From Ostreococcus lucimarinus (lineage: Eukaryota), in NCBI GenBank assembly GCA_000092065.1, contig CP000582.1: a stretch of 64,000 nucleotides of DNA; one strand, 5' to 3'. Position 1 is the first letter of the stretch; each line of letters starts with the position of its first letter. The position numbers and the translations under genes are program-made. Shown here one piece after another: positions 1 through 64,000 of the stretch. The notes under the pieces are model-generated. The model ran no database searches and was not told the DNA's origin. It worked only from the letters and a program-made list of their open reading frames with translations.

Positions 1-1130
1 CAAATTTACATCTCTCCATGTGTGTCCCATCTTCTCTGCGGTTGTGCACGCATGTTGCCCTAGTAGTAGATTGTTCAATTTTCTAAAATGAACCAATGGT
101 GATGTCAATAAAGCGTGACTCATGAGGGCAGACTTGATCAGTGAAATCATACCAGATGCACCATCGAGGTGCCCTAAATTGGTATGTAAACTACCAAATC
201 CTATGTTTGAAGTGCGAGATGGGTCTTCAAAACAGAATATACGCTGGTATGCACCGATTTCTATTGCGTCGCCAAGTGGCTCACCTAGTCCAGATGCTTC
301 TACGAATGCAACGTCTGCTGGTAGTATGTTAGCATCAAGCAGTGCACGGTGCACTTTGTACTCAATTGCCGGTCCTCGAAGCGCTCTGAGCGAAGCGCCG
401 CCGCCTTTATGTATACACGAGGACCCCAGGAGCGTGACAAGCATAAATTTGCTACTGGTGGCTTTGTATGTACAGATCATGACTGCACCGACGCCTTCAC
501 CTCGCTCAAATCCGTCCGCTTGAGCATCAAATGTTTTGCATCGACCATCAGCTGGAAACATCTGACGTGCAATATGTAAATCTGATAATTGTCTGTGAAG
601 TATGATATTCGAACTCGCCGCTATGGAGGAGTTAGCATATTCAGGATCTGATGGCACATTCACTTTAGAAGAACTCGTAGCGAGATGAATACAAACTAAT
701 CCTGACGCAGACGCGCAGTCGATAGAGATAGATTCGCCTTGAAACCCAAATGTGTGACTTATTCGATTCGACGCAAAAGCATACGTCGATTCGGACATAC
801 CATGCGCAATATTTGATAGCTTATCGTGGGCAGAGCAGCCTGAATCTGTGAACATCACACGGAACGCTTCGTCCCTTGCCACAGAATCACTGTCATTCGT
901 ACATATACCTACGTATACTGATATTTTTTGCTCGTAAACGCGCGTACTCTTGTCTGAATATGGTACATCGGTAACTTCATGGCACGCTTTCAGCAACTCG
1001 CGCTGTTGCGGTTCAAGAAGTGATCGAACATCAGATCGGCCAATTCCAAAAAAGTTTGAGTCGAAAACGTCAAGCTGTCTTAGGAACGAGCCGTGCCTAC
1101 TATATTCGTGATAGACAAAATCCCGCTTTC
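1..1130 (-). other. Terminal KS (module 14) at the window edge; active-site-deficient, KS0-like
   Basis: The N-terminus IDRWDVERIFS...FDSNFFGIG and the NLGHLDGASGMISLIKSAL motif are normal. The active site reads GESISIDCASASGLV instead of DTACSSSL, with Ser at the Cys position. The HGTGT position reads VEASGLGEPLGDAIE, with the His lost. The C-terminus lies off the window. Confidence 0.6.
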
Positions 1131-4100
1131 TACTAATACCGGTGAAAGAAAATATACGTTCAACATCCCAGCGATCTATGGGGATCTTCCTAATTGCATC
1201 TATACCGTTTGCGATTGCGCCACAAAATTGTACCGGATGCATGATATGTTTGCAATCTGCGTCACCCGTGTGCACTGCGATACATGCCACCGAGCTTATG
1301 ATACCATCCTGAACGACGATACGCATGGGCTCTTTGGCAGATGGTTTGCAATCATCTATTTTTTGCCGAAGAGTCGTCTTATGGATAAATTTTGATAACG
1401 ATGTGATTGTTGGATGGTCAAACGCAACTGTTGACGGCAATGGTACGTCAAAGCATATTTCTATGGAACGGGATAGCTCCGTGAGATACATGCTGTCTAA
1501 TCCAGCGTCTATGAATGGCATATTAGCGTCAATAGTGTGTCCGAGAACCCGGCGAACATGATCAGACACAAGGGATTGTGTCTCTGATAACGTGCTGGGA
1601 TGTGTACGATCTGTACACAATAACGTTCGCTTTGAATCCGTTGAAACACCTTGCGACAGTAACGGGATGGACAATTTATCCCAAAGAAACATGTTTGCCA
1701 CTATGGTCGCATCTTGTATCATAACGCTGTTCAAAATCGACAGTATATGTATCCCAACCTTTGTGGGCACTGACCCAATACCAAATCGAGTCAGACTGTC
1801 AAGCTGCAATGCGCTTTGCTTCATCATTCCTGTCAAGTTTACCCACGCTCCCCATTGAACACTAACTTTATCGAGACCTTGATGGTGTGCGTAGTTGCAA
1901 TGTGCATCTAACGAAGAATTGGCAGCGACATAGTTCACTTGCCCAAACGTTCCTAGCAGCACAGAGATCGAGGAGTAATAATCAGTTTGAACTGATAACG
2001 AAGTCGGATCGCGAATACTCGCTAGAGATCCGATTAGTTTCGGAGACACGACGACACGAATCGTATAGGCTGTCTGTTTCGTCGCGATAGCGTCACGAAG
2101 AACACCGGATGCAAAGAATGAACGATTAACTTGAACTCGAGAATTGTGCCATGTATTGTCTGAGTAGTGGCAGTTATCAACGGAATCAACAGTTACTGAA
2201 TGGGATGAGGATCCGTTCCAAACGACAACAGAGTATGAACATCGACCACTTCGGTTCGTCAAGCGAATCAATCGCTGTCCATTCAGCAGTGCTGTGATGT
2301 ACACAAGTTTACCAATTTCACCAGCACCGTGTACTTCTGTTTGATTATTTTTACATTGATTGTTGCGACGCATGTTAGCCGGCGATGAATGAGTCGAACA
2401 TAGATTCGGCGTAAACGCAAGATGACCAACGGCACTGACGTGGCGAAGACGCGCTGTGGTGTTTGAGATACCCGACGGATGTATGCGAGCTGAATCTCCC
2501 GTACATACGGCATATGTTGTATTTTTATTTTCGACACAAAACACTCTTGGTAGTGTCGATAGTGTCAGGTCGGATATATGTTTATGTATACTCGATATTG
2601 GCGATGGAAATATGCGTTTTGTGACGGGTGCTGATTTGCTGAGTACACATAGGTGCTTAGATTCGCTCGAAGTTGTGAGCGCACAAATTGAATGCAAAAT
2701 ATTCACAACGGTTGGCAGTGATCCGCATCTGTGGACGCTGCGGCGGTAGTTGCACAATGTATGCCGAACAGTAGTTGTAGCACAAGTGTCGCCATTGGGT
2801 GCAACATTAACTCGAAGCGGGCTCGCCTCCCAGCGAAGAGCATACAAATATTCAACATTTGGAACACTTGAGCGAGATGAAGACGGCGATGTGGATGTGC
2901 ACAATACAGAGTCAGTTGAAATGTGCAAGAACACCTCTGGTGTAAACGTTGACCAATTTTGACGTGAATAATTGTACTTGAACCTGTGATCACTCAGTAT
3001 AATGCAACACATGAGCGTGTCGTGTTGCGCATATTGAACGGTACATGAACGTCGATATAGCTCAACAGTCCGTACATACGCGACGGAGTTACCGCCGGTG
3101 AACGTATCGAGCAAAGTACATCGCAAACGATGTTGAGGCTTTTCATGGTATTCATTGGATTCAACATGAATATCTGCAGAAGACAAGCCGCCATGCATTT
3201 CGCGAAATTTAACAAACCCTTGTTCTGCATCAGCGTATGCTGCCACTGTGTTCGCATTTAACCCGACGCCGTGTTCACCAGCTCGCACAGTAGCATGTGT
3301 GCTAGCGATAGCGTTGGATTGAGCATCAATTACTTTATATCCCGACCCGTACACGAGAACTTTATTTGATTTTAGATATGCATCTAAAACTTTCGAGGCA
3401 TACACAGTTGAAAGTACTACATTTTTTAGTGAGAGTTCTGTGGTACGATCATCCAAAATCAAACATGTGGCATCAGATGCAACTTGCAACGGTGATGAAG
3501 TAAGAGCATTTACGGTAGCGTTGAAGCGAATCGAAACACAAGCCATAGTGAGTGTCGATAAAGCGACTGTTGCACGCGAGCTTAGCTGTGATATCCAACA
3601 CTCGATGCTGTGTTGCATGACAGAAGCATCTGGCAAGTATTTCATCACGTAATCGCGTCGAACAGATACGTGTGCGTTCGTTCCTTGAAATGCAAACGCG
3701 CTCACTCCTCGGTTTACGGCGTGTGCATCACATTGCCACGCACTTTGCGTTGCCTGGCGTGGAAGAGCGATTCCGCATCGCTCAGCCGTATCTTGATTCA
3801 GAATACTCTGAATGTGGGTGCTGAGCTGGCATAGGTGCACGAGCGCAGGAGTGTTCAAGCGAAATATGCAATCAACAATGCCACACAGACCCATACCGCC
3901 CGAAGCTGGCTCGGTGTGTCCGCAGCGAGTCTTCATTGCTGAAAAAGTAACGACTGGCAATCTTTTGAGGCTGCTAAGTACGGTGCGCGCTGCGCCAACT
4001 TCTATAGGATCCCCCAGAGACGTGCCAGTACCATGAAGCTCTATACCACCAGAAGAGCTGTTATCATTACCAGACTGGAGCATGGTGTGCAAAATCACGC

Positions 4101-7100
4101 TCTGCTGCGATGGGCCATGGGGGGCTGTGAGAGAGCTTGAGCGTCCATCTTGGTTGACAGAAGATGCAGAAGCGTAAAACATGCAGTAGTCGTCGCGCAC
4201 GCCGTCGCTGTGCGGTGTCAAGAGCAGCAAAGTTGATCCTTCTCCTCGAACGTAGCCGTTTGCAGCCATGTCCAGAGTCTTACATCGCCCATCATCTGCC
4301 AGCATCCCCGCAGTTCTAAAAACAATAGTCGTCGTCGGGTTCAGGGTGATGTTCACGCCGCAACATATCATGCTGTCGCATTCTCCCGTGAGCACTGCGT
4401 TACGCGCTACATGTGATCCAACTAAAGACGACGAGCACGCTGTGTCGATGCTTGCACACGTTCCGCGCAGATTGTATGTGAAAGAAATCCGTCCACACGC
4501 AACACTGAGTGAGCCACCAGTTGCTTGAAGCTTGCCGGCACGAGAGGTGATCGCGCTGTAATCAGTGCTAGATATACCGACAACAACGCCACATCCCTCG
4601 CTATATTGGCCGTTTACTGCATGTGCGCGCCCATCTAAGGCGCGCGCTAGAAGGATGCGCTGCTGTGGGTCCACGGCAGTAGCTTCTGCACGTCGCATTG
4701 AAAACAGGGCAATATCAAAATATTCAATGTTATGGAGAAATCTACCAAACCGTATCAGGGCGTAATCGTCGGCTCTAATATCCCACCGATTTTCAGGCAC
4801 ACCACTTACGTCATCCAGTGCGTGCTGATACTGCCCGGGGCTGCTGACTGATGATATGCACACTTGAGCTGAGTATGTGACATCAATAGTACTATTACGG
4901 AGCACCTGTGCACTTCCGTAATTCGATTTTCCATGCGACAGTTCACCCGCCACGGCTTCTGCAAGTGCATATACGCTAGGATGATCAAATACAACCGTCG
5001 ACGGGAGCTGCACAGCGAATTCATCGTTCAGTCTGCTTCGCAATTCAACGGCGCCGAGTGAGTCAAGACCCGCATCCAACAGTGGCTCCTTTGCATCCAA
5101 TGGTCTACCAACCGCATCATTCACTATACTCGCTACACGTCCCGCAATTTCGTCGCCGTGGATCACGCATGATGGTACGCCACGTTCTCCGGCTGATATC
5201 TTGATCTTGAGTTGTGTGCTATTTTGATCGACGTATGGTGCATTTGGCGGGGAAACCGCACTGTGTGATGTAGGTACACTCCATGCATGTAAGCCGGTTG
5301 CACGCAGTGGGCAAACGGCGTAGATTGAGAACATATTTGGAGGTTGAATGAGAGTGCGTAGCGTTCTCAGCGCAGTGTGTGGGTCAATCACTTCTATCCC
5401 TAGAGATCCAAAGTTTCTGGGTGTACCCACTGCAGAACGCACAGCCATGCCATAGGATCCACCCCAGGGTCCCCACTGGAGACTCATGCACCGCCATCCC
5501 ATCGTCGTGCCGAGTTGAGCGAGTGTGTCGAGCAGTGCGTTAGCACCTGCATAGTTAGTTTGACCCGGCGAGCCGAGCAATGCAGCTATGGACGAGAAGA
5601 AAACATGTGTCAAAGACATTTGAGGGAGATTTTCATGACACACCGCTTGTGCACCTTGTGTTTTGTTTGCAAACGCAATCGAGACTGTGGAAAACGTTTG
5701 CTTCATTAGGATTGAATCTTTGAGAACACCGCTCATGTGCAATACCCGACCGACATTTCGCACACTACACGAAACCAAGCGTTCTGTTTCGCTTCTGACA
5801 CAAAGGTTTACACGTTGGATGGTAAGCAGGGATGTAAATTTTGCCGGCGCGATATGTTTTCCTCTTCCGGAACGCCCCACGAGTACGAAGGGTCTATCAC
5901 AGATGGATGCATTCCATTCATAGATAAGCGCTCCGATGCCACCGACACCACCGGTGTAAATGTCGCTGCACGGGTGTAGAAGCGCATTAGAGTCGCACTG
6001 TGCGATGTGCTTTGCCATCGCTCGACGTGGGTCTCGCCACAACATTTTTGCGTGTAAATTCGGACAGACCTTCGATAACGTCGGCGTGCGGACATGGCGA
6101 TTCGATATTGATTTGGCATGCACCTCGTTCGAATCAGAATTTGAATGAAGAAAGTCGGTTGCTTTTGCGTGCACAATACTTGATGCGCCCAAATCAACGC
6201 ACACTAAACGCTGTGACATCTCATGTGCGCCACTCCTGAAGATACCCCACATGGCACCAGCGACCGGAATACATCGACCGATAGAGCTCTGCGTGTCAGC
6301 ACATAGGCGTGGACAGGCTGACACCAGCTCTGTTGCTGTCGTGCGAATCACGCATAGATTGGAACTTGCATGTAAACTCTGCACGGCAAGAGAAGCCACG
6401 CGTGATGCACTTTGCCTCCCCGCAGCTAAATGCGAGTATACGTTCGTGACACCTTCTGTACGGAGAAGCGGTCCTCTGTATGTGTTCTCGGTTTTCCACG
6501 TGGCGCGATATATCATATCGATGGCGTGTCTTCCTTGCCTCCCACCATAATAGCGCTCTGATCCCATCGCTGCAGGCTCTGAGTGAGACGCAACCTTTTT
6601 GCCCAGTAGTTCGTGCATCGCAAGTTGATTTTCCGTCGCTTGCTGTGCTATATGGTCACTCTGCATCTTTTGCGGCGAGAAGCGTGATAGTGCGTGGTCT
6701 CGGGACCGTGCCAACGAAGTTTGGTGTGTGCAGATTTCGAGACTCACTGGCAAGTGCAATTCAAAGCTATCATCACTGAAAGTATTTAGCCTGAGAGCTG
6801 ATAAGCTCTGCACGTGCGCATCGAGCTCTGCGGCAAACGACTGATCTAGTGTTTGCACCTTTTTACTATGAACTTTGAAGTGCAAATCAAGGCTGGATTT
6901 GGAGACGTTTGCGTAATACACTTTCGGCGATGGAGTTCGTTGCGTGAGCATGGTCTGCACTACTTTACAAGACGTGTGCCCTGCTCGTTGTGACGATACG
7001 GAAATACTGCCGGTAGTTTGCGATATTTTGAACGATAATGCATCGTTGCGCCAAGTATCCAACAAACAGGCAGCATGTATTTGCGTGCGACGCACCACGT

Positions 7101-10100
7101 TAACAGTCATTGTGTGGAGTTGCTTTACACAAGTGAGGGTCAGCTCCAGAAAGCTGGTAGCGGGGAGAACCAAGCGGCCACGAACGCAGTGATCGCGATC
7201 TATATGTCGTGTTTTTAATGGTGGGAGTTGAATCCGTAGGCATTCGCTCGTCTCGACTGCGTGCACGAGCCGCAGGCCAAAGGCAGCATGTGATATCCAA
7301 CACTCGATGCTGTGTTGCATGACAGAAGCATCTGGCAAGTATTTCATCACGTAATCGCGTCGAACAGATACGTGTGCGTTCGTTCCTTGAAATGCAAACG
7401 CGCTCACTCCTCGGTTTACGGCGTGTGCATCACATTGCCACGCACTTTGCGTTGCCTGGCGTGGAAGAGCGATTCCGCATCGCTCAGCCGTATCTTGATT
7501 CAGAATACTCTGAATGTGGGTGCTGAGCTGGCATAGGTGCACGAGCGCAGGAGTGTTCAAGCGAAATATGCAATCAACAATGCCACACAGACCCATACCG
7601 CCCGAAGCTGGCTCGGTGTGTCCGCAGCGAGTCTTCATTGCTGAAAAAGTAACGACTGGCAATCTTTTGAGGCTGCTAAGTACGGTGCGCGCTGCGCCAA
7701 CTTCTATAGGATCCCCCAGAGACGTGCCAGTACCATGAAGCTCTATACCACCAGAAGAGCTGTTATCATTACCAGACTGGAGCATGGTGTGCAAAATCAC
7801 GCTCTGCTGCGATGGGCCATGGGGGGCTGTGAGAGAGCTTGAGCGTCCATCTTGGTTGACAGAAGATGCAGAAGCGTAAAACATGCAGTAGTCGTCGCGC
7901 ACGCCGTCGCTGTGCGGTGTCAAGAGCAGCAACGTTGATCCTTCTCCTCGAACGTAGCCGTTTGCAGCCATGTCCAGAGTCTTACATCGCCCATCATCTG
8001 CCAGCATCCCCGCAGTTCTAAAAACAATAGTCGTCGTCGGGTTCAGGGTGATGTTCACGCCGCAACATATCATGCTGTCGCATTCTCCCGTGAGCACTGC
8101 GTTACGCGCTACATGTGATCCAACTAAAGACGACGAGCACGCTGTGTCGATGCTTGCACACGTTCCGCGCAGATTGTATGTGAAAGAAATCCGTCCACAC
8201 GCAACACTGAGTGAGCCACCAGTTGCTTGAAGCTTGCCGGCACGAGAGGTGATCGCGCTGTAATCAGTGCTAGATATACCGACAACAACGCCACATCCCT
8301 CGCTATATTGGCCGTTTACTGCATGTGCGCGCCCATCTAAGGCGCGCGCTAGAAGGATGCGCTGCTGTGGGTCCACGGCAGTAGCTTCTGCACGTCGCAT
8401 TGAAAACAGGGCAATATCAAAATATTCAATGTTATGGAGAAATCTACCAAACCGTATCAGGGCGTAATCGTCGGCTCTAATATCCCACCGATTTTCAGGC
8501 ACACCACTTACGTCATCCAGTGCGTGCTGATACTGCCCGGGGCTGCTGACTGATGATATGCACACTTGAGCTGAGTACGTGACATCAATAGTACTATTAC
8601 GGAGCACCTGTGCACTTCCGTAATTCGATTTTCCATGCGACAGTTCACCCGCCACGGCTTCTGCAAGTGCATATACGCTAGGATGATCAAATACAACCGT
8701 CGACGGGAGCTGCACAGCGAATTCATCGTTCAGTCTGCTTCGCAATTCAACGGCGCCGAGTGAGTCAAGACCCGCATCCAACAGTGGCTCCTTTGCATCC
8801 AATGGTCTACCAACCGCATCATTCACTATACTCGCTACACGTCCCGCAATTTCGTCGCCGTGGATCACGCATGATGGTACGCCACGTTCTCCGGCTGATA
8901 TCTTGATCTTGAGTTGTGTGCTATTTTGATCGACGTATGGTGCATTTGGCGGGGAAACCGCACTGTGTGATGTAGATACACTCCATGCATGTAAGCCGGT
9001 TGCACGCAGTGGGCAAACGGCGTAGATTGAGAACATATTTGGAGGTTGAATGAGAGTGCGTAGCGTTCTCAGCGCAGTGTGTGGGTCAATCACTTCTATC
9101 CCTAGAGATCCAAAGTTTCTGGGTGTACCCACTGCAGAACGCACAGCCATGCCATAGGATCCACCCCAGGGTCCCCACTGGAGACTCATGCACCGCCATC
9201 CCATCGTCGTGCCGAGTTGAGCGAGTGTGTCGAGCAGTGCGTTAGCACCTGCATAGTTAGTTTGACCCGGCGAGCCGAGCAATGCAGCTATGGACGAGAA
9301 GAAAACATGTGTCAAAGACATTTGAGGGAGATTTTCATGACACACCGCTTGTGCACCTTGTGTTTTGTTTGCAAACGCAATCGAGACTGTGGAAAACGTT
9401 TGCTTCATTAGGATTGAATCTTTGAGAACACCGCTCATGTGCAATACCCGACCGACATTTCGCACACTACACGAAACCAAGCGTTCTGTTTCGCTTCTGA
9501 CACAAAGGTTTACACGTTGGATGGTAAGCAGGGATGTAAATTTTGCCGGCGCGATATGTTTTCCTCTTCCGGAACGCCCCACGAGTACGAAGGGTCTATC
9601 ACAGATGGATGCATTCCATTCATAGATAAGCGCTCCGATGCCACCGACACCACCGGTGTAAATGTCGCTGCACGGGTGTAGAAGCGCATTAGAGTCGCAC
9701 TGTGCGATGTGCTTTGCCATCGCTCGACGTGGGTCTCGCCACAACATTTTTGCGTGTAAATTCGGACAGACCTTCGATAACGTCGGCGTGCGGACATGGC
9801 GATTCGATATTGATTTGGCATGCACCTCGTTCGAATCAGAATTTGAATGAAGAAAGTCGGTTGCTTTTGCGTGCACAATACTTGATGCGCCCAAATCAAC
9901 GCACACTAAACGCTGTGACATCTCATGTGCGCCACTCCTGAAGATACCCCACATGGCACCAGCGACCGGAATACATCGACCGATAGAGCTCTGCGTGTCA
10001 GCACATAGGCGTGGACAGGCTGACACCAGCTCTGTTGCTGTCGTGCGAATCACGCATAGATTGGAACTTGCATGTAAACTCTGCACGGCAAGAGAAGCCA

Positions 10101-13100
10101 CGCGTGATGCACTTTGCCTCCCCGCAGCTAAATGCGAGTATACGTTCGTGACACCTTCTGTACGGAGAAGCGGTCCTCTGTATGTGTTCTCGGTTTTCCA
10201 CGTGGCGCGATATATCATATCGATGGCGTGTCTTCCTTGCCTCCCACCATAATAGCGCTCTGATCCCATCGCTGCAGGCTCTGAGTGAGACGCAACCTTT
10301 TTGCCCAGTAGTTCGTGCATCGCAAGTTGATTTTCCGTCGCTTGCTGTGCTATATGGTCACTCTGCATCTTTTGCGGCGAGAAGCGTGATAGTGCGTGGT
10401 CTCGGGACCGTGCCAACGAAGTTTGGTGTGTGCAGATTTCGAGACTCACTGGCAAGTGCAATTCAAAGCTATCATCACTGAAAGTATTTAGCCTGAGAGC
10501 TGATAAGCTCTGCACGTGCGCATCGAGCTCTGCGGCAAACGACTGATCTAGTGTTTGCACCTTTTTACTATGAACTTTGAAGTGCAAATCAAGGCTGGAT
10601 TTGGAGACGTTTGCGTAATACACTTTCGGCGATGGAGTTCGTTGCGTGAGCATGGTCTGCACTACTTTACAAGACGTGTGCCCTGCTCGTTGTGACGATA
10701 CGGAAATACTGCCGGTAGTTTGCGATATTTTGAACGATAATGCATCGTTGCGCCAAGTATCCAACAAACAGGCAGCATGTATTTGCGTGCGACGCACCAC
10801 GTTAACAGTCATTGTGTGGAGTTGCTTTACACAAGTGAGGGTCAGCTCCAGAAAGCTGGTAGCGGGGAGAACCAAGCGGCCACGAACGCAGTGATCGCGA
10901 TCTATATGTCGTGTTTTTAATGGTGGGAGTTGAATCCGTAGGCATTCGCTCGTCTCGACTGCGTGCACGAGCCGCAGGCCAAAGGCAGCATGTGATATCC
11001 AACACTCGATGCTGTGTTGCATGACAGAAGCATCTGGCAAGGATTTCATCACGTAATCGCGTCGAACAGATACGTGTGCGTTCGTTCCTTGAAATGCAAA
11101 CGCGCTCACTCCTCGGTTTACGGCGTGTGCATCACATTGCCACGCACTTTGCGTTGCCTGGCGTGGAAGAGCGATTCCGCATCGCTCAGCCGTATCTTGA
11201 TTCAGAATACTCTGAATGTGGGTGCTGAGCTGGCATAGGTGCACGAGCGCAGGAGTGTTCAAGCGAAATATGCAATCAACAATGCCACACAGACCCATAC
11301 CGCCCGAAGCTGGCTCGGTGTGTCCGCAGCGAGTCTTCATTGCTGAAAAAGTAACGACTGGCAATCTTTTGAGGCTGCTAAGTACGGTGCGCGCTGCGCC
11401 AACTTCTATAGGATCCCCCAGAGACGTGCCAGTACCATGAAGCTCTATACCACCAGAAGAGCTGTTATCATTACCAGACTGGAGCATGGTGTGCAAAATC
11501 ACGCTCTGCTGCGATGGGCCATGGGGGGCTGTGAGAGAGCTTGAGCGTCCATCTTGGTTGACAGAAGATGCAGAAGCGTAAAACATGCAGTAGTCGTCGC
11601 GCACGCCGTCGCTGTGCGGTGTCAAGAGCAGCAACGTTGATCCTTCTCCTCGAACGTAGCCGTTTGCAGCCATGTCCAGAGTCTTACATCGCCCATCATC
11701 TGCCAGCATCCCCGCAGTTCTAAAAACAATAGTCGTCGTCGGGTTCAGGGTGATGTTCACGCCGCAACATATCATGCTGTCGCATTCTCCCGTGAGCACT
11801 GCGTTACGCGCTACATGTGATCCAACTAAAGACGACGAGCACGCTGTGTCGATGCTTGCACACGTTCCGCGCAGATTGTATGTGAAAGAAATCCGTCCAC
11901 ACGCAACACTGAGTGAGCCACCAGTTGCTTGAAGCTTGCCGGCACGAGAGGTGATCGCGCTGTAATCAGTGCTAGATATACCGACAACAACGCCACATCC
12001 CTCGCTATATTGGCCGTTTACTGCATGTGCGCGCCCATCTAAGGCGCGCGCTAGAAGGATGCGCTGCTGTGGGTCCACGGCAGTAGCTTCTGCACGTCGC
12101 ATTGAAAACAGGGCAATATCAAAATATTCAATGTTATGGAGAAATCTACCAAACCGTATCAGGGCGTAATCGTCGGCTCTAATATCCCACCGATTTTCAG
12201 GCACACCACTTACGTCATCCAGTGCGTGCTGATACTGCCCGGGGCTGCTGACTGATGATATGCGTACTTCAATCGAACGAGTTGGGCTGTCAATTGGCAG
12301 TTCTGTTTCTGTTCTTTTTATTTCGTTCTCAGCCCCTAGGATCAATCCTGCTATACTCTTGACCGTGGGGTAATCGAATATGAGGGTACTCGGAAGGTCG
12401 GTAATTGTAAAAGCATCTGCTATCGCGTTACGACTCTCAACGGCACCAAGCGAATCAACACCGGCCTCCATTATCGCGGAGTCAGCAGTGAGTTCATGAC
12501 CAGAGACTTCCTTGAAAATTTGCAATAGTTTTTGTACTACCAGTACTTCTGTGTCTTTGGCAGAGGCCGTATTCTTGCTGTCTACGTTCCCCGCTTGATT
12601 GAAGTTTTGCTTCTTTCCGTACAGGAAGCGATTTTTCACTGCGAATGACATGAACCTACTCCAGTTTAGTCCGGTCGCTATCAACTGCTGCGATAATAGT
12701 GTAAAATTGTGATGTAGTATGGAGTGATCGAGACGCGTCTGGATTATAGACATAGCAACTGATGGTTGTATGTATTGAAGACCAACTCGTTCCATACGAC
12801 GAGAAATACCGTCAGAATTAGCCATTCCATCACCAGCGAGCCATGCACCCCATTGAATTGACTCGTTTACCATGCCACGTTCTTTGCAAGTTGAACTCCA
12901 TTGATCTAACCAACTGTTTGCATACGTATAGTTACTTTGACCAATTGAAGCAATGGTCGCCGCCAGGGATGAGAAATTTAGAAATGTTTTCACCAGGTAG
13001 GCATCTTTTAGCGCACTATGCAATCGTTTTACCCCACTCACTTTCGGTGCAGACACTTCAGCCAAGTGAGCTGATGTCTGATCGCAGATCAACGCATCTC

Positions 13101-16100
13101 TTAGAACTCCACTAGTGTGAAATATTCCCACAGAGTCAGACAAAGACAACGATCTGAAAATTGTCGAGAATTCGGAGCATGATATGTCTGCGTTCTCCAG
13201 TGTGAAGTGCAAGCGGCTATCCCTTGGCAATCTCATTATTCCATTATTATGACCATTACGTGATAGAAGTATAACACTATTTGCACCAATACCCAGCAAC
13301 CACCGTGTGAGCAGTATTCCAATCGCTCCAGTTCCACCCGTGACTAATTGATGACCAGACATCACAGTTTTGTGATACACGACGACTTTTCCAATGTGGG
13401 ACGCTCTCGTCATTTCCCTCATGCTTTGACGGATGAACCGAAATTCGTTGCTCAAACATATCGATGGCTGTATCAAACCAGCACACATAAACAACCCCAG
13501 TAATGATAAACGAAAACTGAGTTCAGCAATAGACTGGTGATCAATAGCCTTGACTTCATAAGTTGCTTTATAGTTTTCTTTTTCGAACGCGTCGGCTGAC
13601 CAAATACCGCGCTTTGATAGCTCTAAAAATGTAGCGTGTACATTCAATATCGACAAGGAGGCCGCAATCATGCCAGGTGATGTAAGCGTATTTAAGACTA
13701 CGTCGACGGGACAACTTCGTGATAAAGAGCTTAAAAATACTGACTGCGAAAACTTAGTCGATCGTGAGTTGCTCATGCATGGAATACCAAGGTATCGCAT
13801 CAAATGCCGTTTCTTCACATTACTCGATGTTCCAGAGAGCGAGTCACCCATCATAGAACATATCGATTTTATCGCAAGTCCAACGCCACCCGTCGTCCCA
13901 TGTACGAGAAGATGAGCTGGAGTGGTTTTAAGTCGACGAATGGAGCTAAAACATTCGTCGACGGTGAGAAAAACTGTCGGAATCGCCGAAGCTTCGATAA
14001 AATTTACTCGCGGCGGTTTTATGCTAAATAATGAACGGTGTACGTAAGCTACGTCACCGAGACAACCAGTCGTCAAGCCAAATATAGCATCTCCGTGTGA
14101 ATGAGAGTACACATCGTCAATTATGCCTGAAAAGTCTGTACCCGGTGGTTCTGTCACCCCAGGGTACATATCTAGAATATTCAAAACGTCCCTGAAGTTC
14201 AGCCCTACGGCAAGAATCCGCGTTCTAACAAATGGCTTTGATACTGTGATTCCACTATCCAAAGCTATACTCGGTACGGGAGTCAGATCTTTTATCGCAC
14301 CTCTGGGACTTGGTTGAAGTACAAAGTTATTCAATGGTACTTTTCGGCATCCGTGTATCATTGGAACATATCTAGCTCGAGCCAAATATTGAGACTGAAT
14401 TGGTTCTGCACGACTTTCACATTCTGCCTTCTTAAAGTGGCTCGACGCTCGCTTTAGCGATAGTGGAGAGTCGCTGTGCACGTCCAAGTGATAAGTTTGA
14501 TTGAGATCAGCTACAGAGACCATCGATATTGTGTGTATCACAGATGCTGAAATGACATTTGACATATTTTCTCCCGCGCGACCAACTGGTGTGCTTGATG
14601 TGGCGAGCCCAACAAGCCGTATTGACGCATGCACATTTTGCATCATCGCAGCGTAAGACGGGGCATATCGGTATGAAGTCGATGTGTTAGTATCCATACT
14701 GCGTCCCAGATTGTATGAGTGTGGGGTTTGCGGACAAACGTGCTTGATATGATGCACTGCGCACCACATTAGTGCATATAGCACACTTGATTGCACTTTC
14801 TTGTTCAAGTTTTCTCTTTCGAAAGCACGATTCATAGTACTCAAAGGTTTGCATTGTAAACGGCGCAATAGTGCAAGATTTGATGTCGTATGATTACTCT
14901 CGGGTGCATCTTTCTTCTTTGCTGAGGACGAGCTCTCAAACTGGTGCTCTAAAGGCAGCTGCTGCAGTTGAAATATATGTATCACTGCTGGTACGTGAAC
15001 CACGTCGTTATTTTCTTTGTCCATCAAGCAATACAAAATGTGCATGGAGCAATCAATCAGATGTGCTGCTCCGACGGTCGCGCATGCTGAGCCGACGTAC
15101 TTTGACATCTTTGTCTTAAGAGCACCACGCCGTGAACGAATGCAATGCCCAAGCTGCTGGAAAGGTTCCCTGATATTGGAACCATCATTTGTTTTTCGGA
15201 ATTTGGAGGTTGTTGCGCTCTCGCCAGAACGCAACATGAGTCGCATAGTGCTATCTCGATATGTTACCACTGATATCGTATCAAGCTGCTTCAGTACGAT
15301 TGGAATCAGCAAGATTGTCTTCATTTGAAGCACGCTATCAATGAGCAAGTCGTCCAAGGGAATTATCGGAATAATCAATGATGCAGCTGCGGGTAGAACG
15401 GGCGTGTGGTTCACGCTGTGGTCGTGTAAGCTAGACCAAGCAGGTCTACATATATTGACGGTGAAAACCGCTCTCGACGCTGATTTAAAGACACTTATAA
15501 GTTGCACATTTGAATACAAAGTACCAACACCAGCATGGAACATTTGCGAACAAAGTAAACGCGCTCTTGTCGAGCAACAACGATGCGTCAACTTCGATGG
15601 AATCGCGCGGATAATTGTGTGCGCATTAACGCCACTCATTCCAAAAGAAGAAGAAGCCGTAAGCTCGATTTGCGGCGCTGTTGTCATCGCTCGTGCAATG
15701 TGAACATTCCCTTCGCTGGCCACGTGTGTGAATACACTAAGATGTGGATTCAGATTACGACAAAGGCGCATTCCAAAATTAACAGCGTGCGTTGAGCAGA
15801 CTATAGAATCGAGAATGCCAACTACTCCCGCGCTACCTTCGGTATGGCCTAGTGAACTTTTACTGGTTCCAATGAGAAGAAATGAAAAGCATGATTGAAG
15901 TTGCATTAGGCTACTGAGCTCGATCGAGTCTCCAAGCGAGGTTCCAGTTCCATGGAGTGAAAGATAGCAGCTACGACTCGACGCATTTTCAATGCGTAGC
16001 AACGCGACTTGGATCAACTTCTGCTGGCTTGGTCCGTTGGGAGCCGTGAACGAACTTGAGCGCCCATCTTGGTTCACAGTGCACGCCGATAACACAAAAT

Positions 16101-19100
16101 CGTGTCGGCTTTCATATCTATGGGCTGGCTGGACTGGTTCTAAATGTAAAAGACCAAATGCTTCTCCTCTTCCATATCCGTCCGCTCCAGCATCTAAGGT
16201 TTTGCATCGGCCATCGTAAGCAATAGCACCGAGAGATGACAAAGTCACGAAGGTATCCGGAATCAGTATACATTGCGTGCCGCCAGACAACGTAGACGAA
16301 GCATGTGAGCCATCCATACTTGCACACGCTAAGTGCGCCGCTACCATTGACGAGGAGCATGCCGTATCTATCGCGATGCTCGGCCCATTCATTCCGAAGG
16401 TGAACGATGGTCTGCTAGCGAGGAACGAAATACCATTACCTGTACCTGCGTACGCATAGAACGCCCATTTTGTCGATCTCAGAATGAACTGGTAGTCATT
16501 CCACATTACGCCAATAAATACCCCCATATGATGATATATTTTCGTGTCAGATACACCATGCAAGCATTCGATGCAACAATTCAACAAATGACGTTGCTGC
16601 GGGTCCATGCATATCGTTTCTTGAGGTGTCAAGTGGAATATAGTGTTGTCAAAGTAAAAGATGTCGCGCAACAACACAGCAAATCGCGTAGATCCACTGA
16701 GAAGCTCAACGTCAAAACGAGTAGAAAGCCGTCTTTGCAATTCAGCACCAGTGACCAGTGACGTCCGCAAGCTTTGCAAATTCTTTATGTTGTTTGGATA
16801 TCGAAGTGAAATGTTTGATATTTTGTGAACATTCGATCCTGTTCCTTCGTGAGGATTCAATCCCAGTGATTTCGATTTCAAATCGAGTGAAATCACTGAA
16901 TCTGAAGTTGTACGCGCGTCCGTGAATGAGAAGATTGCTTTGCTTAGCTCATGCACTGTTGGATAATCGAACATTGATATAATTGGCAAGTCTATCTGGA
17001 ATTTGGCGTTTATAGACGATCGAAGGTCAGCAAGCGCCAAGCTGTCAAGTCCAAGCTGCATAATAGGCTGCGCATCATCAATATATGTATACGTTTCCAT
17101 GTCGATCGATGACATTATCGCGTGTCGTAGAAAATCGGCAATCGTATCAAAAGAATATGAACTAGTTTTTGTCTGAATTGAATCTGATACGATATTCGGT
17201 GTGGAAGGGCTAGTGAGCGCAGGCAGACGCGACGCTATGTATGTGGGTACCGTACAGGCATTCAACATAGAAAGGTTTAGCATAAACAAGCCGTGGGCGA
17301 CGTTTATAGATGCTAATAAGCGCTTCTCCAAATGTGCGTCCAGGCGGGCCATTCCAAAGACGGCGTCCGTCCATGCACCAAATTGGACACTGGAACTAGA
17401 GAATCCGCTGTTGAACATCAACTTCACACATTCATCTAACACGTTATTTGATATTGAATAATTCATTTGACCGAATGAATAAATAAAGCCAGTTATTGAC
17501 GAGCACGCGATTGATCGTTGAGCTTGTATATTTGCTAAGGCGTGGTCACGAACATATCCTAGTACTTTTGCAGAGGTTACAGTAGACATCGTTTCTGGAG
17601 TCTGTCGGAGCACAACAGCATCACACAATGACCCACTGGCGTACACAAATGTATTTATTCTATTGCGATCGATTGAAGTCAAGCCTTCTCGTGCAATTCC
17701 GCGATCACTCTTAAATGATCGAACTATGCTCTGTCCAAACCTCGAATGCACTCGGAGTTTTGCAATATGAGCGCTCCAACCACGACGACTCGAGAGGGAA
17801 AGATTGCTAGCGTCGGAGTGTAGAAGAAATAACGAAAGACACGACCCGATAGCGCCAGTCGCACCGGATATCGAAACGCCATTTCTTAAACTAGTCCCGT
17901 AATATGAATTATTTTCACAAATAAAAATATTTGGAATTCGACTAGGAATCACGTGTACCTCGTCATCATTTTGCAACTTGCCGATACCTGGGAGGTGTTT
18001 TGTGGCACTGATACCCATAGCTTCAATTTTTAGATACGTGGCGGCGATTTCACACGTCTTCATTTTCGAGTAAATGTTGGAATTTTTTGGTAACGGTGAG
18101 CTGTACATTGACCATGAATATGTGTGACGCGGTATGTGAGTGTCAATCCGATATGAACGCGCCGAAACATGAGATATGACTGCCAAAGCTGTTCGATTGA
18201 GACAAGATGAATCGGCTGACGCCCACGGAAAGTACTGAAAACTATGCCCATGTAAGTCACTAAGATGTTTGCTTGCGCGATAACGCACAAGGTTCCACAG
18301 AGTGTTTTTATGCACCTTGTGGATGGAAGCGCGGATACGAGAGCTTTTCATTCGAAACTTGATCACCGAGCCAATGCTAAAATTATCTGCATACATGGAG
18401 TAATCTGCTTCGGACAGTGGCTCTCGTGATATTTTAGTAGTCAATGGGATCTTTACGTACGTTGTCCTGTCTATGACATCTGTAAAGGCATTTGACAAAT
18501 ACAGCTCTCGCAAACCAGTAGGTATGTACGATGAAAATGACTTGGGTGAGTGCAGAGCGGCGCAGGATTGAAAGGTGTTATCAAGCGACGAGCTGTGGTA
18601 ATCGTGGAAGAAATCTATTTTGATTGAACTACGGCTAGTGCACACCATAGTATTATTATCGAATACCAGTGGGTTAGCATATTCGTGTGTTTGATATACT
18701 TTTGTACTTCGTGTACATTTCCAAAGGCATTTAAAAAACAAGATACTTTCGGAGTACATTTCCAGTGCGCTAGACGTCGTATCTATACGAATATCATTGA
18801 TTTGTGCCTTTCCGTTGGCCGGCAAAATGACCCGCGCAGTTGGGATAGTCACGTCACACATATTGCGAATTTTGGTTTCAACGAACATGCGAACTGCAGA
18901 TGAGCAGAGTAACAACATACTCGCAGCTGGTAAGATTGCTTTCCCGTGAACAGAGTGATCAAATAACCCGGTATTATTAGTGCTGATGATGTTACCTTGC
19001 ATGACAACATGTGTGCTCTTTGCAACGGTCAATGAATGAAGACGTTGAGGCAAAGTCGGAGTTATCCAAATACGATCTCTCTGCAGCAAACGCATGGACC

Positions 19101-22100
19101 ATCGGATCGGGAGATTCGTCGCGCGTTTTATCCGATTCTGCAATATGGCGTGCGCGTTTGTGCCTTGGAATGCAAACGCGCTGACAGATGCATGAGTTTC
19201 TGATGAAAAATGTGCGTTCAACAACGGGACGATTGCACGAGGTGAACGCATGGAGTTCTTATGTGCTTGGTTGAATGTCTCGGATATATGTGTGTTGATA
19301 CACCTCAACAATCGGATTGAGATGCACTTACTAGATGAGACACTCTCAGAAGCTTTCAAGATATTGATGGAACCTGATGCTGGTTCCGCATGCCCGCAGT
19401 GTGACTTATTCGCCTGTAAGGCGACAGTATATGAACTATATGAGTATGCACTCATAGTAGCACTCAACTCAATCGGATCACCTAGAATTGTACCAGTGCC
19501 GTGCAGTTGAATAGTTTCGACCGAAACGTCCCTGCGTTGTGTCGCTAATTTCATCACGGCTTCCTGTGCTAGCCCACTGGGAGCAGTGAGCGAACTAGAG
19601 CGACCATCTTGATTCGCTGCGCTACCGTGGAGGATTATCGAGTTTGATACCAACGTATGCCTCCACAATAGAATATGCATCATACCCGCTTCTGCCCGTA
19701 CGTATCCATCTGCAGACGCATCAAGGGTTTTACAATGGCCGTCTGCTGAAAGCATTTTGGACATCTCAAATATCAAGGAAGAACGTTCCAGTAGCGTGAG
19801 ATTTATCCCCCCTAGGCAACACCCACGCATGTGAGTGTCCAACGTTCGATGAAACATGGTGACACAAATCAAAGCTGACGAGCAAGCTGTATCGACACAT
19901 ACACTTCTACCACTTAGCGCAAAGGTGTATGAAATACGTCCACTTGCAACACTGGCGATAGTACCGGTACCAAGGAAATTACTTTCTGAGTACGCACACA
20001 GAGTTGCATACTCGGCGCTTGAAATTCCAACACCTACCCCCCAGCTGTTGTCCATGTCTTTCACGACTGATACACAATTATCCACCAACATCAGCACAAT
20101 GCGATGTTGTGGATCGATGTAAAGAGCTTCCTGTCGACCAACATTGAAATAACTACAATCGAATCGATCAGGAGATTCGATAGTGACTCCGCATCGTACT
20201 GACTTTCCTATTGTGTGGTCGACATCAGTAGACCATCTTGTTCCCATATGATTGTCAGAGTTTGGCAAGAGAGAGCTAAGAATAGGAATGCTGTGAATTG
20301 AATCGTCGTTGCTCGCGGCTTCAAGCATGAGATTCGATTGCAAACTCGGAACTGAATCCTGGTAAGACAACAATGTAGCGAGGTATGCTGAAATGTCTCG
20401 AACGGTTGGATAGTTGAATACCAACGTCACTGGCAAATCCGAATTGAGGGCGCTTGAGATTTGATCACGAATGTCCACGGACACTATAGAATCTATACCC
20501 ATTTCCACCAGCGATACGTCGTCTTGTACACGCATTCCCATTACGGATGAAACAATCGCACTCACACTTAGACGTATGTCCTCGAAACTTCTCATTGGCA
20601 TTTTCACTGGGATGTCTTTGCCAGCGTCGCGCTCAACAAAGCCCCTTTCATTTTTAGAAAGATTCGTGTGCTCATGGAGTTTTCGAGCACGTGGACGTCT
20701 TTGATGCGGTAGCTCCTTGAACTTGTTGACTAGAACGATCGATAGCCCTTTCGATGAGAGAATCTTATCCAGCATACAAAGTGCCGATTTTTCATCCACG
20801 CTACCAACGCCTAAATCGTGGAGTCTTTGCAATACTGTGGGCGTCGACATACCGTCAGTACAATCCCAAGCACCCCATTGTATACTTTTCCACACATTAC
20901 CACACTGTGTCTGGTTTTGTGCGAATGAATCAGTCATGGCATTAGCTGCAGCATAATTTGCTTGTCCGGTGGATTTTAGGACATGTGATGTCGATGAAAA
21001 GACCAACCATGCCCGTAAAGCAGTGAGACTGAAGGCGCATTGAAGTTTTTCAGCGGCTCGGTGCTTGGGCGCGCAGACAGTTCTAATCTTATTCGGATTT
21101 TGGTGTACACTCAAGCCATCATATAACAAACCCGAAGCATGTAGCACATACTCGCACGCAAGATTTGGTGCTGCAAAAGTTGCCGAAAAGTCAGCCCAAC
21201 TCGCGACATCAATTTTGTGCACAGATATCTCCATAAAGGGACATGAATGGTTGAGATCAAATCGTGCGCTCCGACCGCTTCTCGATGCACATATGAGCTC
21301 ACCCGTGCGTGGCTTGTTAGTGTATATGTGGCGAGCAATAATGGTGGAGAGTGCGCCTAGTCCTCCGCTCATCAAGATGCCGCCATCGAACTGCATCGTA
21401 TCAGTGGAGAATGTACTATCTAGTATTCTTGGGAGGTAACGCGAAGATATTGTCGCTTTTACGCGCTGCGCCTCAAGAAAGCGCACAGATACTACTTTGT
21501 GTGAAATTGTCGTTTGTTCCGTGCCCAAACTGTCGATGTATGAGCACTGCGGGATAGTATGGTCTCTACAACCCATATTTCTTGTAATGTCGTAAGACCC
21601 CATTGATTTGATGTAGTACGGAGTACTTATTTCTTCGCACGCAATCTTGCATACTGTCTCAACTGCAGAAGATATACACGGGGTATGTGTGGTACTTAGG
21701 CCCAATTCGGCAACCTGAACATGTGTCGCTACATTCTGTAAAGCACAAAAAGACGATGAAATCAGTTGCGTCGTGTTCACACCGCTTTCGAATTTGAGCG
21801 ATGCGCGCTGAATTGGATTGGTACAGAGTATAGTAGAGAAGTTTATAGCATCTTTTCTTCCCATGGTGTCCTTTCGATAAAGCGAGTTGGTATAGATAAC
21901 TTTTATTTTTGCTTGACGCTTAAGCTTAATATCTGCGTCGAACCTCGCTCGTCGAAAACTCGCGCATGAAAGGCTTACGGTGAAATTACGAGTCGCGTTC
22001 TGCATGCAATGGTCTGATTCACCGCAATTTTTCAATGAGATACGACAACTCAACATTGAATTGCCAGAACAGTTCGAAATTGTGGCCATTTTGACACCTA

Positions 22101-25100
22101 CTGGCAAAAGAAGCACGTTGGGTGTGTCCACGACGGACGTGCAAGCTCGTAGCTGTAAAGAGCAATCCATCACGTTCGGCTCGAAAGCGAACATTTGCTC
22201 AATGTGCATCCATCTAGGAATGCGGGCTGTTCGGCTATATACATATTTAGAAGCTGCGAAAGTGTTTTTGCTCTCTATCGAACAGCGCGTATGCGCTCGA
22301 TTAGGAACATCTGCGATGTGTGCACATGCATGCATGGTATGCTGAATGACTATTCGACTTTTGTAATCTTCAATCCGTAAATGAATTTTTCTGTGCCTTT
22401 GCTTACTTGATAGAGGAATGGGAGCACATGTTAGCTGATTTGCAGCCCCAGCAACACGACAAGTTGAAAAGAGACCAGCATGAGCGGAAAGAAATATCTC
22501 TAAAATCGCGGTGTTTGGCAAAATGCATGTGTCTTTGACAGTGTGATCCAGCAAGTAGTTCGAATGTAAATGTTTGAACTGTAGCTCAATTAATCCTTTT
22601 GCCGGAATATACTGTATTTGGGGGTGCGGAGTAAATATATCTACGTTCCATTGTACTTTCAAGTTCTTCAAGACAGACGTCACATTATGCGATTCAAATC
22701 CAAGTGTGAGTGCAATCATACAATTTGTCCCTTGGAACGCAAACGCACTCGTGGTGACAAATTTTGGACAATCTGCCAAAAACTCCATTTGGTGACACTG
22801 TCGGTTTATGACGATTGCTGCGTGAGTGCAAACTCGATCTTCTACCAATGGATTCATTACTCGAAGCGAGACATTTCCAGTGTTGGATGAAATCAAACTT
22901 TTTGCGACTTGAGATAGTGTCAACACCCCAGATGCGGGCTCGCCGTGCCCCACACGACATTTGACAGCTTCCAGTTGTACGGCATGAGAGTGTGACTCAA
23001 AGTGAACTAATCCACCTAAGTAGGCTCCGATTTCGATTGGATCGCCCAACGGTGTCCCCGTGCTGTGTAAGTACGAGCATTCTACATGCCCGGCGCGGGA
23101 TCCATGCAATAGTTCAACAAGCGCACGCTGCTGCGCTTGGCCATTTGGTGCCGTGAGCGCGGAAGAACGCCCGTCCTGATTGATAATTGAGTGCAAAATA
23201 CTACAGACATATCCAGAAGTTTTGGTCGGTAATTTCTGTTTAGCACCAGAGTGCAATAAACAAGCGTGCGAGGCTTCAGCGCGACTGTATCCATCAGCAC
23301 ATACATCAAGCGATTTACAACGCCCATCATCTGCGAGCATTCCAGTGACTGCAAATAAAGACATCGTTGATTGTAAAAGAATGACGTTCACACCGTAAAC
23401 AATTATGTGATTCCCTTCATCACGCAGATACCTACGCGCCACATCAACTGCAACGAGAGAGGACGAACACGCTGTATCTATCGCAATCGACACACCTCCC
23501 AGATTGTGATGAAATGAAACGCGTCCTGGTACAACTGAAAATGCAGCATCCGTGGCGAACCCCGTCTTTGAAATATCGAGGCCACAGTGATCCATGCTCG
23601 AAATTGCAACAAGTATACCTGAGAGGTTCGCATCATCGATCATATGAACGCACTTGAGAGTATCATTCAAAGCAAGGCGTTGCTGAACGTCTATTCGCCG
23701 GGATTCTGCTTGAGAAATCTGAAAGAGTTCGAAGTCAAAAAAGCTTGTTTGTGGAAATAAGAAAGATCCAAAGATCGACGATGTCTTCCATTTCGGACCA
23801 TCAACCAAAATGTCCCATTTAGCAAATGGCACGTGAGATATTAAGTCTGCCGCTTCATTTTGAACATCCGGATAAGATCCCGTAACATACGAAAGTATTA
23901 TCGTTTCTTTTGAGCTAATTTTCGATGTTTGAAGTGGCCCCATAGTGATCACGTTATCATGCATTTTGTCAAATATATAATGGGCGACATCGACATATGA
24001 TACGAAATCAAAAGCAAGAGTAAGAGGCAGTTTGATGTCGAATGATGCCGAAAGTATTTCGCTGAATTCGATCGCAGAAAATGAATCAAAATCCCATCGA
24101 ATTGATGCATCCATCACATCTTGACAATTCGTTACTGATTTTAAAATTTTGAGCACATCGGCTTCGATATGGTTTCTTGTCCGGAGAACCCTCGATGAAC
24201 TATTAATTTGATACGATGAGTTCTCTGCTTTTGAATATTTCCCTGGATTTGAAGTTAATTTCAAATTTCCTGAGCAGAAATAGACGCCGCACGTGGAGCT
24301 GTAGCCAATATTAAAGTGATTCATTCCTATATGACAGAGTAGTAACGTGCAATTTATGTCGATGTTTTGGACCAAAAGACGAACAGCATCAGTGGGGAGC
24401 AGCATACTGATGCCTGACTTGATGTAGCGACTTGAAACGACCTCATCAACCATCCCACCATTTGACCAAGCACCCCACTGGATGCTAATGATAGAAGAAC
24501 CAACATTTCTGCACATATTTGAAGACGAATCCATGAAAGCGTTTGCGGCTACGTAACCCAGCTGTCCTCGTGTTGCGAATAAGCAAGATATTGATGAACA
24601 GAGTGTTAGCCTTCGGAAATCCAAGCAGGCATATTTGTTATATAGTTCGCTCGTTATAGATATTTTGGGAGCCAAGACTTTTGAGCACGTGAAAAAATTT
24701 TGAAATTGTATTAATGCGTCGTGTAATACGCCTGCGCAGTGATACATGTGCAGATCGACGCAAGAGTTTGGCTCAATACCGTGTCGTGATACACGGATGA
24801 ATGCACTGTCCAAACTCCGATTTGTGTGGAGGAATCTGCCTGAGCGCCCGTGTAAGATCGCCATCACTTGAAACTTTGAGCAATACCATTGGAGGATATT
24901 CGACGCAATGTGACCAGTTCCACCTGTCAAGTACAGTGAGATTTGCTTTAATGGGCTGTCGAAGTCTCTTCGGATGAGTGATCCTGATACATGGTTTCGT
25001 ACTCCTTGTACGTTTTGTCGTGAAACTTCCGTGATACTCTTCAAGTAAGCATGTTTATTTTGAATAACCACAACAGAATTATTTACATTTGGTGATTCCC

Positions 25101-28100
25101 ACGGAACAATAACGTGTCTCACAGACGCTGAAGATGGATGTGAGACTGAATCAACAATTGATATCATACCTTCAGATAAAGCCACACGCATCATAGAACT
25201 CGCATCCAGCTGTTCCATTTCTCGAGTGGTGTGGACACTCACTTTCGTCGCTCGACGCAGAGCATGAGCTAATTGTAGGAAATCTGAAACACCCCTTACG
25301 TTTGTAAACGTACTGTGCTTTCTCAACTCGGATGCGATAATATTCGATCTCAAGCCATGCCCCAAGAGAAGCGGTTGAAACGCGATTATTGAGTATTTGA
25401 ATGCAGATGGTTTGGTATGGGACATTCCCGTGGGGTTTGAAAATTGATCCGTCCTCATCCGTCGAGATACAATATGGAACAAAATCGTACTGTACGCTTT
25501 ATTGGACGCAAAATGGTCACTTAATATATCGCTTCGGTCATTTAAGTTCAGTGATGGAAGTGTTGACACGATGGCTCTCGTACGAATCTCGGATTTTCTG
25601 TGAGTGTACGAAGTCACTCCGGACGGTAGGAAGAGATGGAGAGGCGGATCCTGTGATCTGATGGAGCCCACAAAGCCCAGTTGCAGACTACAATCTTCGT
25701 GTTTAGCGCGATTGTGTCCACAAAATACATCGGAGGTCGTCCTTCCTACCGATCCTACGCCTCCAAACGACTGATACAAGCTTGGGGCACCGTAGTCACT
25801 CAATCTCAGCATGCCAGAGATTTGCGCATAACACACGTGCAACCCTTTTGAAACCGTGTTGGATGTGGTAAAACTTGTACTCGTACCTGAGGAGAGGGTG
25901 CAGTATCCGCTTTCATCGAGTTTCAATGATAGATCTACATTGGGTTTGTCCAAGTAGAGTGACGTCGAAATAATTACGCTTTGCACAGCGTGACGTATTG
26001 GATGGTACAGCATGGTGTGCTGCTCAGGATGTCCGACCAAGAACATGACGCGATACAGAACTGTCGCTGGGCATATCGTTCTATTACGAACTCGGTGATG
26101 CTTGTATAAGACGCTATCAATTTTTAGGATAAAGGACTGCGAGGTCTTTCCGGTGGACATTGAGCAGGCCCATCTCAACGACGACGATAATTGCGATAAT
26201 TGACCATGTCTACCAGCGATCTGTAGAGTGGACCAGCGAACCGAATAGTGATGCGAGGCCAAAAGCCGTGATATTGTATGCGCATTTGTTCCTTGAAAAG
26301 CAAATGCACTCGTACCGAAATAACGTAACGATGAGTTCTCCACCAAAGATACATTCTCCCTCGGTAACGAAACCAAAGATCCACTGCTGTCAATATCACA
26401 CACGATATGCGTGTTCAATCGTCTTAGATGTAAAATTTGAGAGAATAAATGATTCGTTGACTCTTGAATTGTAAAGACAAGGTTGATCATACCTGAAGCT
26501 GCTTCAGCATGCCCCGCGATTGACTTGCTAGCATTAATATTCACGAGTTTTGCTGATTGAATTGCCTCAAGAATGGCATTTATTTCGATTGGGTCGCCGA
26601 GGGCAGTGCCGGTTCCATGCATAGAAATATTAAATGAGTTTGAACACTTGTGACAGCTTCGTAGTGCTTGACGCAATAGGCTGACTTGACTTGTACCATT
26701 CGGCGTCGTAAGCGCGCTCGATCGACCGTCTTGATTAATTTGCGTTGCGCAGACTTGCACTACTCGGGCCGGCGAGAAATCGCTTTTTGATAAATCTACC
26801 ACAGCCAGCAGGCAAGTATACTCAGATCGTACGTAGCCATCAGCAGAAATATCCAAAGTTTTACATCGACCTTCGAGCGACAACATACCGAGTCTGTAAA
26901 GCGCATCAGTCACATTTTCACATATGATATGATTCACTGCCGCAGGCAGGCCGAATGTACACTTTGTGAGGGCGAAGAAGGTCGAAACCAAGTGCAATGC
27001 CACGAGTGAAGACGAACAGGCGGTATCCACGGATACACACGGACCATGAATGTCGAAGAAGAATGCAATTCTGCCACTTGCTACACTATGGGCCTGACCC
27101 ATGACGGATTGATCATTCACAGAGAGCGATACATCGCCAAACTGTGAAATACCCAACGCCAAGCTAGTGTTTTTCGTCTTTTGGTACGATGAGGTCGACG
27201 ATAGCAGTTTCTGCGCATAAAACAGAAGATTCTGCTGCTGTGAGTCCATCGAAATGATTTCTTGCAGTGTTAGGCGAAAACATGATGAGTCGAAGCCACG
27301 AAGATCGTGATGATTACCAAAATTGTATGATAATCCGTCGTCGTGAAGTGTAGTGTTCAAATCTTTTGCAACATCAAATTTTGAAACCTGATGACACGAT
27401 ATAGCATCCGACGTTTGCAATATGTTCCCGCTTGTGGCAACTATACCAATCTCAATTGGCGAAATACTATGCGAAATACTTCGAACATCTTGATTTGGCG
27501 AAAATTGTACTTTCTCAGACGATATATCATCCGCTGAGTTATGCAGTGCTGAATTACTCTTAAGACGAAACACATCTACTGGTTTTCGACTCGGAGTAAC
27601 AGACTTACTACCGTCGTGTGCAATTATAAGCAAATCCAATGTGCGAAACCAGTCGTCGTCGGTCCATTCCGTTCTCCTGAAACACTCGTGCTGGTTTAGT
27701 AGACATTGAATCTCGCCCACAAACCCAGAGCGCAGCAGTGCAAGTTCACCATTATTGGTCACCGCTCTCATCACACACAGTGGGTGTTGGGTTCTTGTCG
27801 TATGCCATCGTAACTCGTGCGCCATCGATGTCGTATTATAGAAAATCTCACTGCCGTAAATTGTTGGAGATCGTGCGTTGTATGAATCGTACGTAGGATT
27901 ATCATAGCTCATTATCTGACAGCCAAATTTTGAGAAAAGACTTTTCAGCAAATATTGATATCTTTGTTTGCTCAAGTTTTCCACGACGAGTAGGCGAAGA
28001 CTCGAAGCATCAAAGCTAGATGAGAACTCGCTGCGCACCATGGACGCACCGATAGATTCCGGCGCTATAAGAATAGTTACGCGCTCTCTAGCGATTGAAC

Positions 28101-31100
28101 GATGAATTGTCCCAGAATCGGATTCATTTATGACAATTGAGCCTTTTGCATTTAAGACCGCAGTCGCCGTTGTGATGTTCAACAATCCCGCTTTATTTGC
28201 AAAGTGTAACGAAATATCAGTACAGTTAATGCTCAAACTCAGCTGCAAGTTTCTGATAAATGAATAGTGCATGTGAGTGCTGAAAAGTGTCAGTTTTGTA
28301 TGACCTGTAGCGTGCATGTGCACTACAAAGGGTGAAGTATCGACAGGCATAATACATGGATAATCTAATCCTTTCCCGGGGACTTTTTGAGAATATTGTA
28401 GTCTAATATTCGAGATGTTCTTTCCTAGTGCAGTGGGAGGCCTTGTGAAAACATACTTTCTCAAGAGCGTAGTAGAACCAAATATTACATGCGGTGAAAA
28501 CGACAAAACTTCTGCATCAGGAATGCTATCTGAGTCTCTGTGAACCAGCAGTACACCATCCAGCGAAGCAACGACGTAGTGGAGAAGAAGTCGAAGGTAA
28601 AAGTTTGACGTCACTGCATACACGCGCAGGCGAGAGTGTCTGACTTCCGGAATTAGGTTGAATATGTATTCGCGGTACGTGGTCATATGTTGGTCAATAT
28701 CCAAGTATATGCATACATTGCTCGAAGTAACATATAAAGGTTGGGAAATATAGATCGTCTTCACATTTGTGTTCGTCTGTGCGCTTTCATTCCGTGATTT
28801 TTGGATTGATTGCGACAGTCTAGCTCGCATTAGCCGAGAAGTGTGGGAATGTTGGAGAGAAGTACCTCTTTCCATACGTATGCTGCTTTTTAGAATGAGG
28901 CTCTTCAACAGAGTTTTCCCACTATGTAACTGCTCTTCACACGAAGACCGGCAGGTATGTTCAAGACAGGCAATCAAATTGTCGACTGTGCCTCTGCAAA
29001 ATTTGCTTTCGTCATACATCAGGGTGCCGCTAATGTCGGCATGAGAATCTTGAAGTCCCAACCAGAGCGAAAAAACGGCTTGTTGAAAATGCTCTACTCT
29101 GGACTCCATACATTTTGATCGACGCAGATTGCTGACAAAGCTGAAGCATGTCTCAAACATAGGATTGTTAGCATGAAAGTCACATCCATGTCGAGTGCAA
29201 AGCAAATGGATGATATCGTTGATGGGGACTAGAGGGCATTCACGAGCAGCGTTTATCATGTGGTGCACATTCGCGACAATATGTGAGAAATTGATGTTCA
29301 TGTCGACCACACATCGGCCTGGTACAACGGCAGCGTAACACCCTATGGTTGATTGTTGTGAAAGTGAACTTGCGCATCGTAAATCGAATGAGTTTCCGAG
29401 AGTGATTCTTGCCAGACGTGATGCCTGAACCTGGCGTTCAGTTATGGTGGCGATCACAATTAGCCAGCAAGAAAGCAAAATGGTGCAAGTAGTAGTACCT
29501 AAGATTCTTGCGGTAGACTTCAATAAACGCGTTGCGCTTGCACTGAGTTTGAAAGGAACTCCAGCGCCTCGCAAGATGTCTGGTGAATTTAGGTCAGTCA
29601 TGAAATCATGTCGCAGCTTTGAGGCATTGAAACTACTTCGCTTATTTTCTGTGAGAACGTTCTCCCAGTGTATCAACGCTTTATTTCTCAGTTGTGCACG
29701 ACGATCTTTTTGGTCTATCAGGTGATGAAACCAGGAGGTGTACGAATCGAACGTCCCAGGTCGATCGCATGTAAGTGTGTTTGATCTACACGCATGGGCG
29801 ATGATAGCTAAAGAGAGCGCGTCACCAGCAATGTGGTGCAAAACTACCAGCAATTTTGACTCGCCCAGGCGATACAAACGAAGTGGTGCGTCGTTGAAAA
29901 TATCGAATGGATATGACTTCGCTTCAGCTATGACGATCTCTGAACGTCGGTGAACCGAACCACAATTCTTTCTATCACACCTTAAGATTGGTATGGAAGA
30001 AATTGTCTCTCCTGATTTTATGGATACACTATCATTGGGGGAAAAACGCATTCGTAGAATTGGATGGTTTAGTAACATACAGTTGAAGACCTCAATTATA
30101 TCCTTCTCCATAGAGATGTCCACGATCATTGACATATTGTAAGCACAACTTGACGGATAGAGCTTGAAGTGCAGTACAAATATTTTTTGTTCTTGGCTTG
30201 ATACCAGGACGCTGTCGTCTTTTACGTTTGCATGAGCTTCACTTTGGGAGACTGCAGTCGCGACCTGATTCATTTCGAGTCGTTTTATCAATTCCTCCAT
30301 TGATAAACTTTCAGTCAACAAGCTGGCTGGTATGCGACATCCGAGTTGCTGTTGAAGCCTAGCAAAAAATTCAGTTATCCCTAAGGAATCCATCCCACTC
30401 TCTATGAGAGTTTTGTCTTTCATAAATGAGTGGAAACTAACATCGCGGTAGCATGCGGAGACGATTTCGTACAACGATAGTTGGGCACCGTTGTGATTGA
30501 ACTCAGATGGCACATCCGGTTTCTTATGGTTTGTTTTTCTTTTGCGCAAGTGTGACCTTGATACTGACTGGTGCTCTAAATAGTGGAACTTGGAACTAGA
30601 TGAATTTCGCGCTACCAGCACATCCCAATGGCCGACTTCATTGCGATACCTCTCCATGTAGAAAAGTTCAATGTGTAGGGTAATGCATTTCATCTCACGT
30701 GAACGATGATGTATAAGTGTCTTTGAGTCTTCAAATAGCTTGCTCGGTAGAGCGAGGCCGGATTTTGACAATGTGCGCCCATACAAACTCTGTGATGAAG
30801 GACGGAAACACAATCGCCGTGCTGATTGAGATTGTCTTGTGAAATGTGATGCACATCGAGTCAAACGTGCTTCGAATGCGAGCTGTCCGCAGGCTTCTGC
30901 ACTGTTGAAAGTTCCATCGTGCGTACTTAGAGAGACAGTCCAGACATCTCGTGCGCATGTTTTCGTGCGATGAATACACTTTGTGATCAGGAAACGATCG
31001 TCATTGCCCAGCATATTAAGGGTCTGAAGATAACTCTCGATGTGTGCGCCAATTCCATGCATGTGAGCGTGGATGCACAAAATTATCTTGCAAGTCCCTT

Positions 31101-34100
31101 TCAAGTGTAGAAAATGGCCACGCATGTTTATCATCGGACTTCCACTGTCTTCAGCTTGATTAAATTCTAGTCTATGCCATAAAAATTCCATATCAGTGGT
31201 TCCCAAATGTTTACACCATTCATCTGAAGCAGCCACGATGTGTGCGTTTGTTCCAGAGTATCCAAACGAGCTTATCGATTTTAAGGCTGGGTTTAACGCG
31301 CATCGGCCTCGATTGAATCTCAATACATTCACATACTCCTTTACACTATCAAGAACAATTGGATTCATGTTGCGCAAAGACAATAGAAATCTACTTAAGC
31401 GCATATCATAAAGTGTCATCACTAACCCATGGATTCCTGAAGACGCTTCGCTGTGCCCATGTAGCGTCTTACTTGCCTGGAAGACGACGGGAGAGCGACC
31501 CACACAGTATACTCGTTGAATTGCAGCTATCTCGATGGGATCACCGAGCTGCGTACCTGTGCCATGTAACTCAGACTCATCTACGCCATTTCCTTCGACA
31601 TTAATGCCTGAGTGCGATGCACAGGATTGAATTAGCTCAAATTGAGCGTTGCCGTTCGGTGCCACCAAGGAACTAGTCCTTCCATCTTGGTTTATTTTGC
31701 TTGCTTTGAAGTATCCTACGTTTTCACTGATATCGTTCGATGCAGCGTGATCCACGCGACGTTTTGCAAGAAGCAGGCCTGCATAATTTTCGGCCCGACC
31801 ATATCCGTCGGCTTCGACGTCCATCGCTTTACATCTGCCATCTGATGATAGCATTCCTGCTGCATTGCAGACTATTGAAGTTCTTGGATCAAATATTAAG
31901 TTGACCCCGAAGGCCAGTTGTTCACAATCTCGATAATGATCATCACAAACACATGAAAAGTGCACTGCAACTAACGATGAAGAACACGCGGTATCAATAG
32001 ATATAGATTGTCCAGTAAAGTTGAAAGTGAAAGAAATCCTGCCGGCAGCAACGTTTGACACATTCGTTGCACTTTCATATCCGTTTGCAAGTGTAGACTT
32101 ATCACGCAAGATTCTTGCGTAGTCCGACGACGTGATGCCGACAAATACTGACTTTGCACATCCATTGACGCAATACTTTTTGTCGAGCAACGATGCGGCA
32201 GTGCCAAGCAGAACGCGCTGCTGTGGATCGCAGAGACGAGCTTCCATGCGTGACATATCAAAGGTATTGGCATCAAAATGATATACTTGAGCAATGAATC
32301 CACCAAAACTTGGTGGAAGTGCACCGTCTAGGGTATCAAATTTGAATAAATCTATGATCCAACGCTTCTCCAAACCTTGAATCGCATCAAACAACGGAAT
32401 CTTGTGAGTTACTGTCGACTGGCTGTGAAAAGTCTTAGCGTAGACTCGCACGTCAATACTATGACGTTTATGTTGGGTAGTCAAAGAGCAGGAAGACCTT
32501 TGTATGGAAATTTGATTTTGATGCGATTCGGACAACATACATTGGTTTTGTTGCGACAAAAAACGAATTAAAGATCGGAGTGTCGGATGCTCAAATGCTA
32601 CTAACTTTGGCACATCAATATGAAGCTTCGATGAAAGTGCATCAGCAAGTTCCAAAGCAAAAGTTGAGTCCACGCCGTTGGTCATGACGCTCTCATCCAA
32701 AGAAAATGGTCCATTTCTACATCCCCGTAAATCCGTTAGAACGCGCTGCACCACTGAAGCTACATGTGATTGTACGACATCCACGTGCATAGCTTCCAAA
32801 TAGTTGTCGTCACTCACAATCTGAGTTGATGGGTGTTTTACCCTATCAAGGAGATCGTCAAGTAGATCCCATTGCTGTAGGCTATGTTCTGTTTGGTTCA
32901 GCAGTACTCTAAATTGTGAGTCATATTTCTGCATGTCCAACTTGACTACCAAAACACCAGGAAGCGCACGAGTCAAATGACATTTTGATATTATACTGCA
33001 AAGCTTATTGGGGCAAATCGAGGTCAGGCCCAAGATGGATGAGTCCCATGTTGCATTTAACGCCATACCAACACTCGCAAATGGCCCCAAGCGGATTGAG
33101 ATAATTTCGCTTCCAAAAGAATGAAACCAAAGTGATAGCTCATCAATGTATGCATTTGACGCTGCATACGATGCCGCTCTCCCAAGACCGAAAACAGCGC
33201 TGATTGACGACAGAAATATGTCTATTTGTCGTGAGTGGGACGGAAAAAGCCAAGGCGTATTGTCTTTTTTAGCTTGTACTGAAGTTGCGACTTTTGGTAC
33301 GAAGACTGCCATCATCTGTGCAGGTGTCAGGTGTTTCACTGGAGTCATCTGAAAGACTCCTGCGGAATGTATAACTGACAGTTTTTTATTTTGATCCTTG
33401 CAGAACCGGGATTTAATGGCTGCTAACTCATCTAAATTGCACACACAAGCTCTCGATATTGTCAGATAGTCATCTTCCGTGGAAAATGTTGGATCCACGT
33501 GAAGCACGCGACTTCGCCCTGTGCGGCCAACAATACAAACATTACAATGCGAATGGCGTTTCAAATTATTTATTAAGTGAGCGGTTATGCCATGAGTTCC
33601 ACCATATGTTAAAACATTATGCGAGCAAGTCCATGCGAACTCACGCTGTCGTCCTTCGCGGAGGGTTGAACGTAAACTTACTTGCGCTAATCGCTGTGTG
33701 AAAATTTTACCAGCCTCAACTCTCATCTTGCACGAACTACAACTCAAAAACGTAAACTTTTCAAATACTGGTTTCGGAGCTAAAGCAACTTGCACATGTG
33801 GATACTCCAAATGCAATGCCTGAATTAAGCTCTCCATGGTCCCGAACGTGCAGGCGGCTTCACTTGCAGGACGTGGCTGCGTGGCCAGGTTGAAACAGGT
33901 TGATGAGCATGATCTTGAGACAATGCTTATCAACGGTAAAAACGTGAACATTGATGCGTAAATTGATGCAAATGTGTACGATGAGTCTTCTACTCTTTGA
34001 TAGGGCACTATGTCACACAAGTCCAGGTTAAAGGCACGCTTTCCAATTCGCGAAGCTTTGAAACTACCAAAATTAATACAATCTGTGCCGTCAATTCGTT

Positions 34101-37100
34101 GATGTTTTGCGGCTCCATAAACCCAATTGGCCACGTACTGATGCGTCGGTAATTTAGCACGTCTTCGTATTTGTGATGCACTTTCTTCACACTCTATCAA
34201 GTTATTGGAAGATTGAATTCGAGATTTAGTACGTGTAATTTTCCTATTTGAAACTGTACGATGCGCGCACGTGGTATTCAACAATCTTGAGAACTGAACC
34301 ATGGCGCAAGATATACGCAAAAAATGATGCATACACGACTTTAACAGTTGCTCTTTGACTCCTGTATCGCTAAAAAGTGTGTGTTCCATTGCACGACATG
34401 TAGAAATTGAATTCCGGAAGAACTGACATACGCTGAGGAAGCGCCGGTCGCGTACCTGTGGAGTAACGGTCACGCAGCCTTTACCAGTGTTAACACCATT
34501 CGACCCTACAACTTTAAACACAGAAGTTCTTTCGCAGAGATGTACGACCAAATTATCCTTTACTGCATTATGAGTTGTCAGCACTACTTGTGAAAGCATC
34601 GTCAATCGTTCGTTTGTTGTTATACCAACTACGGAATGTACAGCAAAAAGTAGATCTGACATTCGTGCGATATCATTATCCATATTATTTCTTTGCTTGA
34701 ATGTTAGCCATTGTGACGAATCTAGGTAATAGGCTTTACACTCCACTGTCATGTAATCGTGCAGTAAGTACTTTTCGTCGAGAAGTAGTGGGTTGCCGTC
34801 CATAGGGCGCTTATACAGAGCGCTGTAAACGGTCGCCGATAATATCGCGTGAGCGTTTGTACCTTGAAATGCAAACGAGCTCGTTCCCGTCTTCGCATTT
34901 GCTTTATGCACATGCTGGCACGAAGCAGAAGCAGATCGCGGCACAGCAACGTTTGGCTCTTGAGAGGGATTTATTGACATTGCGTGCCACGCATGTACGT
35001 TGAGTAAGCGCATGTGCATTATGCCAGTGTGTCTTTGCATTTCTACGGCACGTGATGCACTTATGAGCCCCGCCACACCGGCAGCACATTCAGCGTGCCC
35101 CATGTTCGTTTTGATTGCATGCAATCGTAAAGTTTCTGCCTGACCCAAAACAGACATCGCGCCTCCTACTTCTATGGGGTCACCAAGTGGCGTCCCAGTT
35201 CCATGCATTTCAAGGGCCCGCACTTCTAATGGCCGAGTCGAAGCGTTTGCCAGGGCTGATTTGATGACTCTGGTCTGCGATGGTCCATTTGGCGCCGTCA
35301 ACGAGCTCGTTCGACCGTCTTGATTTACTGCGGTCCCACACAGCCACACGCTCTCGCTATTGACATTCGCGGTTGGACTCAGTAATAATGTATCACAGCT
35401 TTCGGCTCGCACGTAACCATCCGCGGCCGCATCGAGCGTCTTGCAGCGGCCATCAGGCGCTAGCATACCAGCGCGTAGAAACATGGCCGTCGTAGTCTCG
35501 GTGAGGATGAGGTTCACGCCACCCGTTACAGTTGAGTCGCACTCACTCTGAAATACAGATGCCACACCGAGATGGACTGCCACAAGGGACGAGGAGCAGG
35601 CAGTGTCGATACTCATCGCCGGTCCTGTGAGATCGAATGTGAAGCATATCCGTCCAGAAGCGACACTGGAAACGCTCGAAGCGGGCACATCTCTGAAATT
35701 GAGTGGGAATATTAGTCGAAGTGCCCCGTACTCATCGGCACTGACACCAATGAAACAGCCTGTTTGACCATCGATTACACCTTGGTCGTCGTAGATGCAG
35801 CCGAAAGTGCACTTGAGTAACGTCCGTTGTCTTGGATCCATTTGCGCAGTTGTGCGTTCATTGAGGTCGAAAATGTGTGCGTCAAAATTGTTTACATTAT
35901 TCATATGAAATGCAAATGGTGGGTTGCCTGATTCAAAGAAAGAATCGAACCGGCTGTCGACGAGCGTCACTTCGTCGTCGTAGGTTGCAGTAGACATATT
36001 GCCGTAGAAAGACGCAAGTGTGATACTTCTATTGCCCAGATTCTCCGCAGAACTGCCTTCCAATACCCGCAAGCTTTGTCGTGATTGAATTGATGATGAA
36101 CTTGAACTTTGTAAACGGTCTGCAAGATGACGAGCTAGTGATTTTACCGTCGGGTAATCAAAACCGAGTGTATGTGGCAGATTGAGAGACGTCTCTACAG
36201 CCAAGCTCATCGCTAACTGCGACATACCGATAGAATCCAGACCTAACGATGTAAGTGGTGTATTTATTGACTTCTCATCTTGATTGATTCCAGTAATAGA
36301 AGACAAATTTCTGAAAATGAGTCCCTCTAGAGATATAAGATCATCGTGAGTTTCATCTTCGGCCCCAGCTTTGGTGGAATAAATGGTAGCGTCATCTTTC
36401 GATGATAATTCGTGTGAATTAAACCCTGAACCCAGATGCGCTTGATTATGTAGTTTTTGCCCTATCACAGAATAACATGGAGCAGAGAAAATATCGCTCG
36501 AAAGTACGTACAGATTTTTCAAGATATCCAAAGCAAGGTGTGGATTTATTGAGGGCATAAAAGCAGTGTTTGCGGAAATTCTACGCGTATCAATAGCCAT
36601 TCCAACTGCACTCCACGCTCCCCATCGAGTACTCACAATGTTCATGCCTGAAGCCTTCTTATGTGCCGACATCATATCAAGTGTTGCATTCGCAGAGGAA
36701 TAGTTGGCTTGTCCTATAGAACCGAAGACGGCGAGGGAAGAAAATACTATTGAAACAAGCATTGCATGGTGTAAGTGCGTTTTAGAACAAGAGAAAGATC
36801 CCGTCTTTGGAGCAAATGTAGACCTAATGGAATGAGGATTTTGTGAAGCATGCAAAGCGTCTTTCGTTACGCCACTCATGTGGACAATTCCAAAGGTGTT
36901 TGTGTCTCCTTCGTATGGTAATACGGTGGTAGAGGCGCACGAGTCATCTTGCCTAAGTTTTAAACTGATTCGCCAATGGTTAAAGAGTTTTGGTTTTGCG
37001 GACTTTCCACTTCTACATGATACACAAATGCCTAGTACATTGTGGTTGTGTGCTAACCAACCAACGTTCATCACCCCAATGCCACCTGTGCCACCTGTAA

Positions 37101-40100
37101 TTCCCCAATACTCGCACCTGTTCGAAATGAAGTGTTCCGATGGTAAGTTGTATCGTAGATGTTTCAGGAACGCAATAATGTTTTGGTTTAGTTCTTCATC
37201 AGATACTGAACACTGAGTGTGGTGATTTGACATTGTGCGAAAGCGTTCGCGTTCAATTCTTTCTTCTGTCTGTGTTCGTACTAGCGAAAGAAGGCAAGAG
37301 TAATGCACGAAGTGCATTTGTGACATCTCTATCCAAATATACTGCGACGAGTTTTGTAGCTGCTCATAGGATGCTGTGCAGAGAATCACATCACCAGCAT
37401 TCAGGCTTGACTTGGACAATTTTGTAGCGACTACCCCTATGAAGGGTATATGTGCAACTTTCGCATTCATTAACATACTTTTGACGCTCGATCCCGATGC
37501 GAATGAACGCTTTATTTCAACGAGAATAGACTGGTTAGAATCGGTTGCCACTTGCATCTTGGGGTACAAGAACTGTTGTTGCACTGATATGCGAAGTTGA
37601 CACGGCATTTTGACCTTCCGAAATGTTGAGTTTGTCACGCGTTTTTGCTTTCCTTCCTCATACATAATGCATCGTAAGACAGCCTCCAAGTGTGAATGTC
37701 CGACACTACTTAGCGCCGGTGATTGAACTTTTACATATTTTGACTGCATGAAGCACATCATGCTGGCAGTCTCCACGCCGAAGAGTGCAGGCCTCGATGG
37801 CCACTCAGGTGCATGGATAGATCTTGAATTTTCGGTTTCGTAGTACACACTGTGAACGAAATCTAGCGCACCGCAAGATTTTCTTTCAGTCGTCATCAAA
37901 CTAGATAAGTGACGCATTCTGATGATTGAAGCAGTGCAACCATGCATGGTCATCATGGCAGAAGTTTTGTTCCCCGCGCTATATAAAATGAACGAAGCAT
38001 GTACTTCTCCTGCAGATGCGGTTTGCATCATGCACTTGGAGTCCATCACATCCATACTATGCGATGCCATGCAGTTTTGTCTTATTGACTCAACAGCTTT
38101 TGGTAGGTATCCTGCAGTTATTGAATAAGTCTGACAGATTTGTAGACATGCATCACAAGTTGCCGACATCGTGAAAGGTGATGGCCGGTGTTGTGAATCA
38201 ACTCTACCTAGTATTTTGCTTTGTTTTTCGCAATGTTTTTTTGTGTATGTATGAACGCGTTGTTGAGTGTGAGTCAGAGACGTCAACGCAAATGAAAATG
38301 TGCAATTAATGGCACTTCCTGCATTCGAAAGTATTCCCGTCCGTTGCCAAATTTTAATTTGTACATTTCCAAAATGTGCTGGTTTTATGAAAACCACATC
38401 TCGAAGCAAGAGTAATGTTTGGTTTTTCGTAATGTTTTTCATACTCTCTCGCAAAATCTGCGCGAGCAAAGTCCCTGGTAGGCATGTTCTGTTCAAAACT
38501 TGATGGTCAGTGAGGAATTGGTTTTCAACATGGTTGAGCAAAAAAACAGTCTCAAGAACTCTATTGGTTACGTGCGCTCTGAATGGTGCCATGATTTGAA
38601 GACCCCAGCAATCAATTGGAGTGTACATGATGGATTTGCACGCAAGTTGTCGTCTGATTTGAAACTCATCATGTGCTACTGATACAATTGCGTGAGCATT
38701 TGTTCCCTGGAAAGCGAACGAGCTTATCGCCTGTGTCCGTGAAAGAGACTGCATGTTTTCCCTCGTAAATAATGCTAATTGAATTTTCGAGTTCAATGAT
38801 AACACGTCACTCACATGTGCATTTAAATGGCGCAAATGAACGATTGCGATAGCGGCTGATTCTGATAAAGAGTGGACGAGATGGGCAAATGAAGCACAGC
38901 CAGATGCCGGCTCAGCATGACCAGACCTTGATTTAACGGCCTGAGCCATCAATGGAGCATGGCTAACCTTCATCGGCGGTCTGAGGGCCTTGAACGTTGA
39001 TGAGACTTCAATCGGATCGCCAAGGATAGTTCCTGTACCGTGCAATTGTATGGCACCTATGTGATCAACTTCGACAGTTGCGGCGTGTGCAGTCGTTGAA
39101 ATCAATATCACTTGAGCGATTCCATTGGGTGCTGTGAGTGAACTCGTTCGTCCGTCTTGAGCGACAGTGCAAGCCATGAGTACACAGCGCTGTGTATGGG
39201 ATTTACAACGACTGAGTATCTGTAATTCGCAACACTCACCTCTGACATACCCATCTGCATGCATATCTAACACTTTACAACGACCTTCTGCAGATAACAT
39301 ACCCGCCAAGTAGCAAAGATACGAATTCCTGGGACTTATGATATGAACGCCTCCACAAAGCATATCATGCACGGCGTCGAATGTGTTCCGACATCCCAAG
39401 GTTTCCCGGCGAGCGATATACATCGCCACTAGCGCTGAAGAACATGCTGTATCCACGCTGACGGCTGGGCCTTGCATATCAAATATATATGCAAGACGAC
39501 CGGATGCTACGCTGATATGTTGACCGGATGCACTATATGCACAGGAATGCTCGCGTGCGCCTAAGGACACTTCGGGATAAGATGAAATACCAAGCGAGAT
39601 ACCGGTGTAAATGCTGAATAGATGGCTATGGAATAGACGTTGAGAATGTTCCAACAGCAGACGCTGCTGTGGGTCCATGCTGATCGCCTCTGCTTTTCCA
39701 ATTCGGAAACCTTGCCAGTCGAACATCACGATGCTTTCAACGAAGCAGCCCACTTTTAAACGTGGGTCGCTTTCTCCAAGTTCATCCGACAAAATGCGCC
39801 GTGCTGTTGGCATGAGGGCAATACTGTCGCAGTTTGCGACGCCCGCTGCCCCATGTGAAGTTCCAGATGACACAGCAAGCACACACTGAAGGTTGGGTTG
39901 CACAAATGGTGCGTTTTGTGGTGAACGACACAGTGCTTCTATCCCGTGCGCTTCGTCACAGCTGTGTTCAACATTTTGCATTAAATATGTGCACAATTTT
40001 GAAATGGTGGGGAAGTCAAATACCAAAGATGGTGCTACTTGCCTGTCGAAGTGTGTCGATATTTTACTGGCTAACTCAATCGCAGATAAAGAATCCAAGC

Positions 40101-43100
40101 CGGCGTCGTGGAGGGGGATATCAGGGTCAACATCGAAACCAATCAATGTGCAAACCATCTTATGAAGTAAACTCAGACAGTCCTGGGTGGTGTGACACCG
40201 CACGCCTGACGTAGTAAACTTTTTCTGACGCTCTAGCGTTGTTTGTTTATCAGCAATTTTCCGAGTGTGCACACTTTGCAAGCCGGTCGTATGTTTCTCA
40301 AGTAGCCAATCAGCCTTCGTCGAGTCACTGGTGAATGCGTTCTGGCATACGACGAGCACTGCGCCACATGATAGAGGTGCATTTTCTATTCTGCGCATGG
40401 TACTTTTCAGCGCAGCGAGGGCAGTCTTTGGGTCCATGAAGCCAACTCCTAGACGCGACATATTTCGTTCTATGTACTTATTACGGATCGCCATTCCGAC
40501 CTTCCCCCAGGCGCCCCATTGAACGCTGCACACAGGGCGACCAGCTGTGTGCTCAAATTGAGCGAGAGTATCCAAGGCAGAATTTGCGCATGAATAATTT
40601 GCCTGTCCTGGTGAACCTATTCGTGCCGTTATGGAAGAAAAGAAAATGGCGCTTAAAAGCGGTTTGCTTGAGTATAGATCAGCGTCAATGGTGAGAACTT
40701 TAGGAGCAAAGACTTCACGAATGCGTGCTGGCGTTTGTCGCAGAAGCAAGGCATCCGATGTACAACCTGCCGCATGCACGAGTCGAATTGAAGAGCACTT
40801 ATCAGTGAGCATGCAGTTATGGTTATGTGTTCGCCAGACATACATGAAACACTCAATGTAAAACGTCCGCTCATGCACGTAAATCTGAGATTTGCCTGAA
40901 CGATTCGGTAACTTGATGCATTGCATCTTCGTACGGATCAGCCTTCCAATGCCCCCGGACCCTCCTATTATCGTAAGTTGCTCTGTTTTTTTACCTTTCT
41001 CGTCACTTAAGCGCAGATATAAGGCTGAAGGTACGGTTTTATCGAAAAATTTGTGTTGATCTACGTATGAGTTTGACGGAACTATATTCTCTTGCACCGC
41101 TACCTTGCAAATTTGATGCAGCTGTTTGGTAGCGTTTGTACAATGAATGAGCTCGATGTGTCGACGCATTAGGCTTGTAAGTAAGGCGATATCGGCTGCA
41201 ACCTGCATCACTGAACATGCTTGTATTTTCCTTGGAACGGGTTCAAAGTCTGCATCTTGACATTCATAGAAAATTGTGATATTCTGGATTTTGCAGGGCG
41301 CTTTGCACGTTAAGCTACTAGCTTTGAACTGGGAATCGAAACCTAAAAGTTTGTCTAAACTCATACTGCAACCTGAGATTGTGTAACTTCCGACTGTTTT
41401 CACCTTGGAAACAGACTCAAAGATGGAGACACCACAACTAGCAAACCAACGCAATCCCTTGATCGCAATCTTCTGTGATACTGCGTCACCGATTACAGCA
41501 TTGACTGCTATTATGAAGGCTGCGGATGTGTTCGAAAGACTAGCTGCATTGTGATGAAGATCATAGGAACTGATAGAATGCGTGACGACATGCACATTTG
41601 AGCGGAGAAGAGGCGCGATTGTGGGCGAATCGAACTGCTTCATACTTGTATCGCACTTCTTGGATGCATGCTTTATCCTTGCACGACAATGCTCACCTTG
41701 TGAAGTTTCCACTTTGATCGCACCGGTTATGGCGCGGACAGAAACTTCTATACGTTGGTGGTACTGCAAAAGTAATGGCCTCACAATCGCAAGATCTTGA
41801 ACCATTGCAGTGTGTAAATCAAATGTACCGCACGCTTGAGCCATGTAATCTATGTACCCAGCCGCTGGAAATAACGGTTTTCCATGGATGCAATGGTCCG
41901 ACAGCGCTGGTGTCGGCTGATGGAGGCGCGAAACAATCGAATTGTGGCACACTTTTATCGACGCACCCGAGCTGTGCACTGGAGATGCAAACCAGCACTG
42001 ATTGCAGGAGAATAGCTTGGATGCGACACTATTGCAAGAACAGCCAGAATTTCGTGCTGTCGCCGATAATATCGCGTGAGCGTTTGTACCTTGAAATGCA
42101 AACGAGCTCGTTCCCGTCTTCGCATTTGCTTTATGCACATGCTGGCACGAAGCAGAAGCAGATCGCGGCACAGCAACGTTTGGCTCTTGAGAGGGATTTA
42201 TTGACATTGCGTGCCACGCATGTACGTTGAGTAAGCGCATGTGCATTATGCCAGTGTGTCTTTGCATTTCTACGGCACGTGATGCACTTATGAGCCCCGC
42301 CATACCGGCAGCACATTCAGCGTGCCCCATGTTCGTTTTGATTGCATGCAATCGTAAAGTTTCTGCCTGACCCAAAACAGACATCGCGCCTCCTACTTCT
42401 ATGGGGTCACCAAGTGGCGTCCCAGTTCCATGCATTTCAAGGGCCCGCACTTCTAATGGCCGAGTCGAAGCGTTTGCCAGGGCTGATTTGATGACTCTGG
42501 TCTGCGATGGTCCATTTGGCGCCGTCAACGAGCTCGTTCGACCGTCTTGATTTACTGCGGTCCCACACAGCCACACGCTCTCGCTATTGACATTCGCGGT
42601 TGGACTCAGTAATAATGTATCACAGCTTTCGGCTCGCACGTAACCATCCGCGGCCGCATCGAGCGTCTTGCAGCGGCCATCAGGCGCTAGCATACCAGCG
42701 CGTAGAAACATGGCCGTCGTAGTCTCGGTGAGGATGAGGTTCACGCCACCCGTTACAGTTGAGTCGCACTCACTCTGAAATACAGATGCCACACCGAGAT
42801 GGACTGCCACAAGGGACGAGGAGCAGGCAGTGTCGATACTCATCGCCGATCCTGTGAGATCGAATGTGAAGCATATCCGTCCAGAAGCGACACTCAACGC
42901 TTGTGATGTAGCATCTAGTGCACTTGCGGGGACACTTGTGGTTGTGCGCATGACCTCACCATACTCCATCCAAGCGATTCCAATAAACACAGAAGTGTGA
43001 GATATTGTGTATTTCGGTAGACATAGCGAGCTCACGCAGTGTAGTAGCAGACGCTGCTGTGGGTCCATGCTGATCGCCTCTGCTTTTCCAATTCGGAAAC

Positions 43101-46100
43101 CTTGCCAGTCGAACATCACGATGCTTTCAACGAAGCAGCCCACTTTTAAACGTGGGTCGCTTTCTCCAAGTTCATCCGACAAAATGCGCCGTGCTGTTGG
43201 CATGAGGGCAATACTGTCGCAGTTTGCGACGCCCGCTGCCCCATGTGAAGTTCCAGATGACACAGCAAGCACACACTGAAGGTTGGGTTGCACAAATGGT
43301 GCGTTTTGTGGTGAACGACACAGTGCTTCTATCCCGTGCGCTTCGTCACAGCTGTGTTCAACATTTTGCATTAAATATGTGCACAATTTTGAAATGGTGG
43401 GGAAGTCAAATACCAAAGATGGTGCTACTTGCCTGTCGAAGTGTGTCGATATTTTACTGGCTAACTCAATCGCAGATAAAGAATCCAAGCCGGCGTCGTG
43501 GAGGGGGATATCAGGGTCAACATCGAAACCAATCAATGTGCAAACCATCTTATGAAGTAAACTCAGACAGTCCTGGGTGGTGTGACACCGCACGCCTGAC
43601 GTAGTAAACTTTTTCTGACGCTCTAGCGTTGTTTGTTTATCAGCAATTTTCCGAGTGTGCACACTTTGCAAGCCGGTCGTATGTTTCTCAAGTAGCCAAT
43701 CAGCCTTCGTCGAGTCACTGGTGAATGCGTTCTGGCATACGACGAGCACTGCGCCACATGATAGAGGTGCATTTTCTATTCTGCGCATGGTACTTTTCAG
43801 CGCAGCGAGGGCAGTCTTTGGGTCCATGAAGCCAACTCCTAGACGCGACATATTTCGTTCTATGTACTTATTACGGATCGCCATTCCGACCTTCCCCCAG
43901 GCGCCCCATTGAACGCTGCACACAGGGCGACCAGCTGTGTGCTCAAATTGAGCGAGAGTATCCAAGGCAGAATTTGCGCATGAATAATTTGCCTGTCCTG
44001 GTGAACCTATTCGTGCCGTTATGGAAGAAAAGAAAATGGCGCTTAAAAGCGGTTTGCTTGAGTATAGATCAGCGTCAATGGTGAGAACTTTAGGAGCAAA
44101 GACTTCACGAATGCGTGCTGGCGTTTGTCGCAGAAGCAAGGCATCCGATGTACAACCTGCCGCATGAATAAAGCATAATGAATCCACAGCGTATCGATTT
44201 ATCTGTATATTAGTGTGTACGTAGGATTGTACAAACGACACAACGCTGTCACTGTACTGATGCTGTCTTAGCATACAGTTTGTTCGTCCAAAGCGACTCA
44301 TTAGTGTATGTGGTGAGCTGTACCTCATTAGGAAAGTACTAGTGAGTTGCCCTGTAGCTCCTGTTCCTCCCATGATGAAGTAAGACCGATTAAGATCGCA
44401 GGAGGCTATGAATTCACTTTTGTTACGATCGAGCTTGATCTTATGTATTTTGCGATTAGAGCACGCCAACTGTTGAGCAAGAGATTCTTTTAGGCACCGG
44501 TGCAATACATGAAATTTTCTCAGACTTTTGTATTGCGTAAAAGCCTGTAGTAGGATGCTAGAGTGTTGAAACGGCGCATCTTCACCCCGTACAACTAGGG
44601 AAACATTTTCTTTGATGCATTCAGTCTCAGCGCATCGGAACAGTGATGCAAGATACTTGATGGAATTCGTCTCACATAGCTCAACTCGACCTTCCATTTG
44701 CAGCACATAGGCGTGCAATACCATCACCGCATGAGCGACTATTTTTTCACGCATCAGTGATATAAATCGCGCGTGTGCTTGAGTGGTACAAGGTCTTAAG
44801 CTTGTGCTTGGTGAAAATCTTGACACGTACTTGACAATATTGATTCCATTGCTCAAATTATTTTTATGTGGATACCCATTTGCCTTTGTGCGTAGCATTT
44901 TGCATTTCACTTTGAATAACACCACGCAGCCAACCAGATGATTGCCAAGACTCTCACCATGGCTGTCCAATTCAATGTTACAGCGCGTACTTATGCGCCG
45001 CACTGACGTGATCTCAGGAGGAGATGTGCTACAAAACTTTATTATGGTCGGCAGCATCGTCACACACTTTGATACTTTCTGTCCATCTATGACTCCCACA
45101 CTGATCTGCAGAGTCGCGTCAATAATTGAGGGCACATGGCCTGATGTGAAGTTTGTTGATGCAGTCTCAACATGAGCGAGTGCAATGTTCAACCGACGCC
45201 CACTGTCGAAGATCGGGCTCAATGTCTGCGAAGAGAAAACATAAAGTGTGTTGTGTCTATCGCACTTCTTGGATGCATGCTTTATCCTTGCACGACAATG
45301 CTCACCTTGTGAAGTTTCCACTTTGATCGCACCGGTTATGGCGCGGACAGAAACTTCTATACGTTGGTGGTACTGCAAAAGTAATGGCCTCACAATCGCA
45401 AGATCTTGAACCATTGCAGTGTGTAAATCAAATGTACCGCACGCTTGAGCCATGTAATCTATGTACCCAGCCGCTGGAAATAACGGTTTTCCATGGATGC
45501 AATGGTCCGACAGCGCTGGTGTCGGCTGATGGAGGCGCGAAACAATCGAATTGTGGCACACTTTTATCGACGCACCCGAGCTGTGCACTGGAGATGCAAA
45601 CCAGCACTGATTGCAGGAGAATAGCTTGGATGCGACACTATTGCAAGAACAGCCAGAATTTCGTGCTGTCGCCGATAATATCGCGTGAGCGTTTGTACCT
45701 TGAAATGCAAACGAGCTCGTTCCCGTCTTCGCATTTGCTTTATGCACATGCTGGCACGAAGCAGAAGCAGATCGCGGCACAGCAACGTTTGGCTCTTGAG
45801 AGGGATTTATTGACATTGCGTGCCACGCATGTACGTTGAGTAAGCGCATGTGCATTATGCCAGTGTGTCTTTGCATTTCTACGGCACGTGATGCACTTAT
45901 GAGCCCCGCCATACCGGCAGCACATTCAGCGTGCCCCATGTTCGTTTTGATTGCATGCAATCGTAAAGTTTCTGCCTGACCCAAAACAGACATCGCGCCT
46001 CCTACTTCTATGGGGTCACCAAGTGGCGTCCCAGTTCCATGCATTTCAAGGGCCCGCACTTCTAATGGCCGAGTCGAAGCGTTTGCCAGGGCTGATTTGA

Positions 46101-49100
46101 TGACTCTGGTCTGCGATGGTCCATTTGGCGCCGTCAACGAGCTCGTTCGACCGTCTTGATTTACTGCGGTCCCACACAGCCACACGCTCTCGCTATTGAC
46201 ATTCGCGGTTGGACTCAGTAATAATGTATCACAGCTTTCGGCTCGCACGTAACCATCCGCGGCCGCATCGAGCGTCTTGCAGCGGCCATCAGGCGCTAGC
46301 ATACCAGCGCGTAGAAACATGGCCGTCGTAGTCTCGGTGAGGATGAGGTTCACGCCACCCGTTACAGTTGAGTCGCACTCACTCTGAAATACAGATGCCA
46401 CACCGAGATGGACTGCCACAAGGGACGAGGAGCAGGCAGTGTCGATACTCATCGCCGATCCTGTGAGATCGAATGTGAAGCATATCCGTCCAGAAGCGAC
46501 ACTCAACGCTTGTGATGTAGCATCTAGTGCACTTGCGGGGACACTTGTGGTTGTGCGCATGACCTCACCATACTCCATCCAAGCGATTCCAATAAACACA
46601 GAAGTGTGAGATATTGTGTATTTCGGTAGACATAGCGAGCTCACGCAGTGTAGTAGCAGACGCTGCTGTGGGTCCATGCTGATCGCCTCTGCTTTTCCAA
46701 TTCGGAAACCTTGCCAGTCGAACATCACGATGCTTTCAACGAAGCAGCCCACTTTTAAACGTGGGTCGCTTTCTCCAAGTTCATCCGACAAAATGCGCCG
46801 TGCTGTTGGCATGAGGGCAATACTGTCGCAGTTTGCGACGCCCGCTGCCCCATGTGAAGTTCCAGATGACACAGCAAGCACACACTGAAGGTTGGGTTGC
46901 ACAAATGGTGCGTTTTGTGGTGAACGACACAGTGCTTCTATCCCGTGCGCTTCGTCACAGCTGTGTTCAACATTTTGCATTAAATATGTGCACAATTTTG
47001 AAATGGTGGGGAAGTCAAATACCAAAGATGGTGCTACTTGCCTGTCGAAGTGTGTCGATATTTTACTGGCTAACTCAATCGCAGATAAAGAATCCAAGCC
47101 GGCGTCGTGGAGGGGGATATCAGGGTCAACATCGAAACCAATCAATGTGCAAACCATCTTATGAAGTAAACTCAGACAGTCCTGGGTGGTGTGACACCGC
47201 ACGCCTGACGTAGTAAACTTTTTCTGACGCTCTAGCGTTGTTTGTTTATCAGCAATTTTCCGAGTGTGCACACTTTGCAAGCCGGTCGTATGTTTCTCAA
47301 GTAGCCAATCAGCCTTCGTCGAGTCACTGGTGAATGCGTTCTGGCATACGACGAGCACTGCGCCACATGATAGAGGTGCATTTTCTATTCTGCGCATGGT
47401 ACTTTTCAGCGCAGCGAGGGCAGTCTTTGGGTCCATGAAGCCAACTCCTAGACGCGACATATTTCGTTCTATGTACTTATTACGGATCGCCATTCCGACC
47501 TTCCCCCAGGCGCCCCATTGAACGCTGCACACAGGGCGACCAGCTGTGTGCTCAAATTGAGCGAGAGTATCCAAGGCAGAATTTGCGCATGAATAATTTG
47601 CCTGTCCTGGTGAACCTATTCGTGCCGTTATGGAAGAAAAGAAAATGGCGCTTAAAAGCGGTTTGCTTGAGTATAGATCAGCGTCAATGGTGAGAACTTT
47701 AGGAGCAAAGACTTCACGAATGCGTGCTGGCGTTTGTCGCAGAAGCAAGGCATCCGATGTACAACCTGCCGCATGAATAAAGCATAATGAATCCACAGCG
47801 TATCGATTTATCTGTATATTAGTGTGTACGTAGGATTGTACAAACGACACAACGCTGTCACTGTACTGATGCTGTCTTAGCATACAGTTTGTTCGTCCAA
47901 AGCGACTCATTAGTGTATGTGGTGAGCTGTACCTCATTAGGAAAGTACTAGTGAGTTGCCCTGTAGCTCCTGTTCCTCCCATGATGAAGTAAGACCGATT
48001 AAGATCGCAGGAGGCTATGAATTCACTTTTGTTACGATCGAGCTTGATCTTATGTATTTTGCGATTAGAGCACGCCAACTGTTGAGCAAGAGATTCTTTC
48101 AGGCACCGGTGCAATACATGAAATTTTCTCAGACTTTTGTATTGCGTAAAAGCCTGTAGTAGGATGCTAGAGTGTTGAAACGGCGCATCTTCACCCCGTA
48201 CAACTAGGGAAACATTTTCTTTGATGCATTCAGTCTCAGCGCATCGGAACAGTGATGCAAGATACTTGATGGAATTCGTCTCACATAGCTCAACTCGACC
48301 TTCCATTTGCAGCACATAGGCGTGCAATACCATCACCGCATGAGCGACTATTTTTTCACGCATCAGTGATATAAATCGCGCGTGTGCTTGAGTGGTACAA
48401 GGTCTTAAGCTTGTGCTTGGTGAAAATCTTGACACGTACTTGACAATATTGATTCCATTGCTCAAATTATTTTTATGTGGATACCCATTTGCCTTTGTGC
48501 GTAGCATTTTGCATTTCACTTTGAATAACACCACGCAGCCAACCAGATGATTGCCAAGACTCTCACCATGGCTGTCCAATTCAATGTTACAGCGCGTACT
48601 TATGCGCCGCACTGACGTGATCTCAGGAGGAGATGTGCTACAAAACTTTATTATGGTCGGCAGCATCGTCACACACTTTGATACTTTCTGTCCATCTATG
48701 ACTCCCACACTGATCTGCAGAGTCGCGTCAATAATTGAGGGCACATGGCCTGATGTGAAGTTTGTTGATGCAGTCTCAACATGAGCGAGTGCAATGTTCA
48801 ACCGACGCCCACTGTCGAAGATCGGGCTCAATGTCTGCGAAGAGAAAACATAAAGTGTGTTGTGTCTATCGCACTTCTTGGATGCATGCTTTATCCTTGC
48901 ACGACAATGCTCACCTTGTGAAGTTTCCACTTTGATCGCACCGGTTATGGCGCGGACAGAAACTTCTATACGTTGGTGGTACTGCAAAAGTAATGGCCTC
49001 ACAATCGCAAGATCTTGAACCATTGCAGTGTGTAAATCAAATGTACCGCACGCTTGAGCCATGTAATCTATGTACCCAGCCGCTGGAAATAACGGTTTTC

Positions 49101-52100
49101 CATGGATGCAATGGTCCGACAGCACTGGTGTCGGCTGATGGAGGCGCGAAACAATCGAATTGTGGCACACTTTTATCGACGCACCCGAGCTGTGCACTGG
49201 AGATGCAAACCAGCACTGATTGCAGGAGAATAGCTTGGATGCGACACTATTGCAAGAACAGCCAGAATTTCGTGCTGTCGCCGATAATATCGCGTGAGCG
49301 TTTGTACCTTGAAATGCAAACGAGCTCGTTCCCGTCTTCGCATTTGCTTTATGCACATGCTGGCACGAAGCAGAAGCAGATCGCGGCACAGCAACGTTTG
49401 GCTCTTGAGAGGGATTTATTGACATTGCGTGCCACGCATGTACGTTGAGTAAGCGCATGTGCATTATGCCAGTGTGTCTTTGCATTTCTACGGCACGTGA
49501 TGCACTTATGAGCCCCGCCATACCGGCAGCACATTCAGCGTGCCCCATGTTCGTTTTGATTGCATGCAATCGTAAAGTTTCTGCCTGACCCAAAACAGAC
49601 ATCGCGCCTCCTACTTCTATGGGGTCACCAAGTGGCGTCCCAGTTCCATGCATTTCAAGGGCCCGCACTTCTAATGGCCGAGTCGAAGCGTTTGCCAGGG
49701 CTGATTTGATGACTCTGGTCTGCGATGGTCCATTTGGCGCCGTCAACGAGCTCGTTCGACCGTCTTGATTTACTGCGGTCCCACACAGCCACACGCTCTC
49801 GCTATTGACATTCGCGGTTGGACTCAGTAATAATGTATCACAGCTTTCGGCTCGCACGTAACCATCCGCGGCCGCATCGAGCGTCTTGCAGCGGCCATCA
49901 GGCGCTAGCATACCAGCGCGTAGAAACATGGCCGTCGTAGTCTCGGTGAGGATGAGGTTCACGCCACCCGTTACAGTTGAGTCGCACTCACTCTGAAATA
50001 CAGATGCCACACCGAGATGGACTGCCACAAGGGACGAGGAGCAGGCAGTGTCGATACTCATCGCCGGTCCTGTGAGATCGAATGTGAAGCATATCCGTCC
50101 AGAAGCGACACTCAACGCTTGTGATGTAGCATCTAGTGCACTTGCGGGGACACTTGTGGTTGTGCGCATGACCTCACCATACTCCATCCAAGCGATTCCA
50201 ATAAACACAGAAGTGTGAGATATTGTGTATTTCGGTAGACATAGCGAGCTCACGCAGTGTAGTAGCAGACGCTGCTGTGGGTCCATGCTGATCGCTTCTG
50301 CTTTTCCAATTCGGAAACCTTGCCAATCAAAGTTCGACACGTTTCTCAGTTTCCACATCGCGCACGACAAGTTTTCATCAAAGTGATAATAATGATCTGT
50401 TTCGAGAAGCTGTGTCAATTGAGTAGAAACCAGCACGTGTGTTCGCGTAGCTAACAAAAATAGATGATTCTCAGAGTGTTGACGCAATTCGTGTTCAACT
50501 GTCGCGTTCTGTGTCGTCTCCGTAGACTGTCTATATGTTGACTGATCCGTGTTCGTAATAAACGCTGTGATGTCATTGACCGTAGGATAGTCATACAGAA
50601 ATGTTGTCGGTAAGTCAATCTGGAAATACTCACTCATTTCAGCGATTATCACTACTGTCTGTGCTGAAGAAAGTCCCAGTGAATGTATAATCGGCTCATA
50701 CACACATTCAAGTGGAGAAAGTGAATGTGCGCAGCTTTGCAAAGCCTGTAGAACAAGCCATTTATCGTGCTTCTCAACACACTTTTTGGGATGTTTGCCG
50801 GAGAAAGCGCATGTCTGGTTATTTTGATTCGAAGACAGTCGATGTGACGATGGCATTCCAAACAGAAGCACGTCACAAAGAGACGTGACCTGCTCTTTTG
50901 CAATATTGTTATCTTCAACAGTTGGTGCGAGGTCTATATCGCTTCGATATCTTTGTTCGGCAAGCCGAGCACACGGGTACAGTATCGTACCATCGAAAGT
51001 ATCATGCATGTTAGTAACATCTCGTGAATCACTTTTTACGAGTTGGTATGGAGTTCCCGAACAGTTGAAAAAATCCGTCCTCTGTTGAAAGTCTCGCATT
51101 AATGCAAACTTGGAAGCGACTAGCATTTTACCATAATGAAATGGGAGGGTAACAAGTATTGGGCACAGTTTATTGATTTTGGTTTTCGTATCAATCAAGT
51201 CAGTTTGTCTCTCTGCTTCAGCCTCGGCGACGAGAAAAAATATCGAAATACCAGTTGTTGACCCTCCCAGTATGAAACTATCATTATCATTCTCGAGAAG
51301 GAGTCTTATGCGCTCAGCTGGATAAAGCTGTGTATTCAGTCGTTCCACGAATTCAGCCACTTTTGCACGAGTCCATCCACGAAACGCGAACATGTGCACG
51401 CGATTGCAAAGTGACTGATTTCTCAAATCGTTGTCACAAAATACAGTCATATGCCTGACCGTGGACTTTGCCCGAATGGATAACCATAGAAGAAACTTTG
51501 CAATTAATATAGGATACGCCCAGTGCATCCAAGAGTAAGTGAACTTTGCACCAGTCGAAAAAATATTTGAAGAAACTTCCTGTGAGATCCAGCCTTGCGA
51601 GTGCCCGATACTATGGTAGAAAGGTTGAATCTTTCGAAAGAGCAACTTGGAGCTTTTGAGAAACGTACTGAAGTGTACTATGTAGGTCAGTGAAGATGAT
51701 ATCGACGACTCCGCAAATTTATCAATCAATCTTACTTTCATCGGAATTGATTTTGAATAGCATTGTATTCGAATGTGATAGGCATCTGAATTATCGATCG
51801 AGGTTTCATCCAACGCACTGAGACCTTGGCCAGCAAAATTGAATGCATATTCCGTTGACCGTGGCGCAATCTTCGAAACATTATACGAAAAATGCGGTCT
51901 GCGAAGAAGCAGAGATCCATGTCGATAAACTGTTGGATCAAACCGTCTTCTACTCCGCGCCTGTTGAAATAGTTTTGCAGTATGCAAGGTTTCCTCAGGG
52001 CACTTTCCATAACTTTGCATTGAAGCAAAGTAATAGAAGGAGCTCAAATCAACGTCATGATCGAATGCGTCAGTCTGAACACTAAAAAGCTCATCGAAAA

Positions 52101-52257: not shown

Positions 52258-52513
52258 GACCGCCTGTTGATAATCGTAGGAAATTTTTTACACAAGTGAC
52301 GCGATATGGTGCGATGCGATCTGGCGCGCATAGTACGTTTCTGTACTTGTGTAGCATAACGATGTGACAACTGTGCTACTTGATAGGAAATACTTCGGAA
52401 GTACGTAAGCGGGCGAAACTTTTATAGTTCGTGTGTGCCTTAGGAAGCATATTGTCTGCAAGGAAATGATTTAATGTGCTCGTTTTACACTATCTATACC
52501 AAGTAAATGCTAT

Positions 52514-55258
52514 CTAGTCGTAGGTCTTCTTCAGATAGCTGATGATATCGACACTCTCGAATAACGAGATCCCGGTGTTCGGATCTTCAAGATAAGGTAC
52601 TTGAAATATACCGGTGCGATTGAGAAGCAAACTCCTTCTTGGGCTACCGCGTGCACATGGACGAAAAACATAAGAAATTCCCCGCTCGTTCAGAGCTTTT
52701 CGCACTAGAGCGCAAAATGGAGAAGCTTCGTAACCCCAAAAAATCAAAGGCTGCTCACCTGCACGTGAAGTACGCCGATGCGAAGCATCATTGATCTTTG
52801 ACGCTTGAGCGAACCTCTGAAACAATGAGACAAGAGAAGCTGGTTCTTCGCCATCCAGATACTCCTGATAGAGATACTGAATGATGCCGTCAGCACCTTT
52901 CACAGCGATGTCGTCGTTTCGATCATCTCGTAGGAAAGGGACTACTTCAGACCCAAGTTCAACACCCTGTAGAATCGCTAACTCGGAGCTATTCGAACAC
53001 GACGCGGTAGGACACGGTTTGCACAAGTAACTCACGTCACAAATACTCAAAACCTCTCGTACAAGCCGACAGGAGTCGTCATCCTCGACGTCATAAAGTG
53101 TCAGCGTTGGTGGAGCTGGCGTAGCGTCGGCACGTTCTTTGACTGCCTCTCTCAGACGGTGGCTACCAAGCTTGCTGACCTCCAAAAACCGTAGTCCAGC
53201 GCCTCTCACGAAAGCGTACTCTGTAACGTTTTCACGCGCGATGCGTGGGGACCAACCGTGTACAAACAGACCCAAAGCAACTCGAGAGAGCCCTTTCCAA
53301 ACAGCCTCGAGAAGCTCTCCTCGCTGCGACTGTTCGAAGGCAAACATCTTTGGCTCATTAACTTGAAAATTCGCACTGAGTGCTTCAAATGCTACTGCTG
53401 TGTCTTCAAATGTTGCACCTGGGTATTTTAGATCCGCCCGCCACATGCAATGAGCCCCATATGGCACTCTTTCGGGCAGAAGAATTGTTGCTACGGGACC
53501 AGCCTCTACATCTTGTGCATCAATTATGACGCACTCGGTGCGCCCATTAACGTCTGTTGCTGTATAGCTCTCATCATGAACGTACATAACTAACCAGCCA
53601 TCATCTTCATCTACACCTCCTGGTCTTCCAACAAACTGGGCTTCCATACCGTAACGGTTTGGACCATGCTCATAAGTGACCGTCTTCTGCTCTTGCATAT
53701 CAATTTTCACGACTGCGTCAAACTTGAGCTGAGTGGTCGATTCCAACTCTGACAAAAGGACTCGCCCGGCGTAGGCGTACCTGTTTCGCCTTCCAACAAA
53801 TGCGTCGTTGATGCGTGGGGTTTCTAAAGGAATACTAAATAGATATCTTTCTGTGACCTTTCCAGTGACAAGATTTATTCTCCATTCATGAACTTTTGGA
53901 ATCTTGCCAACTCGCACGGCCTCTTTGATCCACTCACTTGAACCGTTAGCGCGCATCGCCTCTTGGAAAAAGCCGTCTTCACGAATTCCAGTAATGACTA
54001 TCAACTGCTCATTCCTTTCATTTTTTTCCTCCCACGAATTGATGAAGTGGTATACCATTTGTGACGAGCTACAATTAAACCAAGTCACGCTTGTTGACTG
54101 TGCATCTCTATTCAACACTCCAAAACGCGCCCGCTTGTCTTCGTTATACTGAAGAGGGTGTTTCCCTAGCAACTGTCGAACAGGCTTGATATCCATGCTG
54201 CCTTCAAAAAGAACCGTAAAATGCTCAGTTACACAGAAATCGTGCATGAAAATGCTACCAACAAACGGGATAGACCAAAGCGAGTTGATGCTCGAGATTG
54301 TACCATCTGGCTTCAACGTACCCACAGAGCAATGTGGCGGTGAGACTGGATTGAAACCAAAGAAAATAAGTTCACCGGTTGACGGTAACACTTTTGGATG
54401 CGCAGTGAAAGGAACGTAAGGAGGTAGTTTGCCATCAAACGTACATGCTGAAATTGTTTCGAGGGTATCTGGATCAAGTTCCCAAGGCGGACAGGTATCC
54501 TGTAGCGCGAACGTCCTACCAGCAAAATGGAGAAGCGCCGTATTTGCACTGTCTTTCATAAACATTCCACCCGTGATGAGGTTGGAAAGTGCATTTGCCA
54601 GAAATGTTCCACCGTCAGCATTCATGAGTGGTCTAAATATGCGTTTTCCGCTTTCAATCTCACGCTTCCAGCTAGACGTCCGAATAAAACGATTTCTAAA
54701 TTTAACTCTGTTGCCAGTGCAAAAGTCTACAGCGTAGATCATACCATCACCCTCGAACCAATGATGCCAGCCTGATCCTAAACCAAAATCTACTTGCCCT
54801 GGACCTGCACCCCAACGCTTGTAGTGATCAACAGCAAACTTTGGATTGGGGCCTACGTACGCGTACTGACCGAGTGGAAAATCGCTTGGAATTTTACCGT
54901 TAATTTTCATCGTCGAAGAATCATCACCAGCTTGCGCATCATAATCGCAACAGGCCGTGACTTCCTGTCCTACCGGATAATAGTTTCCAGAAAGAAAAGC
55001 GGCACCATGTTCGCCGTATTCCACTGGATCTAGAAGTTGATACGACGTAGAAGCGGCGGCAGAAATATAGCCTGTATCCTCATCACTCGAAGGCTGAATT
55101 GAATCTATTTCTTGGATCGTTCTCGTAGACAAATCTGTTTCCGTTTGTACTCGAAGTATAGAGGACACACGCCTTGTCTGCAAACTAAGAAGACAGCTCT
55201 TGCGGCGGTATGTTTTATAGTAGCGCACAGGAGCGTTGTGTGCCGATAGTGAGCCCAT
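52514..55258 (-). CDS. Carotenoid cleavage dioxygenase (RPE65/CCD family) fused to two C-terminal glutaredoxin/GST-N-like thioredoxin-fold domains; 914 aa, intronless
   Basis: Single ORF in the track. CCD His motifs: HWFEGDGMIYAVDF, FTAHPKVLPSTGELIFFG, FMHDFCVTEHFTV, PYGAHCMW. The C-terminus reads ASPFCALVRKALNERGISYVF...IFQVPYLEDPNTGISLFESVDIISYL, a CPFC-type site plus a cis-Pro and ES..I..YL. The N-terminus is basic and hydroxyl-rich, consistent with a transit peptide. Confidence 0.8.
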   Translation of the reverse strand: MGSLSAHNAPVRYYKTYRRKSCLLSLQTRRVSSILRVQTETDLSTRTIQEIDSIQPSSDEDTGYISAAASTSYQLLDPVEYGEHGAAFLSGNYYPVGQEVTACCDYDAQAGDDSSTMKINGKIPSDFPLGQYAYVGPNPKFAVDHYKRWGAGPGQVDFGLGSGWHHWFEGDGMIYAVDFCTGNRVKFRNRFIRTSSWKREIESGKRIFRPLMNADGGTFLANALSNLITGGMFMKDSANTALLHFAGRTFALQDTCPPWELDPDTLETISACTFDGKLPPYVPFTAHPKVLPSTGELIFFGFNPVSPPHCSVGTLKPDGTISSINSLWSIPFVGSIFMHDFCVTEHFTVLFEGSMDIKPVRQLLGKHPLQYNEDKRARFGVLNRDAQSTSVTWFNCSSSQMVYHFINSWEEKNERNEQLIVITGIREDGFFQEAMRANGSSEWIKEAVRVGKIPKVHEWRINLVTGKVTERYLFSIPLETPRINDAFVGRRNRYAYAGRVLLSELESTTQLKFDAVVKIDMQEQKTVTYEHGPNRYGMEAQFVGRPGGVDEDDGWLVMYVHDESYTATDVNGRTECVIIDAQDVEAGPVATILLPERVPYGAHCMWRADLKYPGATFEDTAVAFEALSANFQVNEPKMFAFEQSQRGELLEAVWKGLSRVALGLFVHGWSPRIARENVTEYAFVRGAGLRFLEVSKLGSHRLREAVKERADATPAPPTLTLYDVEDDDSCRLVREVLSICDVSYLCKPCPTASCSNSSELAILQGVELGSEVVPFLRDDRNDDIAVKGADGIIQYLYQEYLDGEEPASLVSLFQRFAQASKINDASHRRTSRAGEQPLIFWGYEASPFCALVRKALNERGISYVFRPCARGSPRRSLLLNRTGIFQVPYLEDPNTGISLFESVDIISYLKKTYD

Positions 55259-55513
55259 GTTGCGCTATTACCTGATGCAGGTAGTAGTCGAACGCTGTGG
55301 ACGTTTTTTGCGTGATAATCAGTACACAGAGCAGCCACTATCTTGAGTTGCACGATCCACGTGTTCCAAAGACTTTCGAGAGAGAGTCTGAGCGAACAGG
55401 TTATACCGGATGCTTCGTAGATTGAGGCACCAAATGTTGGATTCTAGCTCAAGCGATACTCTATGGTAGACCGACAAAAAGAGGCCGACAAAAGTGATAA
55501 GATGCAATCAGCC

Positions 55514-55548
55514 AACACTCACCACTCACCACTCACCACTCACCACTC
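55514..55548. repeat. (CACTCAC)n microsatellite, ~4.6 copies, in the divergent intergenic region
   Basis: Visible directly in the sequence. Confidence 0.9.
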
Positions 55549-56016
55549 GGGCTTCGAACGTACCGCGAGTTTGAAGATCCAAGGATGTTTTTACTACGGT
55601 GTCACAAGACGACTGATCACCGTCGCCCACACGACTGCCCGACTTCCACGCGACGTCGTCGTGTGCAAACGTGAACTCGCGCCGTGAGCAAGCCTATCCC
55701 CAGCGATTGGATATCACATCATTTTCGAACAAGCGCACAAGCAGCGATCTATCACTTTTATCTCATCGCCGTATTTAACTTCTACTAAGTATATCATATC
55801 TCGGCACAAAATCTGAATCTTTCCGTCTTTCCAGTCTTTCTTGTTCGTAAACGGACGTGCTTACTAACACGAGCCACGCTACGATACAACCGAACGCGTA
55901 TCCGCGATGCTCCGAATGGTATACTCTAACAAGCACCATACTCTCCGGTAATCGCTTCAAAGCCGCTCCTGACGTGCACCGAGCTCACCGAGCTCACCGA
56001 AGCGGAGCGCGTCAAC

Positions 56017-56862
56017 ATGCGTCCTTGCTCCTCCCAGCCACTTTCGAAACCGCCGTTTGGGAAGGACGGCTTTTCGAAATATTGGACAAAACATCGACCT
56101 TTGAAACTTCCAAAACGTGCTCGGCATGCATGTAGAGTGCTCAGCCCACTGGAGCGCTTAGAAGAACTCGGAACTCGACGTTTTGGTGTCATCTTTGAAC
56201 TTGAAGGTATTATAGTGCCCAGTTGTGCAAAAGCAGACCGAGAAGAGTGGCAACAGATAGCGCGTGAGGAAGGCCTCGAACAACCTGCTGAGTATCAACT
56301 CCGGGCGGCTCTTCGGAAGAAGACAGATCATGCGGTCTCTCGCGTATTCAACTGGGCATCCGAGCCACAGCAAGTGCGGTTCTTGACTCAGCGCAAAAGC
56401 GCACTTTTCTGCAAAAGAACGGAAACCACTGATCACAGAGCCCATGAGCATGTTCTAGCATTTTTGCGGCTACTCGATGGCTTCGACGTGCCCTGTGCTA
56501 TTTATTCTTCACAACTCTCGAGCGAAGAGCTAACAGTTTTGTTGCGTCGTTTGCAACTGACAGGGTACTTCAAGACGGAATCAGTGATAGGTCGTGACGA
56601 CGTACAAAGTGGCTTACCAGACACTGAATACTATTTAGTTGCAGCGCGTGCGCTTTTTCGACCGATCTCCAAATGTATTGTCATAAGTGACCACCACCTC
56701 GCAATCGAAGCTACGACTGAAATAGGAATGAAGTGTGTAATTGTCAATGGCGTCGACTCTACCTGGGAGTTGAGAGGTGCAAACATGGTTGTGCCGTCGT
56801 TAGAGTGGATATCGTTTAGGAACTTACAAAATATTTTTAGCTTAGATGTATACGAAAGTTAG
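56017..56862 (+). CDS. HAD-superfamily hydrolase-like protein (CbbY/beta-phosphoglucomutase-like); motif I is degenerate (FELEG rather than FDxDG)
   Basis: 281-aa ORF. GVIFELEGIIV at the motif I position and KCIVISDHHLAIEATTEIGMKCVIV resembling motif IV. Possible N-terminal presequence. Confidence 0.5.
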   Translation: MRPCSSQPLSKPPFGKDGFSKYWTKHRPLKLPKRARHACRVLSPLERLEELGTRRFGVIFELEGIIVPSCAKADREEWQQIAREEGLEQPAEYQLRAALRKKTDHAVSRVFNWASEPQQVRFLTQRKSALFCKRTETTDHRAHEHVLAFLRLLDGFDVPCAIYSSQLSSEELTVLLRRLQLTGYFKTESVIGRDDVQSGLPDTEYYLVAARALFRPISKCIVISDHHLAIEATTEIGMKCVIVNGVDSTWELRGANMVVPSLEWISFRNLQNIFSLDVYES

Positions 56863-56885
56863 TGCCCTTGCGAAATATAACACTA

Positions 56886-58480
56886 TCAATCACCCAGCTG
56901 ACGTTTCGCCAGCACCTTCAGTTGGTGTGTATTAGTCGCGAGAGCACGACAACCGTAGCAACATACCTTTGCACCAAGAAGACCAACGTTTGGAGTTTTT
57001 ACGGCGATCAAGGGGAATGAGGCGACGACATTGCGCATGGAGGGATTGCAGTTTTCGAACGCAGTAGTTAGTGAACCATCCATGAGCAGAGGTAAAATCT
57101 TGGGGGGAATACCACCAGCTATGTACACTCCACCGGTTGCGAGAACGCGTAGGGCAGCACTTGAACACTCCGAACCCTGAATAGAGTCAGATGAAGTCAT
57201 ATTGATGGAGCTTATCGCTTACCAGGATTTCAAGAAACATTTTCAAAGTCGTGCGGCAAGTTTTGCAACTATTTGCAAGTGCCCTTGTTGCAATCTTCAG
57301 CAGTGTTCAGCACGATTGTACTTCAAAGATGCTAAAGAAACTTCACCTCCGCGGGTTCTATGTCATCGGGTTTCGTATGAATTGATTTGCAAAGAAACTC
57401 ATAAATCCTCCTTAGTCCTGGACCACTGCAAACTTGCTCTACTTCACAGACCTACGCAGACACTCAGGTACAAACGCAAAGCTTGAAGCGTACTTTTGAA
57501 TTTTCATACCTTGTAATTTTTTGCCCACATATACTTAAGAAGCTACGACATAATCAGCATGGGATAAATATCATTGTCATCATGCGCAAACCTCGATTTG
57601 AACTTCATTTTTTGGTGCAAACGGTGCATGTGAACCCTGAACACGAGTAAGTGAGTCCCTCTTCGAACTTTTTAGAGACGCACTTCAGTTGAAATAATAG
57701 AATACGCTTCATTTGCGTCGTTCCAGATAAGAAAAGCCTCCTTCGAGATAACAGTTGGTATTTTAATATGCGCTGAAAAGGTACAACACTCACCCCTAGA
57801 CCTGTTCCTGGTCCTACGATGGCTATGGGCCCGTGTTGTCTGTAAGATTGTCATGAGATCATTTATGCGACTGTAGCACCGCATCGTACACTGGTTCGAT
57901 GTCATTCAACTTCGCAAGCTGGGACGGGTCTAAGCCTGTGATTCCGTGACCAACCGCGGCAAAGTCGTTCAGAACAGAAACTTTTGGAATATTAAACGAC
58001 TGCTGTACTTGAGCACCGTTCACTTGCCACTTTAAATTTGTCATCTATGACGAAGCTATTTAGACGAAACTGGTTGATACTTAGACTCAATTTACCTCGC
58101 AGCAGTTGTTTTCTACTGGACCCGCAACGGCGAAACAAGAAGAGTCGAAGTGGTCAAGTCCAGAGTCCTGTGAATGCGTAGTGAGCTTACGACGAAAAGA
58201 GCAGTGTGTTGTCGTACGTGACAGAATACATTTAAACATTTGTCAAACGCGTCGAAGGAATTAGTGCTGTACGTCTAATATCGCGGTGTGAGGCAGCGCA
58301 TTACCAATTATACGACTAAAAAGTACCTTCTCGAACAGTAACTCATCGTCGACGCCTTCCATAGATATTGCCCAAGCCTGTTGGTTGACACGTCTTTCTC
58401 AGCGTAAAGCACTTACGAAACGACAAACCTGGAACCGAGCATTCGTGCCACCGATATCAGCTGCGATTATCGTATAGCTC
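56886..58480 (-). CDS. Glucokinase of the bacterial Glk family (PF02685-like); multi-exon with >=7 short GT-AG introns. Exon boundaries are approximate.
   Basis: Exon peptides match E. coli Glk in order: IIAADIGGTNARFQV (~58440-58480), CFAVAGPVENNCCE, MTNLKW...VLNDFAAVGHGI (57859-58044), IAIVGPGTGLGV (~57795-57840), GSHAPFAPKNEVQIE (~57585-57630), VCEVEQVCSGPGLRRIYEFLCKS...AEVK (~57341-57451), IATRALANSCKTCRTTLKMFLEIL (~57223-57294), and GSECSSAALRVLATGGVYIAGGIPPKILP...GLLGAK (56886-57176). Introns of 46 and 47 nt carry gtaagc..cag and gtttct..aag. The first ATG was not located. Confidence 0.75.
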
Positions 58481-59528
58481 TATTCTATTGGCTTAGTGGC
58501 ATGATTTAAGGGCATATTAAACGTACGTGGCTCATCGTCAACCGTCTACCGGGTTTGTTTGTTTGCGTTCGGTGCGCGAAAGAGACTTGTTTGCAGTTTT
58601 GTAAACGTGAGATGAACTTTCTATGCGTCGACACGTTCGTCCACATGCCGAATTGTCGAAGACGTGCACTTCTGTGAGCGTCGAACGGGTACGCCGCACG
58701 TTTTTGAGCGCGCGGTTTTTTCCGCTAGGCCTGCAGCACTGGGTACAGGAATTTCTGTACCCTTGTACCCTTGTACCTTAAGTTTTGTATGGGCAAACAG
58801 TCTAAAACCAGAGGTTTTGGGTACGTACCAGAAAATTCCTGGTACAGGTCATCTTGAGCCCTCAATATTGTAGCTCGCGCTTCGCGGCGCGAAACGGGGC
58901 GACGGCGGGTGAAATTCACGTCAAGACCGCAAAAAACGCGACGAGCGACGCGCGCGCGAACGCGAGGGCGCGACCGGGGTTTACGAGCGCGGGTTTGCGC
59001 GCGACGTGTTTGAAATTTGAAATGATGATTGAGCAAGCGGCAGACGTCCACGCTCGATGTCGACGTCGAATACCGACGACGCGGGCGCCGCGCCGAGGCG
59101 CGTGGATGACGGTGCGGAAGATAACGCGCTGCGCCCGTGGTGGACGTGCGGCGCGCAGATCCCGTGATAGATGCTGACAGCGATGGTGATGGAATTGGAG
59201 ACGTTGAAATCCTCTCGTCAGACGACGAGAATTTGGATGAGTACGTAAAAGGCCCAGACGAGCTCGTCATGCTACCACGTGTAAACGTTTCGGATCAAAT
59301 GGAAGTACTGCTTCTGGGCAGCCTTGGTGCAAACGTGCCGGTGCGTGATGATGATTCACGTCCCGCTCGGGACAAGACAAAGGAAACTTTTGCACACAAG
59401 GCAGCTTACAAGGTATTAGGACGTCAGGAGAAGGAGCGACGAAGTAAGAGTAGAAAGTTGAATTAATAGATAGACTGTGCGCGCGAAGTGCGTCGGTTCT
59501 CGCGCGGCTCTCGTCGATTCGTCACCTC

Positions 59529-59567
59529 CGTACCAGCTCGTACCAGCTCGTACCAGCTCGTACCAGA
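59529..59567. repeat. (CGTACCAGCT)4 minisatellite within a GTAC-rich spacer
   Basis: Seen directly. Related GTAC-rich inverted repeats lie at 58735-58855. Confidence 0.85.
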
Positions 59568-59744
59568 CGATTCATACTGTTTACCCATACGACTGGCGCG
59601 TTCGGACATTCGGACAGGTACGTGGGTACGTACCGGGAAATCGCGGGTACGGGATTGCTGCACCACTATTTTCCGCGCAAGCGATCGTGCACCACCTTTG
59701 CTTGACACGATTACATATACGCGTAGCGCGTCACCACACGCCAT

Positions 59745-59816
59745 GCACCATTAGTCCAACGGTTAGGATATGAGCCTTCCAAGCTCGAGACCCGGGTTCG
59801 ACTCCCGGATGGTGCA
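59745..59816 (+). tRNA. tRNA-Gly (anticodon UCC)
   Basis: 72-nt cloverleaf. Acceptor stem gcaccat/atggtgc. D-arm gtcc/ggat. Anticodon stem tgagc/gctcg with loop cTTCCaa (TCC at 59778-59780). T-arm ccggg-ttcgact-cccgg. Discriminator a. No encoded CCA. Confidence 0.85.
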
Positions 59817-59890
59817 CTACTCACCATCGGTGGTTCACGACTCACCAACCTTGAGGGGCACTGACATGCTCAGGGAGGTTATATATTTTA

Positions 59891-62800
59891 GTTGTACTAG
59901 GGATTTCGAAAATAATGTATGAGGGTAAAATAGTGAATTTAATTAACCTCGACGTCTTGTCGCGCCGCTTCGCGCCGCGCGCGCGTCCGGGCGGCGCGGA
60001 GTCTACCGATCTTTCCGCGTATCGTGATATCCGACCGTTTAAGTTTGAATTCTGTGCGTGGGTGTTGACGGAACACGACCGTTGGAGCTCGATGGGCACG
60101 TTAACTTTTGGGCCAGATTCTGTCGCGTATGACGCCCCCTCGCGCGCGCCGAAGCGCGTCTCCGACCGTGTCGACGGCACGGAAAGGTTGTAAGAAGGCT
60201 TCTCAGCGATCTTCAGCCTCGCTGGGAGGAGCAGGGTCAACGACGGCTCCCGCTTGCGACGACGAAGATGGGCGCGCTCAAGTGGCCAAAGATGCTCGTG
60301 AGGTCGCCGTTTCTTTGCTCGCGAACAAACGTCGCCGGGAGGTTTCTGGCCAGGTAATGGCAAAAGTGACAGCTACGACGTTATTCCTCGACACCGTGAG
60401 CTTCAAAACAGAGTTGATAAAACAACACGCGTTCCTGAACCGCGTGAGGAAGCTGCTGAAAGACAAGGATGTGAAGCGAGACGCGCGCGCGTTGGTCACT
60501 GAAGAGTGCGCTTCGACATCAGATCAGTCCGAAAACACTGTGCACGTCACCGCTGATGTCGCACGCACACGCCGTGAAGAGCGGAGCCGAAATCCGCACC
60601 CCTTCTACGTCGAAGTAGTGCATGCATTAAGTCGCGGGGACATCTCGGCGACGCAGGCTGTCCATGAGTTGCAGCAGGTTGGCGTACGAGTCACCAAAGC
60701 GTTTTTGAAACGCGTGTGCACGGCTCAGTCGTTCCGGGATGACATTCCCCATTACTCCGAGTGCGAAGACGGCCGCGGCAGACCAAGTGCACTCAGCAAC
60801 GCATACTTGGACCAGCTCGCAAAAATTGTGAAGCATTACATTCGAGTTGGGATATCACTGAGTCAAGAGACGATTTTGTCGATGGCTAAAAACTTCTATC
60901 GCGACGAGCATCACGCAGATCCTTCTGATAAAACGTTCGGATCCGCGTGGTTCTATCGATTTCTCAATCGCCATGGCATTGACACTTCTCTGTACAATCC
61001 CCAGGATGCCTTGAGACTCAACGCCGCAACGGAGCACAACGTCAGCAATTACTACCAGCGCGTGGCCCAAACAGCAGTCAGTAATGGCTTCGCGACATGG
61101 AATGCCGACTTCGACGCGAACGATAGGAGTAGTGAGATGATCATTTGGAACGAAGAAAAGAAGAGCCGCGTGTTCACGTTCGACGAGGCGAAGGTGATGC
61201 TTGCCTATGAGAAAGGCGTGCGCGGAGTGAGAATGTTGGTCATCAAGGGCGAAGACAACCGCAGATCGGCTGTCACAGCGAACGATGCATTCGCAGCATC
61301 CGTCATGGGATGTAGAAACCTCGCTGGCGAGTCCTTGGCGCCTTACTTTGTGTGCACGACGCAGCCAAATGTCGAAGATGGTTTTGAAATCCCTGGAACT
61401 ATCACCGATACGACGACGGGTGCGTGCCAACAAGCCCAATGGATACGAGGAACGAAGAAGGGTTCATTCGACGGATTCGCATTCGCGACTTGGCTGAAGG
61501 ATCATCTCGCGCCGTGTGTTCCCGATTTGTCGCCGGAGAATCCGGCCATGGTGATTTGTGACGGATGTTATGCTCACACAGTCGACGAGGTGCTTGAGAT
61601 TTGTGCAGCAATGGGGATTCTCATGGTCATTCTGCCGCCTCATTGCACGCATATCCTGCAAGGCGAAGATTTGTACCACTTTGGTGTGTTTAAAGGTGCG
61701 TTTCGCGTCGAGCGTGCTGAAATCGAAGCGATGAAACAACTCGCCGCCGCGTGGTTCATCAAGCTCTTCGAGAACGGCGTCGCTACTTCTTTCGGACAGC
61801 GAGAGTTTTGGTACGCGGTTAAGGAGGCATGGAAAGGCGCTTGGACGAAACAGGCTGTCGAGAAAGGATTTAAAATGCAAGGATTGGTCCCTTTTAATCG
61901 AGCTCCACTCTGGAAAAACTTCCCGAACCATGAACGCAAGGAGCCGCAGCGCTCGACACCGGACAAGGAATCTCAAGTTGAAGCTGCCGAGCGGTGCGTT
62001 GAGCGCATGTCCATACCAGGAGCGCCCGGACTGCGAGTTATCGCACAATCTAGCGACTCGACATTCGATGTGACGTTTGATGGTAGTCCAGAGTCGTTCG
62101 CACGGGCGCCCCTGAACATGATGAAGCTGGACGAAGTGTACAAGAGCCTTGTTGAAAATCCGAGTAACCATAGTATGAACGACGAGCACTTGAACGTTAT
62201 GAAGCAGCTCATTCTCGAAAAGCAAGAAAACATCACAAAGAACATCGTGACGACGACCCGGAAACAGAGAAGTACACGCAGACACGATCGCTATGATGAA
62301 GCGACTGCTCCAGCCATGGCCCGCCTGCTCGCCGCTCGACAGAAGAGAGAGAAAACGAAGAAGAGAACGCACGACGCAGCTCAAGATGGATGCGACGCTC
62401 GGTTCAAGGACAACACGGATGATATTCAATTTCTTGCGGCGCTTCATAAACGCCTGGACGACAACGGATCACTCGAGAAATCTCTTACAAGAGCTGAACT
62501 CATGAAGGTGATGCGCGCGAAGCGAATTCCACTGCCACAAGGACCGACCGCTGATATCTTGAGAGATAAGTTGAAAGAGGTTGACGAGCGGCTCTATGAA
62601 GCAAACATAGAATGTACAAGAGTTGCGAACGCGCGGTGGCCCAAAAGAGCACGTCACGCGTCGTCAGTCGACGATGCAAACGTAAGGTGCGAGGTGAAGT
62701 ACCATCCAAGTGGCGTCCGAGTACAACTTATAACGGACTAAAAGAACACGTGAAAGACTCGAACACACAACCGGGCTGCAAATATCGATAGAAAACACTA

Positions 62801-63150
62801 TTCCCATCATTCGTGCGAGATTTAAGCGCACATCGCATCCGCGCGCCGTCGGTATCGACGCACAAAGTTTGTAATTCTAGACCCTGAGCAACTTGAAAAT
62901 TACCTCATCACCGTTTTCATTATTTTTGATAAAATTAACCTCAAAATTCAAAAATTTCGTCGGAACCTCGACGTCGCGATACTTAACGCGAGACAACGAA
63001 CAATGGCGCGTTGGAAAGCTCTAACGTTTTTACAAAATATATCCGCGAATCAGCGCGATCGGATTCCGCGTCGCGACGCTAGACGCGCGCAAACGCGAAA
63101 ATTAACGTTTTTCATATTTTTTTTCGAAATCACTTTGTACTGTACTCTTT
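59891..63150 (+). mobile_element. Putative pogo/Tigger-like DNA transposon (~3.26 kb) with imperfect ~30-bp terminal inverted repeats (TIRs)
   Basis: Left end ttgtactagg-gatttcgaaaa-taatgtatga (59891-59921). Right end, reverse-complemented, gtacagtacaaagt-gatttcgaaaa-aaaatatgaaaa (63110-63147). They share an 11-bp perfect core. The transposase ORF lies inside. There are GC-rich subterminal direct repeats (aacctcgacgtc at ~59937 and ~62957). TIR and target-site-duplication assignment is tentative. Confidence 0.4.
60129..62741 (+). CDS. pogo/Tigger-type DDE transposase (HTH CENP-B/Tc5 DNA-binding domains plus DDE_1 catalytic domain) with a long basic C-terminal extension
   Basis: 877-aa ORF in the track, which starts at TTG 60108; the first ATG is at 60129. 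SAWFYRFLNRHGI (HTH_Tnp_Tc5-like). MVICDGCYAHTVDEV...MVILPPHCTHILQGEDL matches the DDE_1 consensus LLLDNxSAH...LPPNTTSxLQPLD. An upstream Asp is in FTFDEAKVM. Confidence 0.75.
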   Translation: MTPPRARRSASPTVSTARKGCKKASQRSSASLGGAGSTTAPACDDEDGRAQVAKDAREVAVSLLANKRRREVSGQVMAKVTATTLFLDTVSFKTELIKQHAFLNRVRKLLKDKDVKRDARALVTEECASTSDQSENTVHVTADVARTRREERSRNPHPFYVEVVHALSRGDISATQAVHELQQVGVRVTKAFLKRVCTAQSFRDDIPHYSECEDGRGRPSALSNAYLDQLAKIVKHYIRVGISLSQETILSMAKNFYRDEHHADPSDKTFGSAWFYRFLNRHGIDTSLYNPQDALRLNAATEHNVSNYYQRVAQTAVSNGFATWNADFDANDRSSEMIIWNEEKKSRVFTFDEAKVMLAYEKGVRGVRMLVIKGEDNRRSAVTANDAFAASVMGCRNLAGESLAPYFVCTTQPNVEDGFEIPGTITDTTTGACQQAQWIRGTKKGSFDGFAFATWLKDHLAPCVPDLSPENPAMVICDGCYAHTVDEVLEICAAMGILMVILPPHCTHILQGEDLYHFGVFKGAFRVERAEIEAMKQLAAAWFIKLFENGVATSFGQREFWYAVKEAWKGAWTKQAVEKGFKMQGLVPFNRAPLWKNFPNHERKEPQRSTPDKESQVEAAERCVERMSIPGAPGLRVIAQSSDSTFDVTFDGSPESFARAPLNMMKLDEVYKSLVENPSNHSMNDEHLNVMKQLILEKQENITKNIVTTTRKQRSTRRHDRYDEATAPAMARLLAARQKREKTKKRTHDAAQDGCDARFKDNTDDIQFLAALHKRLDDNGSLEKSLTRAELMKVMRAKRIPLPQGPTADILRDKLKEVDERLYEANIECTRVANARWPKRARHASSVDDANVRCEVKYHPSGVRVQLITD

Positions 63151-64000
63151 TCGTACAGCTTAGATAACACCGTGCGTCTAAGGCTACACGTTCGAAGAAT
63201 CAGCCACACACAATTCTAAACTTCGTTTTAATCTCGACTTGGTCCTGCTTCGCACACCCTGTACTCCTCCACGAGATTCTCAACGGCTTCCTGACTATCA
63301 GCAAATTCTCCCAAGTCCTGATACCATTGTAACTCTCATCAACTAATCGAGGAAACGCGACTCACCGAAAATAAATCAAACTGTTCATACTGATCGAGGA
63401 ATGCCCGACGCCTTATTAGCTTATCGTACTGCTCCAAACTTCGTGAGAACCAGTGACGTATGCTGGTGTGAAAGGTGTCAGCAGGACGACGCAAAGAGCT
63501 GCATTATAGCTCACCTTGTGTGATTTGCGAGCATGAGTCCGTTCAGACTTGCCGTTTTCGCGATATACGGAGAACTCCTCGCTAAAGCAACTTGATAGTT
63601 GACAGGTGCCCAAGTGATAAAATTTGCCAGTTTCCGTTCTCGTATACGCTGTAAGCTTTTGTGTATCTGTTTTGATGTGAGTGTACAAGTGCGGAACACC
63701 TTGGAATATGAATACCTGCATGGGTTCAATATTTCCTTGAACGATGTTCAAAATGGATATGAATTTGCCCTAAAGTTGGCTTTAAGCAAAAGAAAGGCGG
63801 GAAGCACGGAAAGGGATGGACCTCTTTGACACCTGTGCCCGCATACGAGGAACACATCACATTTTTGCTTTGTAGGAGTCTTCGCATGACATCAAGGGTA
63901 GAAGTTTTGCGTGTACTGTACAATAAATACATGAGAACATATGAATATTGAAGTTGTGCCGCATGGACCTGCTTTCCGTTGCGGAAACACCAGCGAGAGG

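What the first reader, a model, noticed from the sequence alone, without database searches (positions are those of the whole stretch)
56886..58480. Intron-dense bacterial-type glucokinase next to intronless megagenes
At least seven GT-AG introns, most of them about 46-47 nt, interrupt a roughly 330-aa Glk-family gene. The 52-kb PKS, the 2.7-kb CCD fusion and the transposase ORF show none where I sampled.

This contrast could reflect different acquisition histories (e.g. horizontal transfer or retro-origin of the PKS and CCD), or selection against introns in very long repeats.

The very short intron size is itself a lineage signature.
Basis: partly seen in the sequence, partly recalled or inferred. 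Interest (0 to 1): 0.5.

Follow-up and report, generated by a model that had tools for sequence, protein, structure and literature searches.

The report
Known short-intron glucokinase gene of Ostreococcus
This is the already-annotated glucokinase gene of the tiny marine green alga Ostreococcus lucimarinus. It is split by 13 very short introns of a kind already described for the low-GC part of chromosome 2, so the contrast with its intron-free neighbours is real but ordinary for that region.

Summary
The minus-strand gene at 58646..56886 has 14 exons and 13 GT-AG introns of 46-58 nt (median 51). The spliced product matches Pfam Glucokinase end to end (E=1e-91).

Three spliced transcript contigs with 100%-identical exons remove exactly these introns. 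The giant PKS is one stop-free frame of 52,287 nt. The CCD-GST fusion, HAD gene and transposase are also single ORFs.

Exact protein look-ups place the window in Ostreococcus lucimarinus CCE9901, on an 895-kb record. At about 46% GC against 60% genome-wide, this is the low-GC "BOC1" region of chromosome 2. Its many 40-65 nt, signal-poor introns have been described since 2006. RefSeq XP_001416380.1 already carries these 13 introns.

New here:
- All 13 positions and phases recur in a second Ostreococcus-like species, and 12 recur in Bathycoccus.
- Only one position matches Volvocales.
- 12 of 13 are phase 0, which is unexplained.

The transfer or retro-origin reading is not supported. All neighbours share the Glk GC3, the CCD fusion is green-lineage, and most genes in this genome lack introns. 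Verdict: already known, low interest.

The parts
56886..58646 (-). Glucokinase gene: CDS of RefSeq XP_001416380.1 (A4RT47), 367 aa, 14 exons. An in-frame ATG at 58535 would give a 330-aa core.

Exons: 58646-58527, 58479-58429, 58377-58327, 58274-58218, 58167-58096, 58044-57890, 57839-57794, 57740-57684, 57636-57592, 57542-57510, 57451-57347, 57294-57223, 57176-56967, 56915-56886.
   Evidence: - Spliced alignment of P0121 to the window scores 1782 and covers residues 1-367.
- Pfam PF02685, E=1e-91, one stretch.
- TIGR00749 scores 249 bits against a cut-off of 225.
- E. coli Glk 1Q18, E=1.6e-48.
58480..58526 (-). Intron 1: 47 nt, phase 0, GT-AG.
   Evidence: Removed in L001 and L003, retained in L002. 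Same position in Ostreococcus sp. 2.
58378..58428 (-). Intron 2: 51 nt, phase 0.
   Evidence: Removed in L001, L002 and L003. Position shared with sp. 2 and Bathycoccus.
58275..58326 (-). Intron 3: 52 nt, phase 0.
   Evidence: Removed in all three transcript contigs. Shared with sp. 2 and Bathycoccus. It is the only position that also matches Gonium and Volvox exactly.
58168..58217 (-). Intron 4: 50 nt, phase 0.
58045..58095 (-). Intron 5: 51 nt, phase 0.
57840..57889 (-). Intron 6: 50 nt, phase 2. This is the only intron that is not phase 0.
   Evidence: The same phase 2 is found in sp. 2 and Bathycoccus.
57741..57793 (-). Intron 7: 53 nt, phase 0.
57637..57683 (-). Intron 8: 47 nt, phase 0.
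57543..57591 (-). Intron 9: 49 nt, phase 0.
57452..57509 (-). Intron 10: 58 nt, phase 0.
57295..57346 (-). Intron 11: 52 nt, phase 0.
57177..57222 (-). Intron 12: 46 nt, phase 0.
56916..56966 (-). Intron 13: 51 nt, phase 0. Its length is a multiple of 3 and it has no in-frame stop, so retention adds 17 aa.
   Evidence: Removed in L003. Retained in L001 and L002, which gives protein P0001. Position shared with sp. 2 and Bathycoccus. Retention analysis.
1..52287 (-). Giant type I modular PKS, probably OluPKS3. It is one stop-free frame of 17,429 codons that runs off the window, with no frame-breaking intron.
   Evidence: - Stop-free frame.
- KS, KS_C, DH, KR, ACP and condensation domains.
- Tandem modules 99.8-100% identical, with periods of 3609 and about 3701-3702 nt.
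- GC3 0.44.
52514..55258 (-). Carotenoid cleavage dioxygenase (RPE65) + GST_N fusion, 914 aa, single ORF. It equals XP_001416379.1 (A4RT45).
   Evidence: GC3 0.43.
56017..56862 (+). HAD-family phosphatase-like gene, 281 aa, single ORF. It equals XP_001416137.1. It is convergent with Glk, with 23 nt between the two stop codons.
   Evidence: Collinear with transcript contigs L001 and L003.
60108..62741 (+). pogo/Tc5-like DDE transposase ORF, 877 aa, uninterrupted. It lies in a 3.2-kb segment (59898-63128) that a different 1.35-kb segment replaces in haplotype L008.
   Evidence: GC3 is 0.59, unlike its neighbours.

Best explanation
**What it is (shown).** The window comes from the low-GC "BOC1" part of the big outlier chromosome, chromosome 2, of the picoalga Ostreococcus lucimarinus CCE9901. 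The feature is its nuclear glucokinase gene. This is a Glk/ROK-type hexokinase of the kind common in bacteria but also widespread in green algae.

The gene is cut by 13 "BOC1 introns". These are singleton spliceosomal introns of about 50 nt with GT-AG ends, weak 5' sites and no shared branch-point motif. They are precisely removed from the mRNA. The active-site motifs are intact:
- DIGGTN
- N-D of NDF
- E-x-x-H
- GGVYIAGG

**Age of the structure (shown).** The intron-dense structure is old and stable. All 13 positions and phases recur in a second Ostreococcus-like species at 58% protein identity. Twelve recur in Bathycoccus at 48% identity. The intron sequences themselves share no recognisable similarity.

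**Why the neighbours differ (inferred).** Intron content in BOC1 appears to be a gene-specific legacy, not a mark of foreign origin.
- Long-standing core residents of the region, such as Glk and the nearby gamma-tubulin, keep a set of introns acquired before the Ostreococcus-Bathycoccus split.
- The CCD-GST and HAD genes kept the intron-free default of this streamlined genome.
- The PKS is continually rebuilt by duplication or homogenisation of intron-free modules.
For: **Identity of the window**
- The HAD, CCD-GST and Glk products equal XP_001416137.1, XP_001416379.1 and XP_001416380.1 of O. lucimarinus, on an 895,087-bp record.
- Window GC is 0.44-0.54, against 60% for the genome (PMC3491373, Table 1).

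**Splicing and function**
- Splicing is shown by L001, L002 and L003.
- The spliced product matches Glk fully.

**Intron class**
- Lengths are 46-58 nt. Intron GC is 0.419 against exon GC 0.469.
- None of the 13 has ACTGAC, and the 5' site is only GT-A-N-G-like.
- The introns show no similarity to one another.
- This matches the published description of chromosome-2/BOC1 introns: 40-65 bp, AT-rich, no conserved signals, many per gene (PMC3491373, PMC3879977, PMC2483917, PMC2367439).

**Conservation**
- Positions and phases are conserved across species.
- An orthologue at 42% identity on a 70%-GC contig is one uninterrupted ORF.

**Neighbours**
- GC3 is equal across Glk, HAD, CCD and PKS.
- CCD-GST homologues are green-lineage single ORFs. 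One lies on a 48.8%-GC contig.
- PKS module copies are 99.8-100% identical. Giant PKS genes are reported as a conserved, structurally unstable BOC1 feature (bioRxiv 10.1101/2025.04.21.649811; PMC4661987).
- 103 of 214 Bathycoccus BOC1 genes carry introns, so mixed neighbourhoods are normal (PMC3491373).
Against: - The explanation of the contrast as "legacy of residence time" rests on few genes: Glk, gamma-tubulin, CCD, HAD and one PKS.
- The organisms behind contigs L006, L013 and L018 could not be named. Their assignment to BOC1 or to the standard genome is by GC alone.
- I did not check the published BOC1 coordinates of O. lucimarinus chromosome 2, because Palenik 2007 is not held.
- No RNA evidence was examined for the PKS itself. 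An occasional intron whose length is a multiple of 3 and that lacks a stop would be invisible in the frame test.
- The strong phase-0 excess (12 of 13) is not explained by this account. It is also not explained by protosplice-site availability.
Confidence: 0.85

Rival explanations
1. The PKS and the CCD fusion lack introns because they entered the genome differently, by horizontal transfer from bacteria or by retro-copying of an mRNA. Glk is an old resident.
For: - Multimodular type I PKSs are bacterial in style.
- An ancient bacterial origin of chlorophyte PKSs has been discussed as one possibility (PMC4661987).
- Both genes are single ORFs.
Against: - Their GC3 (0.44 and 0.43) equals that of Glk (0.465) and HAD (0.45). 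Only the transposase differs, at 0.59.
- CCD-GST fusion homologues occur as full-length ORFs at 42-66% identity in many related algal contigs, including O. mediterraneus. The next relatives are plant CCD1. Bacterial hits are no closer (one at 34%, covering the dioxygenase part only).
- The Ostreococcus PKS clusters with Micromonas and other chlorophyte PKSs (PMC4661987).
- 80% or more of O. lucimarinus genes have no intron (PMC2367439), so lacking introns marks nothing.
- Glk itself is the "bacterial-type" gene of the set.
Confidence: 0.07
2. The PKS is intron-free because of its repeat structure. Frequent module duplication, gene conversion and unequal crossing-over start from an intron-free module and would erase or never fix introns. 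Alternatively, selection disfavours hundreds of splice events in a transcript longer than 52 kb.
For: - There are two sets of tandem modules, 99.8-100% identical over as much as 5 kb.
- Large structural variation of these PKS loci is reported within and between species (bioRxiv 10.1101/2025.04.21.649811).
- Module duplications are reported in OluPKS3 (PMC4661987).
Against: - It explains only the PKS, not the equally intron-free CCD-GST and HAD genes.
- The non-repeated parts of the PKS are also uninterrupted.
- Selection against splicing was not tested.
Confidence: 0.3
3. The Glk introns are a recent invasion by mobile intron-generating elements (introners), as in Micromonas pusilla.
For: Uniform short length and high density. 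Introners exist in a related genus (PMC3879977).
Against: - The 13 introns are no more alike than shuffled controls. Mean local score is 6.7 against 6.6.
- The positions predate the Ostreococcus-Bathycoccus split.
- Introners are reported to be depleted in BOC1 (bioRxiv 10.1101/2025.04.21.649811).
Confidence: 0.02
4. The fragments are pseudo-exons of a decayed glucokinase gene, and the GT-AG pattern is coincidental.
For: None beyond the fragmented look of the ORFs.
Against: - Three independent spliced transcript contigs exist.
- The spliced product gives a full-length HMM match.
- Catalytic motifs are intact.
- Exon structure is conserved in three species.
Confidence: 0.01

Closest known systems
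BOC1 introns of Mamiellales: the short introns of the low-GC region of Ostreococcus chromosome 2 (Derelle 2006 and Palenik 2007 as cited in PMC2367439; Irimia & Roy 2008, PMC2483917; Moreau 2012, PMC3491373; Verhelst 2013, PMC3879977)
   Same: - Same genome region and size class (46-58 nt against the published 40-65).
- Lower GC than the flanking exons.
- GT-AG ends with a weak 5' site, no ACTGAC branch motif, singleton sequences and many per gene.
- Transcript-confirmed.
- Positions conserved between related species.
   Different: Nothing essential. In O. lucimarinus the intron-exon GC drop is small (0.42 against 0.47). Five of the 13 exceed the 43% GC limit that was defined for Micromonas. 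The near-exclusive phase 0 placement was not found discussed in the literature I could search.
RefSeq gene model XP_001416380.1 / UniProt A4RT47, 'Glucokinase', O. lucimarinus CCE9901
   Same: It has the same 13 introns and the same protein as my independent model, plus a 37-aa N-terminal extension.
   Different: Transcript contigs add isoform detail. Intron 13 or intron 1 can be retained. One transcript contig, L003, lacks a 951-nt stretch of the window (59668-58718) upstream of the start codon and has an open frame running further upstream.
E. coli glucokinase Glk (PDB 1Q18/1SZ2; PF02685, TIGR00749)
   Same: - Full-length homology, E=1.6e-48.
- Same N-terminal DxGGTN motif.
- Same NDF aspartate, E-G-x-H and GGxxIAGG motifs.
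   Different: This is a eukaryotic nuclear gene with 13 introns and an N-terminal extension. Its nearest relatives are other Mamiellophyceae-like and green-algal Glk proteins, not any particular bacterium.
Introner elements of Micromonas pusilla CCMP1545
   Same: Many short introns in a Mamiellophyceae gene.
   Different: Introners are repeat families and evolutionarily recent. The introns here are unrelated singletons and ancient.

Membership tests
BOC1 introns (Mamiellales) | Located in the low-GC sub-region of the big outlier chromosome (chromosome 2 in O. lucimarinus) | tested here: met
   - The proteins equal O. lucimarinus RefSeq entries on an 895,087-bp record.
- Window GC is 0.44-0.54, against a 60% genome average (PMC3491373).
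- Chromosome 2 is named as the BOC (PMC7016971, PMC8557840).
- The exact published BOC1 boundaries were not checked.
BOC1 introns (Mamiellales) | Short: 40-65 bp, or under 75 nt in the Micromonas definition | tested here: met
   All 13 are 46-58 nt.
BOC1 introns (Mamiellales) | AT-rich relative to the exons (under 43% GC in the Micromonas definition) | tested here: inconclusive
   Pooled intron GC is 0.419 against exon GC 0.469. Eight of 13 are below 0.43 and five are at 0.44-0.49. The threshold was set for a genome of 64-65% GC.
BOC1 introns (Mamiellales) | GT-AG ends but weak 5' site and no conserved branch-point motif, unlike ACTGAC in standard introns | tested here: met
   None of 13 has ACTGAC and one of 13 has CTGAC. 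5' site positions 3-6 are variable. This agrees with PMC2483917.
BOC1 introns (Mamiellales) | Singletons with no sequence similarity to one another, and many per host gene | tested here: met
   Pairwise local scores equal those of shuffled controls. There are 13 introns in 1.1 kb of CDS.
BOC1 introns (Mamiellales) | Really spliced out of transcripts | tested here: met
   L001, L002 and L003 junctions are exact.
Glucokinase, Glk family (PF02685 / TIGR00749) | Full-length profile match above the curated cut-offs | tested here: met
   PF02685 scores 307.7 bits against a cut-off of 22.1, covering positions 1-313 of 314. TIGR00749 scores 249.4 bits against 225.45.
Glucokinase, Glk family (PF02685 / TIGR00749) | ATP- and glucose-binding motifs (DxGGTN; Asn/Asp of NDF; Glu-x-x-His; Glu of the SAER region; GGxxIAGG) | tested here: met
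   All are aligned and conserved against E. coli Glk 1Q18. Their assignment as catalytic residues comes from my knowledge of the E. coli structure.
Glucokinase, Glk family (PF02685 / TIGR00749) | ATP-dependent glucose phosphorylation activity | not testable with these tools
   Needs an enzyme assay.
Introner elements | Introns belong to a repeat family | tested here: not met
Recently transferred (foreign) gene, applied to the PKS and CCD | Composition deviates from resident neighbours | tested here: not met
   GC3 is 0.44 and 0.43, against 0.465 and 0.45 for Glk and HAD.
Recently transferred (foreign) gene, applied to the PKS and CCD | Closest relatives lie outside the host's own lineage | tested here: not met
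   CCD: the relatives are Mamiellophyceae-like fusions, then plant CCD1. PKS: not tested here. The literature places it with chlorophyte PKSs (PMC4661987).

The most novel reading that the evidence does not exclude
The Glk introns may record a single ancient burst of intron gain.
- They are frozen in position across Ostreococcus and Bathycoccus.
- Twelve of 13 lie exactly between codons.
- Only one matches a Volvocales intron.
- AG| site availability does not explain the phase bias.

The burst would have been confined to the ancestral non-recombining (mating-type) region of Mamiellales and made by a codon-aware or phase-0-biased process. If so, intron load could serve as a clock for how long a gene has lived in BOC1. 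Intron-free neighbours such as the PKS, CCD-GST and HAD would then be later arrivals or rebuilt genes.
Probability: 0.2. Interest if true: 0.45.

Novelty: already known. Interest (0 to 1): 0.2.

Why it matters
It matters little as a discovery. The gene, its 13 introns and the class of intron are already in RefSeq and in papers from 2006 to 2013. Giant PKS genes as BOC1 residents are described in a recent preprint.

The case is a clean, transcript-verified example of two splicing regimes inside one 13-Mb genome. It also shows that these odd introns can be held in place over the whole Ostreococcus-Bathycoccus divergence.

Two things could feed the open question of where BOC1 introns came from and why they persist only there. 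One is the unexplained phase-0 excess. The other is the stable gene-by-gene difference in intron load. Both would first need a genome-wide test.

Tried and rejected
- **ORF-maximising splice search.** A naive GT-AG search gave a wrong 8-intron model with frame errors. I replaced it with a homology-guided model and a protein-to-genome dynamic-programming aligner.
- **PKS self-comparison.** Self-BLASTP of the PKS returned nothing usable. Nucleotide megablast was used instead.
- **Literature.** Palenik et al. 2007 is not held, so BOC1 boundaries and GC were taken from other papers.
- **Organism names.** Contigs L006, L013 and L018 could not be named from cluster members. They are described by GC only.
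- **Tubulin guides.** Alpha- and beta-tubulin guides fitted the neighbouring tubulin gene poorly. A gamma-tubulin guide written from memory fitted well, scoring about 1250. One exon junction near HGGG|AGNNW remains out of frame, possibly because of a non-canonical or very short intron. Its phase count of about 8 in 11 is therefore approximate.
- **Protosplice explanation of phase 0.** AG| sites in the CDS fall 22, 26 and 11 in phases 0, 1 and 2, so this explanation is rejected.
- **Introner origin.** Rejected.
- **Pseudogene.** Rejected.
- **Ancestral retention of green-lineage introns.** Largely rejected for this gene. Only 1 of 13 positions is shared exactly with Gonium and Volvox. Four of the 8 Volvox introns lie within about 2.5 alignment columns of an Ostreococcus one. 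By my own rough estimate, not a tool result, this is only marginally more than chance, with P near 0.05 (positions).
Full report
**1. What is in the sequence**

The flagged interval lies on the minus strand. Reading it with an E. coli Glk sequence in mind gave a model with 14 exons and 13 GT-AG introns.

My protein-to-genome aligner placed RefSeq protein XP_001416380.1 (P0121) on the window with exactly the same 13 introns. Lengths are 47, 51, 52, 50, 51, 50, 53, 47, 49, 58, 52, 46 and 51 nt. The CDS runs 58646..56886.

Only three introns are 46-47 nt and the median is 51.

The spliced core matches Pfam Glucokinase positions 1-313 of 314 in a single stretch, E=1e-91. It exceeds the TIGR00749 cut-off. 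It aligns end to end with E. coli Glk 1Q18, E=1.6e-48, with the DIGGTN, NDF, E-G-x-H and GGVYIAGG motifs conserved.

**2. Direct evidence of splicing**

The closest database protein, P0001, comes from short assembled contigs of public sequencing runs. All three contigs have exons 100% identical to the window.

| Contig | Run | Introns removed |
|---|---|---|
| L001 | SRR17264714 | 1-12 |
| L002 | SRR28369150 | 2-12 |
| L003 | SRR28326232 | all 13 |

Intron 13 is the only one whose retention keeps the frame open. It is 51 nt with no in-frame stop. It is retained in L001 and L002, which yields a variant with 17 extra residues. The other 12 would truncate or frameshift the protein if retained.

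**3. The neighbours**

- The minus strand from 52287 to 1 is one stop-free frame of 17,429 codons that leaves the window.
  - It carries repeated KS, DH, KR and ACP domains and one condensation domain.
  - It has two sets of tandem modules 99.8-100% identical over as much as 5 kb.
- In Glk only 1 of 13 introns would be invisible to a frame test, so this frame excludes all but perhaps one or two such introns.
- The RPE65+GST_N fusion (914 aa), the HAD gene (281 aa) and a Tc5/DDE_1 transposase (877 aa) are single ORFs.
- HAD is collinear with the transcript contigs.

**4. Where the window comes from**

Exact-sequence look-ups identify the HAD, CCD-GST and Glk products as XP_001416137.1, XP_001416379.1 and XP_001416380.1 of Ostreococcus lucimarinus CCE9901. 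They lie on a record of 895,087 bp.

The window has 44-54% GC, against 60% for the genome (PMC3491373). Chromosome 2 is this species' "big outlier chromosome", with a low-GC block called BOC1 (PMC7016971, PMC8557840).

Published descriptions of BOC1:
- Confirmed chromosome-2 introns of O. lucimarinus show almost no shared branch motif and a weak GTRNGT 5' site. Introns elsewhere carry GTGCGTG and ACTGAC (PMC2483917).
- The EST survey reports a maximum of 13 introns in one transcript. Chromosome 2 holds 40% of all confirmed introns (PMC2367439).
- In Micromonas they were named BOC1 introns. They are singletons, and 73% of their positions are shared between two species (PMC3879977).
- Giant PKS genes are reported as a conserved, structurally unstable BOC1 feature (bioRxiv 10.1101/2025.04.21.649811). 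OluPKS3 has 14 modules with duplicated copies (PMC4661987).

The Glk introns fit this class:
- Lengths are 46-58 nt.
- Pooled GC is 0.419, against 0.469 for the exons.
- None has ACTGAC.
- They show no similarity to one another beyond shuffled controls.

**5. What I could add**

| Source | Identity to O. lucimarinus Glk | Locus GC | Introns | Match to the 13 O. lucimarinus positions |
|---|---|---|---|---|
| Second Ostreococcus-like species (L013) | 58% | 0.436 | 13 | all 13 positions and phases |
| Bathycoccus prasinos (L004) | 48% | 0.377 | 14 | 12, including the single phase-2 intron |
| Unnamed 1.45-Mb contig (L006) | 42% | 0.70 | 0 | one uninterrupted ORF |
| Gonium pectorale, Volvox africanus | not stated | 0.68, 0.51 | 7-8 (63-1076 nt) | 1 exact match |

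The intron sequences themselves are not recognisably conserved between species. The set therefore predates the Ostreococcus-Bathycoccus split, is not a recent invasion, and is mostly not inherited from the common ancestor shared with Volvocales.

Twelve of 13 introns are phase 0 (binomial P=0.0017 against 0.5). AG| sites in the CDS are not enriched in phase 0 (22, 26 and 11 in phases 0, 1 and 2), so this stays unexplained.

A gamma-tubulin gene about 3 kb upstream in the transposon-free haplotype carries about 11-12 introns of 47-53 nt, roughly 8 of 11 in phase 0. One junction of that model is unresolved.

**6.

Evidence against different acquisition histories:
- GC3 is 0.44 (PKS), 0.43 (CCD), 0.45 (HAD) and 0.465 (Glk). 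Only the transposase differs, at 0.59.
- The CCD-GST fusion has full-length, single-ORF homologues at 42-66% identity across many related contigs, including O. mediterraneus. The next relatives are plant CCD1 at about 30%. Bacterial hits are no closer (one at 34%, covering the dioxygenase part only).
- One homologue lies on a 48.8%-GC contig. This is the standard-genome GC reported for Bathycoccus, so the gene is probably outside BOC1 there. That hints the gene moved into or out of BOC1 while staying intron-free.
- Only 16-20% of O. lucimarinus genes have any intron (PMC2367439). About half of Bathycoccus BOC1 genes have none (PMC3491373). The unusual gene is Glk, not the PKS.

For the PKS, recent duplication or homogenisation of intron-free modules may add to this. 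Selection against introns was not tested.

**7. Verdict**

The explanation is a known one: BOC1 introns in an annotated gene. The horizontal-transfer reading is not supported. The position conservation and the phase-0 excess are small additions that need a genome-wide test.

Noticed in passing
window 56886-58646 (Glk introns); L013 3505-5175; L004 5992-7916: Twelve of 13 introns lie in phase 0, and the same holds in two other species. AG| protosplice sites in the CDS are not enriched in phase 0 (22, 26 and 11 in phases 0, 1 and 2). I did not find this discussed in the searchable literature.
   Followed up: partly
window 58718-59668 (minus strand, upstream of Glk): A 951-nt stretch is absent from transcript contig L003.
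- It does not have GT-AG ends.
- It is flanked by the direct repeat GCGGAAAA.
- Its ends look like imperfect inverted repeats (TAGTGGTGCAGCA... / ...TGCTGCAGGCCTA).

This looks like a small non-autonomous DNA transposon insertion, and the 8-bp duplication is hAT-like. It may be polymorphic between strains.
   Followed up: partly
window 59898-63128: The 3.2-kb segment carrying the pogo/Tc5-like transposase is present in metagenome contigs L007 and L010. In L008 (GCA_014466335.1) an unrelated 1.35-kb segment with a 227-aa ORF replaces it. The 5' part of transcript contig L001 does not match the window and carries a 230-aa ORF, so it may hold that segment (not checked). The transposase GC3 (0.59) resembles the standard genome rather than BOC1.
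   Followed up: partly
window 56916-56966 and 58480-58526: Intron retention appears in assembled transcripts. Intron 13 (in frame, 17 aa) is retained in L001 and L002. Intron 1 is retained in L002. The Glk and HAD stop codons have only 23 nt between them on opposite strands, and the contigs join both genes. Antisense HAD 3'-UTR reads may therefore have favoured the unspliced path in assembly.
   Followed up: partly
window 3584-12263 and 39656-50325: The PKS holds two arrays of near-identical modules, 99.8-100% identical, with periods of 3609 nt and about 3701-3702 nt. The second alignment contains a 1-nt gap although the frame stays open throughout. This may be a boundary effect.
   Followed up: no
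window about 28954-30207 (minus strand): A condensation (NRPS-type C) domain is embedded in the PKS. No acyltransferase domain was listed in the 10,000 residues scanned, which is consistent with a trans-AT hybrid architecture.
   Followed up: no
L008 10096-12071; L013 1316-1912: A gamma-tubulin gene with about 11-12 introns of 47-53 nt lies a few kb upstream of Glk in both Ostreococcus-like haplotypes, so the adjacency is conserved. The downstream neighbours (HAD-CCD-PKS) differ between species. One junction near HGGG|AGNNW could not be modelled with GT-AG.
   Followed up: partly
window 58756-58763: An 8-nt tandem copy difference (GTACCCTT-type repeat) separates the window from transcript contig L001. 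Contig L003 shows an 8-nt mismatched block at 58636-58643. The RNA therefore came from slightly different strains.
   Followed up: no
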